The notes below the pieces were generated by a model that was given only the letters and a program-made list of their open reading frames with translations, was not told where the DNA came from and searched no databases. Below are positions 1 through 64,000 of a DNA stretch of 64,000 bases, one piece after another (the first letter of the stretch is position 1; every line of letters starts with the position of its first letter). This DNA is from an uncultured bacterium (GTDB lineage: Bacteria; Zixibacteria; MSB-5A5; UBA10806): NCBI GenBank assembly GCA_965541585.1, contig CBEUCH010000002.1:160001-224000 (forward strand), in the 5' to 3' direction. Both the position numbers and the translations under genes were made by a program.

Positions 1-1560
1 CTTTCGCGGTTGACCTTGATGGCGATGGCGACAATGACCTGGCCGTGGCTAATGAAGGTTCCCACAATGTCTCGGTTCTTCTGAATAACGGTGACGGGAC
101 ATTTCAGGCAGCGGTTAATTACTTGGCCGGGGATAGACCTGTTTCAGTTTTCGCGGTTGACCTCGATGGCGTTGGCCACAATGACCTGGCCGTGGCTAAT
201 GTTGGTTCCGACAGTGTATCAGTCCTTCTGAATAACGGTGACGGGACATTTCAAACAGCGGTTAATTATGGGGCCGAGGATTTTCCTTCTTCAGTTTTCG
301 CAGTTGACCTCGATGGCGATGGCGACAATGACCTGACCGTGGCTAATCGGTATTCCGACAATGTCTCAGTTCTCCTGAATAACAGTGACGGGACATTTCA
401 AGAGGCGGTTAATTACGGGACCGGGGGTGGTTCTGTTTTAGTTTTCGCGGTTGATCTCGACGGCGATGGCGATAATGACCTGGCAGTGGCTAATGCCGGC
501 TCCGACAATGTCTCAGTTCTTCTGAATAACGGTGACGGTATATTTCAGGCGTCGGTCGATTACGGGGCGGGGAGTTGGCCTATCTCAGTTTTCGCGGCTG
601 ACCTCGATGGCGATGGCGACAATGACCTGGCCGTGGCTAATGGTTATTCCTACAATGTCTCAGTACTTCTGAGCAACGGTGACGGGACATTTCAAGAGGC
701 GGTTAGTTACGAGGCGGCGTATGGCCCCTCGTCAGTTTTCGCAGTTGACCTCGATGGCGACGGCGACAAAGACCTGGCTGTAGCTAATGATGGTGGCTTT
801 TATGGCTACGAATGTGTCTCGGTGCTTCTGAATAACGGTGACGGTATATTTCAGGCGGCAGTCATTTATGATACCGGAGATGGTCCTGTTTCTGTTTTCG
901 CGGTTGACCTCGATGGCGATGGAGACAAAGACCTGGCCGTGGCTAATTATGACTCCGAAAATGTCTCAGTCCTTCTGAATAACGGTGACGGGACATTTCA
1001 GCCGGCAGTTAACTACGGGGCCGGTAATTCGCCTACCTCAGTTTTCGCGGTTGACCTCGATGGCGATGGCGATAATGACCTGGCCGTGGCTAATGAAGGT
1101 TCCCACAATGTCTCGGTTCTTCTGAATAACGGTGACGGGACATTTCAGGCAGCGGCTAATTACAGGGCCGGAGATTTTCCTTCTTCAGTTTTCGCGGCTG
1201 ACCTCGATGGCGATGGCGACAAAGACCTGGCCGTGGCTAATCGTTTTTCCTACAATGTCTCAGTCCTTCTGAGCAACGGTGACGGGACATTTCAGGAGGC
1301 GGTTAATTACGGGGCCGGAGATTTTCCTTCTTCAGTTTTCGCGGTTGACCTCGATGGCGATGGCGACAATGACCTAACCGTGGCTAATCGTTTTTCCTAC
1401 AATGTCTCAGTCCTTCTGAACAACGGTGACGGGACATTTCAGGCGGCGGTTAATTACGGCGCCGGAGGTTTTCCTTCTTCAGTTTTCGCGGTTGACCTCG
1501 ATGGCGATGGAGACAATGACCTGGCCGTGGCTAATTATCGCGCTAAAGATATTTCAATAT
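1..1560 (+). repeat. Intragenic tandem repeat, ~147-bp period
   Basis: Recurring gacctcgatggcgatggcgacaatgacctggccgtggctaat and ctgaataacggtgacgggacatttca at ~147-nt spacing. Confidence 0.95.
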
Positions 1561-1880
1561 TGATAAATCTTTCAAGCACGACAGGTGTGGATAATTCTCC
1601 CGAAGCATCTTTGCCTGAGAGTTTCGGTATTTCTCAGAACTATCCCAACCCCTTTAACGCCTCTACAGTAATTCAATACAATATACCTTTAGCTTCCGAT
1701 GTAATAATCGACATTTATGATATCCTCGGCCGCAAGGTTGAGACGCTGATTCAGGGAGAACAGCAAGCCGGGTATCATCAGATAACATGGGATGCGAAAG
1801 GTCAATCTTCCGGCATGTATTTTTACCGTATTCAGGCGGGGGAATATTCTGAAGCCAAAAAGATGTTGTTGTTGAAGTAG
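3..1880 (+). CDS. FG-GAP/VCBS repeat protein with C-terminal T9SS/FlgD-type sorting domain (5' partial)
   Basis: About 11 copies of a ~49-aa unit (FAVDLDGDGDNDLAVAN..S.NVSVLLNNGDGTFQ.AVNY); frame is open from the window edge; C-terminus QNYPNPFN...SGMYFYRI...KKMLLLK. Confidence 0.92.
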   Translation, partial: FAVDLDGDGDNDLAVANEGSHNVSVLLNNGDGTFQAAVNYLAGDRPVSVFAVDLDGVGHNDLAVANVGSDSVSVLLNNGDGTFQTAVNYGAEDFPSSVFAVDLDGDGDNDLTVANRYSDNVSVLLNNSDGTFQEAVNYGTGGGSVLVFAVDLDGDGDNDLAVANAGSDNVSVLLNNGDGIFQASVDYGAGSWPISVFAADLDGDGDNDLAVANGYSYNVSVLLSNGDGTFQEAVSYEAAYGPSSVFAVDLDGDGDKDLAVANDGGFYGYECVSVLLNNGDGIFQAAVIYDTGDGPVSVFAVDLDGDGDKDLAVANYDSENVSVLLNNGDGTFQPAVNYGAGNSPTSVFAVDLDGDGDNDLAVANEGSHNVSVLLNNGDGTFQAAANYRAGDFPSSVFAADLDGDGDKDLAVANRFSYNVSVLLSNGDGTFQEAVNYGAGDFPSSVFAVDLDGDGDNDLTVANRFSYNVSVLLNNGDGTFQAAVNYGAGGFPSSVFAVDLDGDGDNDLAVANYRAKDISILINLSSTTGVDNSPEASLPESFGISQNYPNPFNASTVIQYNIPLASDVIIDIYDILGRKVETLIQGEQQAGYHQITWDAKGQSSGMYFYRIQAGEYSEAKKMLLLK

Positions 1881-1978
1881 TGGCTGCACTTCAGGCAGTG
1901 TTTTGCCTTCGCACCTTCTTTAAAGCTACCGAATTCTATTATTATATCCCTGTTTAATTATGATATCCACATTTCCGA

Positions 1979-2006
1979 TTGACAAGTAGATAGCCTCCGT
2001 TAAATT
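1979..2006 (+). promoter_or_regulatory. Sigma70-type promoter for nadC, probably leaderless
   Basis: TTGACA-16nt-TAAATT, then 6 nt to ATG 2013; no SD sequence. Confidence 0.5.
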
Positions 2007-2012
2007 ACCGCT

Positions 2013-2861
2013 ATGAAGAAAATGCCCGACGATATCGAACTTATCCGGCTCGCGCTGGCCGAGGATGCAGGCCGCGGAGATATCACCACCCAGGCCCTGA
2101 AACTGAAAGGCCGGAAGGGCGAGGGGGTGGTGATAGCCAGGGACGCAGGAGTGATCTCGGGTATCGGGCCGTTAAAAAAGGTTTTCCAAACCCTGTCCCC
2201 GTCGTTTTCGTTTAAGGTATTGCAAAATGACGGCCGTCCGGTAAAGCCGGGCGATGAGATCATCCGGATAAAAGGGCCTCTGGATTCAATGCTCACCGGA
2301 GAGCGTACGGCGATGAATATTATCGGCCATCTATCCGGTGTGGCAACTCTGACGAGAGCTTTTGCAGATGCGATCGAAACACCTCCTGCAAAAATATATG
2401 ATACCAGGAAGACAACTCCCGGGATGCGGGCCTGGGAGAAAAAGGCCGTCCTCCATGGCGGCGGGGCCAACCATCGTATGGGCTTACATGATATGTATCT
2501 GGTCAAAGAGAATCATATCGCCGCAGCCGGAGGGCTTGAAGCGGCCATGCGGCTGGCAATCGCGCACAGGCGAAAGACGAGAGCTAGGCTGGAAGTGGAA
2601 GTTCGCAATCTCTCCGAATTGAAAAAGGTACTGCCGTTTAAGCCTGATTACATTCTTCTCGATAATTTCACGGTCCCGGGGCTAAGAAAGGCCGCTAAGC
2701 TTGCGAAATCTATTCGTCCGGGGATAGTCCTCGAAGCTTCAGGACGAATCGATTTGAAAACAGTCAAAAAGATCACCGCTACCGGTATCGATCGTATCTC
2801 GATCGGTAAGCTCACGCATTCGGCGCCGGCGCTGGATCTATCGTTTAAGGTGATAGGTTGA
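2013..2861 (+). CDS. nadC: Nicotinate-nucleotide pyrophosphorylase (quinolinate phosphoribosyltransferase)
   Basis: ALAED..GDITT, DTRKTTPG, NHRMGL, KENH, EVEV, LLDNF, EASG, LDLS motifs. Confidence 0.96.
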   Translation: MKKMPDDIELIRLALAEDAGRGDITTQALKLKGRKGEGVVIARDAGVISGIGPLKKVFQTLSPSFSFKVLQNDGRPVKPGDEIIRIKGPLDSMLTGERTAMNIIGHLSGVATLTRAFADAIETPPAKIYDTRKTTPGMRAWEKKAVLHGGGANHRMGLHDMYLVKENHIAAAGGLEAAMRLAIAHRRKTRARLEVEVRNLSELKKVLPFKPDYILLDNFTVPGLRKAAKLAKSIRPGIVLEASGRIDLKTVKKITATGIDRISIGKLTHSAPALDLSFKVIG

Positions 2862-3853
2862 TACAGCAGTCATCCCCGCAATCGAACAATATCCAGGCAG
2901 AGGTGCTCAAGGCGCTCCTGGATTCGCGCGGCCAAAAGGCGACGATAGCAGAGATATGCAAATCAACAGGGCTCAATAGAAAAGATATTAGGGTAGCGAT
3001 CAAAGAGCTACTTAGCTCCGGTATTCAAATCGATAGCCGAAAAGGCTATGAGATAATGAGTCTTCCGGATTCTATTCCGGCTCCATTATTTCTGTGCGGG
3101 CTCAAGAGTCGCGTAATGGGGAGGCAGATTTATTCGTATAAGACAATCGGCTCGACCAACGAAACTGCCCGCAGAATGGCGGAATCGGGTGCGCCGGAGG
3201 GAACAATAATTCTATCAGATAAGCAGACAAAGGGCCGCGGGCGGCTGGGAAGATCCTGGCATTCACCGTCCAGCCTCGGACTGTATTTCTCGCTTATACT
3301 GCGTCCCCGAATCCCCTTCGATAAGGTGCCGGCGTTATCGCTGGTAGCGGCGCTGTCGGTTTGCCGGGTTGCAGACCGCGCAGCGGGCCTTAGCTCCATG
3401 ATCAAATGGCCGAACGATTGTTTCATAGGCACGAGAAAAATGGCCGGCATACTGGTGGAGGTATCGGCCGAACTCGACAGTCTGAGCTACGCCGTGCTGG
3501 GGATTGGTATCAATATAAATCATCGGGAAAAGGACTTTCCCCGGGAGTTGAGGTCGGTGGCGACGTCTGTGGCAATCGAAGCCGGCCGGACAATTGAAAG
3601 GGTCGGTTTCCTGCAAAAACTGATCTATGAGTTCGAGAAATCCTATAACAATTTTACCAGGTATGGCCTGCGCTTTATCGGGCCGGAGCTGGTGGAGCGT
3701 TCCACCGTAATAAACCGGGATATTACGGTGCGGGTCGGAAAGAAGAAGATCTCCGGCAGAGCGGTGGGGTTGGATCAGAATGGAGCTTTGAGAATGCTGA
3801 CCGAGGATGGTGTCCGGATCATCTCAGCCGGGGAGGTCACCCTTCGGAGTTAA
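2858..3853 (+). CDS. birA: Bifunctional biotin-protein ligase/repressor
   Basis: N-terminal HTH, STN, QTKGRGRLGRSW, KWPND, KMAGIL, GIGINI, GEV C-terminus. Confidence 0.95.
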   Translation: MIQQSSPQSNNIQAEVLKALLDSRGQKATIAEICKSTGLNRKDIRVAIKELLSSGIQIDSRKGYEIMSLPDSIPAPLFLCGLKSRVMGRQIYSYKTIGSTNETARRMAESGAPEGTIILSDKQTKGRGRLGRSWHSPSSLGLYFSLILRPRIPFDKVPALSLVAALSVCRVADRAAGLSSMIKWPNDCFIGTRKMAGILVEVSAELDSLSYAVLGIGININHREKDFPRELRSVATSVAIEAGRTIERVGFLQKLIYEFEKSYNNFTRYGLRFIGPELVERSTVINRDITVRVGKKKISGRAVGLDQNGALRMLTEDGVRIISAGEVTLRS

Positions 3854-3885
3854 GCTGATATTATTGATCTGTAATTATGGACAAT

Positions 3886-3913
3886 AAAAAAGGCGGGTTA
3901 TAAATCCCGCCCT
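3886..3913 (-). terminator. Intrinsic terminator hairpin (U-tract on minus strand, possibly bidirectional)
   Basis: aaaaaa-ggcggg-ttataaat-cccgcc-ct. Confidence 0.7.
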
Positions 3914-4222
3914 TATTGCGCGAGGCGCTGTTGTATTACCCGTTGTCGCTCGAAGATGTCATTCCGTTGCTGCGCCTTAGCTCAATACTTGTGATTTCAA
4001 GTAAACTACTTCAGTTGTTGCCGCATCCTCACCTAATAAGAGGGATTCCGATTTTCAATTTCATTCATTACGATTTCCTCAAACAATTAAAAACTGCCCC
4101 CGGTTCCCCGAAAATAATTGATCGGGAAATATTTTTCGTTATCATGGCACGTGGCTCGGTATGGAACAACGGCCGGTTTTAAGCCGTTTACTAATCTGAC
4201 GATATAAACAAAGGGTAAGCCT

Positions 4223-5497
4223 ATGAGAAAATCCTTCGCCATCGTAATAGCAATCATGATTTCCGTCACCGGTACGCCCGCTCTGGGGTCCAAGATATTG
4301 GTCCCCATGGATTTGACGCAAACCGATCATCTCAAGGCCTATGGCCTGGCCTATTGGTGCCTGCAGAATGGTATCGATGTTGAATGGCTTTTGAATTACC
4401 GAAGTGGATCTTTTTTGACCGATGACCTGGAGCAGATAGCCGAGGCATGCAGGCTCAAGGGCGTTTCTTACGAACAGATAAGCGGGGCTGAGGAAGCCAG
4501 AATCATGAAGATCATGGAAGAAAGCAACATGGAATCCGTCCTTCTGGAAAAAGCGCCCGTGGTTGCCATCTACGCTCCGCCATCGAGAAGAAACGAGCCG
4601 TGGGATGATGCCGTAAACCTGGTATTGGAGTACGCCGAGATTCCCTTTGATATAATCTGGGATCCGGATGTTCTCCTGGGGAAGCTTGCCGAATATGATT
4701 GGATTCATCTGCATCATGAGGATTTCACCGGCCAGTACGGGAAATTCTATGCGCAATATCGCGGGACACTCTGGTATAAGCAGGATAAAGCGTTAAACGA
4801 GACCACCGCCCGCGAATTGGGATTTGTAAAAGTTTCCGCACTGAAGCTGGCAGTGACGAATGCTATCGAAGATTACGTGGCAGGCGGAGGATTTCTATTT
4901 GCCATGTGCAGCGCCGCCGACACCTACGATATCGCCCGAGCCGCCTGGAGGACTGATATTGTCCCTGCTGAATCCGACGGTGATGGTATCGACTCCGATT
5001 ACATCTCGAAACTCGATTTTCGAAACACTTTTGCTTTCGAAAATTTCGATGTGGTTACAAATCCTTTCATATACGAGCATTCAATGATCGATACTTCGCC
5101 GGTCCGGGGAGGGAGGGGTCTCTCCCCGCAGGCCGATTATTTTACCCTGTTCGATTTCTCGGCAAAGTGGGACCCGGTTCCGACAATGCTGGTGCAGGAT
5201 CATACCGATGTAGTCAACGGTTTCTGGGGCCAGTGCACAGGGTACAACAAGCGGTATATCAAGAAAAACGTGATATTGCTGGCGGAGACCCCGGGGAAGA
5301 GCGAAGCAAAATATATTCATGGTAATTATGGAAAAGGAACATTCACGTTTTTCGGAGGGCACGATCCGGAGGATTATCAGCATATGATCGGAGATCCGCC
5401 TACCGATCTGAGGTTGCACAAGCACTCACCGGGTTACAGGCTGATTTTGAATAACGTTCTTTTCCCGGCAGCCAAGAAAAAGGAGAGAAAAACCTGA
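4223..5497 (+). CDS. Conserved exported protein (family often labelled 'asparagine synthetase B'; class I glutamine amidotransferase-like fold likely)
   Basis: Signal peptide; HLKAYG, WLLNYR, PWDDAV, HLHHEDFTGQYGKF, GGFLFAMCSA, GGHDPEDYQH motifs. Confidence 0.75.
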   Translation: MRKSFAIVIAIMISVTGTPALGSKILVPMDLTQTDHLKAYGLAYWCLQNGIDVEWLLNYRSGSFLTDDLEQIAEACRLKGVSYEQISGAEEARIMKIMEESNMESVLLEKAPVVAIYAPPSRRNEPWDDAVNLVLEYAEIPFDIIWDPDVLLGKLAEYDWIHLHHEDFTGQYGKFYAQYRGTLWYKQDKALNETTARELGFVKVSALKLAVTNAIEDYVAGGGFLFAMCSAADTYDIARAAWRTDIVPAESDGDGIDSDYISKLDFRNTFAFENFDVVTNPFIYEHSMIDTSPVRGGRGLSPQADYFTLFDFSAKWDPVPTMLVQDHTDVVNGFWGQCTGYNKRYIKKNVILLAETPGKSEAKYIHGNYGKGTFTFFGGHDPEDYQHMIGDPPTDLRLHKHSPGYRLILNNVLFPAAKKKERKT

Positions 5498-6342
5498 TTA
5501 CCGGGATCGACAGCGTTTTCAAAGGTCGTCTTGGATTCACCAGCTTCGCTATAGGCGGATCGTTCGACGAGATGCAGAAGTTCGCCTCCCGCCACGGTTT
5601 CGGCCTGGTGCAGGTTGCTCTTGATGATGGCCGGTATTTTCCCGAGAGGATAAATCCCGACGAAAGGCGACGAATTTCGGAGAGTTACCGAAGCCGGGGT
5701 ATCGGGTTATGTTTCCACGGGCCATCGGATATCCCGCTGATGAATCGCCATCGCAGCGTGCGTCTGGCAGGACTGGAGCGCTTGTATGAAATGCTCGATA
5801 TGGCGATTGATATGGGGGGTGAATATTTTGTATTCCATCCGGGGCGGCTGGCCTTCTATTCGATTTCCTCGCACCGGGTTATTTTCATGGAGCAGAAAAT
5901 ACCGGGAAGGCATATCGAGTTATTTTCGGATTCAGTTATCCGGCTTCTGGATTACGCCGGGGACCGCATAAAATTATGTATCGAAAACACCCATACCTTA
6001 CCGCAGCAATTCCTCGACACCATCGCGCGGATGGCTATGGAGAACGGGCTGAATCTCGTCTGGGACGTCGGGCATACGGAGCTTGCGCCGCCGGCCGAAA
6101 GGGAAAAGACCATAAAATTCTTTGAGGAAAATATCCGGAGGGTGAAGCTCGGCCACTTGCACGATGTTTCCAACGGCGCTGTTCACAAGGCCCTGGGAAC
6201 CGGCAAGGTTAACGTTGCCGGTTATCTCGAAATCTTTGATACTATCGGGGCCGACGTGATACTCGAAGTGTTTCCGGAATCCGAGCTTTTGAAATCGATG
6301 GAATATATCAAGAATCTGGAAACAGTTCATAGACCGAAATAG
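5494..6342 (+). CDS. Sugar phosphate isomerase/epimerase family (AP endonuclease 2 TIM barrel); start may be CTG 5494 or ATG 5572
   Basis: HGP..D, FHPG, CIEN, WDVGH, HLHD, H..LG.G.V, LEV metal-binding motifs. Confidence 0.8.
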   Translation: MITGIDSVFKGRLGFTSFAIGGSFDEMQKFASRHGFGLVQVALDDGRYFPERINPDERRRISESYRSRGIGLCFHGPSDIPLMNRHRSVRLAGLERLYEMLDMAIDMGGEYFVFHPGRLAFYSISSHRVIFMEQKIPGRHIELFSDSVIRLLDYAGDRIKLCIENTHTLPQQFLDTIARMAMENGLNLVWDVGHTELAPPAEREKTIKFFEENIRRVKLGHLHDVSNGAVHKALGTGKVNVAGYLEIFDTIGADVILEVFPESELLKSMEYIKNLETVHRPK

Positions 6343-6353
6343 GACAGGTCGGA

Positions 6354-7283
6354 ATGAAATGGATTAAGCCTCCTGTTCTATTTCTCATAGTTGCAATAAT
6401 CCTCATCGTCGCTGGTATCGCCAACGCTGATCCAAAATGCGATCTTTGCAGCAAAACTATTACCGGCAGCTATACTCATTATCCCGATATCGGGATTAAC
6501 GTGTGCTCGCAGTGTGAGCAGACCAGGCCAAGATGCGATAATTGCCGGCGGCCGGTGAACAAACCTCTGCGGGTGGGCCTGGCCCGGCTATGCGAGAGAT
6601 GTGCCGCCAGTGTTGAACGATGTAATTCATGCAGTACCGCTCTTCTGAGCGATTATCACTATTTCGAGGGAAATGAGGCCTTAAAATATTGCTCTGAGTG
6701 TGTGGCAAGGTATCCGATCTGTTCCAACTGCGGAGCGCCGTCCGGTTCGCGCGGGACGAAGCTCGATGATGGGCGATATCTATGCCCAGATTGCCGTAGA
6801 GTGGCGTTGTTCCAGCCCGGCCTGGTGACCCCCATCAAAAAAAAGGTGCTCTCTTACCTCGATAGCGGGATGGGGATAAGAATAAAACATGATATCAAAT
6901 ATTCCCTGCAGGATAAGGATTTTCTGAAAACAAAATCGAAGGATATGCACGGTGATCTCAATGCCCTTTTTTACCGCAAGGGCGACGACTATAACATATA
7001 TGTGCTTTATGGTTTGAGGAAGAAGGACCTGATAGGCGCGATCGCTCATGAGATCACTCATGCCTGGCAGGCCGAGAACTGCGAAAACGATCTGCAGCTT
7101 GAGGATCTCGAGGGATTCGCGCAATGGGCAGCCTATCATACTCTATTATATTTCGACTATGAACAATTGGCAAAGAACATGCGATCGGGAAGCAGCACTT
7201 ATGCAAACGGTCTACGCAAAATGCTTGAAATCGAGAAGCATGGCGGTTCGAACGCGGTGTTCGTTTATATTAAATCTAAATAG
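6354..7283 (+). CDS. Secreted DA1-like zinc metallopeptidase with LIM-like Cys repeats
   Basis: Signal peptide, eight CxxC pairs, AHEITHAW (HExxH) and EGFAQW...Y..G motif. Confidence 0.7.
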   Translation: MKWIKPPVLFLIVAIILIVAGIANADPKCDLCSKTITGSYTHYPDIGINVCSQCEQTRPRCDNCRRPVNKPLRVGLARLCERCAASVERCNSCSTALLSDYHYFEGNEALKYCSECVARYPICSNCGAPSGSRGTKLDDGRYLCPDCRRVALFQPGLVTPIKKKVLSYLDSGMGIRIKHDIKYSLQDKDFLKTKSKDMHGDLNALFYRKGDDYNIYVLYGLRKKDLIGAIAHEITHAWQAENCENDLQLEDLEGFAQWAAYHTLLYFDYEQLAKNMRSGSSTYANGLRKMLEIEKHGGSNAVFVYIKSK

Positions 7284-7387
7284 ATTTACTTTGTAAGCGA
7301 AGAAATAAAGAAACAGCTATGAAAAATGTAAAATAGTAAACGAGGCTGATAAATAATCCACAAAACTACAAGTATTACAAGTTATTA

Positions 7388-7908
7388 CTAAATAGTAACT
7401 AGAGGTTGCGAAGAAACGCTAGATTGCTTTTTGCCGGAAGAACCCGATTCAATCTCAAATATTTCAGCTTCCTCAATGTCCTTTGTAAAATCAAAGCACA
7501 AGTTAATGGGCTCATTTTTGTTGTAATTATCATTGTAACTATCTATATCCGTTTTTAGCAAGCAACAATCACCTACAACTTCCCTTCTGCGCTGCTGAAA
7601 AGAAACCTTCATGTGATTATGATTGGCTGTATCAATATCACCCATAACCATAACGTATGGCCGTTCTTTTCTTGTCTTATTGCATGATATTTACGAATCC
7701 TTCGCCCCTGTGGATCGGTAATACGCTCTTCACGTAATGCACGAGATAAAAGCTCTCTACATTGTCTTCTAATTTCAGCCTGTTGGGGAGCCCATTTTTT
7801 TTCACGAATAGCCCAAAGAGCAACCTCATCCAAATCGACTACATCCACACCATATTTGCGCTTATAGTCATTGATGATGCGTAGGGCCTGCTTTTTCAAT
7901 GTCGCCAT
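7388..7908 (-). pseudogene. Hypothetical protein split by a 1-nt frameshift (~7641-7643)
   Basis: ORFs 7609-7908 and 7388-7651 join as ...KYHAIRQEKNGHTLWLW|GDIDTANHNHMKVSFQQRRREVVGDC if one G is added to the GGG run. Confidence 0.6.
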
Positions 7909-7920
7909 TTCCGTAATTCC

Positions 7921-9057
7921 TTATAGTAAAACTGTTCTGCTCCAGCCATCAGTTAGGGTGGAGACGGTTATAATATTTCTTATTTTTACTAACATTGGTC
8001 TAAAATGCGAATAGGGAATAGTCCCACGACGATGTAGTTGTCCAACTATTATACCTGGATGAATCCCAATCCGGCGTGCAAAACCCATAATGTCTTTCTT
8101 AGAAAACATACTGTCATGCCGCTTTATAAAATGATGCAATTCGCCTTGATCCACAAGAAACTTTATAGCGAACCGGTCTGCTTGTTTTTCTTGGGGCGGT
8201 TTCTGATCATCGGGTTGGGCATCGTCTCCCACTATTTTTGTTTCCAATAGAGGTGATTTTTCTAGTTCGTTTTGTTTCAAATGGCTCAATTCATGACAAA
8301 GAGTGTGCCAGAACCAATCGATGCGGTCATAACGCAAGGAAAGAACTACTACCGGGGAGTATTTATTAAGCCAAAAACAAGCACCATCAATCTTTGTCTT
8401 TGGTAGATGTTCAACTATTAAAAATCGAATACCATATTTCATAAGAAGTCTCGGTATTTCGTAAACACTTTCTGGTTCTAGGCGAAGTACACCTAACTCC
8501 CGCATCATTGAATCGAAATTACGACTTGAGTACCTATTTCTTACCTTCAAAGTTTGTGATAATTTCTTAGCCCTCATTAACCATGACAGTTGCGAAGCGC
8601 TTGGCTTTTCACGATAATCAGTAGATTTTCTTGCCGCATGAGTAAATTGAACTTCATCATTGATGTCGGAAACCTCTAAGAACTGACAAACTTGTGCCTC
8701 CAAAACATCTACGTTGGTTGACCCTTCGAGCCAACCGCGCTTTTGCATTTCTCTTATTGGGGCTTTCTCGAATAACTTTGCTCGCCTAATTACCGCATCG
8801 TCCTTTTTAACTGAAATAGCTAATCTATATGCGGCCTGTAAATTCAACCACACCTGAGGCCCCGTGCCAAATGCATCACCAAGTGCTTTTGCCATCTCCG
8901 GTGAGATTGACCGTCTCCCATTAAGAACATCACTGATTTCGTTACGCTTGTATCCCAGGATTTCTGCTAAATCACTTGATGACCATCCTCGCTCATCTGC
9001 TTCTTCGCGAACATACTCACCGGGATGGAAAGCTTCGGGAACTATTCTCTTTTCCAT
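7921..9057 (-). CDS. higA: HigA family antitoxin (XRE HTH) fused to ImmA/IrrE metallopeptidase
   Basis: HPGE..., ISPEMA..L..AFGT...WLNLQ..Y N-terminus; DGACFW, RYDRIDWFWHTLCHELSH (HExxH), E.QAD.FA. Confidence 0.88.
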   Translation of the reverse strand: MEKRIVPEAFHPGEYVREEADERGWSSSDLAEILGYKRNEISDVLNGRRSISPEMAKALGDAFGTGPQVWLNLQAAYRLAISVKKDDAVIRRAKLFEKAPIREMQKRGWLEGSTNVDVLEAQVCQFLEVSDINDEVQFTHAARKSTDYREKPSASQLSWLMRAKKLSQTLKVRNRYSSRNFDSMMRELGVLRLEPESVYEIPRLLMKYGIRFLIVEHLPKTKIDGACFWLNKYSPVVVLSLRYDRIDWFWHTLCHELSHLKQNELEKSPLLETKIVGDDAQPDDQKPPQEKQADRFAIKFLVDQGELHHFIKRHDSMFSKKDIMGFARRIGIHPGIIVGQLHRRGTIPYSHFRPMLVKIRNIITVSTLTDGWSRTVLL

Positions 9058-9353
9058 TAGTGATAATCCTCAATTTTAAAAATAACTACTTTTTCCTCTC
9101 CGCCTTGCTTTACAAACTGAAAGATTAAACGGAATTGGTCGTTTATTCTAATTGAGTGTTTATTTTTCATTTTTCCTTTCAACTTTTCCAGTCGTAATGC
9201 CTTAAATGCATACAGTACCTGCCTGTTCGGTGCCTGCTTTATTTGATTTATTCGTTTCCGAAACGATCTTGTCAAGATAGGTGACCACTTAGCCGTGTAA
9301 GCAGGATCGAACGCTAATTTTTCAAGGTCCGAATCATGAAATTCAACAACCAT
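9057..9353 (-). CDS. higB: HigB/RelE family toxin
   Basis: LEKLKG...HSIRINDQFRLIF...IEDYH; toxin-first order with HigA. Confidence 0.9.
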   Translation of the reverse strand: MVVEFHDSDLEKLAFDPAYTAKWSPILTRSFRKRINQIKQAPNRQVLYAFKALRLEKLKGKMKNKHSIRINDQFRLIFQFVKQGGEEKVVIFKIEDYH

Positions 9354-9361
9354 CCTTGCCT

Positions 9362-9390
9362 ATTATAATTATTAATATCGGATTTGTCAA
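9362..9390 (-). promoter_or_regulatory. Consensus sigma70 promoter of higBA operon
   Basis: Minus strand TTGACA-17nt-TATAAT, 8 nt before the higB ATG. Confidence 0.75.
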
Positions 9391-9624
9391 TATATAAATT
9401 TAAAAATATTGTAAATTGATAAATAAAAAATGTTAACCCTTTCAACTGCATAAGGTTAAGCTTTTACCTTACAGCTATAGCATGGGCCAAATGTTAAGAA
9501 TATTAGGCAACATATATTAAATAGGCTTACTACACATCTTGCCTGTTGCGTTTGATGATCGGTTTCCTGATATTGGCAGGGATTGAAATAGTGAATCCTC
9601 CTGAAAATGCTCGAGGAGATGATA

Positions 9625-10395
9625 ATGACTGAAACTAAGCACGAACATCTCGATCTTTTAGCTTTCGGCGCTCATCCCGATGATGTGGAGGTCGGTTGCG
9701 CGGGGCTTTTAATAAAGCTGAACAAACGCGGTTATAAAACCGGACTGGTCATTCTCACCGAGGGCGAGATGGGCACCGGCGGCACGAGGGAGCTTCGCAA
9801 AAAAGAGGCGGCAGACGCCGCAACGATCATGAAATCGAAAGTGGTTGCCCATCTTAACCTGGGAGACTGCAAACTCGAGGACAATTACGATACCCGTTTG
9901 ATAGCCGTCGAATATATCAGGCGGTACAGGCCATCTATTGTGCTGGCGCCATGGTGGAAAGGCGGCCATGGCAAACGGCAGTCGCATCCCGATCACCTGT
10001 CCTGCGGTCGGATAGTGGTCAATGCCGTCAATTACGCCACCTTCAAGAAGATCCCCATCGATCTGCCGCCGCATCGGGTCAAGGCTCTCTTCCATTATTT
10101 CCTGCCGCCGGATGTGCCGCCGACTTTTGTAGTGGATATCACAGACGAATTCGACCAGTGGATGAAGGCGCTCTCTGCTCACCGCTCGCAGTTCCTTAAC
10201 CCGGAAAAAGAGAGAGATTATCTCTGGGCGCTGGAATCCATGGCGAGAACCTACGGCAATTTGATCGGCGCCAAATACGGGCAGGGATATGGCATCGGCG
10301 AGCCATTAAAAATCGAGGACCCGTTTTGTTTAGTGGGTAGATGCAGCCGCATACCGGAAATGCTGATAGAAAAGAAAGCAAGCGATGAGGAATGA
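9625..10395 (+). CDS. bshB1: Bacillithiol biosynthesis deacetylase BshB1 (PIG-L/LmbE family)
   Basis: AFGAHPDDVE, LT.GEMGT.G....R..E, HPDH, FVVDIT, KALSAHRSQF; GAGGAG before ATG 9625. Confidence 0.8.
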   Translation: MTETKHEHLDLLAFGAHPDDVEVGCAGLLIKLNKRGYKTGLVILTEGEMGTGGTRELRKKEAADAATIMKSKVVAHLNLGDCKLEDNYDTRLIAVEYIRRYRPSIVLAPWWKGGHGKRQSHPDHLSCGRIVVNAVNYATFKKIPIDLPPHRVKALFHYFLPPDVPPTFVVDITDEFDQWMKALSAHRSQFLNPEKERDYLWALESMARTYGNLIGAKYGQGYGIGEPLKIEDPFCLVGRCSRIPEMLIEKKASDEE

Positions 10396-10472
10396 ATTGA
10401 CAGAGGCGTCAGGCTGTTACGGTCTGACCTGGGCGGGATATAATCTCAGTCCCGAAAGGTGGGAAAGAGGCG

Positions 10473-10673
10473 TCAATTTCCCAGGGGGCACATTCCGGAA
10501 AACGTAATTAGCGCGCCGATAATCGGAATAATCAATGCAACTATAAATACCCATATCGCCAGGATCTCGCCGAATCTGCGTTTGGCTCCTGTAGCCTTAG
10601 CGGAAGAAACGGAGACAATATACCCTATGGCTAAGAAAAGAGTGGCGGGGACGATACTCAAGATCAAACACAT
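10473..10673 (-). CDS. Small two-helix membrane protein (66 aa)
   Basis: Strong SD (AAGGAGG) 6 nt before ATG; two hydrophobic segments. Confidence 0.6.
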   Translation of the reverse strand: MCLILSIVPATLFLAIGYIVSVSSAKATGAKRRFGEILAIWVFIVALIIPIIGALITFSGMCPLGN

Positions 10674-10920
10674 TTAAGGCCTCCTTATTTCTCGGAGGAT
10701 AGGACATGGGAAGCGGGTCTGTCAAATCTATTGACATACCTCGCAATAGGTCACTGATTTTAAATTCCTTCGGATACTCTTAGTTTTTGAGAATTAAGGA
10801 TTTTATTTCTCTGGAATCGTCTACCGGTATTTATTAACTTAACCTCTATGGAATCCCGGGGTCTAATACTGTGGTTAAGTATGCCGGGAATGGTCGCAAA
10901 TAATTGATGGAGAAATTCTG

Positions 10921-12183
10921 ATGAAGAAGATATTCACAGTAATCGTAATCATCGTTGTGGTGGCGATAGCCTACAACCTCTGGTGGCCCTCGGATTCCGC
11001 CGAAAACGGCAGCAACGGCGCCACTCGGACATCGACATCAGTCATAAAAAAGGGCAATCTGACCATTGCAGTTAACTCCACCGGCGTAGTGGAGCCGATC
11101 CTGACGGTCGATTTGAAATCGAAAGCCTCCGGCGAGATAATCGAGCTTCCCATAGAGGAAGGGGATATAGTCGAGGAGGGCCGGCTCATCGCCAGGCTCG
11201 ATGCCACCACCACGAAGAACGCTTACGACCAGGCGGTTGCTGATCTGGAGGTTGCCAGGTCGAGCCTGTCTCTCGCTATAAAAGAGACGAAAAGGCAGCA
11301 GGAGCTTTACGATCAGGGATTGATCTCCGAGCTCGAATATGAAAACGCTCTACTAGAGAAAGAGAGAGCCAATTCCAGCCTGGTAAAGGCCGAGGTCAAC
11401 CTCGAGGATTCCAGGGAAAGGCTTTCGGATACGGTCATTAAATCGCCTATCGACGGTATCGTTTTGAAGAAATATGTGGAGAACGGTCAGATTATCGCCT
11501 CCGGTATCTCGGAGGTCTCGGGCGGCTCCATCATAGCCACCGTGGCCGACCTCTCCCGGGCCTATATCAAGACGGCGGTGGACGAGGTCGATATCGGGCA
11601 AATCACACCGGGTCAGAAGGCGACCATCATAGCGGAGAGCTATCCCGACCGGGAGTTCCTGGGCGAGGTGCAGCGAATTCATCCGCTGGCACGTGAAGAG
11701 CAGAATGTAACCACCTTCGACGTTACCATAGAGGTCGATAACTCCGAGAGGCTACTTATGGCTGGCATGAATGCCAGCGTGGAGATAATTGCGGGTTTCA
11801 GAGAGAATGTCCTTTTGGTTCCACGGGAGGCGCTGACCGATATTCGGAGTTTATCGCGGATGATGGGCGGGCCGCCGGGAGGTTCCAACCGTGAGGGCAT
11901 GATGCGAATGGCCGGCGGCGGTAGCAGAGGGCATCGCCCCGACGGTGATAGCAAAAAAGGAAATCCCACCAAAATGGTGATTGTGACCAACGGCGGCCAG
12001 CAGGAGCCCCGCCAGATTGAGATCGGCATGTCTAATTTCGAGATGGCGGAGGCGCTCTCCGGGTTGTCTGAGGGCGATACTGTTCTGACAACTATCACAT
12101 CGAAGGCGCTGCTCGACCGCGAGGCGTTTATGGAGCGTATGCGACGCTGGAGCCGTATCCCCGGCATGGAAAAGAAAAAATGA
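10921..12183 (+). CDS. Efflux periplasmic adaptor subunit (MacA-like)
   Basis: N-terminal anchor, SGEI..L...EGD.V..G, IKSPIDG.V, VDEVDIG, GMNA.V.I. Confidence 0.9.
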   Translation: MKKIFTVIVIIVVVAIAYNLWWPSDSAENGSNGATRTSTSVIKKGNLTIAVNSTGVVEPILTVDLKSKASGEIIELPIEEGDIVEEGRLIARLDATTTKNAYDQAVADLEVARSSLSLAIKETKRQQELYDQGLISELEYENALLEKERANSSLVKAEVNLEDSRERLSDTVIKSPIDGIVLKKYVENGQIIASGISEVSGGSIIATVADLSRAYIKTAVDEVDIGQITPGQKATIIAESYPDREFLGEVQRIHPLAREEQNVTTFDVTIEVDNSERLLMAGMNASVEIIAGFRENVLLVPREALTDIRSLSRMMGGPPGGSNREGMMRMAGGGSRGHRPDGDSKKGNPTKMVIVTNGGQQEPRQIEIGMSNFEMAEALSGLSEGDTVLTTITSKALLDREAFMERMRRWSRIPGMEKKK

Positions 12184-13397
12184 AATGGCGTGAGTTCTTC
12201 AGTGTCAGCATGGCTTCATTGCATGCCAACAAGGTGCGCTCGCTTCTGACCATGTTAGGTATCATAATCGGCGTGGGTGCGGTTATCGTGATGATATCAC
12301 TCGGCCAGGGGGCCAAGAAGGCAGTGGCCGATAGACTGGAGGCCCTGGGAACCAACCTATTATATATCCGTTCCGGCGCCCCGCACACGAGGCGGGTCAG
12401 AGGCGCAGCCGGCACTTCACAGCGTCTCGACGAGCGCGACCTGCGGCGGCTCAGGGCGGAAACGATGGCCGTGGATAATATCATCCCCGAGATCCGCGGC
12501 GGCAAGCAAGTCATATATGGCAATAAAAATTGGAACACCACCGTAATCGGCACCGGCCCGGAGTATCTGGAGCTTCGCAGCTACACTCTGGCCGACGGCG
12601 ATAACTTTACCGAACGCGATGTTAATTCCATCAAGCGGGTGGCGATTGTGGGGCCGAAGGTGGTGGAAAATGTATTTGAAAATATCAATCCCATCGGCCA
12701 GACCATCCGTATCGGCAGGATTCGTTTCGAGGTCATCGGTATGACCGAATCCAAGGGCGTATCCGGCGGCTGGCTCGATTTCGACGATGTAATATTGATA
12801 CCGTATACCACGGCGCAGAAACGGGTTTTCGGATTGACACACTTAGACCGCCTGATCGCCCGGCTCAAGGATGAATCCCTGATAACCAACGCTTATTTCG
12901 AGATCGAGAAGATCCTGCGCAAATCGCACAAGCTCCGCCCCGACCAGGAGAACGACTTTTTTATTCAGTCGCAGTCGGATTACGCCGCCGCCCGGCAGGA
13001 GACCACCGAGACCATGACCTATCTGTTGGCCGGTGTGGCATTGGTTTCGCTTTTAGTCGGCGGGATCGGGATTATGAATATCATGCTGGTCTCCGTCACC
13101 GAGCGGACCAAGGAGATCGGCGTTCGCATGGCGGTGGGGGCGCGCCGTCGTGACATACTGATTCAGTTCATCATGGAATCGGTAACCCTGGCGCTTTTCG
13201 GCGGCCTGATCGGCATCCTTACAGGCGTGGGCGGTTCTTTCGGCCTGACCGAGTTTTTCGGCTGGAGCACGTTTATTCCGGCGCCGGCAGTGGGGATGTC
13301 GTTTGCATTCGCCTTCGCCGTGGGCCTGTTCTTCGGCATCTACCCCGCACGCAAAGCCTCGCTCTTAGATCCGATAGAGGCGTTGAGGTGGGAGTAG
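12180..13397 (+). CDS. ABC transporter permease, MacB/FtsX family (no ATPase domain)
   Basis: RSLLTMLGIIIGV, GGIGIMNIMLVSVTERTKEIGVRMAVGA, GIYPARKAS.LDPIEALR. Confidence 0.93.
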   Translation: MKWREFFSVSMASLHANKVRSLLTMLGIIIGVGAVIVMISLGQGAKKAVADRLEALGTNLLYIRSGAPHTRRVRGAAGTSQRLDERDLRRLRAETMAVDNIIPEIRGGKQVIYGNKNWNTTVIGTGPEYLELRSYTLADGDNFTERDVNSIKRVAIVGPKVVENVFENINPIGQTIRIGRIRFEVIGMTESKGVSGGWLDFDDVILIPYTTAQKRVFGLTHLDRLIARLKDESLITNAYFEIEKILRKSHKLRPDQENDFFIQSQSDYAAARQETTETMTYLLAGVALVSLLVGGIGIMNIMLVSVTERTKEIGVRMAVGARRRDILIQFIMESVTLALFGGLIGILTGVGGSFGLTEFFGWSTFIPAPAVGMSFAFAFAVGLFFGIYPARKASLLDPIEALRWE

Positions 13398-13458
13398 GGC
13401 GAGATTAGATTTCATTCTATAAAGGATATTTTAGATATTCAGGTAAGGGGGAAATATA

Positions 13459-14388
13459 ATGCGTTATATGGTTGAACTTGGGTTGACGAGTCCAATTAGC
13501 AGGGAATGTGAGGACGTGCGAATAAAAAAAGACAATATAGAAGTCATATTCGATTTTAGGGGAGATAAAGGATATACTGGGGAGCCGAATATCAAGTTTA
13601 TTGTAGCAGCTGTTGATTTCGATGAGGCAACTAAAAAATTAGACAAGTACGGTCTACCATACATAGAAAAGATAATGATGGTTAATAGAATAAGATTAAC
13701 TATTTCACAAATCCACTTCATTTTGGAAGGTGCCAAAGGACATATTGAAAGATCTTGCTTCGTGTCTAAATTGTGGCGTGGCGGCTCATCCTTTTATCAT
13801 GAGCACTTTTCTCAACAAAGGATTGATGCTATAATTAATACAGAGTTCAAGAATCTTAATGAAAAGGCGCTTGGATATTTTAGATTCGCTATGTTTTCTA
13901 CGACAGACATAGATCAATTCAGGAATCTAAGGCTTGCGCTAGAATCACTCATACCGAAAAGGGATGATCCAAAAGTTAGGAAATGTGAGAAATGCGCTGC
14001 AGACCTTTATTGTAAAAAATGCGCTCATGTCGTTAGTCATACTGGGGTTTTGGATGAAGATATAAGAGGCTTTTGGATTGATGAAATGCACGGAGATAAA
14101 AACCTAATTGATGAAATATTAAAATTACGGCATAAGGCTTTTCATGCTTCTCCTATATCAAGTATTTACAAACACAAACTTCCCCATATCAATCATAAAC
14201 TCGAAATTGGGCTCGGCTTCTATTTTTCGCAGGGCACGCAATTTGTACCTATGATGGCTGATCATGGAAGAAATTATTATTCAAAATTGACTTTTGAAAC
14301 GAGCTTTCCTGATCAAGAGTTTCCGGAGGATTTTCCAAAAGAGGATTACTGGAGAGAAAAAATACTCACCCCTCCAGATGATGGATAG
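13459..14388 (+). CDS. Putative HEPN-domain protein (MauJ/ApeA-like) with zinc ribbon
   Basis: AT-rich; ALGYFRFA...QFRNLRLALESL, CEKC...CKKC, LRHKAFH (Rx4H). Confidence 0.6.
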   Translation: MRYMVELGLTSPISRECEDVRIKKDNIEVIFDFRGDKGYTGEPNIKFIVAAVDFDEATKKLDKYGLPYIEKIMMVNRIRLTISQIHFILEGAKGHIERSCFVSKLWRGGSSFYHEHFSQQRIDAIINTEFKNLNEKALGYFRFAMFSTTDIDQFRNLRLALESLIPKRDDPKVRKCEKCAADLYCKKCAHVVSHTGVLDEDIRGFWIDEMHGDKNLIDEILKLRHKAFHASPISSIYKHKLPHINHKLEIGLGFYFSQGTQFVPMMADHGRNYYSKLTFETSFPDQEFPEDFPKEDYWREKILTPPDDG

Positions 14389-14469
14389 TATTTTAATTGC
14401 GATGTTAGGAATCCTTTCCTGACAGACCATCGTCTGGAAAGGGCTCCCGGCGGCGGGTGATAAATCACG

Positions 14470-14823
14470 TTAAAGTAATGGCAATCCTTTGGTTGTTGTG
14501 AAATCTAATCCTAAGTGACTCGCATACCCAGCCGCAAAAACTCTAGTAGCCATCTTCAAATTGTCATTTACATTATCTTTCTTAAGAACGCGGCAAATTA
14601 AATGTCCACCACCTAATACGATAGCGTAACTGTGAAAAAATCGCCTATGATTGTATGAGGTTGCAGGTTCAATAATATCAGGTAGTGCTCCAGAAAATGC
14701 TCCTATAGCAACAGCGCCGAGGGTGCCAAGGACAGAGGGTTTGTTTCCTGTCTTCTTTCTGCTGGCTATATAGGTGTAGGTCCCGGCTGCTATTGAAGCC
14801 AAAATGTGAGAATTTCGATTCAT
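14470..14823 (-). CDS. YdjM-like metal-dependent hydrolase (membrane)
   Basis: H near N-terminus, LPD, HRRFFHS, GYASHLGLD..T..GLP. Confidence 0.8.
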   Translation of the reverse strand: MNRNSHILASIAAGTYTYIASRKKTGNKPSVLGTLGAVAIGAFSGALPDIIEPATSYNHRRFFHSYAIVLGGGHLICRVLKKDNVNDNLKMATRVFAAGYASHLGLDFTTTKGLPLL

Positions 14824-14867
14824 AACGCCCCATTTCTTTCGTTACTTCAGTCAATATATTCTGGCAT

Positions 14868-14896
14868 ATTTTAGTTGCGGGAGAAGAAAGTGTCAA
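14868..14896 (-). promoter_or_regulatory. Sigma70-type promoter for the YdjM-like gene
   Basis: Minus strand TTGACA-17nt-TAAAAT. Confidence 0.55.
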
Positions 14897-14917
14897 CAAA
14901 TAATTTTATTCTAAGAA

Positions 14918-15146
14918 GTAGGTGGGAGGCTCGTCTCCCCGCCCGCGTTTCTCGGGGTCGGCAGACAAGTCCAACGGACCGGTAGAGGGCTACCGACCTA
15001 CGACTGATTAAATCGAATATTTCCCGTAGGGGTCGATCTTGGATCGACCCGAAGAAAGCGGGCAGGTCCGAATGAGCGAAGCGAATGAGAAACCCGACAT
15101 TATGCAGAAGTGTCGGCCTTCTCACTTCGTTCGGAGGCCGACCTAC
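14918..15146. repeat. Cluster of four GTAG-type REP-like palindromes in alternating orientation
   Basis: GTAGGTGGGAGGCTCGTCTCCCCGCC (14918,+); GTAGGTCGGTAG...CTGCCGACC (15001,-); GTAGGGGTCGATCTTGGATCGACCC (15026,+); GTAGGTCGGCCTCC...AAGGCCGACA (15146,-). Confidence 0.7.
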
Positions 15147-15290
15147 TTTTTTTGCAGAATCGCGCATTAACGCCGTTAGGCCTTGACAACAATGGTTATC
15201 GTTTGCTATAGAGCGTTGTCAATAATATATTTGGCGACCGGTACACAACCGTGTGCCCGACGACAATGGGAATCGAACACCGGAGAGCAA

Positions 15291-16325
15291 ATGGCAAGAA
15301 ATATCTCGACACGTATGGCCTTTGGGATTGGGGCCCGGACATTAAAGAATATAATGGTAAACAAGCCGATCTCTATTGCTCTCGAGGTAACGCATAACTG
15401 CACCGCCAATTGCCGTCATTGCGACAAGGGCGCGCCTGTCGAGGACAACGCTATCGGCGTAGCCGAATATAAGAGGATCTGCGAGAGTCTTACTCCCAGC
15501 GTAATTCAGATAGCCGGCGGCGAGCCGCTAAAACGCAAAGAACTGCCGGAGATAGTGCGGGCGTTGCACAGGCCCCACCGGCCGCCGCTTCTGGCGGTGG
15601 TCACCAACGCCTCGCTTCTGACGAAACAGATATATCTCGAACTCAGGGATGCGGGCGTAAATGAATTTTCGATATCGCTGGATTTCCCCGATAGCCGTCA
15701 TGACGATTTCCGCCGCATCCCGGGATTGTTCGAAAAACTCGACAAACTGATCCCGGAACTTCATGCGCTTGGGAATAATGACGTTATAGTCAACTGCTGT
15801 ATAACGCGGGCCAATTACCCGTATCTCCTGGATATCGCCAGAAAGGTCTCGGACTGGGGCGTGAGGCTGAATTTTTCGACCTATACCGACCTTCGCACCG
15901 ACGATAAACAGTATAACCTCCGCCACCCGGAGGACACCGAAAAATTGAGCGCCATAATCGACGAGATGTATTCCCGTCGAAACGGCTACCACTCCGTAAT
16001 GAATCCCGAGCGGGTGCTGCGTCGTTTCAACCAGTTTTACAAGAACGGCTGTTATATGCCGGGTTGTGATAATGGCAGGAGATTTTTGATTGTCAACCCT
16101 GACGGCAGGTTGACGCCGTGCGCCATGTTTTTTGAGCCACGTTATGACAGCCAGAAAGAGCTTATCGAACAGTTTTCAGACAAAAAGGCCTGCGGCGGAT
16201 GTTACATAGCGCTGCGCTCGAACACCGAAAAATCACCCTGGCATCTGCTATTTGATAACCTGAAATATGTCAGGGTCAACGGAAAAAGACGCAGGCAAGT
16301 GGCGGGGAGAGCGACCGGCCGATAA
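15291..16325 (+). CDS. Radical SAM protein with C-terminal Twitch/SPASM-like Cys motifs
   Basis: CTANCRHC, GGEPL, ISLD, GC..G...VNPDG.LTPC, CGGC; GGAGAG before ATG 15291 (the upstream TTG at 15183 looks like a -35 box). Confidence 0.88.
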   Translation: MARNISTRMAFGIGARTLKNIMVNKPISIALEVTHNCTANCRHCDKGAPVEDNAIGVAEYKRICESLTPSVIQIAGGEPLKRKELPEIVRALHRPHRPPLLAVVTNASLLTKQIYLELRDAGVNEFSISLDFPDSRHDDFRRIPGLFEKLDKLIPELHALGNNDVIVNCCITRANYPYLLDIARKVSDWGVRLNFSTYTDLRTDDKQYNLRHPEDTEKLSAIIDEMYSRRNGYHSVMNPERVLRRFNQFYKNGCYMPGCDNGRRFLIVNPDGRLTPCAMFFEPRYDSQKELIEQFSDKKACGGCYIALRSNTEKSPWHLLFDNLKYVRVNGKRRRQVAGRATGR

Positions 16326-16351
16326 AAAAACCCCGGCCTGATTGACCGGGG
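16324..16351 (-). terminator. Intrinsic terminator between convergent genes
   Basis: aaaaaaa-ccccgg-cctgattga-ccgggg. Confidence 0.6.
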
Positions 16352-16544
16352 CCCGGATGCCGGGTGCCTTGTGGGCATGGCGCTTCGCAGGTTATCCCGA
16401 CAATTCCTTCAAAGATCTCGCTGAATAGAACTATGTTTTGATATGTATGGTTTCTACTTTTCAGCAGGTTTTTCGCAGGGTTATCTTACAGATCTCCATG
16501 ATATTATGATATCCATGCGGGTCCATTTAGAACTTCCCTTAATA

Positions 16545-17432
16545 TCATTTTAGATATTCAGAAAGGCTTTCGCCGAAGCTTCGCGGGCGGAAATCGAAAA
16601 GCTCAAATAATGACCTGTCATCGGTATAGTTATCATCAAGCAGCATGGTTATCTGCTCGCCGGTGACGGGAAACCATGAGAACCGTCCCCATAGGGCCGC
16701 TTTCAATCTCATTATTCCCACAGGCGTATGGATCTTCCGGACCTTCTTTTTTCCGATAGCTTCTCCGATAATATCCAGGATCCGGTTAAATGATAGAACC
16801 TCCGGCCCGCCGAATTCGAATACCTTTCCGATGGAGCGATCATCGCTGATTGCTCTTACGAAGCCTGTGCAGACATCATCGATATGCACCGGCTGCAGCC
16901 TGTATTCACCGTCGCCTATCACCGGCACGACGGGCAGGTATTTGATCATGCGAGAGAACATGCCGGTCAGATGGTCACCCGGCCCGGTAATCATGGATGG
17001 CCTGAAGATAGTCCAGTTCAACCCGGATGATCTCAAATATTCTTCGGCTTTGAATTTTGATCTAATATAGCCGGTTTTCCCGTCGGGTCCCACTCCCAAG
17101 GCTGACATCTGCAGAAAACGAGAGATGCCTCTCGCTTTTGCAAAATCTACGAGATTCTTGGTGACCAGGGAATGAGCATTTTCAAAAGTCACGCCCCTTG
17201 ATGGAAACTCCCTGATTATGCCGACCAAGTTGATGATAACATCGCTGCTTTTATCCAGATCGGTAAGCGGTTGGCCCGGATCAAGCGAAACAGTTTCGAC
17301 TTCAGAGCGCTCGGGGATTTTCGCCTTCGAGCCGGGTTTTACAACGAGGGTTACGTGATGCCCGTCTCCCACCAACATTCTTACCAATGCCGAGCCGACA
17401 AAGCCGGTGCCTCCGGCGATGATTATTCTCAT
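16545..17432 (-). CDS. NDUFA9-like NAD-dependent epimerase/dehydratase (atypical SDR)
   Basis: GGTGFVG, INLVGIIRE, MSALG, Y.RSK..AE, FRPS, QPVHIDDV, GGPEV. Confidence 0.88.
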   Translation of the reverse strand: MRIIIAGGTGFVGSALVRMLVGDGHHVTLVVKPGSKAKIPERSEVETVSLDPGQPLTDLDKSSDVIINLVGIIREFPSRGVTFENAHSLVTKNLVDFAKARGISRFLQMSALGVGPDGKTGYIRSKFKAEEYLRSSGLNWTIFRPSMITGPGDHLTGMFSRMIKYLPVVPVIGDGEYRLQPVHIDDVCTGFVRAISDDRSIGKVFEFGGPEVLSFNRILDIIGEAIGKKKVRKIHTPVGIMRLKAALWGRFSWFPVTGEQITMLLDDNYTDDRSLFELFDFRPRSFGESLSEYLK

Positions 17433-17521
17433 TCCCTGGTCCTCATTGCAATGAGATGAATATATTAAATAGATGCAAAGATGCAAATTAATTAGGAATT
17501 AAGGAGATGACCTAAAATCGA

Positions 17522-17550
17522 TTGACCGATACGCAATCCCCCGGTAATAT
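17522..17550 (+). promoter_or_regulatory. Sigma70-type promoter
   Basis: TTGACC-17nt-TAATAT upstream of GGAGG SD and ATG 17583. Confidence 0.5.
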
Positions 17551-17582
17551 TGTGAAAAGGATCTTAACGGGGAGGCGATCTT

Positions 17583-18230
17583 ATGCTGCCGAATTTGATC
17601 TCCTTAGTACGAGTGGCCCTGGTGTTTGTGGCTATCTGGCTTTTCACGCTGGGATTCTACTCCAGACTTTCGGCTACACTCTTGACCATATTGATAATCT
17701 ACATGGATTCCCTTGACGGCTATGTTGCTCGCAAGCTGAATGTCGCCTCCGATTTCGGCGCACTCTTAGATATCGCCGGCGATCGTATAGTAGAGGCTGC
17801 TTATTGGATATTTTTTGCCTGGCAGGGGCTTTTCAGTTTCTGGGTGCCGATGATTGTTGTCACCCGCGGCTTCATGACCGACCTGATCAGAAGCGCCGCC
17901 TTCGCCGAGGGTAAGACCCCTTTCGGCAAGAAAACGCATCTGGAATCGAAAATCGCCCGCTTTATCTGCGCCAGCCGGTTTTCCCGCGGGGTATATGCGG
18001 GCACTAAAGTGGTCGCCTTCGTCTGGTTGGGGATATATCTGACGGTCATTTCCGGCATAGAAAGGTTTGGCTGGAGTATTGCGGATTCGATCGTGCAAAT
18101 CATATATACGGTTGGAATCGTACTGGTCTATATTACGGTCGTGATGTGTATAATCAGGGGAATTCCCATAATCTGGGAATCGAGACATCTGCTTCTGGCG
18201 AAGAAATACCCATGGAAAACCCCCGATTGA
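17583..18230 (+). CDS. CDP-alcohol phosphatidyltransferase (PgsA-like)
   Basis: PN.IS..R, DSLDGYVAR....SDFGALLDIAGD signature. Confidence 0.92.
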   Translation: MLPNLISLVRVALVFVAIWLFTLGFYSRLSATLLTILIIYMDSLDGYVARKLNVASDFGALLDIAGDRIVEAAYWIFFAWQGLFSFWVPMIVVTRGFMTDLIRSAAFAEGKTPFGKKTHLESKIARFICASRFSRGVYAGTKVVAFVWLGIYLTVISGIERFGWSIADSIVQIIYTVGIVLVYITVVMCIIRGIPIIWESRHLLLAKKYPWKTPD

Positions 18231-18868
18231 TCGTTTTCGATATCGATGGTACGCTTTTGCCCGGCACCTCCTGCGAGCGGCTGTTTTTCAGGCATTTATT
18301 GCGTAAGAGAATAATCGGCCTGCGGAATTTATTCAGTTTCGGAAAAAGAGCGATAGCCCTGGTACCCAGGGGATACGCCTATGCCCTTAAAGCCAATAAG
18401 GGCTACCTGCGCGGATTCTCGCCGGATTATATGGCTGGAATCGGGCGGGAGTTTTTTAAAGATCAGGTATCAAAAAGAATATCGGCGAAAGGAATCTCGC
18501 GGATCGAGGAACACCGTCGAAACGGTGACAACATAATATTACTATCGGGCATGTCGGATTTCCTGTTACGAAATTTCTCAGAATATCTCAACGTTGATGA
18601 ACAGATTGGCAGCACACTCGAGATCGATGCCGGTAAATTCACCGGCCGGACAATCGGTCACTTTCCCCTGGCCAAAGGAAAGATCGAGGTATTAATGCCG
18701 CTGCTTGAAAAATACCGCCTTGACTGGTCCGATCTGACCGCCTATGCGGATCATGGTCTCGATAGATACCTGCTGGAAAAGGTCGGTCATCCGGTGGCGG
18801 TCAATCCCGGAGCGGATCTTAAGAAGATAGCTAAGAGTAATGGCTGGCCTGTAGAGAGTTTCGATTAG
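18212..18868 (+). CDS. HAD-IB family phosphatase (SerB-like)
   Basis: FDIDGTL, LSG, K, AYAD...D..LL..VGHPVAVNP. Confidence 0.88.
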   Translation: MENPRLIVFDIDGTLLPGTSCERLFFRHLLRKRIIGLRNLFSFGKRAIALVPRGYAYALKANKGYLRGFSPDYMAGIGREFFKDQVSKRISAKGISRIEEHRRNGDNIILLSGMSDFLLRNFSEYLNVDEQIGSTLEIDAGKFTGRTIGHFPLAKGKIEVLMPLLEKYRLDWSDLTAYADHGLDRYLLEKVGHPVAVNPGADLKKIAKSNGWPVESFD

Positions 18869-18924
18869 GCGCTTAACTTTATTTTTCGCTTCAAAATAAC
18901 CTTGCATTGCCATATCTTCCGCCT

Positions 18925-20442
18925 ATGCGTGTACTGTTATTGAATCCTCCGTTTCTGGCGCCCGGAGATGCAGGTCTCGGATTGTCCTTTCCCATGGGTC
19001 TGGCATATCTGGGGGCGGCGTTAAAGAAAGCCGGTATCGAAGTGGAAGCCCTCGATGCGGCGGCGGAGGCCTCGCCTGTAGAGGTCGAAAAAGGTCTGAT
19101 GTGCTACGGCCTGGAGCCAGATGAACTTCATAAACGTATTGCAGATATCAAACCGGACGTGGTAGGCATAAGCTGTTTTTTCTCATCCCGTTTCCCGGCC
19201 GTGCTGGAAGCGGCCAAGATCATAAAAGAGATCGATAACAAGATAATAACCATAACGGGAGGAATACATCCGTCATTAATGCCCGAAGGCGTCTGCTCGC
19301 ATCCGGAGATCGATTTCGCCGCGGTCGGCGAGGGCGAGCGGATCATCGTTGACTTTGTCGATGCGGTATCCGGTGAAACATCTTTCGATGATATCGAGGG
19401 CCTGGCTTTCAAAAAGGATGGACAGGTCATCGTCAACTCCAGGAACAGCTATATAGAGGATCTCGATGACCTCGGCTTCCCCGCCTGGGACCTGTTCGAT
19501 ATGGAACGCTATCTCACTATAGGCGAAGGCCGCTGGGGATTGGGCTACGGCCGTTATGCCCCGGTTGTTACATCCCGCAGTTGCCCCTACCGATGCACCT
19601 TCTGCAGTATTCATTCGGTTATGGGGCCGAAATACCGCGCCCATTCCCCCGGTTATGTGGTCGATATGATCGAAACTCTCGTTAGGAAATACGGCGTCGA
19701 TGAGATCTCATTCGAGGACGACAATCTAACGTATGATAAGAATAGATTCGTTGATATCTGCAAAGGTATAGCGGATCGGCAGATAAAAATCCGCTGGAAT
19801 ACACCTAACGGCGTTCACGTGGGATCGCTGGATCGGGATTCGCTGGAATGGGCAAAAAAAGCCGGATGCGATTCGCTGAACCTGGCGGTTGAATCGGGCG
19901 ATGATTTCATCAGGAATAAAGTCATAAAGAAGGGCTTGAACTCTGAGAAGATCTACGAGGTCGCGGAGGCTTGCCGGGAGGCAGGGATCAGGGCCAACGC
20001 TTATTTTGTCATCGGGATGCCGGGCGAGACCGAGGATTCGATAAGTAAATCGCAAAAGTTTATCAGAGATCTCAAGTTCAATAACCTCTCCATATTCATC
20101 GCCACGCCGATGCCCGGCACGAAGCTATATGATGAATGTATCGAGAAGGGATATATCGACGTGGATTCGTTTGATACCGATTTCATCAGCTACCAGGCGA
20201 CGATCTTCACACAGCCGTCGATCCGGACGCCGGATTTCGACAGGGAAAAGATTATGATCTGGCGTCACCGTTTATACGTGGCCTATTACAGGGCGACGCT
20301 GAGAGACAGATTCTGGGGCTGGCTGTTCACCAGTCCCCGGGCCTGGGTATCGATGATGATGAAGATTGCGCTGTATGCCTTATTCGGAGCGCGGCGGAGC
20401 TATAAGCTGACGGAATTTATCAAGAGCCTGGTAAAAAGATAA
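18925..20442 (+). CDS. Cobalamin-binding radical SAM enzyme (class B methyltransferase-like)
   Basis: PMGLAYL, GGIHPS, GEGE, TSRSCPYRCTFC, EDDNL, VESG, IGMPGET, TPMPGTKLY. Confidence 0.92.
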   Translation: MRVLLLNPPFLAPGDAGLGLSFPMGLAYLGAALKKAGIEVEALDAAAEASPVEVEKGLMCYGLEPDELHKRIADIKPDVVGISCFFSSRFPAVLEAAKIIKEIDNKIITITGGIHPSLMPEGVCSHPEIDFAAVGEGERIIVDFVDAVSGETSFDDIEGLAFKKDGQVIVNSRNSYIEDLDDLGFPAWDLFDMERYLTIGEGRWGLGYGRYAPVVTSRSCPYRCTFCSIHSVMGPKYRAHSPGYVVDMIETLVRKYGVDEISFEDDNLTYDKNRFVDICKGIADRQIKIRWNTPNGVHVGSLDRDSLEWAKKAGCDSLNLAVESGDDFIRNKVIKKGLNSEKIYEVAEACREAGIRANAYFVIGMPGETEDSISKSQKFIRDLKFNNLSIFIATPMPGTKLYDECIEKGYIDVDSFDTDFISYQATIFTQPSIRTPDFDREKIMIWRHRLYVAYYRATLRDRFWGWLFTSPRAWVSMMMKIALYALFGARRSYKLTEFIKSLVKR

Positions 20443-20453
20443 ATCCGGCCTGT

Positions 20454-21227
20454 TTATCTCAGCAGGATCATTTTCCTATCGAACGTTCTATCGGGAGCGG
20501 TCATCCTGACAATATAGATGCCTGAGGCGACCGGCTTGCCGGCGCTGTTTTTGCCGTCCCAGACTGCCAGGTGGTATCCGGCCGGCATTACCCCATGGAC
20601 CGGGACGTCGACCCTTCGCCCGACTATATCGTAGATCACGATTTTGACCTCCGACTCCTCCGGCAGGCCGAATTTTATGCTGGTCGAAGAATTAAAGGGG
20701 TTGGGATAGTTCTTATCCAGAACGTAATCGGCGGGGATGGACAGCGGGTCTTCCTCCTCCAGGCCGGTAAGAGGCTCGCCTATTACCTCGACCTTCCAGT
20801 AATACCAGGTAACGACGCGGTCGGGAAACATATCGAAGCTGTTCATGACCCAGGGGCCGTAGGAATCCAGGCCGACGTAATCGTCGAGGTGGCCGGGGCC
20901 GTCCACCTCCCTGTCGGTGTCATACCAGAAAAAATACCAGTTCACGCGATCCCCGCCCCAGTCGTTGAGCCTGACAGTGGCTCCGCTGGGCGAAAATATG
21001 TCGATCCAGACCTGCTCCGCCCAGGCATTGTTTTCATCGGTTCCGATGGCGATGAAGAAGTTTATATCCTCTATCATGACATGGACCGGCACGAATATGG
21101 TATCTGATATGCCGGTGGAATCGAAATCGGGGATCTCCAGGTTGACGTCGGACCGATATTCATACCTGTCGCCGTAAGCCGGCGAGGCCAGAAGCAATAG
21201 CGCCGTAATAATAAATATATATTTCAT
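20454..21227 (-). CDS. Secreted protein 'P2': proprotein-convertase P-domain-like plus FlgD/T9SS-type C-terminal domain
   Basis: Signal peptide; IPD....GISDTI, SPSG.TV.L, G.LDDY.G....G.W; NYPNPFN...WDG.N..G..VASGIY. Confidence 0.75.
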   Translation of the reverse strand: MKYIFIITALLLLASPAYGDRYEYRSDVNLEIPDFDSTGISDTIFVPVHVMIEDINFFIAIGTDENNAWAEQVWIDIFSPSGATVRLNDWGGDRVNWYFFWYDTDREVDGPGHLDDYVGLDSYGPWVMNSFDMFPDRVVTWYYWKVEVIGEPLTGLEEEDPLSIPADYVLDKNYPNPFNSSTSIKFGLPEESEVKIVIYDIVGRRVDVPVHGVMPAGYHLAVWDGKNSAGKPVASGIYIVRMTAPDRTFDRKMILLR

Positions 21228-21976
21228 GGCATCACCTCCGGATCGATGAATTTGGTGATTTCGATGAGGTTGTATTTTTTCTCTCTGTCACCAGAAACAC
21301 CATACATGAATCGTGCATAGATCTGATAATTTCTAATCCTCATTTTGTTCGGTTTATCAACATATTCGAGAAAATAATTAATCTCCTCGTCGATCCGCTT
21401 GAACGCTTTTTCTTTAGCTATCATAAATGACGGCGAGATTTTTTCCACTTCCTTTTGCAAATTCGTCGCGTCGTATCTGAAATCGCCCGGGACAGCCCTG
21501 TAGAAAGAAAGGAATTTACCCAGCCAGCCGGATAAGACGTAGACGGTATCTCCGCGGGCATACTTGACATAGCATTCGCGCCGCCAAACCCCGCTATCGC
21601 CCATCGTAAATTCGTAACCGGTCAAGTTCTCCAGAACGAAATCATCGTAGTAAGTAGCGCGTATATTTCGCGTAAGTAAACTCTCGATCTCGGAAAATTC
21701 CGCATCTGTAAAGTTCGTAGTATCGGCGCCCTCCGGCGATCGGAAGTAATCAGCCGGGCTTTCAGGGTTTTCTCCCCTGGCCCAATCTTGTACTCCTATA
21801 CTAGCAATCGAAGATGGGAATATGCCGAGGTATATTTGCTGACTTCTGGAATATATTCTTATTGGCCCCACTAATCTAAATTCACTCTCACCTGCGTAAA
21901 CTGGTTGTAAAGAGAATAAAAGTAGCTGACCTATTATAATCCAGATTGCCTTATTTGTAAAAAATCGCCTTTTCAT
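21224..21976 (-). CDS. Secreted hypothetical protein 'X2'
   Basis: Signal peptide; paralog of 22780-23523 (QDW, DYFR.P.GADTT, YDDF.LENL.GYE.TMG, YARGDT.YV.SGWLGKFLSFYRAVPG). Confidence 0.8.
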   Translation of the reverse strand: MKRRFFTNKAIWIIIGQLLLFSLQPVYAGESEFRLVGPIRIYSRSQQIYLGIFPSSIASIGVQDWARGENPESPADYFRSPEGADTTNFTDAEFSEIESLLTRNIRATYYDDFVLENLTGYEFTMGDSGVWRRECYVKYARGDTVYVLSGWLGKFLSFYRAVPGDFRYDATNLQKEVEKISPSFMIAKEKAFKRIDEEINYFLEYVDKPNKMRIRNYQIYARFMYGVSGDREKKYNLIEITKFIDPEVMP

Positions 21977-22009
21977 GGCATCACATCCTCATCCATGAAT
22001 CCGGCCTGT

Positions 22010-22783
22010 TTATCTGAGCAGGATCATTTTCCTATCGAACGTTCTATCGGGTGCGGTCATCCTGATCATATAGATGCCTGAGGCGACCGGTTTGCCGGTG
22101 CTGTTTCTGCCGTCCCAGACTGCCACGTGGTATCCGGCCGGCATTACCCCATGGACCGGGACGTCGACCCTTCGCCCGACTATATCGTAGATCACGATTT
22201 TGACCTCCGACTCCTCCGGCAGGCCGAATTTTATGCTGGTCGAAGAATTAAAGGGGTTGGGATAGTTCTTATCCAGAACGTAATCGGCGGGGATGGACAG
22301 CGGGTCTTCCTCCTCCAGGCCGGTAAGAGGCTCGCCTATTACCTCGACCTTCCAGTAATACCAGGTAACGACGCGGTCGGGAAACATATCGAAGCTGTTC
22401 ATGACCCAGGGGCCGTAGGAATCCAGGCCGACGTAATCGTCGAGGTGGCCGGGGCCGTCCACCTCCCTGTCGGTGTCATACCAGAAAAAATACCAGTTCA
22501 CGCGATCCCCGCCCCAGTCGTTGAGCCTGACAGTGGCTCCGCTGGGCGAAAATATGTCGATCCAGACCTGCTCCGCCCAGGCATTGTTTTCATCGGTTCC
22601 GATGGCGATGAAGAAGTTTATATCCTCTATCATGACATGGACCGGCACGAATATGGTATCTGATATGCCGGTGGAATCGAAATCGGGGATCTCCAGGTTG
22701 ACGTCGGACCGATATTCATACCTGTCGCCGTAAGCCGGCGAGGCCAAACGCAATAGCGCCGGTATAATGATTAAATACCTCAT
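22010..22783 (-). CDS. Secreted protein 'P1', near-identical copy of 20454-21227
   Basis: 257 aa; differs from P2 only in the signal peptide and about 5 C-terminal residues. Confidence 0.8.
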   Translation of the reverse strand: MRYLIIIPALLRLASPAYGDRYEYRSDVNLEIPDFDSTGISDTIFVPVHVMIEDINFFIAIGTDENNAWAEQVWIDIFSPSGATVRLNDWGGDRVNWYFFWYDTDREVDGPGHLDDYVGLDSYGPWVMNSFDMFPDRVVTWYYWKVEVIGEPLTGLEEEDPLSIPADYVLDKNYPNPFNSSTSIKFGLPEESEVKIVIYDIVGRRVDVPVHGVMPAGYHVAVWDGRNSTGKPVASGIYMIRMTAPDRTFDRKMILLR

Positions 22784-23523
22784 GGTATTACATCCTCGTC
22801 TATGAATCTGGTTACTTCTATTAAATTATATTTTAATGTCTCGCCCTGCCTGGTGTCATCAAAGATGAAGGTTGCATCTACCAGATAGTTCCTGACCCGC
22901 ATCATGTTTTCCTTATCAACGTATTCGAGCAGGTAGTTGCGTTCCTCGTCGATTTGCTTAAAAGACTTCCCTTTGGTTTTCCGATACGAAGGTGAAATAA
23001 GTTCAACCTGATTCTGCAATTCGTCAATATCATATCTGAAATTGCCCGGAACGGCCCTATAAAATGAAAGAAACTTCCCCAGCCAGCCGGATATGACATA
23101 TATTGTATCTCCCCGGGCATAATAAATGTGGTATTCGCGCCTGTGAACAGATCCTTTGCCCATGGTGTATTCATAGCCGTCTAAGTTTTCCAGGATAAAG
23201 TCATCGTAAAAGGAGTTATAGACGTTTTCTGTCAGCAACTCTCTTACTTCCGAAAATTCTCTGTCTATAATGGTCGTTGTATCGGCGCCATCGGGCTCCC
23301 GGAAATAATCACCGGGGGTCTTGGGAAATCGCTGCCGTATCCAGTCTTGCATATTTCCATCCGGCATTGGAAATTGATATGGGGTTAGATAATGAATATG
23401 GAGTGTATAGCCCTCCAGCGGTCTCTTTATGATCTTGAGCTCGCTGTCCGCCGCAACGGAGCTTTGAAGCAAGTTAATTGAGAACCATAACATTAGAACA
23501 TATTTAGCTTTTGAGATCATCAT
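22780..23523 (-). CDS. Secreted hypothetical protein 'X1'
   Basis: GGAGGAG SD next to ATGATG 23523/23520; signal peptide; paralog of X2. Confidence 0.75.
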   Translation of the reverse strand: MMISKAKYVLMLWFSINLLQSSVAADSELKIIKRPLEGYTLHIHYLTPYQFPMPDGNMQDWIRQRFPKTPGDYFREPDGADTTTIIDREFSEVRELLTENVYNSFYDDFILENLDGYEYTMGKGSVHRREYHIYYARGDTIYVISGWLGKFLSFYRAVPGNFRYDIDELQNQVELISPSYRKTKGKSFKQIDEERNYLLEYVDKENMMRVRNYLVDATFIFDDTRQGETLKYNLIEVTRFIDEDVIP

Positions 23524-23542
23524 CTCCTCCAAAAGATAGTAA

Positions 23543-25519
23543 TTAAGGATGATAGAAATTAGTATGATGAACATCCACATGCGGAGGAACTGGACGTTGC
23601 GGAGTATATTCCGGCCAATCATAATAGGTCGGTTCAAAAGGCGGTGGTTCATCGTGAGAATAGGGAGGATTCCAGGTCCGCGGGTGAAGATAATACTTCC
23701 ACCACGAGTCATAGTTCGCCCTAGTGTCTGCGACTTCCAAAGCTGCATCACACAGCATGCCAGCCGCATAGCTCGTTACATGGTAGTTAAAGGGCCATTC
23801 CTTAGTGGTGCCGTTGCATGACGTTAGCTCCTTGCTAAGGATACACACGCGGCCGTAAGTTAAAGAGTATATCCAGAAAAGCCGATATTCCGTACCAAGG
23901 AAAGTGGCGCTATTATAAATAGTAACCGAGTTAGCGGGAATGCCGATACTTTTGTAGAGATATGTTAAGAGATTAGCATAATCGGCGCATTGCCCTATTC
24001 TTTGCCTTATCACGTCCAGAGGATCTGGAAAAACAGGATGATTTGGATTATAAGTCCATCCCTCACCATAAACGCCGCCTACACCCAACTCGGCGATTGC
24101 AGATGGCTCGTTTTCTCCCTGCGCGTAATCACAGATCTTATCCAGTGCGATTATGTTAATCTCTGCCAGCAGGGGCGTATCGTAAGTAAGATATATCTTG
24201 TGAGAACTGCTGTTCATAAATTTGAAATTGTTTAGATCCGGATTGCCGACTTTATTTCCATACCAGTTATAATTAAGAGGGTCGATTATCCCCACATAAT
24301 CGGGGAAAGGGCCGTCCCTCGGGGCAACATAGCATATGGTGCTGAGATTGGTCGAGTTGAAATTGCCTTCATAGATTCCTGTAGAATATGTACCCTGGCC
24401 AGAGCCGCCTGCACCCATAATCCAGTACTGGAAGTCATGGTAAGGCGTTCTGTTGGACTCGACCACGACATTCATTGAGAGCGTATTTTCCCTTATGTAA
24501 GCAACGGGCTCGTTTTTTGTATCCTTTATCCAGACCGGGTCCAATATAGGTACACCGCTACCCGATCCCGGTGTGGGCCCGGGGCCGTCTTGGGAAAGAT
24601 CTTCATCGAACTCGAAGCTTATTTCTTCCACCCATAATACAAAGTTAGCAATGGGGAGTATATCTTCGGGTCCTGTCGATGGTTCCTGGCTCTCGCAAAA
24701 AGATAATATCGGGGTGGCTATTATTTCACCCTGGCTGAAGGGTGGAAGAGTCTGTTCGGGATCTCCGATGATGTCAAGAAAGAGCCCCTCCATCAATCTT
24801 CCACTGTACGTCGCTGTATTCCATTGGGAACCTTCAAGTGGGAGATTTATAATTATGGAGTCCGAAGTCAGATCAGACTTTAGTTTTACTCCTACCGCCT
24901 GTGCCGGTTCATCACCCTCAAAATCAGCTGCGACCTGTATAGCAACCGCCTCCATGGCATCAAATATATCGTTGTATTGTATCTCAGAAAAGTCCTTATT
25001 CAAAAACCGTATATCCGTAAATTCCATAATAGGTATATCATCCTCTTCGGGATAATCGAATTCCTGACTGAATACTTCTATTCCCTTAAATACTACAATG
25101 AATTTCCCTTTACCCCATAGAGGATGAAGTACAGTATAGGCATCGCATGAGTGGGAATATAAGTTAGGACAGCCAAAGCAGCCTATGTTTTCAGGGCAAT
25201 CAGCGGGAGAGCCGCAAATTACCATGCAGGCATGTTTCAGGTTTTCTGTCGGGTGAAGCAGTCCGGCAAGCTCATCTCCGCACTCCCGCCTGAGAATGAA
25301 TTCCACCGGCTGATCACATCCATCCTCGAAGGTTGCGAATATGTCTATACGAAGCTCTATCCAGCCGCCAATGGGTTCCCGAGGTCTCATATCTATCAAG
25401 GTCACGAACAACATGTCAAAGCTGCCCCCGCCGCAACAAGATGTTGGGCAACCACTCTGAGCAAAAGATGTCCCTGAAATAGAGATTAATGCAATCATCG
25501 AAAAGAATATAGTTTTCAT
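23543..25519 (-). CDS. Secreted Cys-rich protein with C-terminal transglutaminase-like domain
   Basis: Signal peptide; GQCADYANLL..LYKSIGIPA, FNYHV, LCDA (Cys-His-Asp triad pattern). Confidence 0.7.
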   Translation of the reverse strand: MKTIFFSMIALISISGTSFAQSGCPTSCCGGGSFDMLFVTLIDMRPREPIGGWIELRIDIFATFEDGCDQPVEFILRRECGDELAGLLHPTENLKHACMVICGSPADCPENIGCFGCPNLYSHSCDAYTVLHPLWGKGKFIVVFKGIEVFSQEFDYPEEDDIPIMEFTDIRFLNKDFSEIQYNDIFDAMEAVAIQVAADFEGDEPAQAVGVKLKSDLTSDSIIINLPLEGSQWNTATYSGRLMEGLFLDIIGDPEQTLPPFSQGEIIATPILSFCESQEPSTGPEDILPIANFVLWVEEISFEFDEDLSQDGPGPTPGSGSGVPILDPVWIKDTKNEPVAYIRENTLSMNVVVESNRTPYHDFQYWIMGAGGSGQGTYSTGIYEGNFNSTNLSTICYVAPRDGPFPDYVGIIDPLNYNWYGNKVGNPDLNNFKFMNSSSHKIYLTYDTPLLAEINIIALDKICDYAQGENEPSAIAELGVGGVYGEGWTYNPNHPVFPDPLDVIRQRIGQCADYANLLTYLYKSIGIPANSVTIYNSATFLGTEYRLFWIYSLTYGRVCILSKELTSCNGTTKEWPFNYHVTSYAAGMLCDAALEVADTRANYDSWWKYYLHPRTWNPPYSHDEPPPFEPTYYDWPEYTPQRPVPPHVDVHHTNFYHP

Positions 25520-25568
25520 CTTTGTCTGCCTCCGCTATAAAGCAGTTCAAATATACTTTCTAACGGAA

Positions 25569-25596
25569 ATTATATTTATGCAGACCCTTTTGTCAA
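25569..25596 (-). promoter_or_regulatory. Sigma70 promoter of the secreted-protein operon
   Basis: Minus strand TTGACA-16nt-TATAAT; GGAGG SD at 25528-25532. Confidence 0.65.
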
Positions 25597-26031
25597 GTTT
25601 ATTTTCATATTTTTTTCATATAAGCGATTCCTGCCGGTACTTTCATGCTTTTCACCGTGATATTCGATTCCCGGCATAGCTAACGGGCGCTTTCTTTTTT
25701 CAGAAACTACCCGCGCCGGTTCTTAGTTCTGACCAGAGAAATATGAACCTGTGTCTCCGGCTTGAGTTACGGTCGAAACCCAAAAGATCGCGGATTTGAT
25801 GTCGAAAAACAGTAAAGTGGATTGACAATGCCGACATTAGGAATATATTGGTTGATTATTGCGAATTCGAAAGATCTCTTTGATTGAGAATAGACCGTCA
25901 ATATCCGGAGGATAGATGCCAGCAAAGCAGACTTTGAAAAAACCAAAGATAGAGAAGATCGGTGTGCCTGAAGAAGCGTATTGCGACGTTTATTCCGACG
26001 CATTTCCGGTTGCAAGGGACGAGCGATAGCC

Positions 26032-26526
26032 ATGGCCGCTGAAAAATCGCTGTCGCCAAAACGCCCATCGGAATCCGAGGTTTCCATGACCGAATTGGTG
26101 ATTCCCAACGACGCCAATATCCTCGGCAATGTCCTTGGCGGTCGGGTTATGCACTGGATCGACTTGGCTGCGGCTACCGCCGCTCATCGCCATTGCAACA
26201 GTCTCTGTGTTACGGCTGCAATAGAGGGTTTATCGTTTTTAAGTCCCATAAAGGTCGGATACTTAGCACACTTGAAGGCGCAGGTAGTGTGTGTCGGTAA
26301 AACGTCGTTGATAGTAAAAGTCCTGGTTCATTCGGAGAATATGGATACTGGTTCCATAAAGAAAACATCGGAGGCATACCTGACTTTCGTCTCTCTCGAT
26401 AAGAATGGTAAGCCAAAGGCTGTTCCGCCATTGACGCTTGAAACCGATGAAGAAGAAGCAGAATGCCAGAGAGCCAAAGAGATTCGAAAGAAGAGTCTTC
26501 AGATAAGAGGACTGGAGAAGGAGTGA
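26032..26526 (+). CDS. Acyl-CoA thioesterase (hotdog fold, YciA-like)
   Basis: PNDAN.LGN..GG..M.WID.AA, F..PI.VG, VG.TS, AYLTFV.LD..GKP..VP. Confidence 0.92.
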   Translation: MAAEKSLSPKRPSESEVSMTELVIPNDANILGNVLGGRVMHWIDLAAATAAHRHCNSLCVTAAIEGLSFLSPIKVGYLAHLKAQVVCVGKTSLIVKVLVHSENMDTGSIKKTSEAYLTFVSLDKNGKPKAVPPLTLETDEEEAECQRAKEIRKKSLQIRGLEKE

Positions 26527-26709
26527 AAAAGACCACATATATCGAAGTCATCACCGAGGCGCTGGGCGAGGAGTTGGTCGGGATCTCCCGTTACACGTGT
26601 TTGCGGTCTGGACGTTCCGATGCTGCTGTTCGCACCGCCAATGGAGCACTGTTTCCTGCCCAATGCCGAGAAGATCGCCGGGGCCGCCGGGGAAATGATG
26701 GATTATTAA
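26523..26709 (+). pseudogene. Remnant of 2-oxoacid dehydrogenase E1 beta subunit (large internal deletion)
   Basis: GTG-start KKTTYIEVITEALGEEL (E1-beta N-terminus) joined out of frame to SPVTRVCGLDVPMLLFAPPMEHCFLPNAEKIA...DY* (E1-beta C-terminus), directly before E2. Confidence 0.8.
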
Positions 26710-26716
26710 GGGAGGG

Positions 26717-28003
26717 ATGATGGATTTCAAAATTGTAGTGCCCCCCCTGGGGGAGTCGGTAGTCGAGGGTACAATAGTCAAGTGGCTTAAGAATGAGGGC
26801 GATTCCGTTAAGATAGACGAGGCGCTGGTGGAGATTATGACCGACAAGATCAATATAGAGATACCATCGTCTCATAACGGTGTTATGAAAAAGCATCTCG
26901 TAACAGTGGACACGGTGGTGGAGATCGGCTCCGAGATTGCAATCCTTGAAATAGAAGGCGAGGGCATCGAAACCAAAGCGTTAGAGACAGCGGCGGACGA
27001 TGGCGAAGAGCATATCCCCGCCGAGCAGGAAACATCTGCGGCGGCGGAGGAATTCGTTGCTATCACGGCTCACCACGAGAAGATGGGTATTCATGCGGAT
27101 AAGGAATCTATAGAGGCGGGCATAAAGGCGGTAAAATCATCACCGCTGGTTCGACGTTTGGCCCGGGAGCATTTCATCGATCTGCGTATGGTTCACGGTA
27201 CCGGCAAAAACAGCCGCGTCACTAAAGAGGACGTCATCAAATATATAGACAGCCGTCACACCGTGGATAAGAAAAGGGCGGATTTCATGTGGCCCGATGC
27301 GGAACCGGAGGAGATTATACCTGTTACCGGCGTACGTAAAGTGATAGCCGAGCACATGGTCAAAGCGGCATTCTCTATCCCCCATGTAACCACGTTCGAC
27401 GAATGCGATATGACCAAACTGGTCTCATGGCGCAGGAATTATGTCGATAAAATCGAGCAGGAACATGGTGTCAGGATAACTTATCTCCCCTTTATCGCCA
27501 AGGCGATCATATTCGCGGCTAAGGATTTCCCGTGGATTAACGCCACCTTCGTGGGCGATAACCTGCATGTCAAAAAATACTTTAATATAGGTATCGCGGT
27601 GGGCAGGGAGAATTCTCTTATTGTTCCCGTAGTCAAGCATTGTGAGCAGAAATCGATTATCCAGATCGCCAAAGAGATGAGGAAGCTTGGCGAGAAAGCC
27701 AACGACGATACGCTGACCCTGGAGGAGATCACCGGCGGAACGATTACAATTACCAACGCCGGCATGTATGGAGCGACAGCGTCGACCCCCATTATTGCTC
27801 ATCCGCAGGTGGCCATACTGGGGGTTCATAAGATCACTGAGAAACCAGTGGTACGCGACGGAGAAATGGTCATCAGGCCGATATTGAATTTTGGCCTGTC
27901 GTTCGACCATCGGGTAGTGGACGGTGCTTACGCAGTGCAATTTTTACGCAGGATGATAGAACATTTAGAGGATGTTGATAGCTGGCTGATCGGGGTGATG
28001 TGA
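26717..28003 (+). CDS. Dihydrolipoamide acyltransferase (E2) of a 2-oxoacid dehydrogenase
   Basis: Lipoyl domain P.LGESV.EGTI..W...MTDKI, E3-binding SPLVRRLAREH, catalytic FDHRVVDG. Confidence 0.93.
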   Translation: MMDFKIVVPPLGESVVEGTIVKWLKNEGDSVKIDEALVEIMTDKINIEIPSSHNGVMKKHLVTVDTVVEIGSEIAILEIEGEGIETKALETAADDGEEHIPAEQETSAAAEEFVAITAHHEKMGIHADKESIEAGIKAVKSSPLVRRLAREHFIDLRMVHGTGKNSRVTKEDVIKYIDSRHTVDKKRADFMWPDAEPEEIIPVTGVRKVIAEHMVKAAFSIPHVTTFDECDMTKLVSWRRNYVDKIEQEHGVRITYLPFIAKAIIFAAKDFPWINATFVGDNLHVKKYFNIGIAVGRENSLIVPVVKHCEQKSIIQIAKEMRKLGEKANDDTLTLEEITGGTITITNAGMYGATASTPIIAHPQVAILGVHKITEKPVVRDGEMVIRPILNFGLSFDHRVVDGAYAVQFLRRMIEHLEDVDSWLIGVM

Positions 28004-29400
28004 TGGTTGATAAATATCAGGTGGTGGTGATTGGCGCCGGGCCGGGTGGATACGTAGCGGCCATCCGTGCCGCTCAACTGGGATTGAAAACCGCAATTGT
28101 CGAAAAAGAATATGTCGGCGGGGTCTGTCTCAACTGGGGATGTATACCCTCGAAGGCGCTTCTGTATGTAACAGAACTGAAAAGGACGATCGAGGCTTCC
28201 AAAAGGCTTGGTATCAAGGCCGACAACGTTGAAATCGATATTGATAAGCTTCGCCAGCATAAAGATGCTACTATCAAACGTCTCACCGGCGGAGTGAGAC
28301 TTCTTCTGGAGAAAGCCAATGTCAAGATCTACAACGGGCAGGCGGCGTTTACATCCAAAAACCGAATCGAGATTATCAAGGGTGTTCACAAGACATATAT
28401 AGATTCCGATAATTTCATCATCGCAACCGGATCATCGACCTGGAGTCTTCCGGGGCTAAAGATAGACGGCAAGACAATTATCGGCGCTCGCGAGGCGATT
28501 GATCTTCCGGAGATCCCGAAAAGACTCGGTGTGATCGGGGCCGGTCCGATCGGTGTTGAGATGGCCACGGTATATAACACCCTCGGCTCGAAGGTAACGA
28601 TAATCGAACTTCTGGATTCGGTTCTGCCGATGCTGGATCAGGATATCTCAGCCGCCGCAGAGAGGGCTTTCGGGAAACAAGGGATGGAGATATTTACATC
28701 ATCGCAGGTGATATCGTCGGACAGGAGAGATGACGGTATCGATCTACAGGTAAAGACGCCCGAAGGCGATAAGTCCATGTCGTTCGATACGATCTTGATG
28801 GCGGTGGGGATGAAGCCCAACTCTAAGGGCCTGAAACTGGAAAAGGTCGGCGTCAAGACCGATGATAAAGGTTTTATCAATGTGGATCAGCGGATGCGGT
28901 CTAATGTATCAAATATATTTGCCATCGGCGATGTAACAGGCGGTTTGCTTCTGGCACACAAGGCTTCGCACGAGGGAATCGTGGCTGCCGAGGCTATAGC
29001 CGGATCGTCTGCAGAGGCGGATTGGAAAGCGGTTCCGTATGCCGTCTTCACCGATCCCGAAATTGCAGGAGTTGGAATTACCGAAAAAGAAGCGAAGGAA
29101 AAAGGCCGCAAGATCAAGATCGGTAATTTTCCGTATCGAGCGGTCGGTAAGGGAATAGCCACGCTGGCCACGGACGGTTTTGCCAAGGTCATATCAGATG
29201 CCGAGACCGACGAGATTTTAGGTATCCATATATTCGGCCCTCATTCGGGTGATATCATTTTTGCCGGAACCGCTATCATGGAATTCGAGGGGACATCCGA
29301 GGATCTGGGACATATCATGGCCATCCATCCGACTCTCTCAGAGGCGTTGATGGAGGCCGGATTGAATGTGCATAAAAAGGCGATACATATTATCAATTGA
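28000..29400 (+). CDS. lpdA: Dihydrolipoyl dehydrogenase (E3)
   Basis: GAGPGGYVAAIRAAQLG, GGVCLNWGCIPSK, AIGDV, LAHKA, HPTLSE. Confidence 0.96.
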   Translation: MMVDKYQVVVIGAGPGGYVAAIRAAQLGLKTAIVEKEYVGGVCLNWGCIPSKALLYVTELKRTIEASKRLGIKADNVEIDIDKLRQHKDATIKRLTGGVRLLLEKANVKIYNGQAAFTSKNRIEIIKGVHKTYIDSDNFIIATGSSTWSLPGLKIDGKTIIGAREAIDLPEIPKRLGVIGAGPIGVEMATVYNTLGSKVTIIELLDSVLPMLDQDISAAAERAFGKQGMEIFTSSQVISSDRRDDGIDLQVKTPEGDKSMSFDTILMAVGMKPNSKGLKLEKVGVKTDDKGFINVDQRMRSNVSNIFAIGDVTGGLLLAHKASHEGIVAAEAIAGSSAEADWKAVPYAVFTDPEIAGVGITEKEAKEKGRKIKIGNFPYRAVGKGIATLATDGFAKVISDAETDEILGIHIFGPHSGDIIFAGTAIMEFEGTSEDLGHIMAIHPTLSEALMEAGLNVHKKAIHIIN

Positions 29401-29513
29401 TCGACCGGATGATTACCCTCTTTTGACAGGGAATAGGCATTTTACTCCATGCGTCAGGATGGAAATAATAATGACACTCCTCCGGATCTTTAAGACCTGA
29501 CACCGTTTGAGCG

Positions 29514-29969
29514 ATGTCAGAAAGTAAAAGGCTTGCCGAGTTTTCCCAGGCGGTACGAGAATCCACATTAAAAAGGCTTCGGCTGGTCCCCGAGAGATTT
29601 GAAAACTGGCGCATATCCTCAGAGACCATGTCATTCGCCGATATGGCAAAGCATTTGATCGATGCTGACAACTGGCTTTTTGAAAAGCTCAAAATTAAGA
29701 ATCTAAAAGCGATGACAGGGCAACCCAATCTTGTGGAGATAACTGATCGAAACCAATATGACGATCTGCTCGGCGAGCTGGAGCAGACAGGTGAGCGGCG
29801 CAAAAGCATGCTCGATAAGATCACCGAGGAGGAACTCTCGGAGATGATCCATGATGATCGATTCGGCGGCGAGGCCAGCGTCTGGTGGATTATTATGAGA
29901 GGATGCCTCGATCACGAGATTCATCATAGAGGTCAGATCTCCGCATATTTGAGAGCCATCGACCACTAG
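29514..29969 (+). CDS. DinB family protein
   Basis: WR...MSF..MAKHL, HEIHHRGQI..YLR. Confidence 0.85.
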   Translation: MSESKRLAEFSQAVRESTLKRLRLVPERFENWRISSETMSFADMAKHLIDADNWLFEKLKIKNLKAMTGQPNLVEITDRNQYDDLLGELEQTGERRKSMLDKITEEELSEMIHDDRFGGEASVWWIIMRGCLDHEIHHRGQISAYLRAIDH

Positions 29970-30101
29970 AAATAGATTGCAGCTTACTCTCCTGCGTCCT
30001 GACATTATTTTATCGATCCTCAAATCGTCCTGGATATTGACAGCTACTATTAAAAAGTATTAGATTATCCTCAATCGAAACCCATAAGCAAAAAGGGGAT
30101 A

Positions 30102-31361
30102 ATGATGGGACACATGGTTGGAAAGGATATTTATCGGAAACTCGGCAAGAAGATCGATAACCTTACAATGCGGGTTCCCTGGACCGATTCGTTTTACGAG
30201 ATCTTAAAAGAGCTATATACGACCGAGGAAGCCGAATTGATAATCAAGATGCCTTACGGTCTATCAGCCGTAGAGCAAATCGAAAGAGTGACCGGTTACG
30301 AGGGATCGAAATTGAAAAGGATGCTCGATGGCCTTTGTGCAAAGGGCCTCGTTATAGACATCTGGACCGGGAAAGACTTTCGCTATATAATTTCTCCTCT
30401 GATCATCGGGATATTCGAATTCACCATGATGAGGACCGGCGAGGGACTCAACTCGAAAGAGTGGGCGAAGCTTTTTTATAATTATCTGAACGAAGAAAAT
30501 ACATTCTATAAGGCGAATTTTAAGAATGGTCAGAAGGTCATGCCGTTGAGGACACTGCCGCACGAGAAAGCTATCGAAACCGATCAATATGTTGAGATCC
30601 TGGATTACGAGAAGGTTTCCGCTATAGTAGAGAATTCGAATAAATTCGCCGTTGGTATCTGCTCCTGCCGTCATGAAAAACAGCATCTGGGCAAGAAAGA
30701 ATGCGACGCCCCTCTCGAGGTCTGTTCGACTTTCGACGGTGCGACAAATTATATGATCAGACACAAATTCGCCCGGGAGATATCGAAGACAGAAATGATG
30801 GAAAACCTGGCTCGCTCCAGGGAGATGGGGCTTGTATTCTGCGCCGATAATGTCAAAAAGAACGTCTCATTTATCTGCCATTGCTGCGGGTGCTGCTGTA
30901 ATGCGTTAGCGGGGATAGCGAAATTCGGGTATCCCAATGCGGTGGTAACATCGAGTTTTATCGCCAACAACGATCATGATACCTGCGCCGAATGCGGCAC
31001 CTGCGCCGACGTTTGCCCGGTGAAGGCCATCACCATGCAGCCCGACGGCAAACCCGAAATCGATTCGAAATTCTGCATAGGCTGCGGAGTATGCGGCCTC
31101 AAGTGCACCACGGAGTCGATGAAACTGGTCAAACGTAAACAACGGGTGCTCCATCCGGAGGATACTTTTGAGAAGGCGATATTGCAGAGCCTTGAAAGAG
31201 GGACACTGCAGAACCTGCTGTTTAATAATCCCCAGAGCGTCACCCATACGTTTATGCGCGGCTTTGTAGGGGCGTTTTTGAAACTCCCGCCGATGAAGAA
31301 ATCGTTGATGAGCGACACCCTGCGCTCGAGATTTCTGGAATTTATGAAGCGGGGAGGTTAG
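30102..31361 (+). CDS. 4Fe-4S dicluster domain protein
   Basis: CSCRH, ICHCCGCCC, CAECGTCADVCP, CIGCGVCGLKC. Confidence 0.85.
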   Translation: MMGHMVGKDIYRKLGKKIDNLTMRVPWTDSFYEILKELYTTEEAELIIKMPYGLSAVEQIERVTGYEGSKLKRMLDGLCAKGLVIDIWTGKDFRYIISPLIIGIFEFTMMRTGEGLNSKEWAKLFYNYLNEENTFYKANFKNGQKVMPLRTLPHEKAIETDQYVEILDYEKVSAIVENSNKFAVGICSCRHEKQHLGKKECDAPLEVCSTFDGATNYMIRHKFAREISKTEMMENLARSREMGLVFCADNVKKNVSFICHCCGCCCNALAGIAKFGYPNAVVTSSFIANNDHDTCAECGTCADVCPVKAITMQPDGKPEIDSKFCIGCGVCGLKCTTESMKLVKRKQRVLHPEDTFEKAILQSLERGTLQNLLFNNPQSVTHTFMRGFVGAFLKLPPMKKSLMSDTLRSRFLEFMKRGG

Positions 31362-31434
31362 CGGATAGTTTTTGCAGGCGTGGATTGAGCTTGTATGCCG
31401 AGGTAAGCGATCCGTTATCAGACGATAAAAAGAG

Positions 31435-32313
31435 ATGAAATCTAACTGTCAATCCGAAGTAGGAAAAATCGAGAGACTCTTATTAAAGCATCCCCGAGAT
31501 GCTTTCTTGAATCAGGAAAATATCAACAATCAATGGCAGAAGCTCAATTATTCCGGTTGTCCGGATTATGATCCGGTGATGGTGGAATACGATAGCTTCG
31601 TAGATCTTTTGAAACGGGATGTGTCGGAAATCCATTTTCTTCCTCAAAGCGGCAGAACAGGTCTCGATTCTGTCTATGTGCACGACCCGGTGATAATTGC
31701 ACAAAAGGGTGCCATCCTCTGCAGCATGGGCAAACAGGATCGCCGGGGGGAACCGGCGGCGGTGGCAGAATTTCTGGTCAATCAGGATATCCAGATCGTC
31801 GGCGCCATAACCGGTGCGGGAAGACTGGAGGGAGGCGATGTCTTATGGCTGGGTGGACGGACTCTGGCGGTCGGGCTGGGGTATCGAACCAACGAGGACG
31901 GCATCCGGCAGCTGAAGGAACTCACGGAAGATATTATCGATGAGTTCATGGTGGTTCCGCTGCCCCACTGGTCGGGGCCGGACAACGTCCTCCACCTCAT
32001 GAGTCTCATCAGTCCCGTCGATTTTGACCTGGCGGTGGTATACTCGAGATTGCTCCCGGTGCCTTTCAGAAAATGGCTTATCGATCGGGGGATGAAGCTT
32101 ATCGAAGTGCCGGATACCGAATTTGAAACCATGGCCTGCAACGTTCTGGCCGTCGCCCCCCGGAAATGTATCGTACTTTCCGGAAATCCTATAACAAAAC
32201 GAATGCTTGAAGATGAGGGTGTCGAGGTCCGGGAATTTCGAGGTGATGAGATTTGCAGAAAAGGCGCCGGCGGCCCGACATGCCTTACCAGGCCGTTGCT
32301 GAGGGTAGAGTGA
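31435..32313 (+). CDS. Amidinotransferase / dimethylarginine dimethylaminohydrolase family
   Basis: DSVYVHDP, RRGE, LEGGD, RTN, LHL, GGPTCLT. Confidence 0.88.
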   Translation: MKSNCQSEVGKIERLLLKHPRDAFLNQENINNQWQKLNYSGCPDYDPVMVEYDSFVDLLKRDVSEIHFLPQSGRTGLDSVYVHDPVIIAQKGAILCSMGKQDRRGEPAAVAEFLVNQDIQIVGAITGAGRLEGGDVLWLGGRTLAVGLGYRTNEDGIRQLKELTEDIIDEFMVVPLPHWSGPDNVLHLMSLISPVDFDLAVVYSRLLPVPFRKWLIDRGMKLIEVPDTEFETMACNVLAVAPRKCIVLSGNPITKRMLEDEGVEVREFRGDEICRKGAGGPTCLTRPLLRVE

Positions 32314-32421
32314 AACGGCGGGTTGATCACAGATGAACACCTGCGGAAAACAGTAAAAAATGGTCGCCAGGCGATCCCGCCCGCCACAACAGAATCTATA
32401 TAGGAATCAGATCTGATGTTC

Positions 32422-33072
32422 TTATACAATGACAGTTCTGCGTCTGCGAACGGCGACCGTGCCAATCGCCAGTATCAGCAGGGCCATTATTAACATTCCC
32501 CATTGGGAGAGGGTGGGGACGTTATTTTCCTCTTGCACGAATACGAAAAGAGTATCGGATGTGGTAAAAAAGCCACTACCATCTCCGTAAAAGCAGACGG
32601 TATGAAAAGGCAGGATATAGTCGCCGGGTGCTTCGAATAATATTTCGTATTGCAATGATAGCACCTGGCCTGTTCCGACAGTATTGTCGAATGGACCGGG
32701 TTCACCGGGGAAACCAAGTACCCACCTGTACGTATCGAAACAGCGTATCATCTGGTCAGGCAATGCTCCCGAATAATAGAATGAGATCGGAAAGCCGTCG
32801 ATGGCAATATGTGAAGAAACTATAACGAATTCAGGAGGTAAATTTTCAGCCAGATACATGCCCGACAGATGGAACGGTTCACTATTGGCAACAGTCCGGG
32901 TAATCACCAGCGTATCGGAGATCCCCGGGTACGTTGCAGATAATTCATATTCACAGGTAATATCGTAGCCGGATGGATGCAGTGTATCCTGACCGGATGA
33001 GGTGGACGGAAAAAGGATCAGACAACTCGATATATATAATATAGATCTAGTGATCCTGGCCAGCATGGCCAT
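32422..33072 (-). CDS. Secreted Ig-like (DUF11-like) protein with IPTL-CTERM sorting signal
   Basis: Signal peptide; C-terminal VPTLSQWG + TM helix + RRRR; GGAGG SD. Confidence 0.85.
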   Translation of the reverse strand: MAMLARITRSILYISSCLILFPSTSSGQDTLHPSGYDITCEYELSATYPGISDTLVITRTVANSEPFHLSGMYLAENLPPEFVIVSSHIAIDGFPISFYYSGALPDQMIRCFDTYRWVLGFPGEPGPFDNTVGTGQVLSLQYEILFEAPGDYILPFHTVCFYGDGSGFFTTSDTLFVFVQEENNVPTLSQWGMLIMALLILAIGTVAVRRRRTVIV

Positions 33073-33332
33073 TCCTCCGATTTTGCGCCTTTTTCGATTG
33101 ACCGGGAATGATCCTGGACGTTTGCCGAAGTTCTCAACAACTAAGATTCAAACCCCTCCCTTTTAAAATAACCTGCAGACGCCGGACCCTGCAACTGATT
33201 TTTCCGGATTAAATTACCCCTAACGATACGCATCACCTACCGCTTTGGCGCGGAGCGAGGAACCAGCGCAGCGGAAAAGCGGCCGGGTGAATGGCCATGT
33301 CAGGCTACTTGTTCTTCCTGATTACAAGAACT

Positions 33333-34094
33333 TCAGATCTCTGTTTTCACAAAAATATCGCCATAAATAAATCCTTTCCATGATGAAATCTTATTAGGGA
33401 ATAAGTCTAGAAATTCTTCTTTAGCCATCCAGTCGTGACATGCAAACACGAGATTCTCTGCCGGTGTAATATTAATCAGCAGCCTCCCGAAATTTGACAG
33501 ATAATCGATACAAGCAATCGTTTTCGCAACATCACCTTTTTTGCTAAGATGATACTCAAGCGAAATATGTGTAATTGGCTGGCTTAGCCCTCTGAGAACT
33601 TCAAATTCAAATCCTTCCACATCAATCTTAATGTACAAAGGCTTACCATATTTTACTATCATCTCATCTAAAGTAACAATAGAAGCTTCAATGGTTGACT
33701 CAATTCCAACGTTCCAGTCTTCAAGGAAACCAGATTCCCCTCTATCTGCGCGTACATGAAACACACGTTTTTCAGTTTTAGAGCCCAAAGCTAGTTCCGA
33801 TATATTTAGATTTCTATTGTTCCCACATCGCGCTTTTAGTTCCTTTCTACAATCTGGTTGTGGCTCAAATGCAATAACCTTTGCGTCCAACTCTAGAAAT
33901 ATTCTTGTTTTCTCCCCGTAGTTTGCTCCAACGTCGAAAACAAGATCGCCCTTCATTATGAGGTTAGAGTAAAAGGCCAGATCTTTCTTCTCTCGGCGCA
34001 ATTCTTCTCTATGCAAAAAATTCCGATTAAACCATCTTGCCTGCCGATACAAACCGAATCTACGCGAAATGTTCTTTATAATTGTGTAGCTCAT
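33333..34094 (-). CDS. FkbM family methyltransferase
   Basis: FDVGANYG, AFEPQP, TLD, IKIDVEGFEFEVLRG; AT-rich. Confidence 0.9.
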   Translation of the reverse strand: MSYTIIKNISRRFGLYRQARWFNRNFLHREELRREKKDLAFYSNLIMKGDLVFDVGANYGEKTRIFLELDAKVIAFEPQPDCRKELKARCGNNRNLNISELALGSKTEKRVFHVRADRGESGFLEDWNVGIESTIEASIVTLDEMIVKYGKPLYIKIDVEGFEFEVLRGLSQPITHISLEYHLSKKGDVAKTIACIDYLSNFGRLLINITPAENLVFACHDWMAKEEFLDLFPNKISSWKGFIYGDIFVKTEI

Positions 34095-34314
34095 CCGAAA
34101 CTTTTCCTTTTACACTGCGGATGGTCAGCAAGATTGATTTGTTCAGCCTAACATAATATCATACAAATCGCCCTCATATCAAGGTAGTCTACCCGATAGC
34201 AATGTCAACAAGAATCAAGGAAAAAGATAAAATCCTCACCGCGTATCAGCATCTTCTCTTTAAGTAGAAAAAAGACCTATGTGCTTGTATGGTAAAATAT
34301 ACAGATTGTATGGA

Positions 34315-35277
34315 TTATAACCCCAGCGGCGGTTTTCTCAGATATTCCGTAGTTCGCCTTTTCTGATCGATATCGTGCCAGACACGCTCCACCTGTTCCA
34401 CAGTCAAACCCATGACCCCGGCAACTTCTGAAGCCGGGAATCCACCCTCTTTGGCAAGCCATAGATGATCCATGATCGCAAACTCCAGGCCGAAAAAGAA
34501 TTCCTCCTGGCTCACCTCGGATGGATAGGTCTCGGCGGATGGGATTCGTGATCGTATCTTCTCGGAGATATCGAGGTATTCCGCCAGCTGGAAAATCTGA
34601 GTCTTATAGAAACCGACTATCGGTTTGAGATCGACGCCGCCATCGCCGTATTTGACGAAGAATCCCTGGTCGTATTCGTTTTTGTTGGCAGTACCGATCA
34701 CGGCGTAGTTGCGGGATTCAGCGTGGTAATAAAGCGTCAACATCCTGATCCGCTGTTTCATGTTGGAGGCCGCCACAATCTTGAGGAAGGGTTTCAATGG
34801 CAATCGCTTCTCCATTTTCTCACCATCCGGCGATTCCACTGCCAGCCGAAAAACATTGATTCTATCTGACTGGAGTATATTGGATGGCAAAACTATTTTG
34901 GCTTTCCAGCCTTCCACCCATTCGGGGAATACCTGTCTGAAGCCGTCGTCGCGATTCTTATAACATCCTGCGGCCTTAAGCGGCTCGGTGACGTTATTGA
35001 TTTCATATTCGAATCCCATTGTCCTGGCGAGATCGATAGCCAGTTCCGTCGATTCGGGTGAGTTATCCTGGTCGGGCAAGATGAGGCCTCTCACCTTTTC
35101 CGGGCCGAAAGCCTTTACACATAGCGCTGCTACCACGGAAGAGTCGACTCCCCCGGATATTCCCACAATTGCCCCGTGACGTTTAAGCTGCTTAAAAACC
35201 TGGTGTTTTAGTTTCTCGATAATATCGCCGACTACTTTTTGGCAGTCGATCTTTATTAAATCCCTGGAAAACTTCAC
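34315..35277 (-). CDS. nadE: NH3-dependent NAD+ synthetase-like protein (likely a cluster-specific paralog)
   Basis: GISGGVDS, NMKQR.RM..LYYHA, GT.NK.E...GFFVKYGDGG.D, PSAET. Confidence 0.8.
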   Translation of the reverse strand: MKFSRDLIKIDCQKVVGDIIEKLKHQVFKQLKRHGAIVGISGGVDSSVVAALCVKAFGPEKVRGLILPDQDNSPESTELAIDLARTMGFEYEINNVTEPLKAAGCYKNRDDGFRQVFPEWVEGWKAKIVLPSNILQSDRINVFRLAVESPDGEKMEKRLPLKPFLKIVAASNMKQRIRMLTLYYHAESRNYAVIGTANKNEYDQGFFVKYGDGGVDLKPIVGFYKTQIFQLAEYLDISEKIRSRIPSAETYPSEVSQEEFFFGLEFAIMDHLWLAKEGGFPASEVAGVMGLTVEQVERVWHDIDQKRRTTEYLRKPPLGL

Positions 35278-35290
35278 GCCGACAATCCCA

Positions 35291-35539
35291 CTATTTAGAT
35301 TGTTTCTTCTGAATGAATTTTACAAGATTGTTTATCGAATCGAGGTTCTCCGGGACGAGTTCCTCGTCCTCGATCTGGATATGATAATTCTCCTCGAGAA
35401 AGCCTACGAGTTCCAAAACTCCCGTGGAATCGATTATCCCTTTATCCAAAAGGGAATCTGAATCGGTAAGCTCTTCCGGATTCATGCCCAGCATGAAATT
35501 TTCGACAATGAAGTTTCTGATTTCCGCAGGTAGCGCCAA
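35291..35539 (-). CDS. Acyl carrier protein
   Basis: 82 aa, acidic; SLLDKGIIDSTGVLEL (phosphopantetheine Ser), PENLDSI. Confidence 0.9.
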   Translation of the reverse strand: MALPAEIRNFIVENFMLGMNPEELTDSDSLLDKGIIDSTGVLELVGFLEENYHIQIEDEELVPENLDSINNLVKFIQKKQSK

Positions 35540-35751
35540 GATTCCTCCTTAAAAGCCTCTTCGCCCCGATCTGATTTATCGTTCTATTCGAATCCTGTTT
35601 CTACGCCGACGGCCTTAAGCGCTTCAACCGATCAGGTCGGATGGTCGGCAACACCCACATAGAATCGTCGACCCTAATTCGTCGTTCTTTATTAAGTATA
35701 AATAACGCTTTTGTAAATTTAAAAGATCCAATTCCCGAACGATTGGCCATA

Positions 35752-37755
35752 CTATATTCTATCATCCGGTGCCTCCACTGAGGAGTCGTGCCAGACTTTG
35801 AATGAGGCTCTGTCTAAATCTTCGGCGACCGGGAAATTGTCGATAAAACGGTCAATCAGAAGCTGTGTAGACATGATGCCGATAAACGACATGTTATCCT
35901 TGAAAGAGAGATGAGCATGATAAAGCCTGGCGCACTTAGCTTTCAGCCTGGCCACAAAGGCAGGGTTGAAGATCCCCGCTTTTTCCAGAGACGTCTCCGA
36001 TAGCATCTCATCGATGTACGATGGAGAATCCGGTTGAAAGAAGCTGTTGGAGTCCGGGGCCATATAGGGTTGCTTGACCCGTTCGGTAATCTCAGGAGGC
36101 AGCTCTTCTCTCATGGCTTTCTTGAGAACCAGCTTTTCTTTCAGGCCGAGGATTTTGTGCCAGGGAGGGATGCTGGCTCCGAACTCGACGATCCGGTGAT
36201 CCAGAAACGGAAATCGCCCCTCGACGGAGTTGGCGGCTGAGACTCTATCTCCTTGGGAGGAAAGCAGATACCCGGAAAGCAGGGAGCTGGCCTCCAGAAA
36301 TTGAGCCCTTGAGAGATGATGCCATTTGAAAAAGTCCTCGGGGATATATCTCGCGTATGACTCAACGGAGTCGTAATCCCCTATTTGCGTTTTCACATCC
36401 TCAGTAAAATAATCCTTAACCTTGGTGGTCGTGTTTATCCTGGGAATATGAGAGAAATAAAACTTATCGGTTTCCGAAAGGCCGGCCTTGTAAAACGTCT
36501 CCAGGTAGAATCTGGCTCTCGCCGCTGAAAGAGGCAACGTTGGATACAGCCGTCGGAGAAGCGCCGGGCGCCAGGAAGATTCGGGATTCTTTGCCCAGAA
36601 TCTACGAATCAGCGTTTCCTTGAAAATGTCATATCCTGCGAGGATCTCATCGGAACCCTCGCCGGTCAGGACCACCTTGAAATTGTTTCGCCTGACCAGA
36701 CCGGAGAGCATATAAAGCGGCGTGGGGGCGGTTCGCAGGATAGGGCGTTCCGTGTGCCAGATGACTTTCGGGAAATTTTCAGCTATGTCGTGATAGGTGC
36801 ACTCTATTTGATGGTGGTTGGTACCCAGGAATTCCGACATCTGCTTTTGGTAGCCCGATTCATCGTAGGCCTTGTCATGAAAAGCGATGGAGAAGCTCTC
36901 GACTTTGGTGTCGGTGAAGTTTTTTATCAGGGCAGTGGTCGCCGACGAATCCAGCCCGCCGGAGAGGTAGGCCCCAACCGGAACATCCGCCCTCAACCGC
37001 AGCCTGACGGAATCCACCAACAAGGCATGAAGCTCCTCGGCCCAGGAATCGAGGCTTCTTTTATGGTCGAAGCTCTCGGGAAACTCCATCCGCCAATAGC
37101 GGTCGATGTTAACCTTGCCGTCTCTGATATCAATATATGAGCCCGCTTCCAATTCGTTGATGTTCTCAAAAGCAGTCCGCGGCGCCGCCGTTGTCCACCA
37201 GGTGAAAATCTCGTCCAACCCCGATAGATCCAGTCTCCTGGGAATCGAGCTATCACAGAAGATCGATTTTATCTCCGAGGCGAAATAGAAACGACCGTTA
37301 TGAGTGGTGTAGAAAACCGGTCTGATTCCCAGTCTATCCCGGGCGATGAATAGAGACCTCGCCCGCTTATTATAGATGGCAAATGCGAATTGGCCGTTGA
37401 AATGGTTCATGCAGTCTCTGCCCCACTCCTCGTAGGCGTGGACGATCACCTCGGTATCCGATCGGGTCTTAAATTTATGCCCCGATTTTATCAGTTGAGC
37501 GCGCAGTTCTATATAGTTGAATATTTCACCGTTAAATGTAATCCAGACAGTGCCATCTTCGTTGCACAGAGGCTGCGAGCCTGTTTGTAGATCGATGATA
37601 GACAGGCGCGCCTGGCCTAAAACAGATTTATTATCGAGATAGACGCCGAATTCGTCGGGCCCCCGATGGCGGATAATATTGACCATACGCCCGATAAGCT
37701 CTCTATCCGGAGGCGCTTCGCCCCGGAGCTGAAAATATCCCGCTATGCCGCACAT
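35752..37755 (-). CDS. asnB: Asparagine synthase (glutamine-hydrolysing) family amidotransferase
   Basis: MCGIAG, HRGPD, RLSIID, NGEIFN, LSGGLDSS, TGEGSDE, E.RFPFLD. Confidence 0.92.
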   Translation of the reverse strand: MCGIAGYFQLRGEAPPDRELIGRMVNIIRHRGPDEFGVYLDNKSVLGQARLSIIDLQTGSQPLCNEDGTVWITFNGEIFNYIELRAQLIKSGHKFKTRSDTEVIVHAYEEWGRDCMNHFNGQFAFAIYNKRARSLFIARDRLGIRPVFYTTHNGRFYFASEIKSIFCDSSIPRRLDLSGLDEIFTWWTTAAPRTAFENINELEAGSYIDIRDGKVNIDRYWRMEFPESFDHKRSLDSWAEELHALLVDSVRLRLRADVPVGAYLSGGLDSSATTALIKNFTDTKVESFSIAFHDKAYDESGYQKQMSEFLGTNHHQIECTYHDIAENFPKVIWHTERPILRTAPTPLYMLSGLVRRNNFKVVLTGEGSDEILAGYDIFKETLIRRFWAKNPESSWRPALLRRLYPTLPLSAARARFYLETFYKAGLSETDKFYFSHIPRINTTTKVKDYFTEDVKTQIGDYDSVESYARYIPEDFFKWHHLSRAQFLEASSLLSGYLLSSQGDRVSAANSVEGRFPFLDHRIVEFGASIPPWHKILGLKEKLVLKKAMREELPPEITERVKQPYMAPDSNSFFQPDSPSYIDEMLSETSLEKAGIFNPAFVARLKAKCARLYHAHLSFKDNMSFIGIMSTQLLIDRFIDNFPVAEDLDRASFKVWHDSSVEAPDDRI

Positions 37756-37840
37756 AATATGGTTCTAAACCGCAACAGAAATGATCTCTGCTTCCTCCTT
37801 GATTATCGGGACCGAAAAGAACGATCGATGCGAATCCCGG

Positions 37841-39361
37841 CTATTTCTTCAATATCTTCCCGGATTCTGATTTTGGAAGGTTTGCAACCATTTCGATATA
37901 TTTGGGCACCATCAAATCCTCGAGATTATCCCGGCAGTGATGAAAAATATCATCGATCGATATTTTTGATCCATCGCGGACTACAACTTCGGCTTTGATG
38001 GCATTGCCCAGGATTTCATCCGGAACTGCAGTCACCCTGGCATCGACCACGTCCTCGATCTGATAAAGAACGTTCTCGATTTCCTTCGGGGATACTCTTT
38101 CTCCACGGCTTTTTATAATATCGTCCATGCGCCCCATGAAATACAGAAATCCATCTTTATCGATTCTAAATAGATCGCCCGTATGAAGCGCTTTCTCCCA
38201 GGGGAATTTTCCCGGCTTGAGTACTTTCGCAGTGCCCTCCGGGTCGTTCCAGTAACCCCGCATGACATTCGATCCTCTGACGACCAGCTCTCCCGTAGCA
38301 TCGCGCTCCCGGATATTGCCTTTGTCGTCTATCACATAAACCTCGGTATTGGGCATGGCTATGCCGACCGAGTCCGGCTTCCTGTCGACCAGATCCGGAG
38401 GCAGGTACGAGACCCGCTTACATTCGGTCAGGCCGTACATGGAATATACTTTTGCACTGGGGAAAATTTTCTTGAGCCTGGGGAAATAGCTTGGCGGCAA
38501 CGCCGCTCCTGTATTGCTTATATACCGGACACTTGTCAGATCCTTCTTTCCCAGACCCTCCATCTGCAGGAATATGGCCATCATGGTCGGAACGCAGGGG
38601 AGTCCCGTGATCCGTCTGGCCTGGATTAATTTTATCAGCTTGAACGGATAGCCGAATTTCTTTTCCAGCACCACGGTGCCGGAGAAAAGAAATGACATCA
38701 GCACCTGATACAGGCCGTAATCGAAAGATAAGGGCAAGACGCAAAGGACTATATCGGAGGTCACATTCTCCAGATATTGCGTAATGGACTTAGCGGCGGT
38801 CACCATATTACGATGGGAGAGGGTTACGCCCTTGGGATCGCCGGTTGATCCCGAGGTGTAGATTATTGCCGCCAGATCGAGATCGATGATGCGGAGATCG
38901 GGGAGCTGCGAATCCTGTTCGATAACTTCATGGAAAGCAATGCCCGCCTGCGAGTCTTTATCTATGGTCAAGATGGGCGGAAGATCGATCTGTTTTTTAA
39001 GTTCATTGAGCATCTCGATTTTGGAATTATCGGTTACGATGAAGGCTGGAGAACAGTCTTTCAAGATATACGAGAATTTATTGGACTTGATGGTCTGATT
39101 TACGACCGAGAAAGCTCCTCCGGCCAACAAGGTTCCGAAAATCGAGATGACTGTCTCCGGACTGTTTTCAAGGTAAGTTATTACGCGATCGCCTTTTTTT
39201 ATCCCGTTTTTAAGGAGAAAGGCAGCCAGGTTATGAGAATACCTGTCCAATTGGCTATAGGTGTAAGTATCGTCCCCGAAATACAGAGCGGTCTTATCCG
39301 GATACTCCCTCGCAGATTCCAACAGGAAATCACTTAGTAGATTAGCATTCATCTTTACCAT
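37841..39361 (-). CDS. AMP-dependent acyl-CoA/acyl-ACP ligase
   Basis: YTSGSTGDPKG, LPLSFDYGL, MYGLTE, HTGDL, GR.DD.IK..G.R.SP.EIE, LPK..SGK. Confidence 0.92.
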   Translation of the reverse strand: MVKMNANLLSDFLLESAREYPDKTALYFGDDTYTYSQLDRYSHNLAAFLLKNGIKKGDRVITYLENSPETVISIFGTLLAGGAFSVVNQTIKSNKFSYILKDCSPAFIVTDNSKIEMLNELKKQIDLPPILTIDKDSQAGIAFHEVIEQDSQLPDLRIIDLDLAAIIYTSGSTGDPKGVTLSHRNMVTAAKSITQYLENVTSDIVLCVLPLSFDYGLYQVLMSFLFSGTVVLEKKFGYPFKLIKLIQARRITGLPCVPTMMAIFLQMEGLGKKDLTSVRYISNTGAALPPSYFPRLKKIFPSAKVYSMYGLTECKRVSYLPPDLVDRKPDSVGIAMPNTEVYVIDDKGNIRERDATGELVVRGSNVMRGYWNDPEGTAKVLKPGKFPWEKALHTGDLFRIDKDGFLYFMGRMDDIIKSRGERVSPKEIENVLYQIEDVVDARVTAVPDEILGNAIKAEVVVRDGSKISIDDIFHHCRDNLEDLMVPKYIEMVANLPKSESGKILKK

Positions 39362-39731
39362 CTTAAAAAGACAATAGCCTCCGCTCGAAAAAACATTCGG
39401 CAGCCAAAATAAACCAATCCGCAGTCAGTGTCAATTTCAAATTTCCCCCGACTATGCTGCCAATATATTCTTAATCGGGAAAAAATGACCGCCGCTTTAT
39501 TCAGAATCGATGTAGATGAAGTCTTGCCTGCTGCTAAGTGGACTGGGAATCGAGGAGGACGACCAACCCTCGCCGATTAAAGGCACGGCAAATCTGCGGA
39601 TTAAGGTTATCGATTCGTTAACCTCCCCCCAATATTCCGCTTTGTTTATTGCATCCCTGGCTATATAATAGGCATGTTTTTGCCGATTACTCTGGTGGAA
39701 TATTTGCAGGGCGAGTTTTAAGGAGGTTTCG

Positions 39732-40655
39732 TTGAGATATCTGGTTACGGGCGGGGCCGGGTTTATCGGCTCCAATATAGTCAAAGGGCTGGTTGAAAGA
39801 GGATACCGGGTCAGGGTTCTGGATAACTTTGCCACGGGCCAGCGATCCAATATCGAACCCTACCTCAAGGATATCGAGCTTATAGAGGGAGACATACGCG
39901 ACTTCTGGACGGTTGTTAAAGCCACCAAGGGTATCGACTATATCCTCCACCAGGCAGCCCTGCCATCGGTGCCGCGTTCGATCGACAACCCCCTGACCAC
40001 CACCGAGGTGAATATCAACGGCACGTTGAATGTCCTCGAGGCGGCGCGGTTTAACGAGGTCCAGCGGATAGTCTACGCTTCCTCCTCGTCGGTATACGGC
40101 GATTCCCCCGAAATGCCGAAAAAGGAGGAGATGAAGCCGATGCCCAAATCTCCTTATGCCATAACCAAACTGGCCGGTGAGGAATATTGCATGAGTTTCC
40201 ATAATCTTTACGGTCTGGAGACGGTAGCTCTGAGGTATTTCAACGTCTTCGGCCCCCGGCAAAATCCTTTTTCCCAGTATTCCGCGGTGATTCCCAAATT
40301 CATCAACATGCTGAAAAGCGGGCAAAACCCGACCATCTGGGGAGACGGCAGCACGTCGAGAGATTTCACCTATATTGACAACGTGGTTCAGGCAAACATA
40401 CTGGCGTGCGAGAAAAAGGCCGCCGCGGGCTTCGTGATAAATATTGCCTGCAATAAAGCGTTCACGCTAAACGAACTGGTGGAGAAACTCAACGACATCA
40501 TGGGCCTCGACATTAAACCAACTCATGGTCCTGATAAAATCGGCGATGTAAAACACTCGCTGGCTGATATCAAGAAAGCCAATAGTATACTCGGCTACGC
40601 TCCCGAAATTGATTTTGGCGAGGGCCTGAAAAAGACGGTTGAATGGTTCGGCTAA
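39732..40655 (+). CDS. NAD-dependent nucleotide-sugar epimerase (WbpP/TviC-like)
   Basis: TGGAGFIGS, HQAALPSVPRSI, YASSSSVYG, SPYAITK, LRYFNVFGPRQ, SRDFTY. Confidence 0.92.
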   Translation: MRYLVTGGAGFIGSNIVKGLVERGYRVRVLDNFATGQRSNIEPYLKDIELIEGDIRDFWTVVKATKGIDYILHQAALPSVPRSIDNPLTTTEVNINGTLNVLEAARFNEVQRIVYASSSSVYGDSPEMPKKEEMKPMPKSPYAITKLAGEEYCMSFHNLYGLETVALRYFNVFGPRQNPFSQYSAVIPKFINMLKSGQNPTIWGDGSTSRDFTYIDNVVQANILACEKKAAAGFVINIACNKAFTLNELVEKLNDIMGLDIKPTHGPDKIGDVKHSLADIKKANSILGYAPEIDFGEGLKKTVEWFG

Positions 40656-40711
40656 TTCGGCATCCGGTCTGAAATCATTAATGAGGTCGCTGAATTTCCC
40701 GGTGGGTTCTC

Positions 40712-41725
40712 ATGACTAATCGTGCAGAATATAAATGGCCGCAGATCAGCGTAATTATCCCGGTCCGCAACGAGGAAGAATTCATCGGCCGGACTCTGCA
40801 ATATCTAATCGGGCAAGACTATCCACGGGAAAAATTAGAGATAATTGTCGTAGATGGCCGTTCCGATGACGCCACCCGCCGGATCGTCGAAGATATGGCT
40901 GCGAGTGACGCTTGCGTCAAACTCCTGGACAACCCGAAGATAATATCGTCTGCTGCAAGGAATGCAGGCGTGAAAGCCGCTAAGGGAGATATTGTGACTT
41001 TCGTAGACGGTCACGTTTATATCGATAATGATCAGCTTTTGAGGAACACGGCCATCCTGATGAATGAAAAAGAAGTGGATGTATTGAGTCGGCCACAGTT
41101 TCTCGATACGCCTGATAACCGATTTTTCCAGAGAGCTGTTGCCCTGGCAAGAAAATCGGTATTCGGGCATGGCCTCGATTCCACCATATACCTTGAAGAG
41201 GATAAATTCGTCGACCCGACATCATCTGGTGCAAGCTATAATAAAGATATCTTTGATCAAGTTGGTTATTTCGACGAGAGTTTTGACGCCGCCGAGGACC
41301 TCGATTTTAATCACCGGGCAGGCCGAGCGGGTTTCAAATCGTTCAGCTCGAGTAAGCTAGCGGTTTATTATTTTCCGAGGAGAACCCTTAGAGATCTCTT
41401 CAAACAGATGGTGAGATATGGGATAGGCCGTTTTCGGTTTCTAAAAAAGCATCGTAAGGGAGTCTCGTCCGGGGCATTGCTCCTGGCGCTGTTTTATGTC
41501 GGGTTGATTTTGCTGGTGCTCCTATCGATCCTCTCAAACCGCTTGCTCCAGGTCGCAGGATTACTCCTCGCTCTTTATATTGCGGCCAACCTCATCAGCA
41601 GCCTGGTTACGGCCTTGAAGAAAGGTCTCAAATACATGCTGGTTTTACCGGTAATATACATGACAATCCATTCTGGTCTGGTCTGGGGAATTATCAGCGA
41701 GGCTCTTAGATCGCTTAGAAGATAG
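40712..41725 (+). CDS. Glycosyltransferase family 2 (ExoA-like)
   Basis: IIPVRNEE, VVDG.SDD.T, VDGH, AEDLDFN.R, C-terminal TM helices. Confidence 0.88.
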   Translation: MTNRAEYKWPQISVIIPVRNEEEFIGRTLQYLIGQDYPREKLEIIVVDGRSDDATRRIVEDMAASDACVKLLDNPKIISSAARNAGVKAAKGDIVTFVDGHVYIDNDQLLRNTAILMNEKEVDVLSRPQFLDTPDNRFFQRAVALARKSVFGHGLDSTIYLEEDKFVDPTSSGASYNKDIFDQVGYFDESFDAAEDLDFNHRAGRAGFKSFSSSKLAVYYFPRRTLRDLFKQMVRYGIGRFRFLKKHRKGVSSGALLLALFYVGLILLVLLSILSNRLLQVAGLLLALYIAANLISSLVTALKKGLKYMLVLPVIYMTIHSGLVWGIISEALRSLRR

Positions 41726-41759
41726 AACTCGATGAAGTACAAAAAAACTTAAGTTGGCT

Positions 41760-42386
41760 CTAATCGAACTGCAGGTGGTTATAGATTTCTTCAACGAAAG
41801 ATTTTTCGAAATCATCCAACGCTGAAAGGCCGGCCCGGTCGCCGGCGCCCATAATGCGAATAAAGGCTATATCATTGGGTTTGAATGTCAGCGAACTTAT
41901 CAATGTGTAAATCTTAAATGTGTAATCGTTGGCGGTTTCACCATAGCGGGTGATATACCAGAAATCCATAACCCTTTTCGATTCCCCCATTCTCAAGTCG
42001 AACCTGCCGATAGTTATTGGCCGACCCTTAAGGATAATTTCCCGTTTTTCCACTCCCCGTATTGTCCAGCCCGATCCCGGCAGACAATTCCTCGGTGAAT
42101 GAGGCCCGCCGCGAGAGTCTCGCTGCGCGAAATAGTCGAAAAAGAGATGCACCTTGTTTCCCAGCGCATCAGTATAAGTTGCCGAGAAGATCTCTGTAGG
42201 ATTCAGCATGGCAACAATGGCCGGTATGAGGTTGTCTTTTTGTCCAGACCAGCCGTCCTTTTGAAGAGGGAAATCCTCGATGCTTGCACCGGTTGAACTC
42301 TCAGGTTGATAATGTCTTATTGCGAAACCGGATAAGAACGTGAGAATCACAACGGATAAGAATGCTATGAACGATTTTCCAACCAT
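41760..42386 (-). CDS. epsI: Exosortase-associated protein EpsI
   Basis: FP....W.G, PHSPRNCLPGSGW, FWY; directly downstream of exosortase. Confidence 0.88.
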   Translation of the reverse strand: MVGKSFIAFLSVVILTFLSGFAIRHYQPESSTGASIEDFPLQKDGWSGQKDNLIPAIVAMLNPTEIFSATYTDALGNKVHLFFDYFAQRDSRGGPHSPRNCLPGSGWTIRGVEKREIILKGRPITIGRFDLRMGESKRVMDFWYITRYGETANDYTFKIYTLISSLTFKPNDIAFIRIMGAGDRAGLSALDDFEKSFVEEIYNHLQFD

Positions 42387-43216
42387 TTCAGAAACGCTCC
42401 TGTAATTATCACAAGGATTATGGCAACTGTAAACACCAGAAGCCCGGATATTTCGTGAAGGAAACTTTCTGCCAAATCAGCGCTTATGGCATACGCCCCG
42501 ACGGCGGTGAATGTCAGCCTGAAAATGTTTGATATGATGGCAATTGGTATTGCTGCAAGGAACAGGATTACCGGCCGGATCTTCCCCGGAAGGACCAGAT
42601 ATCCATATAGTGCGCTTAATGCTGACAGCGTCGCCAGGCTCCTGAGACCGCTGCAGGCCTCGACCACCTCCAGAGTATATTGAGGAAGATATATTATATT
42701 ACCCTGCCTGACCGACGGTACCCCTATTACCTGAAGTATGAAACCGGTGACCTTGCTTGAAAACAGCTGCATGGGAACAGTGGCGGAATAGTAGATCACG
42801 GCGGGGATCGGAACCATAAATATCAAAAAGAAAAAGGCAAACCAGACCTTCCTGAAATTCTCAAGCCCCAGGTGGTAAAGTGAAATTCCGGAGATAATCA
42901 CCCAAAAAGACATTCTGGTTGTAAAAAATTCGCCGGCCGCGATGGCCAGTATCAATCCCAGACAACCGAGCCCGAATACGAATATCCCCCATCCGCTTGC
43001 CCTGGCGGGAAAAACCAGCTCTTTTCTTTTTCTCCAGAATAGAAATATGGCCACCGGAATAATTAGAAAGCCATGGGAATAATTCGGGTCATAATACCAG
43101 TCAGCGATCATTGCTTTAAGTATCGATAGATTAATAAGGACTGTGATCGCAATCAATATATAAGGATACTTATGTGATTTTAGATGAGCCGCTAAGGCAC
43201 TACCATTTAAATTCAA
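42365..43216 (-). CDS. Exosortase (EpsH family)
   Basis: W..DPNYSHG.LI, FMVPIP, GN.I, VVEACSGLRS (Cys), N..R, H...G. Confidence 0.93.
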   Translation of the reverse strand: MNLNGSALAAHLKSHKYPYILIAITVLINLSILKAMIADWYYDPNYSHGFLIIPVAIFLFWRKRKELVFPARASGWGIFVFGLGCLGLILAIAAGEFFTTRMSFWVIISGISLYHLGLENFRKVWFAFFFLIFMVPIPAVIYYSATVPMQLFSSKVTGFILQVIGVPSVRQGNIIYLPQYTLEVVEACSGLRSLATLSALSALYGYLVLPGKIRPVILFLAAIPIAIISNIFRLTFTAVGAYAISADLAESFLHEISGLLVFTVAIILVIITGAFLKWLENRS

Positions 43217-43531
43217 CCAGTTCCCCTTTCTTAATATTAATCGTAAGATAATACCCGCGGTTTAATTTATCAATCGAACATTCATAAATCGGGGGCGTCA
43301 CGATCTCAGCTATCGGGACGATAAATATGCGTAGCGGGAAACATCCGAGCGCCGGGGGCATTTTATTGTAAGATGATAAGTTATGACTGATGCGGACAGG
43401 TGGAAAGAGACGATCCCCGACCGCCGCGGGGATTTCTAGAGTTGGTTTTTTGATCTGATATGATGCTCTTAGTCTTGTGCAGGAGAATGCGCTAATTCGT
43501 GACGAGGCCTATAGTTCGATGAATGTTTGAC

Positions 43532-43560
43532 TTGACTATGAGAAGATATTGATATATAAT
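43532..43560 (+). promoter_or_regulatory. Sigma70-type promoter, ~190 nt upstream of the GNAT gene
   Basis: TTGACT-17nt-TATAAT. Confidence 0.55.
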
Positions 43561-43757
43561 GAATCTGCGATGCAATCATGCTCTCAGGGGGCGATGATGC
43601 TTCTTGTCTTCGAGAAATCGAATAAATCGGTGGAGGATACTGGCTAGTTTACCCGTAAGGCTGATAAATATTTGGAACATTGCCCCGGTTATGGTGGTTG
43701 GTATTGTTCCATAATTAATCGATGGTTAAATAATACAAAAAGGATGACTGGCTTCAT

Positions 43758-44945
43758 ATGCGAGATAATACCGCAATATCGCAAGAGACAATGGAGAGAG
43801 GCCAATTAAGAATAGAATTGGTTCAATCGCTTGAAGGACTCGCTGCTCACGTGGATGCCTGGGATCGATTGGCTTTGGAGGCTCCTCAAAATCTGCCGGC
43901 GATTTCATCGGCCTGGGTAACAGCTTTTTATGAGCACCAGCTTCAGAAATCGGAATCCTGGTGTTGCTTTTTTGTATACGACAGGAAGGATCTGGTTGGT
44001 GTTCTCCCCATTGTGATAACGCCGAATCGTTTGCTGGGATTGAAACGTCCGCGCTTGCGAACTCCTCAGAATAACCATGTTTATTCGGTCGATTTCGTCG
44101 TAGCCGGGGGGAGGGAAAGCGAAATCATCCCATATCTTTTATCGGCAGTTGATCGGGTCGAACCCTCGAGGTTTTGCCTGGGCTTGATCCGCCTGCCAGA
44201 TACATCACCCACATTGTCGGTTCTTGAAAGTGGCGTTGCGGGGATGTCTGTCGTTAGAGAATATGACGGCAAGGGTTCATACGTCAGCGTCATAGGAAAC
44301 TATGGCGAGTATCGTTCGCGGCTCAGCATCAACTTCAGAAATAATCTGCGAAAAATGAAAAACAAGATATCGCGCCTTCCCAACGTAAAGACGGTTTTCC
44401 TTTCGGGGACAGAGGCTACAGAGAAAGACCTCCAGCACTTTCTGGAGGTTGAAGCCTCCGGCTGGAAAGGGAGAGGCGGGTCAGCGATATTGATGTCCCC
44501 CTCGTTGAGTGCATTTTACCGTAGCATTGTCAGGCGGCTGGCAAGGCTCGGTTGGCTCGAATGGCACTTCCTTCAGACTGAGGAGAAGATTATTGCCGCG
44601 CAACTCGCGGTAAAAATGGGTCGCACCCTGACAGTGGTGAAGATCGGATATGATGAAGAATACGCCTGGTGTTCTCCCGGAAATTATCTTTTTGAACGCA
44701 CCGTGGAGCGTGCCTTCGAATCCGGCGATACCGATGACATAAATTGCCTTACCGACATGCCGTGGCATAGGAAATGGAAGATGAAACAAAGGGACTACTA
44801 CAACCTCTGGATCTACCCGCGTCGACCGATTCCTTTATTATTTGGTGCCGGTGGCAGAAAAATCAAAAATGCCCTGCGCAGGACCCCGGGATTGTTACCG
44901 CTTTACCATGGCCTGCGGGGGTTGGCAAAAGGAGAACGGTCATAA
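43758..44945 (+). CDS. GNAT family acyltransferase (CelD/BcsL-like, Acetyltransf_6)
   Basis: WDRL, LVGVLP, FRNNLRK, EASGWKG..G, FYR, KIGYDEEY...SPG. Confidence 0.85.
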   Translation: MRDNTAISQETMERGQLRIELVQSLEGLAAHVDAWDRLALEAPQNLPAISSAWVTAFYEHQLQKSESWCCFFVYDRKDLVGVLPIVITPNRLLGLKRPRLRTPQNNHVYSVDFVVAGGRESEIIPYLLSAVDRVEPSRFCLGLIRLPDTSPTLSVLESGVAGMSVVREYDGKGSYVSVIGNYGEYRSRLSINFRNNLRKMKNKISRLPNVKTVFLSGTEATEKDLQHFLEVEASGWKGRGGSAILMSPSLSAFYRSIVRRLARLGWLEWHFLQTEEKIIAAQLAVKMGRTLTVVKIGYDEEYAWCSPGNYLFERTVERAFESGDTDDINCLTDMPWHRKWKMKQRDYYNLWIYPRRPIPLLFGAGGRKIKNALRRTPGLLPLYHGLRGLAKGERS

Positions 44946-45952
44946 ACCAACTATCAATCTCGACCATTATCCCGACCTACAACCGCGCGCAACTTATTGA
45001 AAGAGCGGTGTCGTCGGCTCTGGCGCAGTGCGTCCCGGGTGATGAGGTTATTGTAGTCGATGATGGTTCCACTGACAATACCGAGGGAATCCTTGCTGCC
45101 TACCTGGATCGTCTGCGTTTCATAAAAATACCTAATTCGGGGGCCGGCGTAGCGCGGAATCGAGGGGTCCGGGAATCAAAAAACGACCTTGTAGCGTTTC
45201 TCGATTCGGACGATGAATGGATGCCGGGTAAGCTTGAACTTCAGCGCAACCTGATGCAGGCGAGACCTGATATCCTGTTTTGCTTCAGCGACTTTGCCGG
45301 ACGCGCCCGAGATGGCCGGGAACACCGTCATTACCTGGCAAGATGGCATGATGATTTGCGTAGCTGGGATGAGATCCTCGGCCCCGGTGCGCTCTATTCT
45401 TCCATTGCCAGCCTGCCGGCTGGCATTGATGACTTCAACTTTCATGTGGGCGATCTTTATTTATTGGAACTGACCGCCAACTATATATTCACTGGCACAC
45501 TGGTTGTCCGTCGCCAGGAAGCCCAGAAGAGCCTTCATTTTGGAGAAGGGCTTCCGACATATGAGGACTGGGAATGCTTTGGACGGCTGGCTAAGCATGG
45601 TTTGGGAGCATACTTAGACTGCGAAACTGCCTGGCAGATTTCGCATGATGGGTGGAGGCTTACGGATGCCGATGTTGCAACCAACGCCGGTACCCGCATG
45701 ATCTTAATAAAACGAGTCTGGGGTGCAGATCCCGAATTTATGGATAAGCACGGCGATCTCTACCGCAAAACAACAACCGAGCAACGATTGCTCAAAATCA
45801 AAGGTCTCATCTCCCAGGGGCGCACGAAAGAAGCCGGGTCTGAACTGAAAGAGGTGGAATCGGCGCCCGGCTTATATCGATTGCTCGCCGCATTGCCCGG
45901 CCCATTTGTCCGCGGTCTTGTCGGATTGCGCCGCAAAATAAAAGATACATAA
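44942..45952 (+). CDS. Glycosyltransferase family 2; probable start is the ATA at 44942
   Basis: IIPTYNRA, VVDDGSTD, ARNRG, FLDSDD.W, EDW. Confidence 0.85.
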   Translation: MNQLSISTIIPTYNRAQLIERAVSSALAQCVPGDEVIVVDDGSTDNTEGILAAYLDRLRFIKIPNSGAGVARNRGVRESKNDLVAFLDSDDEWMPGKLELQRNLMQARPDILFCFSDFAGRARDGREHRHYLARWHDDLRSWDEILGPGALYSSIASLPAGIDDFNFHVGDLYLLELTANYIFTGTLVVRRQEAQKSLHFGEGLPTYEDWECFGRLAKHGLGAYLDCETAWQISHDGWRLTDADVATNAGTRMILIKRVWGADPEFMDKHGDLYRKTTTEQRLLKIKGLISQGRTKEAGSELKEVESAPGLYRLLAALPGPFVRGLVGLRRKIKDT

Positions 45953-46212
45953 TGACATGTTCTGCCCGGGATCTGAGTACTGGCTGAAATTCTTCGTGGG
46001 AATTCGAGGTAGTCTGTTGAGCCATTGGAACCTGCTCCGGAAATCAAATGTAAATCATTGATTAATGGAGGAATAACACGATAATTGAAAACTATTTAAA
46101 TAGCCATTTCATAAATGCCGATTATAATATAATAGCGATGCGATCCGAATTGTCAGGGTAAGTGAACGAGAGCGGCCGCCAGCCGCATCTGTTCATGGTC
46201 AGGATTTGAATT

Positions 46213-47049
46213 ATGAAAAATAAAAGAAAGGCGCTGATCTCTCTGGTTTTTTGCCTCAGTATTTCCGGGTATTCAGCGGCACAGGAGACTCTCTATCCTG
46301 CAGGGCATAATATAGCCGTCACCTATGAGTTGTCATCCGTTGATCTGGAAATAGGGGATACCCTGATGGTGAGCAGGACCATCACGAATAACGAGAGTTT
46401 TGGCCTTACTAACCTGTATCTGGCCGAGAATCTGCCTTTCGAGTTCAGCATCTCCGTGTACTCCCTGAGAATCGATGGAGCAGCGGTCCCGCATGCCTAT
46501 TCAGGGCCTTCCGGGGGCGAGATCTTCCCATCCTACAATTCGTACAGGTGGGTTATAGACGATCCGGCGCCGGGCGATACAGCGAATCGGGTTCTAACGC
46601 CCGGAGAATCGCTTGTGCTGGAATACTCAGTCACCTGCGCCACGGTCGGCAATTATGCTTTGCCCTTCCATACCATGTGCGTTTACGGAGATACATCGGG
46701 TATCTTTACGGTTGCGGATAGCCTGACGGTCACTTTTTCACCCAGTTCCCGGATAAGCGAAGAGCCTGTTTTATTTCCTGAAAGCTCGAACATTCCCCGG
46801 GCCTATCCAAATCCCTTTAACAGCGAAGTGGTCATCGATCTCGGCAACCTTGAACTCCCTGATGATCCGGTGAGATTTACCGTTTACAGTCTGATGGGTG
46901 ATGAGGTTTTTAAAGGTGAATACGTTTTGGCTGCCAACATGCACCGGATACACTGGCGCCCGGAAAATAATATTGCAGCCGGAGTTTATTTTTATAGATT
47001 ACAGGCAGAGGTTATGGTAATTACCGGCAAGGTGACATTTTTGAAATGA
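46213..47049 (+). CDS. Secreted Ig-like protein with T9SS/FlgD-type C-terminal domain; paralog of 32422-33072
   Basis: Signal peptide; shared YLAENLP, IDG, YSG, YRWV, Y.LPFHT.C.YGD.SG; tail AYPNPFN...AGVYFYRL...GKVTFLK. Confidence 0.85.
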   Translation: MKNKRKALISLVFCLSISGYSAAQETLYPAGHNIAVTYELSSVDLEIGDTLMVSRTITNNESFGLTNLYLAENLPFEFSISVYSLRIDGAAVPHAYSGPSGGEIFPSYNSYRWVIDDPAPGDTANRVLTPGESLVLEYSVTCATVGNYALPFHTMCVYGDTSGIFTVADSLTVTFSPSSRISEEPVLFPESSNIPRAYPNPFNSEVVIDLGNLELPDDPVRFTVYSLMGDEVFKGEYVLAANMHRIHWRPENNIAAGVYFYRLQAEVMVITGKVTFLK

Positions 47050-47068
47050 GGGCCGATTTCGAAATCTG

Positions 47069-48139
47069 GTGAGTATGCTTATTATGAAAAGGATGATGTT
47101 GATAATATCGGCGTTCTTGCTGGGCAGCTTTTCCGCCGGGGCCGAAGAGGTTCGGGTTTCGGTCATATTCGTGCACTATTCTGTCGGGACCACTATAGTT
47201 TCTCAATCATTGAATCCCGGCAGCCAGCATATTCGGGATACTCTCAATATTCCGCCGGTTGTGGTGGATAACGATACGGCAAGAATAGTCTTTAGAAGTT
47301 ACAGGATGAATAATGAAATGGGAGGAACACCCCTGAGCGATACCGTCTCGGACCAGTCGGGATGGGATTACAGATTCCAGAATTACCGTTACGAATATTT
47401 CGATCCCTGGCATAACAGGATGAGAATATGGAATAGTGATAATGGTATGAATGGTAATGCCTTTGCAGGATTGTTGAATGATCTGTTTGATATTCCAGAT
47501 AAGGAAGATTCGGCATTTTGGAGGGCCTTTACCACACATAACGTACCGGGTTCGTCGGGGGACTCCGTCGTAGAAAAATATGATCTGTTCATGGTCAAGA
47601 ATCCTTACGGGTGCTGGGTTTGCATGACACAGCCGCAAGCCGACAGCCAGAGGACACTATTTCAGATCGTGGCCGATTCCATGGCCAATCACCCGGAGCA
47701 GAATTTTGCGCTTATATTCGGCACGCCGCTCCGGCTCTCGGAGCAGGGTTGCGGGGGTGATTCGTCGAACGCCAGGATAACCTACGAGCTGGCCACCTGG
47801 TTTGCGGACACCTTCGATGTTTCCGGCTATGACAACGTCTGGAAGTATGAATTTTTCAGGACCCTCTGTGAAACGAGCCCGGACAGCGCAAATAGATACT
47901 GTTTAAAGGAAATATACTTCGATGGATGGGGCGGCTCTCACTTAGGCCATGACGGTTCGGATTTAGCTCAGGACAGCCTGGTTGCTTTTACTCGCAGGGC
48001 GACGGCAGATATTCTGGCCATGCGAAGCGGCCTCGTGACGATGCGGGACATCGACCTGAAAATTATAGAATTCAGAGAGGGCTCCGCCACTGTTCAAGAA
48101 GTACTTGAGCTTATCGAGCGGTATAATAGCGGTAATTAG
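47069..48139 (+). CDS. Secreted hypothetical protein (possibly SGNH-like fold)
   Basis: Signal peptide; VIFVHYSVG near N-terminus, GGSHL near C-terminus. Confidence 0.6.
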   Translation: MSMLIMKRMMLIISAFLLGSFSAGAEEVRVSVIFVHYSVGTTIVSQSLNPGSQHIRDTLNIPPVVVDNDTARIVFRSYRMNNEMGGTPLSDTVSDQSGWDYRFQNYRYEYFDPWHNRMRIWNSDNGMNGNAFAGLLNDLFDIPDKEDSAFWRAFTTHNVPGSSGDSVVEKYDLFMVKNPYGCWVCMTQPQADSQRTLFQIVADSMANHPEQNFALIFGTPLRLSEQGCGGDSSNARITYELATWFADTFDVSGYDNVWKYEFFRTLCETSPDSANRYCLKEIYFDGWGGSHLGHDGSDLAQDSLVAFTRRATADILAMRSGLVTMRDIDLKIIEFREGSATVQEVLELIERYNSGN

Positions 48140-48512
48140 CACGCTTACTTGATACGACAGACCGCATGCAATCCCGATGTACTAATGACTGCAAGACATT
48201 GTTAAAAATGAAAATGCGAAAAGAACTACTTGAAAAGAGAGCCTTTTCGTGTGGCAATAGGCCTTGCCCTTTGCCGTCATAAGCGCGACATTAGTACCGA
48301 GTTGGAGATACTGTATTATTCTGTGGATGAGTTCACAACACGCTAACCCAGGCCGTAAAAAAATCGATGAAGCATACAACTCCAGCCATGAGATCTAATA
48401 CAACGCCATTTGACAAGTGGATTCCATGAGAGCATTCCTGGCCCGCGAATTGTGTGTATTCCTCACCCGTTCAGGAGGCGTTTGCTCGAGGTTCCAGGCT
48501 GGGAGCTGAAGG

Positions 48513-49274
48513 ATGGTTATAGGCAAGGCCGACTCGAAGAACGTTTACCCTAAAGGGATAGGGCAAATTCATATACAGGTCAAAGAGATTATCACCCTGA
48601 TTATGTCTAGGATTAGTCAAAAATCGGATATGAAGGTTCTTGACGCTGCCGCAGGTAATGGCTACCTTACTAACTGGATGATAAATCAGGGGTTATCTGT
48701 CACTCCGGTCGACATCGCCCGGGAGCAGTGGGCGGTAGAGGGAGTAGCTTGTGAAGAAATCGACCTCAACCAGAAGCTACCTTATCCTGACCGCTCTTTT
48801 GATCTTGTCGTCTCGGTAGAAACGATTGAACATCTTGAAAATCCCTATCATATCCTGAGAGAATTCTCCCGGCTCTTAAAACCGTCAGGCTTTCTTATAG
48901 TTTCAACTCCCAACGTGCACTCATTCAAGTCAAGGATTAAATACCCTATCCTCGGTCTGCCGTCTCTTTTCGAGTTTGTAAAAGACGATTCTATGGGACA
49001 GCATATCTCGCCGGTCTCAATCGGACATTTTCTTTATTCCTTTGACCGTAACAATATGAAGCTTGAGAGTATCAGTTCGACTGGTCTCAAGCAATCCGTA
49101 TGGCAAAAGTCGGTTAAGTGGATTTTTAATTTCACGTGTCTTATGTTGTTAAAGACGATCAAATTCAGGCACAGCCACAGTGATGATTACTACCTATATC
49201 GTTTGAGTAATAGCGAAATACGAACACTATTCGATGATTTGATTCTGATTGTTGTTGCCCGGAAACGGCAATGA
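48513..49274 (+). CDS. Class I SAM-dependent methyltransferase
   Basis: VLDAAAGNG, DLN..LPY....FD.V...ETIEHLENP, LKPSG...STPN. Confidence 0.88.
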   Translation: MVIGKADSKNVYPKGIGQIHIQVKEIITLIMSRISQKSDMKVLDAAAGNGYLTNWMINQGLSVTPVDIAREQWAVEGVACEEIDLNQKLPYPDRSFDLVVSVETIEHLENPYHILREFSRLLKPSGFLIVSTPNVHSFKSRIKYPILGLPSLFEFVKDDSMGQHISPVSIGHFLYSFDRNNMKLESISSTGLKQSVWQKSVKWIFNFTCLMLLKTIKFRHSHSDDYYLYRLSNSEIRTLFDDLILIVVARKRQ

Positions 49275-49337
49275 TATGTTGCACAGCGTCAATGCCAGGT
49301 TATCAAATGTTCTGTTTCGGATCTAAGGCAAAGAGAA

Positions 49338-49997
49338 GTGAATGAAATAAGAATGCGGACTAGACTATTAGACATATTCAAGCTGGTCGTTAAGAGATCA
49401 TTATTCATAATGGGAGTTTTGATGACGTCTCCACTAATATTGCTAACCTATATCGAGGAGCTTTTCACAGGGAGAAGAAGCGGCGTGATATTCGGCTCAT
49501 CCAGGGAGATTATATCTTTGATTCCAACGATCCTGGGGGAATTCATCCGTCTGGGGTATTATCGGGTAGTATGTGCGGAAATTTCGCCGGATGCCACCTT
49601 TCTTTTCGGCAGCATGCTGGCGCGCCAGGATACTATTATCGGAGCAGGAACCGTGATCGGGGCTTATAGTATAATAGGTCATGCCGAAATCGGTGAGCAC
49701 GTTTTAATAGGGCCAAGAGTCTCCATAATTTCGGGCAAATATCTTCACGGGCGTCCGGGGGAAAGGGCAGAGGGTCAAAGTATAATCAGGGAACGAGAGG
49801 TAATCTCAATCGGCAACAATTCCTGGATCGGGCAGGATGCAATATTAATGGCAAGCGTCGGGGAGAATTGCACAGTCGGAGCAGGAAGCGTCGTTTATAA
49901 GATTGTGCCGGACAGCACCACGGTCTTGGGGAATCCGGCCAGAAAAGTAAATATCGAAATGCCCGCGAAGAAGGAGCAAACGAGCGATAAGGATTGA
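49338..49997 (+). CDS. Hexapeptide-repeat acyltransferase
   Basis: IG...WIG....MA.VG....VGAGSVV.......GNPARK. Confidence 0.88.
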   Translation: MNEIRMRTRLLDIFKLVVKRSLFIMGVLMTSPLILLTYIEELFTGRRSGVIFGSSREIISLIPTILGEFIRLGYYRVVCAEISPDATFLFGSMLARQDTIIGAGTVIGAYSIIGHAEIGEHVLIGPRVSIISGKYLHGRPGERAEGQSIIREREVISIGNNSWIGQDAILMASVGENCTVGAGSVVYKIVPDSTTVLGNPARKVNIEMPAKKEQTSDKD

Positions 49998-50758
49998 AAA
50001 TGCAGACAGTCTGGAAAATCGTTTTGATCCTATCCATTATTCTGAACCTCGTAGCAATCTGGGGATTTTTTCACTACATAAGGTACGGCGGCTCTCCTCT
50101 GGGAGAGATCAAGCGAATGTTCACCGGTGCCGCCAAACAGAAAGCTCCGAAATTATCGTATGCCGACGAGAACGCAAGATTACTGGAGGATTCGCGCAAA
50201 GGCGAGCTCGATTCTCTGCGCGTGGTTTTTCTGGGAGCATCTATAACCAGAAGGTGGAATCTTGAAAAATATTTCCCCGAAATTCATCCAGTCAACAGAA
50301 GCATCGGGGGACAACTGGTTCCCGATATTCTTCTCAGGTTTAAACGGGACGTGCTTGACTTGAAACCCCGGGCGGTCGTTATCAAGTTTTGCTCAATCAA
50401 CATCAGGCCTCGTCTACCATTGTCCGTACTTAAAGATGGGATGGCAATGATGGTCCAGTTGTCGCAGGCCAATGACATCGCTCCGGTCGTATCTACCATC
50501 ATACCGGCCGGAAAGCCCGAGGCGCATATTGGCGATTTCAGTGTTACCGATACTCTCGCTGAATTTAATTCCTGGATTCGAGGATATACGCGGGAAAACG
50601 ATATCGCACTAATCGACTATGCGGCGGCGATTCAGGACGAGCACGGGTTTCTGCCGAGGGAGTACTCCGTAGACCCGGTTCATCTGAATGATAAGGGTTA
50701 TGAGATAATTGCCGGGGTAGCCAGGCCTGTTATTTACGAGGTGATGGGGATAAAATAG
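49994..50758 (+). CDS. SGNH/GDSL family hydrolase or acyltransferase (membrane-anchored)
   Basis: VVFLGASIT..W, NRSIGGQ, RF..DV..L.P..VVI....IN, DPVHLN..GY. Confidence 0.85.
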   Translation: MKMQTVWKIVLILSIILNLVAIWGFFHYIRYGGSPLGEIKRMFTGAAKQKAPKLSYADENARLLEDSRKGELDSLRVVFLGASITRRWNLEKYFPEIHPVNRSIGGQLVPDILLRFKRDVLDLKPRAVVIKFCSINIRPRLPLSVLKDGMAMMVQLSQANDIAPVVSTIIPAGKPEAHIGDFSVTDTLAEFNSWIRGYTRENDIALIDYAAAIQDEHGFLPREYSVDPVHLNDKGYEIIAGVARPVIYEVMGIK

Positions 50759-50863
50759 TCCGCCACAGGCTGGGCCGCTATTTTATCTCAGCTCGTTGTT
50801 TATAGATGCAGTGGCGGACCTTGGCATCACAGGATCTTTGCGGAACCCGATTGGATATACATC

Positions 50864-52372
50864 ATGAAAGACCCTAAACGCCTGCTGGCAAAAAACGTCT
50901 TCTATAACTGGGCGGGTATAGCGGTTGGATTGGTTATCACTTTTTTCATGAGTCCGTTCCTGGTTCATTCCCTTGGCAAAAGCGAATATGGCATCTGGGC
51001 CTTAATCTTCTCCATTGTGTATTATACGAATTTGGTGGATGTGGGCATGAAGCAAAGCCTGGCGCGATACATTCCCAGATATTATGCGGTCAAAGATTAC
51101 GTCAAGCTAAATGAGGTTATAAACTCCAGTACCTTTCTCTATCTAATTGCCGGATCGCTGGTAATCCTGATAGTCCTGGGAATAGCCTTTTTCTTCCTGG
51201 GGGCTTTCCAGATCGAACCGCAGCAGTTATCGGCCATGCGAATAACCTTGATAATCATCGGCCTGGATCAGGCGATAGTGTTTTTCTTCATGGCCGGCAC
51301 CGCTATCGGACCCTTTCACAGATACGATGTGAATAATATAATCGGCATCCCCATGAGCATAATAAACGCCCTGGTCATCGTCTATTTTATAATGCAGGGC
51401 TACGGACTGGTTGCGCTGGGAATCATCACAATCGTTACGACAATCGTCAGGACTACCATCAGGAGGATTTATCAGCAAGCCCTGGTTCCGCAGATTGAAT
51501 TTCATCCTAAGTATATTAGAAAAGATCGCAGCCGTGAGCTTCTGGGCTACGGGCTGTTCAGCTTCTTTATCGCGATCTCCTGGATGGTGGTATTTAATAC
51601 CGACAACATAATTATAGCCGTTTTCTTGTCCACGACGGCTGTCACTTACTATAGCATCGCGGGCAATCTTGTCGGCCATCTGCGGGGTCTCATCAACGCC
51701 ATAGGTATCCCGCTCGTACCGGCGATAAGCCATTATGACGCCACGAGTGATTTTAGCCAGATTCCAAAACTTTACGCCAAGGTCACGAAATATCTATTTT
51801 ATTTCACCGCCAGTGTTTGTGCTTTACTTCTGATATTCGGCGATAATTTTATTTATCTCTGGATGGGCCGTGATTTTGAGAAAACCGTCCATGTTCTGTA
51901 TATTCTCGTCATACCCGCAGCAATATATCTGCCTCAGATCGCCGCCAACTCCGTGATGCTCGGGATAGGCAAGCATCGAATCCTCTTTTACATCCTGGTT
52001 TCCGAGGCGATTCTCAATCTGGTATTGAGCCTGGTGCTGGTGAGGCCGCTGGGGATTTATGGTGTCGCCCTGGGAACCGCCGTAACACAGCTGCTGATTT
52101 ATACCTATCTTTTCCCCTATGTATTTCACCGGGTTATTAAGGGCAACCTGAGACTATTCTACGGTTACACCCTGAGAACCGTTTCGACGAGCCTCATTAT
52201 TGCAGTACCCGTCGGTCTTGTTGTGGATAGATTTAATCCGCTTTCGGGCTGGACGGGATTGTTCGCAGGCTTGATAATAACAGGTTTGCCTCTTATATGG
52301 GGTTTCTGGTGGGGAGTGCTGTACCCTGAAGACAAGGCAAAGCTGAAGGCGAAATTGTCGCGGAAACGGTGA
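50864..52372 (+). CDS. wzx: Polysaccharide flippase (Wzx/MOP family)
   Basis: Multi-TM; P.LV..LG...YG.W, D.G, D.I.I, Y, GI.GVALGT. Confidence 0.82.
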   Translation: MKDPKRLLAKNVFYNWAGIAVGLVITFFMSPFLVHSLGKSEYGIWALIFSIVYYTNLVDVGMKQSLARYIPRYYAVKDYVKLNEVINSSTFLYLIAGSLVILIVLGIAFFFLGAFQIEPQQLSAMRITLIIIGLDQAIVFFFMAGTAIGPFHRYDVNNIIGIPMSIINALVIVYFIMQGYGLVALGIITIVTTIVRTTIRRIYQQALVPQIEFHPKYIRKDRSRELLGYGLFSFFIAISWMVVFNTDNIIIAVFLSTTAVTYYSIAGNLVGHLRGLINAIGIPLVPAISHYDATSDFSQIPKLYAKVTKYLFYFTASVCALLLIFGDNFIYLWMGRDFEKTVHVLYILVIPAAIYLPQIAANSVMLGIGKHRILFYILVSEAILNLVLSLVLVRPLGIYGVALGTAVTQLLIYTYLFPYVFHRVIKGNLRLFYGYTLRTVSTSLIIAVPVGLVVDRFNPLSGWTGLFAGLIITGLPLIWGFWWGVLYPEDKAKLKAKLSRKR

Positions 52373-52478
52373 TGATTTTCATTGAAGATGAGTAATAAGG
52401 GGACATCTTTGAAAATAAGACAGACTGTAGGTCCGGGTTGACGGCCGATCTTCCGGAAAATCCAGGGCAGGCCTGAAG

Positions 52479-53879
52479 ATGGATAGATCCAGCCAGATCA
52501 AATATCGGGCTACGCCGGCTGTCACGAAAAAGCACCTGCTTTTTCTAGCGTTTGTTGCATTGATAATTCTCTTTACCATGCTTTTACTATTACCCTCGCC
52601 CTATAACTGGTTTCCCTTCTTCATTCTTGCAGGTCTTCTCTTTGTATTTCTGGCTTTCAAGTACCCGATGCTGGGAGTTTTCATTTATATGCTTATCTTC
52701 CTTGTCAAACCCAACGAATTATTTCCGCTGGTAGGCGGCATGTCCTTTCCGTATGAAAGGTTGGTGGCGATTATCGTTATAGTTCGTTTGGGTATGGGCA
52801 TAGCTTTTGTGGAAAAGAAGTTCAGGGTCCATTACCTGGATTATGGTATTCTGGCGTTTTTTGCAGCGGTTTTTTTCTCAATTCTGGGGGCAAGCGACAT
52901 AGCCTCGGCGCGGGCTCATTTTGATAATTTCTCGAAAATAATTCTATTATATTTTATGATGGTCAATATCGTGAAAAGCGACCGGGATTTCAAATCTCTT
53001 ATCTGGCTGTATATACTTTCAACGGCTTTTTTGGGGGTATATTCCACCTGGAATTATTATTCGGGCGATTACCTGGTTGCTCAGGGAATCAGCAGAGCTT
53101 ATGTCCCTGGTGGCGGGTCGCTAGCGGACCCAAATTCGCTGGCCACAACACTTGTCCTGGGCTTGCCTTTCATGGCACTGATGGCAAAATCTTACAGGAG
53201 TATTATTTTGAAGATATTGCTGGCGGCTATGGTCGCGGCCTGTATCTGGACTATTGTATTAACCGGCTCCCGGGGAGGAATGCTTGGGGTTATAGCCGTT
53301 TTACTCCTGTTGGGATTATTCAGCAAACATAAATTCGCGACCCTGTTGATGGCGATTATTGCGATTATAGTCTTAGGGCTTGTTGCCCCTGAACAGTATG
53401 TCGAACGATTTGAGACCATAGCCCGGTATAACCAGGAAGACGAGACCGGAGCCGGACATTCGGCAAGAGGGCGAATCGAGGGGTTAAAATATGGTTTTGA
53501 TTTTTTTCTCGAAAGGCCGATCACCGGTATAGGAATGGCTAACTTTCCATATTATTTTTTCCATGAGGGAAAGGGGTGGTTTAATCCGCACAATATGTTC
53601 GCCCAACTTATTTCCGAACTGGGAATGGTCGGATTGATAGCATTTTCGCTATTTATTTATCAACTCTCGAGAATCCTCAGGAGAATAAATATTTCATACA
53701 GGGAGAGGAGATTGCCAGCCGATTTCTATTCGCATATGAGCATAGCCATAAAGATTGCGTTCATAATGCTTTTCTTTCAAGGTCTTTTTGGTCATAATCT
53801 CTATCGTTTCAACTGGTATGTTTTTGCGGGCTTGACCACAATCATCGGTAATTTGGTTGAAGAACGGATAGCGAGATAA
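52479..53879 (+). CDS. O-antigen ligase/polymerase (Wzy_C) family membrane protein
   Basis: Multi-TM; DPN.LA, LTGSRGG, SA.GR, P..GIG..NF, PHN....L.SELG.VG. Confidence 0.85.
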   Translation: MDRSSQIKYRATPAVTKKHLLFLAFVALIILFTMLLLLPSPYNWFPFFILAGLLFVFLAFKYPMLGVFIYMLIFLVKPNELFPLVGGMSFPYERLVAIIVIVRLGMGIAFVEKKFRVHYLDYGILAFFAAVFFSILGASDIASARAHFDNFSKIILLYFMMVNIVKSDRDFKSLIWLYILSTAFLGVYSTWNYYSGDYLVAQGISRAYVPGGGSLADPNSLATTLVLGLPFMALMAKSYRSIILKILLAAMVAACIWTIVLTGSRGGMLGVIAVLLLLGLFSKHKFATLLMAIIAIIVLGLVAPEQYVERFETIARYNQEDETGAGHSARGRIEGLKYGFDFFLERPITGIGMANFPYYFFHEGKGWFNPHNMFAQLISELGMVGLIAFSLFIYQLSRILRRINISYRERRLPADFYSHMSIAIKIAFIMLFFQGLFGHNLYRFNWYVFAGLTTIIGNLVEERIAR

Positions 53880-53953
53880 TATGAGTATCTTCAAATCCCG
53901 AGGATTTGGCCCGATGAAGGATTTTGGTCTGGATACTGAGGTAAGAGTCCATC

Positions 53954-53981
53954 TTGACATTTATATACAGTTTCATATAAT
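53954..53981 (+). promoter_or_regulatory. Consensus sigma70 promoter inside the polysaccharide locus
   Basis: TTGACA-16nt-TATAAT. Confidence 0.6.
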
Positions 53982-54053
53982 GGAAATAGATTATAGAAAT
54001 AGGAATAAGGGTGTTATTCAAAGAGCAGACTGAAAGCTAATAGGGGCCTGAAC

Positions 54054-55640
54054 ATGCACCGGAGTTCATCAACAGAAAGATCTATCTCGATTCTCGTTTT
54101 GACGGTATCTCTGATCGCGTTGCTTCTGTTTATTGCTCACTTTTACGATTTTACCGTTGACGACGCTTTTATCAGTCTGAGATACGCAAGAAATCTATCG
54201 TCCGGGAACGGTCTTGTTTTCAATATTGGTGAAAGAGTCGAAGGCTACACCAACTTCCTGTGGATAATTATAGTAAGTCTGTTCATCCGGCTTGGGGCAG
54301 ACCCCGTTGTCACCGCCAAGATCCTGGGAGTCATTTTCTCATTGGGAACCCTGTATCTGCTATGGTCTTTGTCCCCGATCTTTCTTCCCGGCAAACCATG
54401 GTTGAGAAATGTACCGGCTCTGCTTATGGTGACCACAGCCTCCTTCTCGATCTATGCCGTCTCAGGTCTGGAGACGATCATGTTTTGCTTTCTGCTTACT
54501 CTGGCATTTAAGTTTTTCATTCGCGAAGAAACTGCAATAGGCTCATTTCAGATATCATGGATTATCCTGTTTCTGTTGACCTTAACCCGGCCGGAGGGAT
54601 TTCTATTTTTCATCATATTTGCCGTCGTTAAATTTTCCACGAAAACTAACCGGCGGAGACTCATAGCATGGGCCTCGCCGTACCTATTGCTGCTGGCAGT
54701 CTACCTTATCTGGAAATTGACATATTTTGGCAATATTCTTCCGAATACGTTCTATGCGAAGACCGGACGGGGGCTCGTGCAATATGCAGGCGGGCTATTT
54801 TACACTTACGCATACTTCAAGAGCCACGGCGGAATTATTCTTCTCCTGTTGATCTTCTTGCCTTTATTCTATCTGGTGAAGCGGGATTATGGCGCGAAGA
54901 AACCCGTGGCGCTGTTGATTGTTTCAGTCGTTCTGTGGATTCTCTACAGCATTTACAAGGGTCACGATCCTCTGCCCTCCTTTCGCTTCTTTGTACTCAT
55001 CCTGCCTTTTATATATCTGTTGGTGACGATCGGTCTGGGGATATTTCATGAGGCAGTGGTTTATCTGGCTGCAAGGACCAGATGGCCTGGATTTTCTGCG
55101 AACGCTATAATCTCTATGATCGTCGGCCTGTTGATCTTCAACAATTTCCTGATAGCATATCTATCCACAAATGACCATCCAAAACTGAGGGAATATCAAA
55201 TTCAGATAAATGAGATGAATGTCAATCTGGAGTTTGCGCCTGCCGGGAAATTGCTTAAACAAATAGCCCCGCCCGACGCCAAGATTGCCGTCATCGATGC
55301 CGGCGCGATACCTTATTACTCCGAACTTTACACAATCGACCGATGGGGATTGATCGATCCTCATATCGCCAGAACCAAAAAAAAGGGGCCGCTCGGCGAG
55401 AAATTCGATGCGGATTACATTCTGGAGCGAAAGCCTGAGTTTATCCAGACGAAAATGTATCGAAGCCGCTACAATAAGCTTATAAATAAAGATAAGGTGA
55501 CAGCATCAGATTTTATCTGGCCAGGTGATATGTATCTTTTTCGGAATCCCGTTTTCAGGTCGGACTATGAAATCTGTAAAGAAGCGGCCCTTGATGCGAT
55601 TTTCATTAGAAAGGATTTACTCTCAAGCGTGGATGGCTGA
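54054..55640 (+). CDS. GT-C-type membrane glycosyltransferase-like protein
   Basis: DDAFISLRYARNL..G.GLVFN.GERVEGYTNFLW, GLET, RPEG, PNTFYAK, AGAIPYYS...D.WGL.D. Confidence 0.75.
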   Translation: MHRSSSTERSISILVLTVSLIALLLFIAHFYDFTVDDAFISLRYARNLSSGNGLVFNIGERVEGYTNFLWIIIVSLFIRLGADPVVTAKILGVIFSLGTLYLLWSLSPIFLPGKPWLRNVPALLMVTTASFSIYAVSGLETIMFCFLLTLAFKFFIREETAIGSFQISWIILFLLTLTRPEGFLFFIIFAVVKFSTKTNRRRLIAWASPYLLLLAVYLIWKLTYFGNILPNTFYAKTGRGLVQYAGGLFYTYAYFKSHGGIILLLLIFLPLFYLVKRDYGAKKPVALLIVSVVLWILYSIYKGHDPLPSFRFFVLILPFIYLLVTIGLGIFHEAVVYLAARTRWPGFSANAIISMIVGLLIFNNFLIAYLSTNDHPKLREYQIQINEMNVNLEFAPAGKLLKQIAPPDAKIAVIDAGAIPYYSELYTIDRWGLIDPHIARTKKKGPLGEKFDADYILERKPEFIQTKMYRSRYNKLINKDKVTASDFIWPGDMYLFRNPVFRSDYEICKEAALDAIFIRKDLLSSVDG

Positions 55641-55751
55641 TTATGGAGAGGGAGGGAAACGGCGCCCGAGGGATAGATCCGATGAGAGTCTCCTGGATTC
55701 AATAACGAATAATCTTTTTTGAAGACTATTTAGAGGCGAGCTTAACGAGTA

Positions 55752-57113
55752 ATGGCCACTACATTTTACAATTATCTACACCATGGGATATATCGCCTTA
55801 AGGATCTGATAAAAAGAACAGGTGTTTATAAGTGGTTGGATACCCTGATGTTAGAGCAATACCTGCCCCCCGAGGAGATGGTAACGATTCAAAGCCGTCG
55901 TCTGCGTAATATCATTGTTCATGCCCGCAACCATTCTCCCTATTACAGGAGGCTGTTTAAAGAAGGCGGTATCAGGATAGGCGATGATTTCGATCTTTCG
56001 CAGCTAAAGGATTTGCCGCTTCTAAGACGTGAGGATCTGCAGAGCAACTATAAGAACATTCTCTGTGATGACGCAGGAGAAGTCTATCCCAATTCCTCCG
56101 GCGGCTCCACCGGTAATCCGGTTAATTTCTACCAGGATGAGTCATACAAATCGTTCTCGCAGGCAGCGAATCTGTTGTTTGTGAAGTGGATGGGCATTCG
56201 TTCAGGGGATAAGTCGGCGGCAATCTGGGGCGCCGACAGAGATTTCAGAGATCTGTCTCTGAGGGACAGATTATGGATCAGGTTCGATCGCGGGAAAGCA
56301 CTCAATGCATTCTCAATGTCCGATGAAAAAATAAAGATATTTCTCGGGGAGATGAATAGATTCAGGCCGAAATTGATCTACGGATATGCCTCGGCCTTGT
56401 ATCTGGTGGCGAAGTTCATCAACAGTACGGAACCGTTGACGTTTGTGCCGCTGGCAGTTCGTTCATCGGCCGAGACGCTCTATGATTTTCAGCGACGGGA
56501 AATCGAAAGAGCGTTCGGCACAAAGGTTTTTAACTTTTACGGCTCGCGCGAGATTAATAACTTAACCGGGGAATGTTCCACTCACGAGGGGATGCATATT
56601 CTCTCCTCCGGAAGAATTGTGGAGATTGTCGATGATGCGGGACGGCCGGTAGCGGACGGAATCGAGGGGCAGATTGCGGTTACGGACTTGACAAATTTCG
56701 CGTTTCCTTTCGTGCGTTATCTGAACGGCGATATGGCGGTGAAAAGCATCAAACCTTGCTCTTGTGGCAGAGGATATCCGCTGATCGAGAAGATTCAGGG
56801 CCGCACCAGCGATGTCATAGTGGTTGACGGAGAATTCATTCATGGCGAGTTTTTCACACATCTGTTCTACAACAGGCCGGAGGTCATCCAGTTTCAGCTA
56901 ATACAGGAGGATCCCAAAAGATTGAGGCTTCTCGTGGTTAGCAGGGAGGAAAACCCGAACCTAAATGATATTATCGCCGGCATACGGAAAAAAGTAGGCA
57001 GCGAGGTAACAATCGAAATGGAGTTTACAGACCATATACCTCCTACGGCGTCCGGCAAGCACCGATTTACGATCTCCAGGTTGGAGAATTGGTCAAGGGA
57101 CAACAGCCGTTAG
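55752..57113 (+). CDS. Phenylacetate-CoA ligase family adenylating enzyme (CapK-like)
   Basis: SSGGSTG.P, GYAS, YGSRE, VTDL.N.AFP.VRY..GD, C.CGR..P, GR..D, SGKHR. Confidence 0.88.
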   Translation: MATTFYNYLHHGIYRLKDLIKRTGVYKWLDTLMLEQYLPPEEMVTIQSRRLRNIIVHARNHSPYYRRLFKEGGIRIGDDFDLSQLKDLPLLRREDLQSNYKNILCDDAGEVYPNSSGGSTGNPVNFYQDESYKSFSQAANLLFVKWMGIRSGDKSAAIWGADRDFRDLSLRDRLWIRFDRGKALNAFSMSDEKIKIFLGEMNRFRPKLIYGYASALYLVAKFINSTEPLTFVPLAVRSSAETLYDFQRREIERAFGTKVFNFYGSREINNLTGECSTHEGMHILSSGRIVEIVDDAGRPVADGIEGQIAVTDLTNFAFPFVRYLNGDMAVKSIKPCSCGRGYPLIEKIQGRTSDVIVVDGEFIHGEFFTHLFYNRPEVIQFQLIQEDPKRLRLLVVSREENPNLNDIIAGIRKKVGSEVTIEMEFTDHIPPTASGKHRFTISRLENWSRDNSR

Positions 57114-57412
57114 ATACCCGAGATTAGATCGGTACCATATACAATTATTGACGCACAGGTCGGCTACCGGTGCGAAGTGAATTTTAGCTTGATAAATATG
57201 CGAATCTGGTCTCAGAATTCCAGAGGAGGAAAAGATACGAAGTGGAGAGTCACCATAAACAAACCGCGGATTTATGCTGAACTTAATAAATGAATGCGGA
57301 CCAGAACCTGCTTCCCTGGATCGTTTGCAGGATTCAATGATGGACCTGGATGACGAGGTATCCTGCATATGTGTTGCAAAACAGGGCAGGTATAGTAATT
57401 TCAGAGTAGCAG

Positions 57413-59197
57413 ATGTTCTACCTTAAAGTCGAAAATAGGTCCGATGAAGGGCCCCGGGGAAAACCGCCCGAGAGAACCGACCTCCATGTGATAGAAAGCG
57501 CCAAGATCCGGATTACGGTGCTAACGGATAAGCTTTATACCTTTTTTCTCAACCAGGATTCTCATGTTTTTATAGGTGAATCTCTTGCTCCATTGAGTGA
57601 CGATGAGATAATCAGGATATACAAGAGGATCGATCATGAACCGCCGATTCTACATAATATACTTCTCACGTTTGCTGTCGTGGATAAAGTGAGCGGGCGA
57701 ACGAGAGTGTATAAGAGTATCTGTTGTAACCGGCCCTTATATTATCATTGCAGCCATCGGACAATAAAATGTACCAGCCACATACAATTGATGAAGGGGG
57801 ATGGCGTAAAACTGGAGCTAAATCAAGAAGTTTTGCCGGAGTTTTTTGTCTACCGGTACGTGATGCCACCCGAAACGTTATTCAAGGATATACGGTGTCT
57901 ACCGGGAGGCTGGAGTCTTGTAACCGAAGGCGACCATAAAGAGATCAGCTTAAGGAAACTCTGGAACCCTGAAAAGGCTGAGTCGAATAGCAAATTAAGT
58001 GAAGCTGTTCTAACGACCTCAAAACTTCTGCATAATTCAATCGATTTTCTGAAGACATATAGTGAGACGACCGTCTTGATGTTATCAGGGGGATTAGACT
58101 CTTCAATTCTGGGCGCTATCTCCAAGAATAAAGGACTCGATATCAAGAGTATATCTTCCGGGTTCCATTGTATCACGGATGAATTCGGAGAAAGCGAATA
58201 TGCCCTTAGCGCGGCAAAGTCAATGGATTTTGATCATAAAATACACGACGTGAGTCATGAGGATTACCTGTCCGGTCTGGTTGACTCTCTGGACGTGTGT
58301 GCCGAACCGATCCATCATTTGCAGTCTGTCATATTGTATTCGTTGTTTTCCAAGACCTCTGAAGTCGGCGCCAGGTATCTAATTAATGGACAGGGCGCGG
58401 ACGGGCTGTTTTGTCATTCGAGTCAATATGTCTGGTGGAAATACAAAAATATTCTCAAGCTTGCGGATTTTCCGTTTATTAAAATACCAATGACGCCTTT
58501 AGTCCGTCTTTTGTCCAGGTTCGACAGCCGTTACAGGCTTTTCAGTTATCACCATTCTGATGATCATTCCAGGGCGGATAATTTCATTTACGCTCACGAG
58601 GCTTATGGCAATATTGGCTGGGTGAAGAAGTATTTTGGCGTTAAACAGGATGCTATCGTAAGGAATCGCCTTGGATTTCTGAATTCTTTCGAGCAAAGTT
58701 CTCTTCTGGACAAGGTCTCACTTCTCACATTTTTTGGCGACGTGGATAAGACTATGCGTATTTGGGGAAAGTTGGCGGAGCACTTTAACAGTATAGTAGT
58801 CTATCCTTTTTCCTACCCCGATCTCATAAATCATTCTTTTAGAGTCCCCTGGGATCTGAAAGCGGCCGAGCCTAAGATGCTGTTAAGAAATGTTGCAAAG
58901 CATATAGAAATTTCAGATTCGATTATAATGCGTTCTAAAAAAAGCTTCGGATTCCCGATAGCATACTGGGCTTTGCCAGGGACCCTGTTTCAACCGCTGG
59001 TCGACATGGCCGGGGAGATGTTCGAGAAAGAGGAATTACGCTCTTTACAGACGATAGAATCATCGAAGGCTATGATACTCTGGGGGATGATCAATTTATA
59101 TATCTGGCACAAGATATTTGTCGATGGTATCGAGCCCGCCGAATTAAAGCGGGAAATTCTTGAACGGCATAGATCTCTGAAGAAGAAAGCTGTATGA
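57413..59197 (+). CDS. Asparagine synthase-like amide ligase lacking the N-terminal Cys
   Basis: LSGGLDSS, NGQGADGLF, YPF, K.LLR, K..FG.P; no MCG N-terminus. Confidence 0.8.
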   Translation: MFYLKVENRSDEGPRGKPPERTDLHVIESAKIRITVLTDKLYTFFLNQDSHVFIGESLAPLSDDEIIRIYKRIDHEPPILHNILLTFAVVDKVSGRTRVYKSICCNRPLYYHCSHRTIKCTSHIQLMKGDGVKLELNQEVLPEFFVYRYVMPPETLFKDIRCLPGGWSLVTEGDHKEISLRKLWNPEKAESNSKLSEAVLTTSKLLHNSIDFLKTYSETTVLMLSGGLDSSILGAISKNKGLDIKSISSGFHCITDEFGESEYALSAAKSMDFDHKIHDVSHEDYLSGLVDSLDVCAEPIHHLQSVILYSLFSKTSEVGARYLINGQGADGLFCHSSQYVWWKYKNILKLADFPFIKIPMTPLVRLLSRFDSRYRLFSYHHSDDHSRADNFIYAHEAYGNIGWVKKYFGVKQDAIVRNRLGFLNSFEQSSLLDKVSLLTFFGDVDKTMRIWGKLAEHFNSIVVYPFSYPDLINHSFRVPWDLKAAEPKMLLRNVAKHIEISDSIIMRSKKSFGFPIAYWALPGTLFQPLVDMAGEMFEKEELRSLQTIESSKAMILWGMINLYIWHKIFVDGIEPAELKREILERHRSLKKKAV

Positions 59198-60393
59198 AAA
59201 TTCTAATCATCGACGAGGAATTCCCTTTTCCCCTCAATACCGGCAAGCGTATTCGGAGTTTTAACCTGGCTAAGGCGCTGACGGATTTTCATGATGTTTC
59301 GTATCTGGCGTATGGTTTATCCGGTTCCGATGCTTTCCTCTTCTTAGAAAAGAAGAAAATTACGCCATATCCCGTAACGCCGCGGGATAGACGAAAGAGC
59401 GGTCCGGGATTCTATCTCAGATTGTTGCTTAATCTGTTTTCCCCGTTGCCCTATATTGTAACGAGTCACTATTCAAAGGCATTCGAAGGGAGATTGAAAG
59501 AACTACTGGAAGAAGGTGTATATGACATAATCATCTGCGAGTGGACGCCATATGCGATCTTCTTAAAAGACCTGCAAAAGGCTAAAAAGATAATCGTGGC
59601 TCACAACATCGAATCGCGAATCTGGGAGCGATACCGGTCAGAAGAAAGAAATCCCTTAAAAAAATTATATACTGCAATCCAGGAAAAGAAAATTAAGAGG
59701 TTTGAGAGGGAATGTTTCCACTGGGCTGATGGCGCCACCGCAGTCTGCGATGGCGAGGCGCGCCAGATCAATGACTATGGCGTAGCTTACCGGGTGGAAG
59801 TCATCGAAAATGGAGTTGACGTTGAGTATTTCAGCCCGCAGGAAGAGGATATCGATCACAACATGCTGGTATTCACAGGATCAATGGACTGGCGTCCCAA
59901 CCAGGATGCCGTCGGTTATTTCGTCGCCGAGATACTCCCTCGGATCCGGGAGAGGGTGCCCTCGATTACCGCGGTTTTCGTGGGACGCAACCCGCCAAAA
60001 GGTATGCTGAAGCTGGGTAAGCTCAATGGCGTTATCGTGACCGGCACGGTTGAAGATGTCAGGCCCTTTATAGCCAGGGCCGGAGTATATATAGTTCCGT
60101 TGCGCATCGGCGGAGGCTCGCGAATAAAAATATTGGAGGCTCTGGCCATGAAAAAACCGGTGGTCTCCACGTCGGTGGGCGCCGAGGGATTGCGTGTGAA
60201 ACCCGGAGAGGATATAATCATCGTGGATAGAGCGGAAGAATTCGCGGAGGCAGTGGTCTCCTGCCTCGGGGATACAGATCTTTCGAGGGGATTGGGGGAA
60301 AAAGGCAGAATGCTCGTCGAGAAATATTATCGCTGGCAGGAGCTGGGGAAGAAGTATAATGATTACATAATTGCGGTTGCGAACGGGCAATGA
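59194..60393 (+). CDS. Glycosyltransferase family 4
   Basis: PFP.NTG..IR, HNIES, NGVD..YF, FTGSMDW.PN.DA, PLRIGGG.RIKILEALAM. Confidence 0.9.
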   Translation: MKILIIDEEFPFPLNTGKRIRSFNLAKALTDFHDVSYLAYGLSGSDAFLFLEKKKITPYPVTPRDRRKSGPGFYLRLLLNLFSPLPYIVTSHYSKAFEGRLKELLEEGVYDIIICEWTPYAIFLKDLQKAKKIIVAHNIESRIWERYRSEERNPLKKLYTAIQEKKIKRFERECFHWADGATAVCDGEARQINDYGVAYRVEVIENGVDVEYFSPQEEDIDHNMLVFTGSMDWRPNQDAVGYFVAEILPRIRERVPSITAVFVGRNPPKGMLKLGKLNGVIVTGTVEDVRPFIARAGVYIVPLRIGGGSRIKILEALAMKKPVVSTSVGAEGLRVKPGEDIIIVDRAEEFAEAVVSCLGDTDLSRGLGEKGRMLVEKYYRWQELGKKYNDYIIAVANGQ

Positions 60394-61496
60394 ATATACT
60401 TCATCTCAGAGCCTCCAATTTCTATGGAGGGCCCGAACGTCAGCTACATTCACACGCCCTCCGGACTTTAGAATCTGGATTTAATATGGTCATAGGGTCT
60501 TTTAAAGAGCACCGGAAGAGCCCCGAGTTTATAGATGTTATCAGCAATGATGACGTCGCTACGCATGTTTTTGACGTCAAGAATCCATATGATCCGAGAG
60601 CCGTGAAGCTCCTGAGGGAATATATAATCGCCAATAAGATTCGTATTCTTTGCACTCATGATTACCGCACCCACCTGATCGGCTTTCTGGCAACGATTGC
60701 AGTGGATGCAAAATGGATTGCTTTTTCACGGGGCTGGACGGCAGAGAGCTTTAAAGTGAGAGCGTATCATATACTCGATAAGATCATCGTTAGATTCGCA
60801 GATCATGTGGTGGCGGTATCCGGTTCGCAAAGAATTAAGCTGCTCCGTCTGCTGGTACCAGCACGCAAAATTTCTGTAATCCACAATGCCATAGAGCCGA
60901 CCGGGATCGCGCCAATCCCTAAGGCAGATCTGCACGCGAGATTCGGCTTCCCCGAGGATTCAATTATTTGTCTATGCGGCGGGCGGTTCAGCCGTGAAAA
61001 AGGACATATTTATCTGGTAAGAGCGGCCACCCTGGCAATCGAGGATAATGGCAGGTTGCGCTTCGTCCTTTTTGGAGACGGCCCCGAGCTGGAGAGGGTG
61101 AAAAAGGCCATTGTCCGAAAAGGTTTAGAGAACCATATTCTATGTCCGGGATTTGAAAGGAATCTGGTAGGCTGCCTCAAGGGCGCGGATGTATTGGTTA
61201 ATCCTTCGCTCTCCGAGGGATTGCCCAATATAGTGCTGGAGGCCATGGCCCTGAGGCTGCCTGTCATTGCAACCGCGGTGGGGGGAGTGCCGGAGTTGAT
61301 AACGGATCGAGAAAGCGGATTTTTGGTGCCGCCCGGCGATGAAGCGGCCCTGGCGAGGGCTATTCTGAGGTTTATCAGCGGAGCTGAGGACATAGACAGA
61401 ATTGCAGGCTCAGCATTTAAGATTATCGTCGAGCGCTTTTCGTTCGAAACGCAAATGCGGAAACTGGCCGGCCTGTATGATCTGGTCGGGAGGTGA
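60390..61496 (+). CDS. Glycosyltransferase family 4
   Basis: GGPE, GRFSREKG, GDGP, PS.SEGLPN.VLEAMA..LPV.AT.VGG.PE. Confidence 0.9.
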   Translation: MNILHLRASNFYGGPERQLHSHALRTLESGFNMVIGSFKEHRKSPEFIDVISNDDVATHVFDVKNPYDPRAVKLLREYIIANKIRILCTHDYRTHLIGFLATIAVDAKWIAFSRGWTAESFKVRAYHILDKIIVRFADHVVAVSGSQRIKLLRLLVPARKISVIHNAIEPTGIAPIPKADLHARFGFPEDSIICLCGGRFSREKGHIYLVRAATLAIEDNGRLRFVLFGDGPELERVKKAIVRKGLENHILCPGFERNLVGCLKGADVLVNPSLSEGLPNIVLEAMALRLPVIATAVGGVPELITDRESGFLVPPGDEAALARAILRFISGAEDIDRIAGSAFKIIVERFSFETQMRKLAGLYDLVGR

Positions 61497-62566
61497 AGAG
61501 GGAAGAAATCTCGATGTCCATGGGTATATTAAAACGATTCGGCTTTGCTTTACTTTATTGGTCCGGGATCTGGCTGTTGTTCAGATATCTTAATCGGCGA
61601 AAGTTCGTGATTCTCATGTATCATGGCGTGACGGATAAAGAAATCGTCAACTGGACTCAAGTCCCGGTCCACGAGTTTAGAAAGCAGATGAAATATATCA
61701 GCCGGCGCTGCCATCCTGTCGCTCTGGAGAGGGCTGCTGGATTCCCGGGAAAAGACTCTGCTGAGCATAATTATTCGATAGTTGTCACATTTGACGACGG
61801 CTTCAAGAACAACTATACCTGCGCTTATCCGATAATGAAAACCTATAACATAGCCTCCACAGTTTTCCTGACGACTTCGTTCGTTGATAAGGACCCGCGT
61901 TACGGGGGGATACTCTGGACCGACTATATTTCATCGATATTGCAATCCACGGCCAAGAACAATCTGGACCTGACAGACTTCGGCCTTGGCAGGATCGATC
62001 TAAGCGATAGCCTGAAACGTTATCACGCCAAGGGCCGGATATGCTTCGAGCTGAAAAAACTGGACTATGGGGAGAAAAATAGGATAATTGAAGAGATCGG
62101 CCGCAGGCTCGAAAGCGGAGTTTCCGAATATGATTACGGTATCTTTCAAAGCCTCGATTGGGACGATGTGGATAGGTTGAGCGGAGGCGGGCTCATGGAA
62201 TTCGGCGCTCACACGGTGAATCATGAGATTTTGCCGGGCCTGCCCCGTGATATCATGGAAAGAGAAATTCTTGACTCGAAGAGGATCGTCGAGAATCACA
62301 CAACAAAACCGGTAACAGCTTTTGCCTATCCCAATGGATCCTTCAATAACGAAGTCAAGGACAGAGTGAGTTCGCATTTTGATTGCGCGCTGACATCAAT
62401 AGAAGGTCTCAACCATGCAGGGATCGACAGGTACGAGTTGAAACGCTTCAATATTTTCAACGGCATGAAGATGTGGGAATTCAAACTGGCGATCTCGGGT
62501 ACCATGGAATTGGTTGGGAAATTCGGCAGGTTTTTCAGACGAAGCTCGTATTATGAAGTTGAATGA
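61493..62566 (+). CDS. Polysaccharide deacetylase (NodB/CE4)
   Basis: ILMYHGV, VTFDDG, FGAHTVNH, FAYPNG. Confidence 0.9.
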   Translation: MKREEISMSMGILKRFGFALLYWSGIWLLFRYLNRRKFVILMYHGVTDKEIVNWTQVPVHEFRKQMKYISRRCHPVALERAAGFPGKDSAEHNYSIVVTFDDGFKNNYTCAYPIMKTYNIASTVFLTTSFVDKDPRYGGILWTDYISSILQSTAKNNLDLTDFGLGRIDLSDSLKRYHAKGRICFELKKLDYGEKNRIIEEIGRRLESGVSEYDYGIFQSLDWDDVDRLSGGGLMEFGAHTVNHEILPGLPRDIMEREILDSKRIVENHTTKPVTAFAYPNGSFNNEVKDRVSSHFDCALTSIEGLNHAGIDRYELKRFNIFNGMKMWEFKLAISGTMELVGKFGRFFRRSSYYEVE

Positions 62567-62569
62567 TCG

Positions 62570-64000
62570 ATGGTCTCCGTAGAGAAAATAGAAACACTGC
62601 AGGGCTTTGACGATTTAAGAGGCGTCTGGGATCGGCTTTTAGCAAAAAACGATTTTAGAAATATATTTTTAACTTTCGACTGGCTTCGTACGTGGTGGAA
62701 GGTTTTCGGTGGCGATAAAGAGCTGTATGTGCTGATAGTTAAATCGGATGCCGAAATCATAGGCGTCGCCCCGTTAATGCTTGAGACAAGCAGGAGACTG
62801 GGAAGAACCGTAAAGGTGATACGATTTATCGGCACGCCGAATGTGGATTATGGCGATTTCATCGGCGAAAATAAGAAACTAATCATTGAACATATAGTGA
62901 GGTATCTAATTCTGAATGGCGAAGATTGGTTTAGAGTTGAACTCGACCAGGTTTCGGAACGCTCATCCTCGCTGGCCCACGGCAGGGCAGTTCTCGAATC
63001 GCGCGATTTCTTATCGGCAATAAGGAAAACCGAGACCTGCTACTGCTACGCTTATGAGAACAATGACGGGAATCGTGTCAATTTCGATATTAGAAAGGGC
63101 CAGACTATTAGACGATCCATAAATCATTTCAAGAAAGCGCGGGGGTTAACTCTTGAACGAATTTTCGATATGTCATCAGCAAAGCGAAGTCTCGCAATGT
63201 TGTTTCAGTTTCACATAAATAGATGGGACGGCACGGCTACGCCCAGCAAATTCCTGAATCAGGCAAATCGTCAATTTTACAAAAAACTTGTCGAGCTTCT
63301 TCTACCGCAAAAGAAGATATGCATTCTCTCGTTGAAAAGTGGATCTATCCCGCTGGCTTATTCATTTTATTATGAATTCGAAGGAACTATCTACCATTAT
63401 ACTCTCGCTTACAACGAATACTTCGGTCGCAGGTCGCCTGGTAATTTGCTGCTGATATTGGGATCGGAATCCCTTGTCAGAGAGGGCTTTGATCTGGATT
63501 ATTCGCGGGGAACAGCCGATTACAAGGAGTTGCGTGCCAATAGATCTTACGATAACTACCGGATAACTCTTTATAGTGGGCGAAGCGACTATTTTTCTGC
63601 AAAAATCGCGGAGCATATAAAAAAATCCAGGCCCGTCAGAGCAATCCTGGGCAAACGTAGAGTCCAGTATTATAGACTCAAGTTAGCCGATGTCTATCAC
63701 AGGAATGGATTGAGAGGTTTGATATTTAAGATCATTGGATTTTTGTTCAAGTCCGTACTGGATTATAAAGTCGTCTATCTTTTTCGGCACGACGGGCGGC
63801 AGGAGACTATCCCCACTCCCAAGATAGAGGTGGAAATAAAAATGCTGGGCATCGAGGATGTCGACCAGATAGCCACGTTTTACGGCGTGAGAGAAGGCTC
63901 GGATAAACATAAAACCATAGTCCGGAGGTTTGAGAACAAGGCAGATTGTTTTGCCGCCTTCCACAACGGAAACATCGTCTATGTAAGCTGGACTCTCTTT
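62570..64000 (+). CDS. CelD/BcsL-like GNAT acyltransferase with a probable second GNAT domain (3' partial; absent from ORF track)
   Basis: ATG 62570: MVSVEKIETLQGFDDLRGVWDRLL...FLTFDWLRTWWKVF...IGVAPL...SPG.LL...DYSRG...YK; C-terminal RRFENKADCFAAFHNGNIVYVSW; no stop in the parts translated. Confidence 0.8.
   Translation, partial: MVSVEKIETLQGFDDLRGVWDRLLAKNDFRNIFLTFDWLRTWWKVFGGDKELYVLIVKSDAEIIGVAPLMLETSRRLGRTVKVIRFIGTPNVDYGDFIGENKKLIIEHIVRYLILNGEDWFRVELDQVSERSSSLAHGRAVLESRDFLSAIRKTETCYCYAYENNDGNRVNFDIRKGQTIRRSINHFKKARGLTLERIFDMSSAKRSLAMLFQFHINRWDGTATPSKFLNQANRQFYKKLVELLLPQKKICILSLKSGSIPLAYSFYYEFEGTIYHYTLAYNEYFGRRSPGNLLLILGSESLVREGFDLDYSRGTADYKELRANRSYDNYRITLYSGRSDYFSAKIAEHIKKSRPVRAILGKRRVQYYRLKLADVYHRNGLRGLIFKIIGFLFKSVLDYKVVYLFRHDGRQETIPTPKIEVEIKMLGIEDVDQIATFYGVREGSDKHKTIVRRFENKADCFAAFHNGNIVYVSWTLF

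Follow-up and report, generated by a model that had tools for sequence, protein, structure and literature searches.

One small domain on alternative sorting tails at a polysaccharide locus of a bacterium from a likely Zixibacteria lineage

The window analysed here, the whole stretch of 64,000 nucleotides, carries two genes whose products share an N-terminal domain and end in different sorting tails, which raises the question whether they form a dedicated system of this locus or an instance of something more general. The reading we favour, with a probability of about 0.62, is that the paralogues A and B, which share a likely non-catalytic domain predicted to be CnaA/DUF11-like, enter two genome-wide sorting routes and do not constitute a two-part system of the locus. 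The features concerned are given below in window coordinates.

32422-33072, (-): gene A, 216 aa, with a signal-peptide-like N-terminus (by eye), the shared domain and an IPTL-CTERM tail
32437-32520, (-): IPTL-CTERM sorting tail of A, residues 185-212 (TIGR04174, PF18203)
32533-32991, (-): shared CnaA/DUF11-like domain of A, about residues 28-180
41760-42386, (-): EpsI-family exosortase partner (TIGR02914, 90.7 vs 42.8)
42365-43216, (-): EpsH-type exosortase (TIGR02602, 197.8 vs 105.55; no TIGR04177 match)
46213-47049, (+): gene B, 278 aa, with a signal-peptide-like N-terminus (by eye), the shared domain and a T9SS type A C-terminal domain (CTD)
46282-46746, (+): shared domain of B, residues 24-178, a predicted all-beta CnaA-type sandwich with Y38, E72 and H153 conserved
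46804-47046, (+): T9SS type A CTD of B, residues 198-278 (TIGR04183, own-genome CTD profile)
47069-48139, (+): gene C, 356 aa, 19 bp after B, with a predicted divergent SGNH-fold esterase/acyltransferase body and a helical tail
48014-48133, (+): two-helix tail of C, about 38 aa, C-terminal (R.DID.KI..FR.G.AT..EV..LI..YN.G), no family match

A and B share one small domain and are paralogues, residues 25-177 of A and 21-173 of B having 69/154 identities (45%, E 2e-41, BLASTP), which bears out the sequence-only reading in its claim of two proteins with the same N-terminal domain at these open reading frames. The genome holds only these two copies of the domain, and in B a basic-hydrophobic stretch precedes the conserved domain start (by eye). 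Gene B lies within a polysaccharide cluster and A at its far edge, 13 kb from B and on the opposite strand. Promoter and terminator scans returned nothing diagnostic, and an attC-like hairpin 5' of A was single-copy with a non-significant folding z of -1.3.

The predicted structure of the B domain (pLDDT 91.5) was aligned by VIA-align with the pilin SpaD at Z 13.9 (rmsd 2.8, 141 aligned), with the DUF11/CLIPPER structure 9IFR at Z 10.2 and with the cohesin 2vo8 at Z 11.1, the last being under the pilin CnaA domains (13.9). Comparison with DUF11-type repeats by hhalign gave a probability of 93% (E 3e-7, 84 columns), and DUF11 clusters appeared as Atlas matches to the domain at 0.86, a lead only. 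Neither A nor B matched the DUF11 models PF01345 and TIGR01451, and among the homologues one reached 24.0 (cut-off 24) and the rest fell under it; the cohesin model PF00963 had no match in A or B at E 0.001. Among 65 aligned sequences the isopeptide Lys column held Tyr in 59 and Lys in none, the acidic residue was kept in 63, a His was conserved in a late strand, and the late Asn of the Lys-Asp-Asn triad was not conserved. An isopeptide-bonded stalk domain was rejected because the Lys is absent. For the shared domain these models predict a CnaA/DUF11 (CLIPPER)-like sandwich without the isopeptide lysine, and it is likely non-catalytic. The DUF11/CLIPPER family (PF01345, TIGR01451, 9IFR, PMC12617251), some members of which also miss the triad (PMC12617251), has in common with it the CnaA-type sandwich, predicted here, and varied sorting domains. 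The domain here differs in being about 155 aa long, usually single and N-terminal and not a repeated stalk, and would represent a CLIPPER relative in which the isopeptide residues are swapped for conserved Tyr, Glu/Asp and His.

The tail of A had been named an IPTL-CTERM, and both models of that signal score it above cut-off (TIGR04174, 32.6 bits, cut-off 20.5; PF18203, 26.0, cut-off 20.8). The exosortase H/IPTL-CTERM system (TIGR04177, TIGR04174, PF18203, NF041730), originally described, reportedly, by Haft, Payne and Selengut (J Bacteriol), shares with A the motif, the hydrophobic helix and the basic cluster. The exosortase H (XrtH) of this genome is an enzyme other than the exosortase of the polysaccharide locus and is encoded 47 kb from A (G000:C2:145339-145863; TIGR04177 97.6, cut-off 86), where it and its associated membrane protein adjoin another IPTL gene. 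In a set of 25 related genomes, IPTL tails and XrtH above cut-off occurred in the same 12 (agreement 25/25); in G003 the CTD copy adjoins an EpsH-type exosortase, and both IPTL and XrtH are absent. As the distribution of IPTL follows XrtH, the EpsH-type exosortase of the locus was rejected as the enzyme for A and likely does not act on its tail. A is a putative XrtH substrate, which XrtH would cleave and attach. The exosortase literature searched, mostly without subscription papers and without supplements, did not contain the term IPTL-CTERM among the matches listed, and for XrtH, again mostly without subscription papers, epsSMASH was the only relevant match.

B had been assigned a T9SS/FlgD-type tail, of which the T9SS part stood and the FlgD part was discarded since FlgD_ig (PF13860) had no match there. 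The tail scored 24.1 against TIGR04183, marginally above the cut-off of 23, and 21.9 against PF18962, under the cut-off of 27; a CTD profile made from its own genome recognised it at E 6e-17, and four close full-length homologues of B scored 30-48 bits on TIGR04183. B resembles T9SS type A cargo, and CTDs of this kind end at least 150 further proteins of the genome. The proposed check for T9SS core genes found SprA (700.6 vs cut-off 200), PorU (687.3 vs cut-off 420) and eight PorV-family ORFs above cut-off, but the GldK/PorK and GldM/PorM models had no match in this 98% complete genome, and no control genome passed either cut-off. A working T9SS is therefore putative here, which counts against the favoured reading, as does the marginal score of the CTD of B. 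The central proposal, one Ig-like domain with two recognised sorting tails and both machines encoded (XrtH; SprA, PorU and PorV), survived these comparisons. The division into an anchored A and a secreted B is not established, since type A cargo processed by PorU can likewise be anchored at the surface, according to the accessible part of PMC11205867. Literature searches, mostly without subscription papers, returned nothing joining Zixibacteria with type IX secretion or with dockerin.

The EpsH and EpsI genes lie among glycosyltransferases, a flippase, an O-antigen ligase, an amidotransferase, an acyl-CoA ligase and a carrier protein, as they lie among polysaccharide genes in PEP-CTERM/EpsH exosortase loci (Haft et al. 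2006, PMC1569441). In contrast to those loci, a single PEP-CTERM protein is encoded in the genome, on another contig (C12), and the tails of A and B are of other types. The exosortase-EPS setting claimed for the pair applies to B, but to A only at the margin. We counted a copy as polysaccharide-linked when at least 2 polysaccharide markers lay within 10 kb, and in other genomes this was so for 22/31 CTD copies, 4/17 dockerin copies, 1/13 stub copies and 0/2 IPTL copies; the own-genome baseline was 5/186 CTD genes and 1/33 IPTL genes, the one being A itself. The suggested linkage of homologues to such loci is therefore a property of the CTD copy, and the non-CTD copies are mostly outside. A is the sole IPTL gene near such markers, and in G002, too, its orthologue adjoins the NAD-synthase-like gene ending the operon; this place is thus kept within the genus and may be more than chance, which counts against the favoured reading.

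Tail exchange was found throughout the genome, where 21/33 IPTL proteins have CTD-tailed paralogues, 14/33 of them over >60% of both bodies with A/B included, and a pair unique to the locus was rejected on this account. The suggestion that A and B form a dedicated, locus-encoded and undescribed system is not supported, for the same reason together with the location of XrtH outside the locus and the occurrence of the CTD and IPTL combination in only 2/43 genomes, both of one genus. These 43 genomes with the domain come from 285 of the phylum (likely Zixibacteria), and the tails of 67 homologues in other genomes comprised 31 CTD, 17 dockerin-like, 13 stub, 2 IPTL, 1 HYR...CTD and 3 truncated. 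The complete copies differed in tail in 19/19 multi-copy genomes, so the expected recurrence of tail swapping holds in general but not for the CTD and IPTL combination. Shuffling the tails in 20,000 runs gave a mean of 10.4 and a maximum of 17 and never 19, the genomes being kin and not independent; the non-repetition looks like selection and is a point against the favoured reading. In the tree, all 10 IPTL copies formed one branch (support 98/86), which was placed, not well supported, as sister to B's group (96/70), and 19 tail changes were needed over all groups. Several independent acquisitions of dockerin, suggested by 7 changes in the tree, are not claimed, as a single clade was not rejected (p-AU 0.22). 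Besides, a word-index search retrieved only 7 close CTD-tailed relatives, and a back-translated genome scan gave 3 matches over the shared domain and others over the CTD.

Exchange of sorting signals is a known pattern, with families in which GlyGly-CTERM, LPXTG or PEP-CTERM replace one another described in the accessible part of Haft and Varghese 2011 (PMC3237569). Here the tails exchanged include a sortase tail of the inner membrane, a secretion domain of the outer membrane and a dockerin, with alternatives present side by side in one genome; as the exchange is genome-wide, the A/B pair is ordinary for the lineage. In other lineages the second copy bears a dockerin or one-strand stub, so conservation apparently concerns the placing of one domain at different addresses and not the IPTL/T9SS pair. 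One domain of 155 aa on four or more tails could serve as a reporter for placement by XrtH, by a T9SS without detectable motor genes and by dockerins.

From the homology, tail identities, both machines and genomic context observed, we infer the routes of A and B and the origin of A. B would be exported by Sec across the inner membrane and by a SprA/PorV/PorU-type T9SS across the outer one, with loss of its CTD, to be displayed on or released at the surface, where it may serve the polysaccharide coat as a binding or structural accessory beside the co-transcribed enzyme-like C. A would have arisen by one duplication and a tail replacement in a lineage with XrtH; its IPTL helix would hold it in the inner membrane until XrtH cuts it, and A would then be lipid-linked or released in the periplasm.

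Gene C has no Pfam or NCBIfam match, and its model (pLDDT 80.6) aligned with a carbohydrate esterase at Z 12.0 (rmsd 4.0, 200 aligned, VIA-align). Foldseek returned no match at E below 0.001, and the reading of the body as a divergent SGNH-fold esterase/acyltransferase is predicted from VIA-align and a sub-0.9 Atlas lead; its Ser and His are invariant in 18/18. The 38-aa helical tail is likely a further address tag, and having no family model it may be a new one or a ligand of the domain. Cohesin-dockerin adaptor scaffoldins combine a small beta-sandwich on interchangeable anchors with enzymes bearing a short helical tail. The likeness to our locus, a sandwich with interchangeable anchors beside enzyme-like proteins sharing a helical tail, is a lead only, as the domain here has no cohesin family match and, judged from the alignment, the Asp-rich calcium loops of dockerins are missing from the tail.

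Three other explanations were weighed against paralogues on genome-wide routes. That A, anchored by the locus exosortase, and B, exported by the T9SS, form a dedicated two-route scaffold pair on the polysaccharide matrix would suit the presence of both genes within the cluster or on its border, the conserved linkage of B, the position of A kept in G002 and the scarcity of PEP-CTERM substrates for that exosortase; we consider it very improbable in view of the agreement of IPTL with XrtH, the rarity of the combination and the genome-wide swapping of tails, and because G011 and G018 have XrtH and IPTL proteins but yielded a CTD copy only and G010 yielded an IPTL copy only, outside any polysaccharide locus, all three being fragmented assemblies. 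Second copies might instead be dispensable by-products of tail-cassette recombination, without a distinct role. Frequent tail exchange, the many tail changes in the tree and the single copy in 24/43 genomes would agree with such neutral shuffling, but the IPTL copies form one branch of intact sequences, stub and dockerin copies are retained in several families and no genome has two complete copies with the same tail, which makes it a highly doubtful account.

The remaining alternative is that the domain binds the 38-aa tail of its SGNH-like or DUF362 neighbour, while its own tail (CTD, dockerin, IPTL or SLH) places the enzyme, and if the tail were the ligand this would be a new cohesin-dockerin-like attachment pair. 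In 19/31 cases the gene following the CTD copy ends in the tail, and in 24/31 it has one of two unrelated bodies, against 0/13 after stub, 0/2 after IPTL and 2/17 after dockerin copies; the tail occurs in 45/285 genomes, 36 of which also have the domain. It is C-terminal in 120/120 among the matches listed, on five body clusters, two distant homologues (P0151 and P0154) carry it fused straight to the domain, and a cohesin is among the fold matches of the domain. Even so, one common polysaccharide locus could itself give the co-occurrence, the pilin CnaA match is the better one, and tailed neighbours are missing beside the stub copies and most dockerin copies, so we regard the binding of tail by domain as unlikely. 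The same doubt attaches to the wider proposal of an undescribed socket-and-plug system at Zixibacteria polysaccharide loci, in which the CLIPPER-like domain without isopeptide would be the socket for the tail of SGNH-like, DUF362 and other proteins, and its own interchangeable tail (T9SS, dockerin, exosortase H or S-layer) would bring or tether these otherwise unanchored enzymes to different envelope layers. In nine genomes the tail occurs but a strong domain match does not, a divergent domain copy being found nearby in only two of them, and the SGNH-like orthologue in G097 bears a dockerin where the tail would be, which fits an ordinary address tag for some other receptor.

The genome under study (G000; 3.5 Mb, rated 98% complete), in which the window spans C2:160001-224000, was found by genome search to hold only two copies of an N-terminal domain of ~155 residues, carried by genes A and B.

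32422-33072, minus strand: gene A, 216 aa, with an IPTL-CTERM end above cut-off in both HMM libraries
46213-47049, plus strand: gene B, 278 aa, with a T9SS type A domain at the C-terminus

A and B are identical at 45% of 154 aligned residues (E 2e-41, protein pairwise alignment), which bears out the common domain of ~150 aa proposed in the sequence-only reading. The tails had also been named correctly: IPTL-CTERM in A, and in B a T9SS type tail that narrowly passes TIGR04183 (24.1, cut-off 23), lies under the Pfam cut-off and matches a profile built from the genome's own T9SS C-terminal domains (CTDs) at E 6e-17; four close homologues of B score 30-48 bits on TIGR04183. The two-tail feature is real. 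By HMM scans the surrounding genes form a polysaccharide cluster that includes EpsI and an exosortase of the EpsH type. The placement of the pair inside this locus holds for B, whereas A sits at its end, past the final gene of the operon that runs leftward. Glutamine is the first residue of the shared domain in both proteins, directly behind the apparent signal peptide, as in 22 of 65 homologues, and by analogy with Bacteroidota pyroglutamate is possible at their mature N-termini. A minus-strand operon at 34315-39361, found again in related loci, encodes an acyl-CoA ligase, an asparagine-synthase-like amidotransferase, an 82-aa carrier-like protein (35291-35539) and an NAD-synthase-like protein. 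Elsewhere (20454-22783, minus strand), two 257-aa CTD/FlgD-tailed ORFs with near-identical domain scores lie 1556 bp apart and enclose a 250-aa ORF, an apparent tandem duplication.

The genome encodes 33 IPTL-CTERM matches (32 in one search, the 33rd from another). TIGR04183 matches number 150 or more, counted on the 150 candidates scored out of 187, and the own-genome profile finds 186 CTD genes. Two further genes concern sorting.

C2:145339-145863: exosortase XrtH, a second, short exosortase (97.6 against a cut-off of 86)
C12:19760-20476: the sole PEP-CTERM protein of the genome, 238 aa

XrtH, 47 kb away from A, is accompanied by its associated membrane protein and an adjoining IPTL gene. 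Of the 25 genomes searched for IPTL tails and XrtH alike, 12 have the tails, and these same 12 hold XrtH above cut-off; a relative (G003) has an EpsH-type enzyme near its CTD copy yet neither IPTL tails nor XrtH. A's tail therefore likely belongs to XrtH. The locus exosortase probably acts on the PEP-CTERM protein. SprA, PorU and eight PorV-family ORFs were all above cut-offs (C16:24023-29923 and C11:27512-34170). Both routes proposed for the one domain are thus encoded, and both are genome-wide rather than particular to this locus. The proposed check for T9SS core genes was answered in part, as the GldM and GldK models had zero matches in G000 in a search whose sensitivity the control genomes were unable to demonstrate; judged from sequence, this is possibly a T9SS lacking the known ring and motor, with ~186 CTD proteins. 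Behind PorU, an 863-aa PorV-family protein (C11:31579-34170) matches its model in two pieces (1-40 and 40-324) with an insert of ~530 aa between.

To see how far tails are exchanged, the tails were trimmed off the 33 IPTL proteins and the bodies searched against CTD-tailed proteins (E below 1e-5). A CTD-tailed relative was found for 21 bodies and none for 12, and in 14 of the 33 more than 60% of both bodies was covered, the A/B pair among them. Tail swapping is routine in this genome and the two-tail pair is ordinary for the lineage, which does not support the pair as an undescribed system; exchange of sortase-type signals inside a family has already been published (PMC3237569).

The shared-domain profile was searched against 285 genomes of the phylum, which is likely Zixibacteria going by the source labels of proteins akin to gene C. 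It had matches in 49 of them, in 43 with E below 1e-10, and the six weakly matching genomes were excluded. Outside G000 there are 67 strong homologues. Their tails are CTD (31), dockerin-like (17; PF00404 supported 4 of 5 dockerin-like locus proteins scanned), stub (13), IPTL (2) and HYR repeats followed by a CTD (1), and three are truncated; 11 rows were re-assigned to a tail class by eye. Among the matches listed, 130 of 150 cluster representatives had the full domain, with CTD (53), dockerin-like (32), stub (12), IPTL (7), helical (2) and other tails (24, including an SLH-bearing protein). A tree was built from 84 rows, with two short ones dropped and with IPTL, helical-tail and outgroup representatives as the only additions. 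In it the ten IPTL copies form a single branch (support 98/86), deeper branching is poorly resolved and a single dockerin clade is compatible with the data (tree test, not rejected). The stub of the 13 homologues (L057:9688-10257, L058:206-799 and 11 more) is the motif D..PP..I.DL alone, and 11 of the 13 end within 7 residues of it. In neighbouring proteins the motif is the opening strand of a longer, FN3-like domain; the stub is a possible donor strand or sorting motif.

Using the polysaccharide proteins of the window as markers (at least two within 10 kb), linkage was seen for 22/31 CTD, 4/17 dockerin, 1/13 stub and 0/2 IPTL copies, counts that are lower bounds because many contigs are short; exosortase or EpsI was among the markers for 11 CTD copies. 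The baseline in G000 is 5/186 CTD genes and 1/33 IPTL genes, that one being A. The predicted linkage to such loci thus holds for B but mostly breaks down in the case of the second copy. The IPTL copy of G002 adjoins an NAD-synthase-like gene close to a contig end, and A likewise does save for a methyltransferase in between, so A's position is conserved within the genus.

33333-34094, minus strand: FkbM methyltransferase, between the NAD-synthase-like gene and A

Its absence at the equivalent spot in G002 suggests an inserted cassette. Behind it lies an imperfect, single-copy hairpin (33218-33306; folding z -1.3), which to us looks like an integron attC site.

We favour, at a probability of about 0.6, the reading that B is T9SS cargo and A a re-tagged duplicate. 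B would be exported by the T9SS and would serve the polysaccharide locus as a surface accessory. A, a duplicate given a new tag, would be handled by XrtH; for export, cleavage and final location of both we infer from known systems (PMC11205867, PMC1569441, bioRxiv 10.64898/2025.12.21.693542). As type A cargo may be surface-anchored after PorU cleavage (PMC11205867), the earlier contrast of a cell-anchored A with a secreted B is unsafe. Neutral shuffling of tails, which we hold improbable, would sit with the routine swapping; against this, two or three copies are present in 19 of the 43 genomes, with no tail repeated among the complete copies of any, and shuffled tails gave a mean of 10.4 genomes without repeats and reached 19 in 0 of 20,000 draws, related genomes not being independent. 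Least probable is the dedicated A/B pair first proposed, CTD and IPTL copies occurring together only in G000 and G002, of a single genus.

A further alternative, that the shared domain is a socket-and-plug adaptor for the tail of gene C, also appears unlikely, if less so.

47069-48139, plus strand: gene C, 356 aa, starting 19 bp downstream of B
48014-48133, plus strand: helical tail of C, two helices in a conserved 38-residue C-terminal pattern

The helical tail occurs in 45 of 285 genomes (one copy each in 43), together with the shared domain in 36; the domain is alone in 7 and the tail in 9, 2 of which have a divergent shared domain nearby. It is borne by the gene next after the CTD copy in 19/31 cases. 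Tail and domain are fused in the distant homologues P0151 and P0154, and an SGNH-like protein of G097 has a dockerin where the helical tail would be. Among the matches listed, the tail is C-terminal in 120 of 120 proteins, and 113 bodies form clusters of 79 (PF04015/DUF362 in some), 27 (SGNH-like), 4, 2 and 1. In these respects the helical tail resembles a further exchangeable tag.

The shared-domain model, built from a 13-row alignment, is all beta (pLDDT 91.5). In structure it comes closest to Gram-positive pilin domains (SpaD, Z 13.9, rmsd 2.8, 141 aligned); a cohesin (Z 11.1) and 9IFR, a CLIPPER domain (Z 10.2), matched as well, all at 6-15% identity. Foldseek gave weak matches to these same kinds of domain. 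Against seven DUF11-type repeats taken out of search matches, hhalign gave 93% probability (E 3e-7, 84 columns). CLIPPER domains join a Lys to an Asn with the aid of a catalytic Asp, a bond that some members lack (PMC12617251). Of the 65 copies aligned here, none has Lys at the corresponding position and 59 have Tyr there; 63 keep Glu or Asp at the acidic position, and 60 conserve a late-strand His that would stand in for the Asn. The domain is CLIPPER-like in its predicted fold, by score no member, and likely lacks the isopeptide bond. No catalytic motif was recognised in it, and its fold likeness says nothing on function.

Gene C had no family match in Pfam or NCBIfam, and its model resembles SGNH esterases (Z 12.0, rmsd 4.0). 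The helical tail likewise has no model in either library, and both this unclassified tail and how tightly it is coupled to the CTD copy merit follow-up. In other cases the position behind the CTD copy is occupied not by gene C but by proteins of ~445 aa (L071:8044-9387 and relatives) that bear this helical tail too; by eye their N-termini look twin-arginine-like, and some of them are annotated DUF362.
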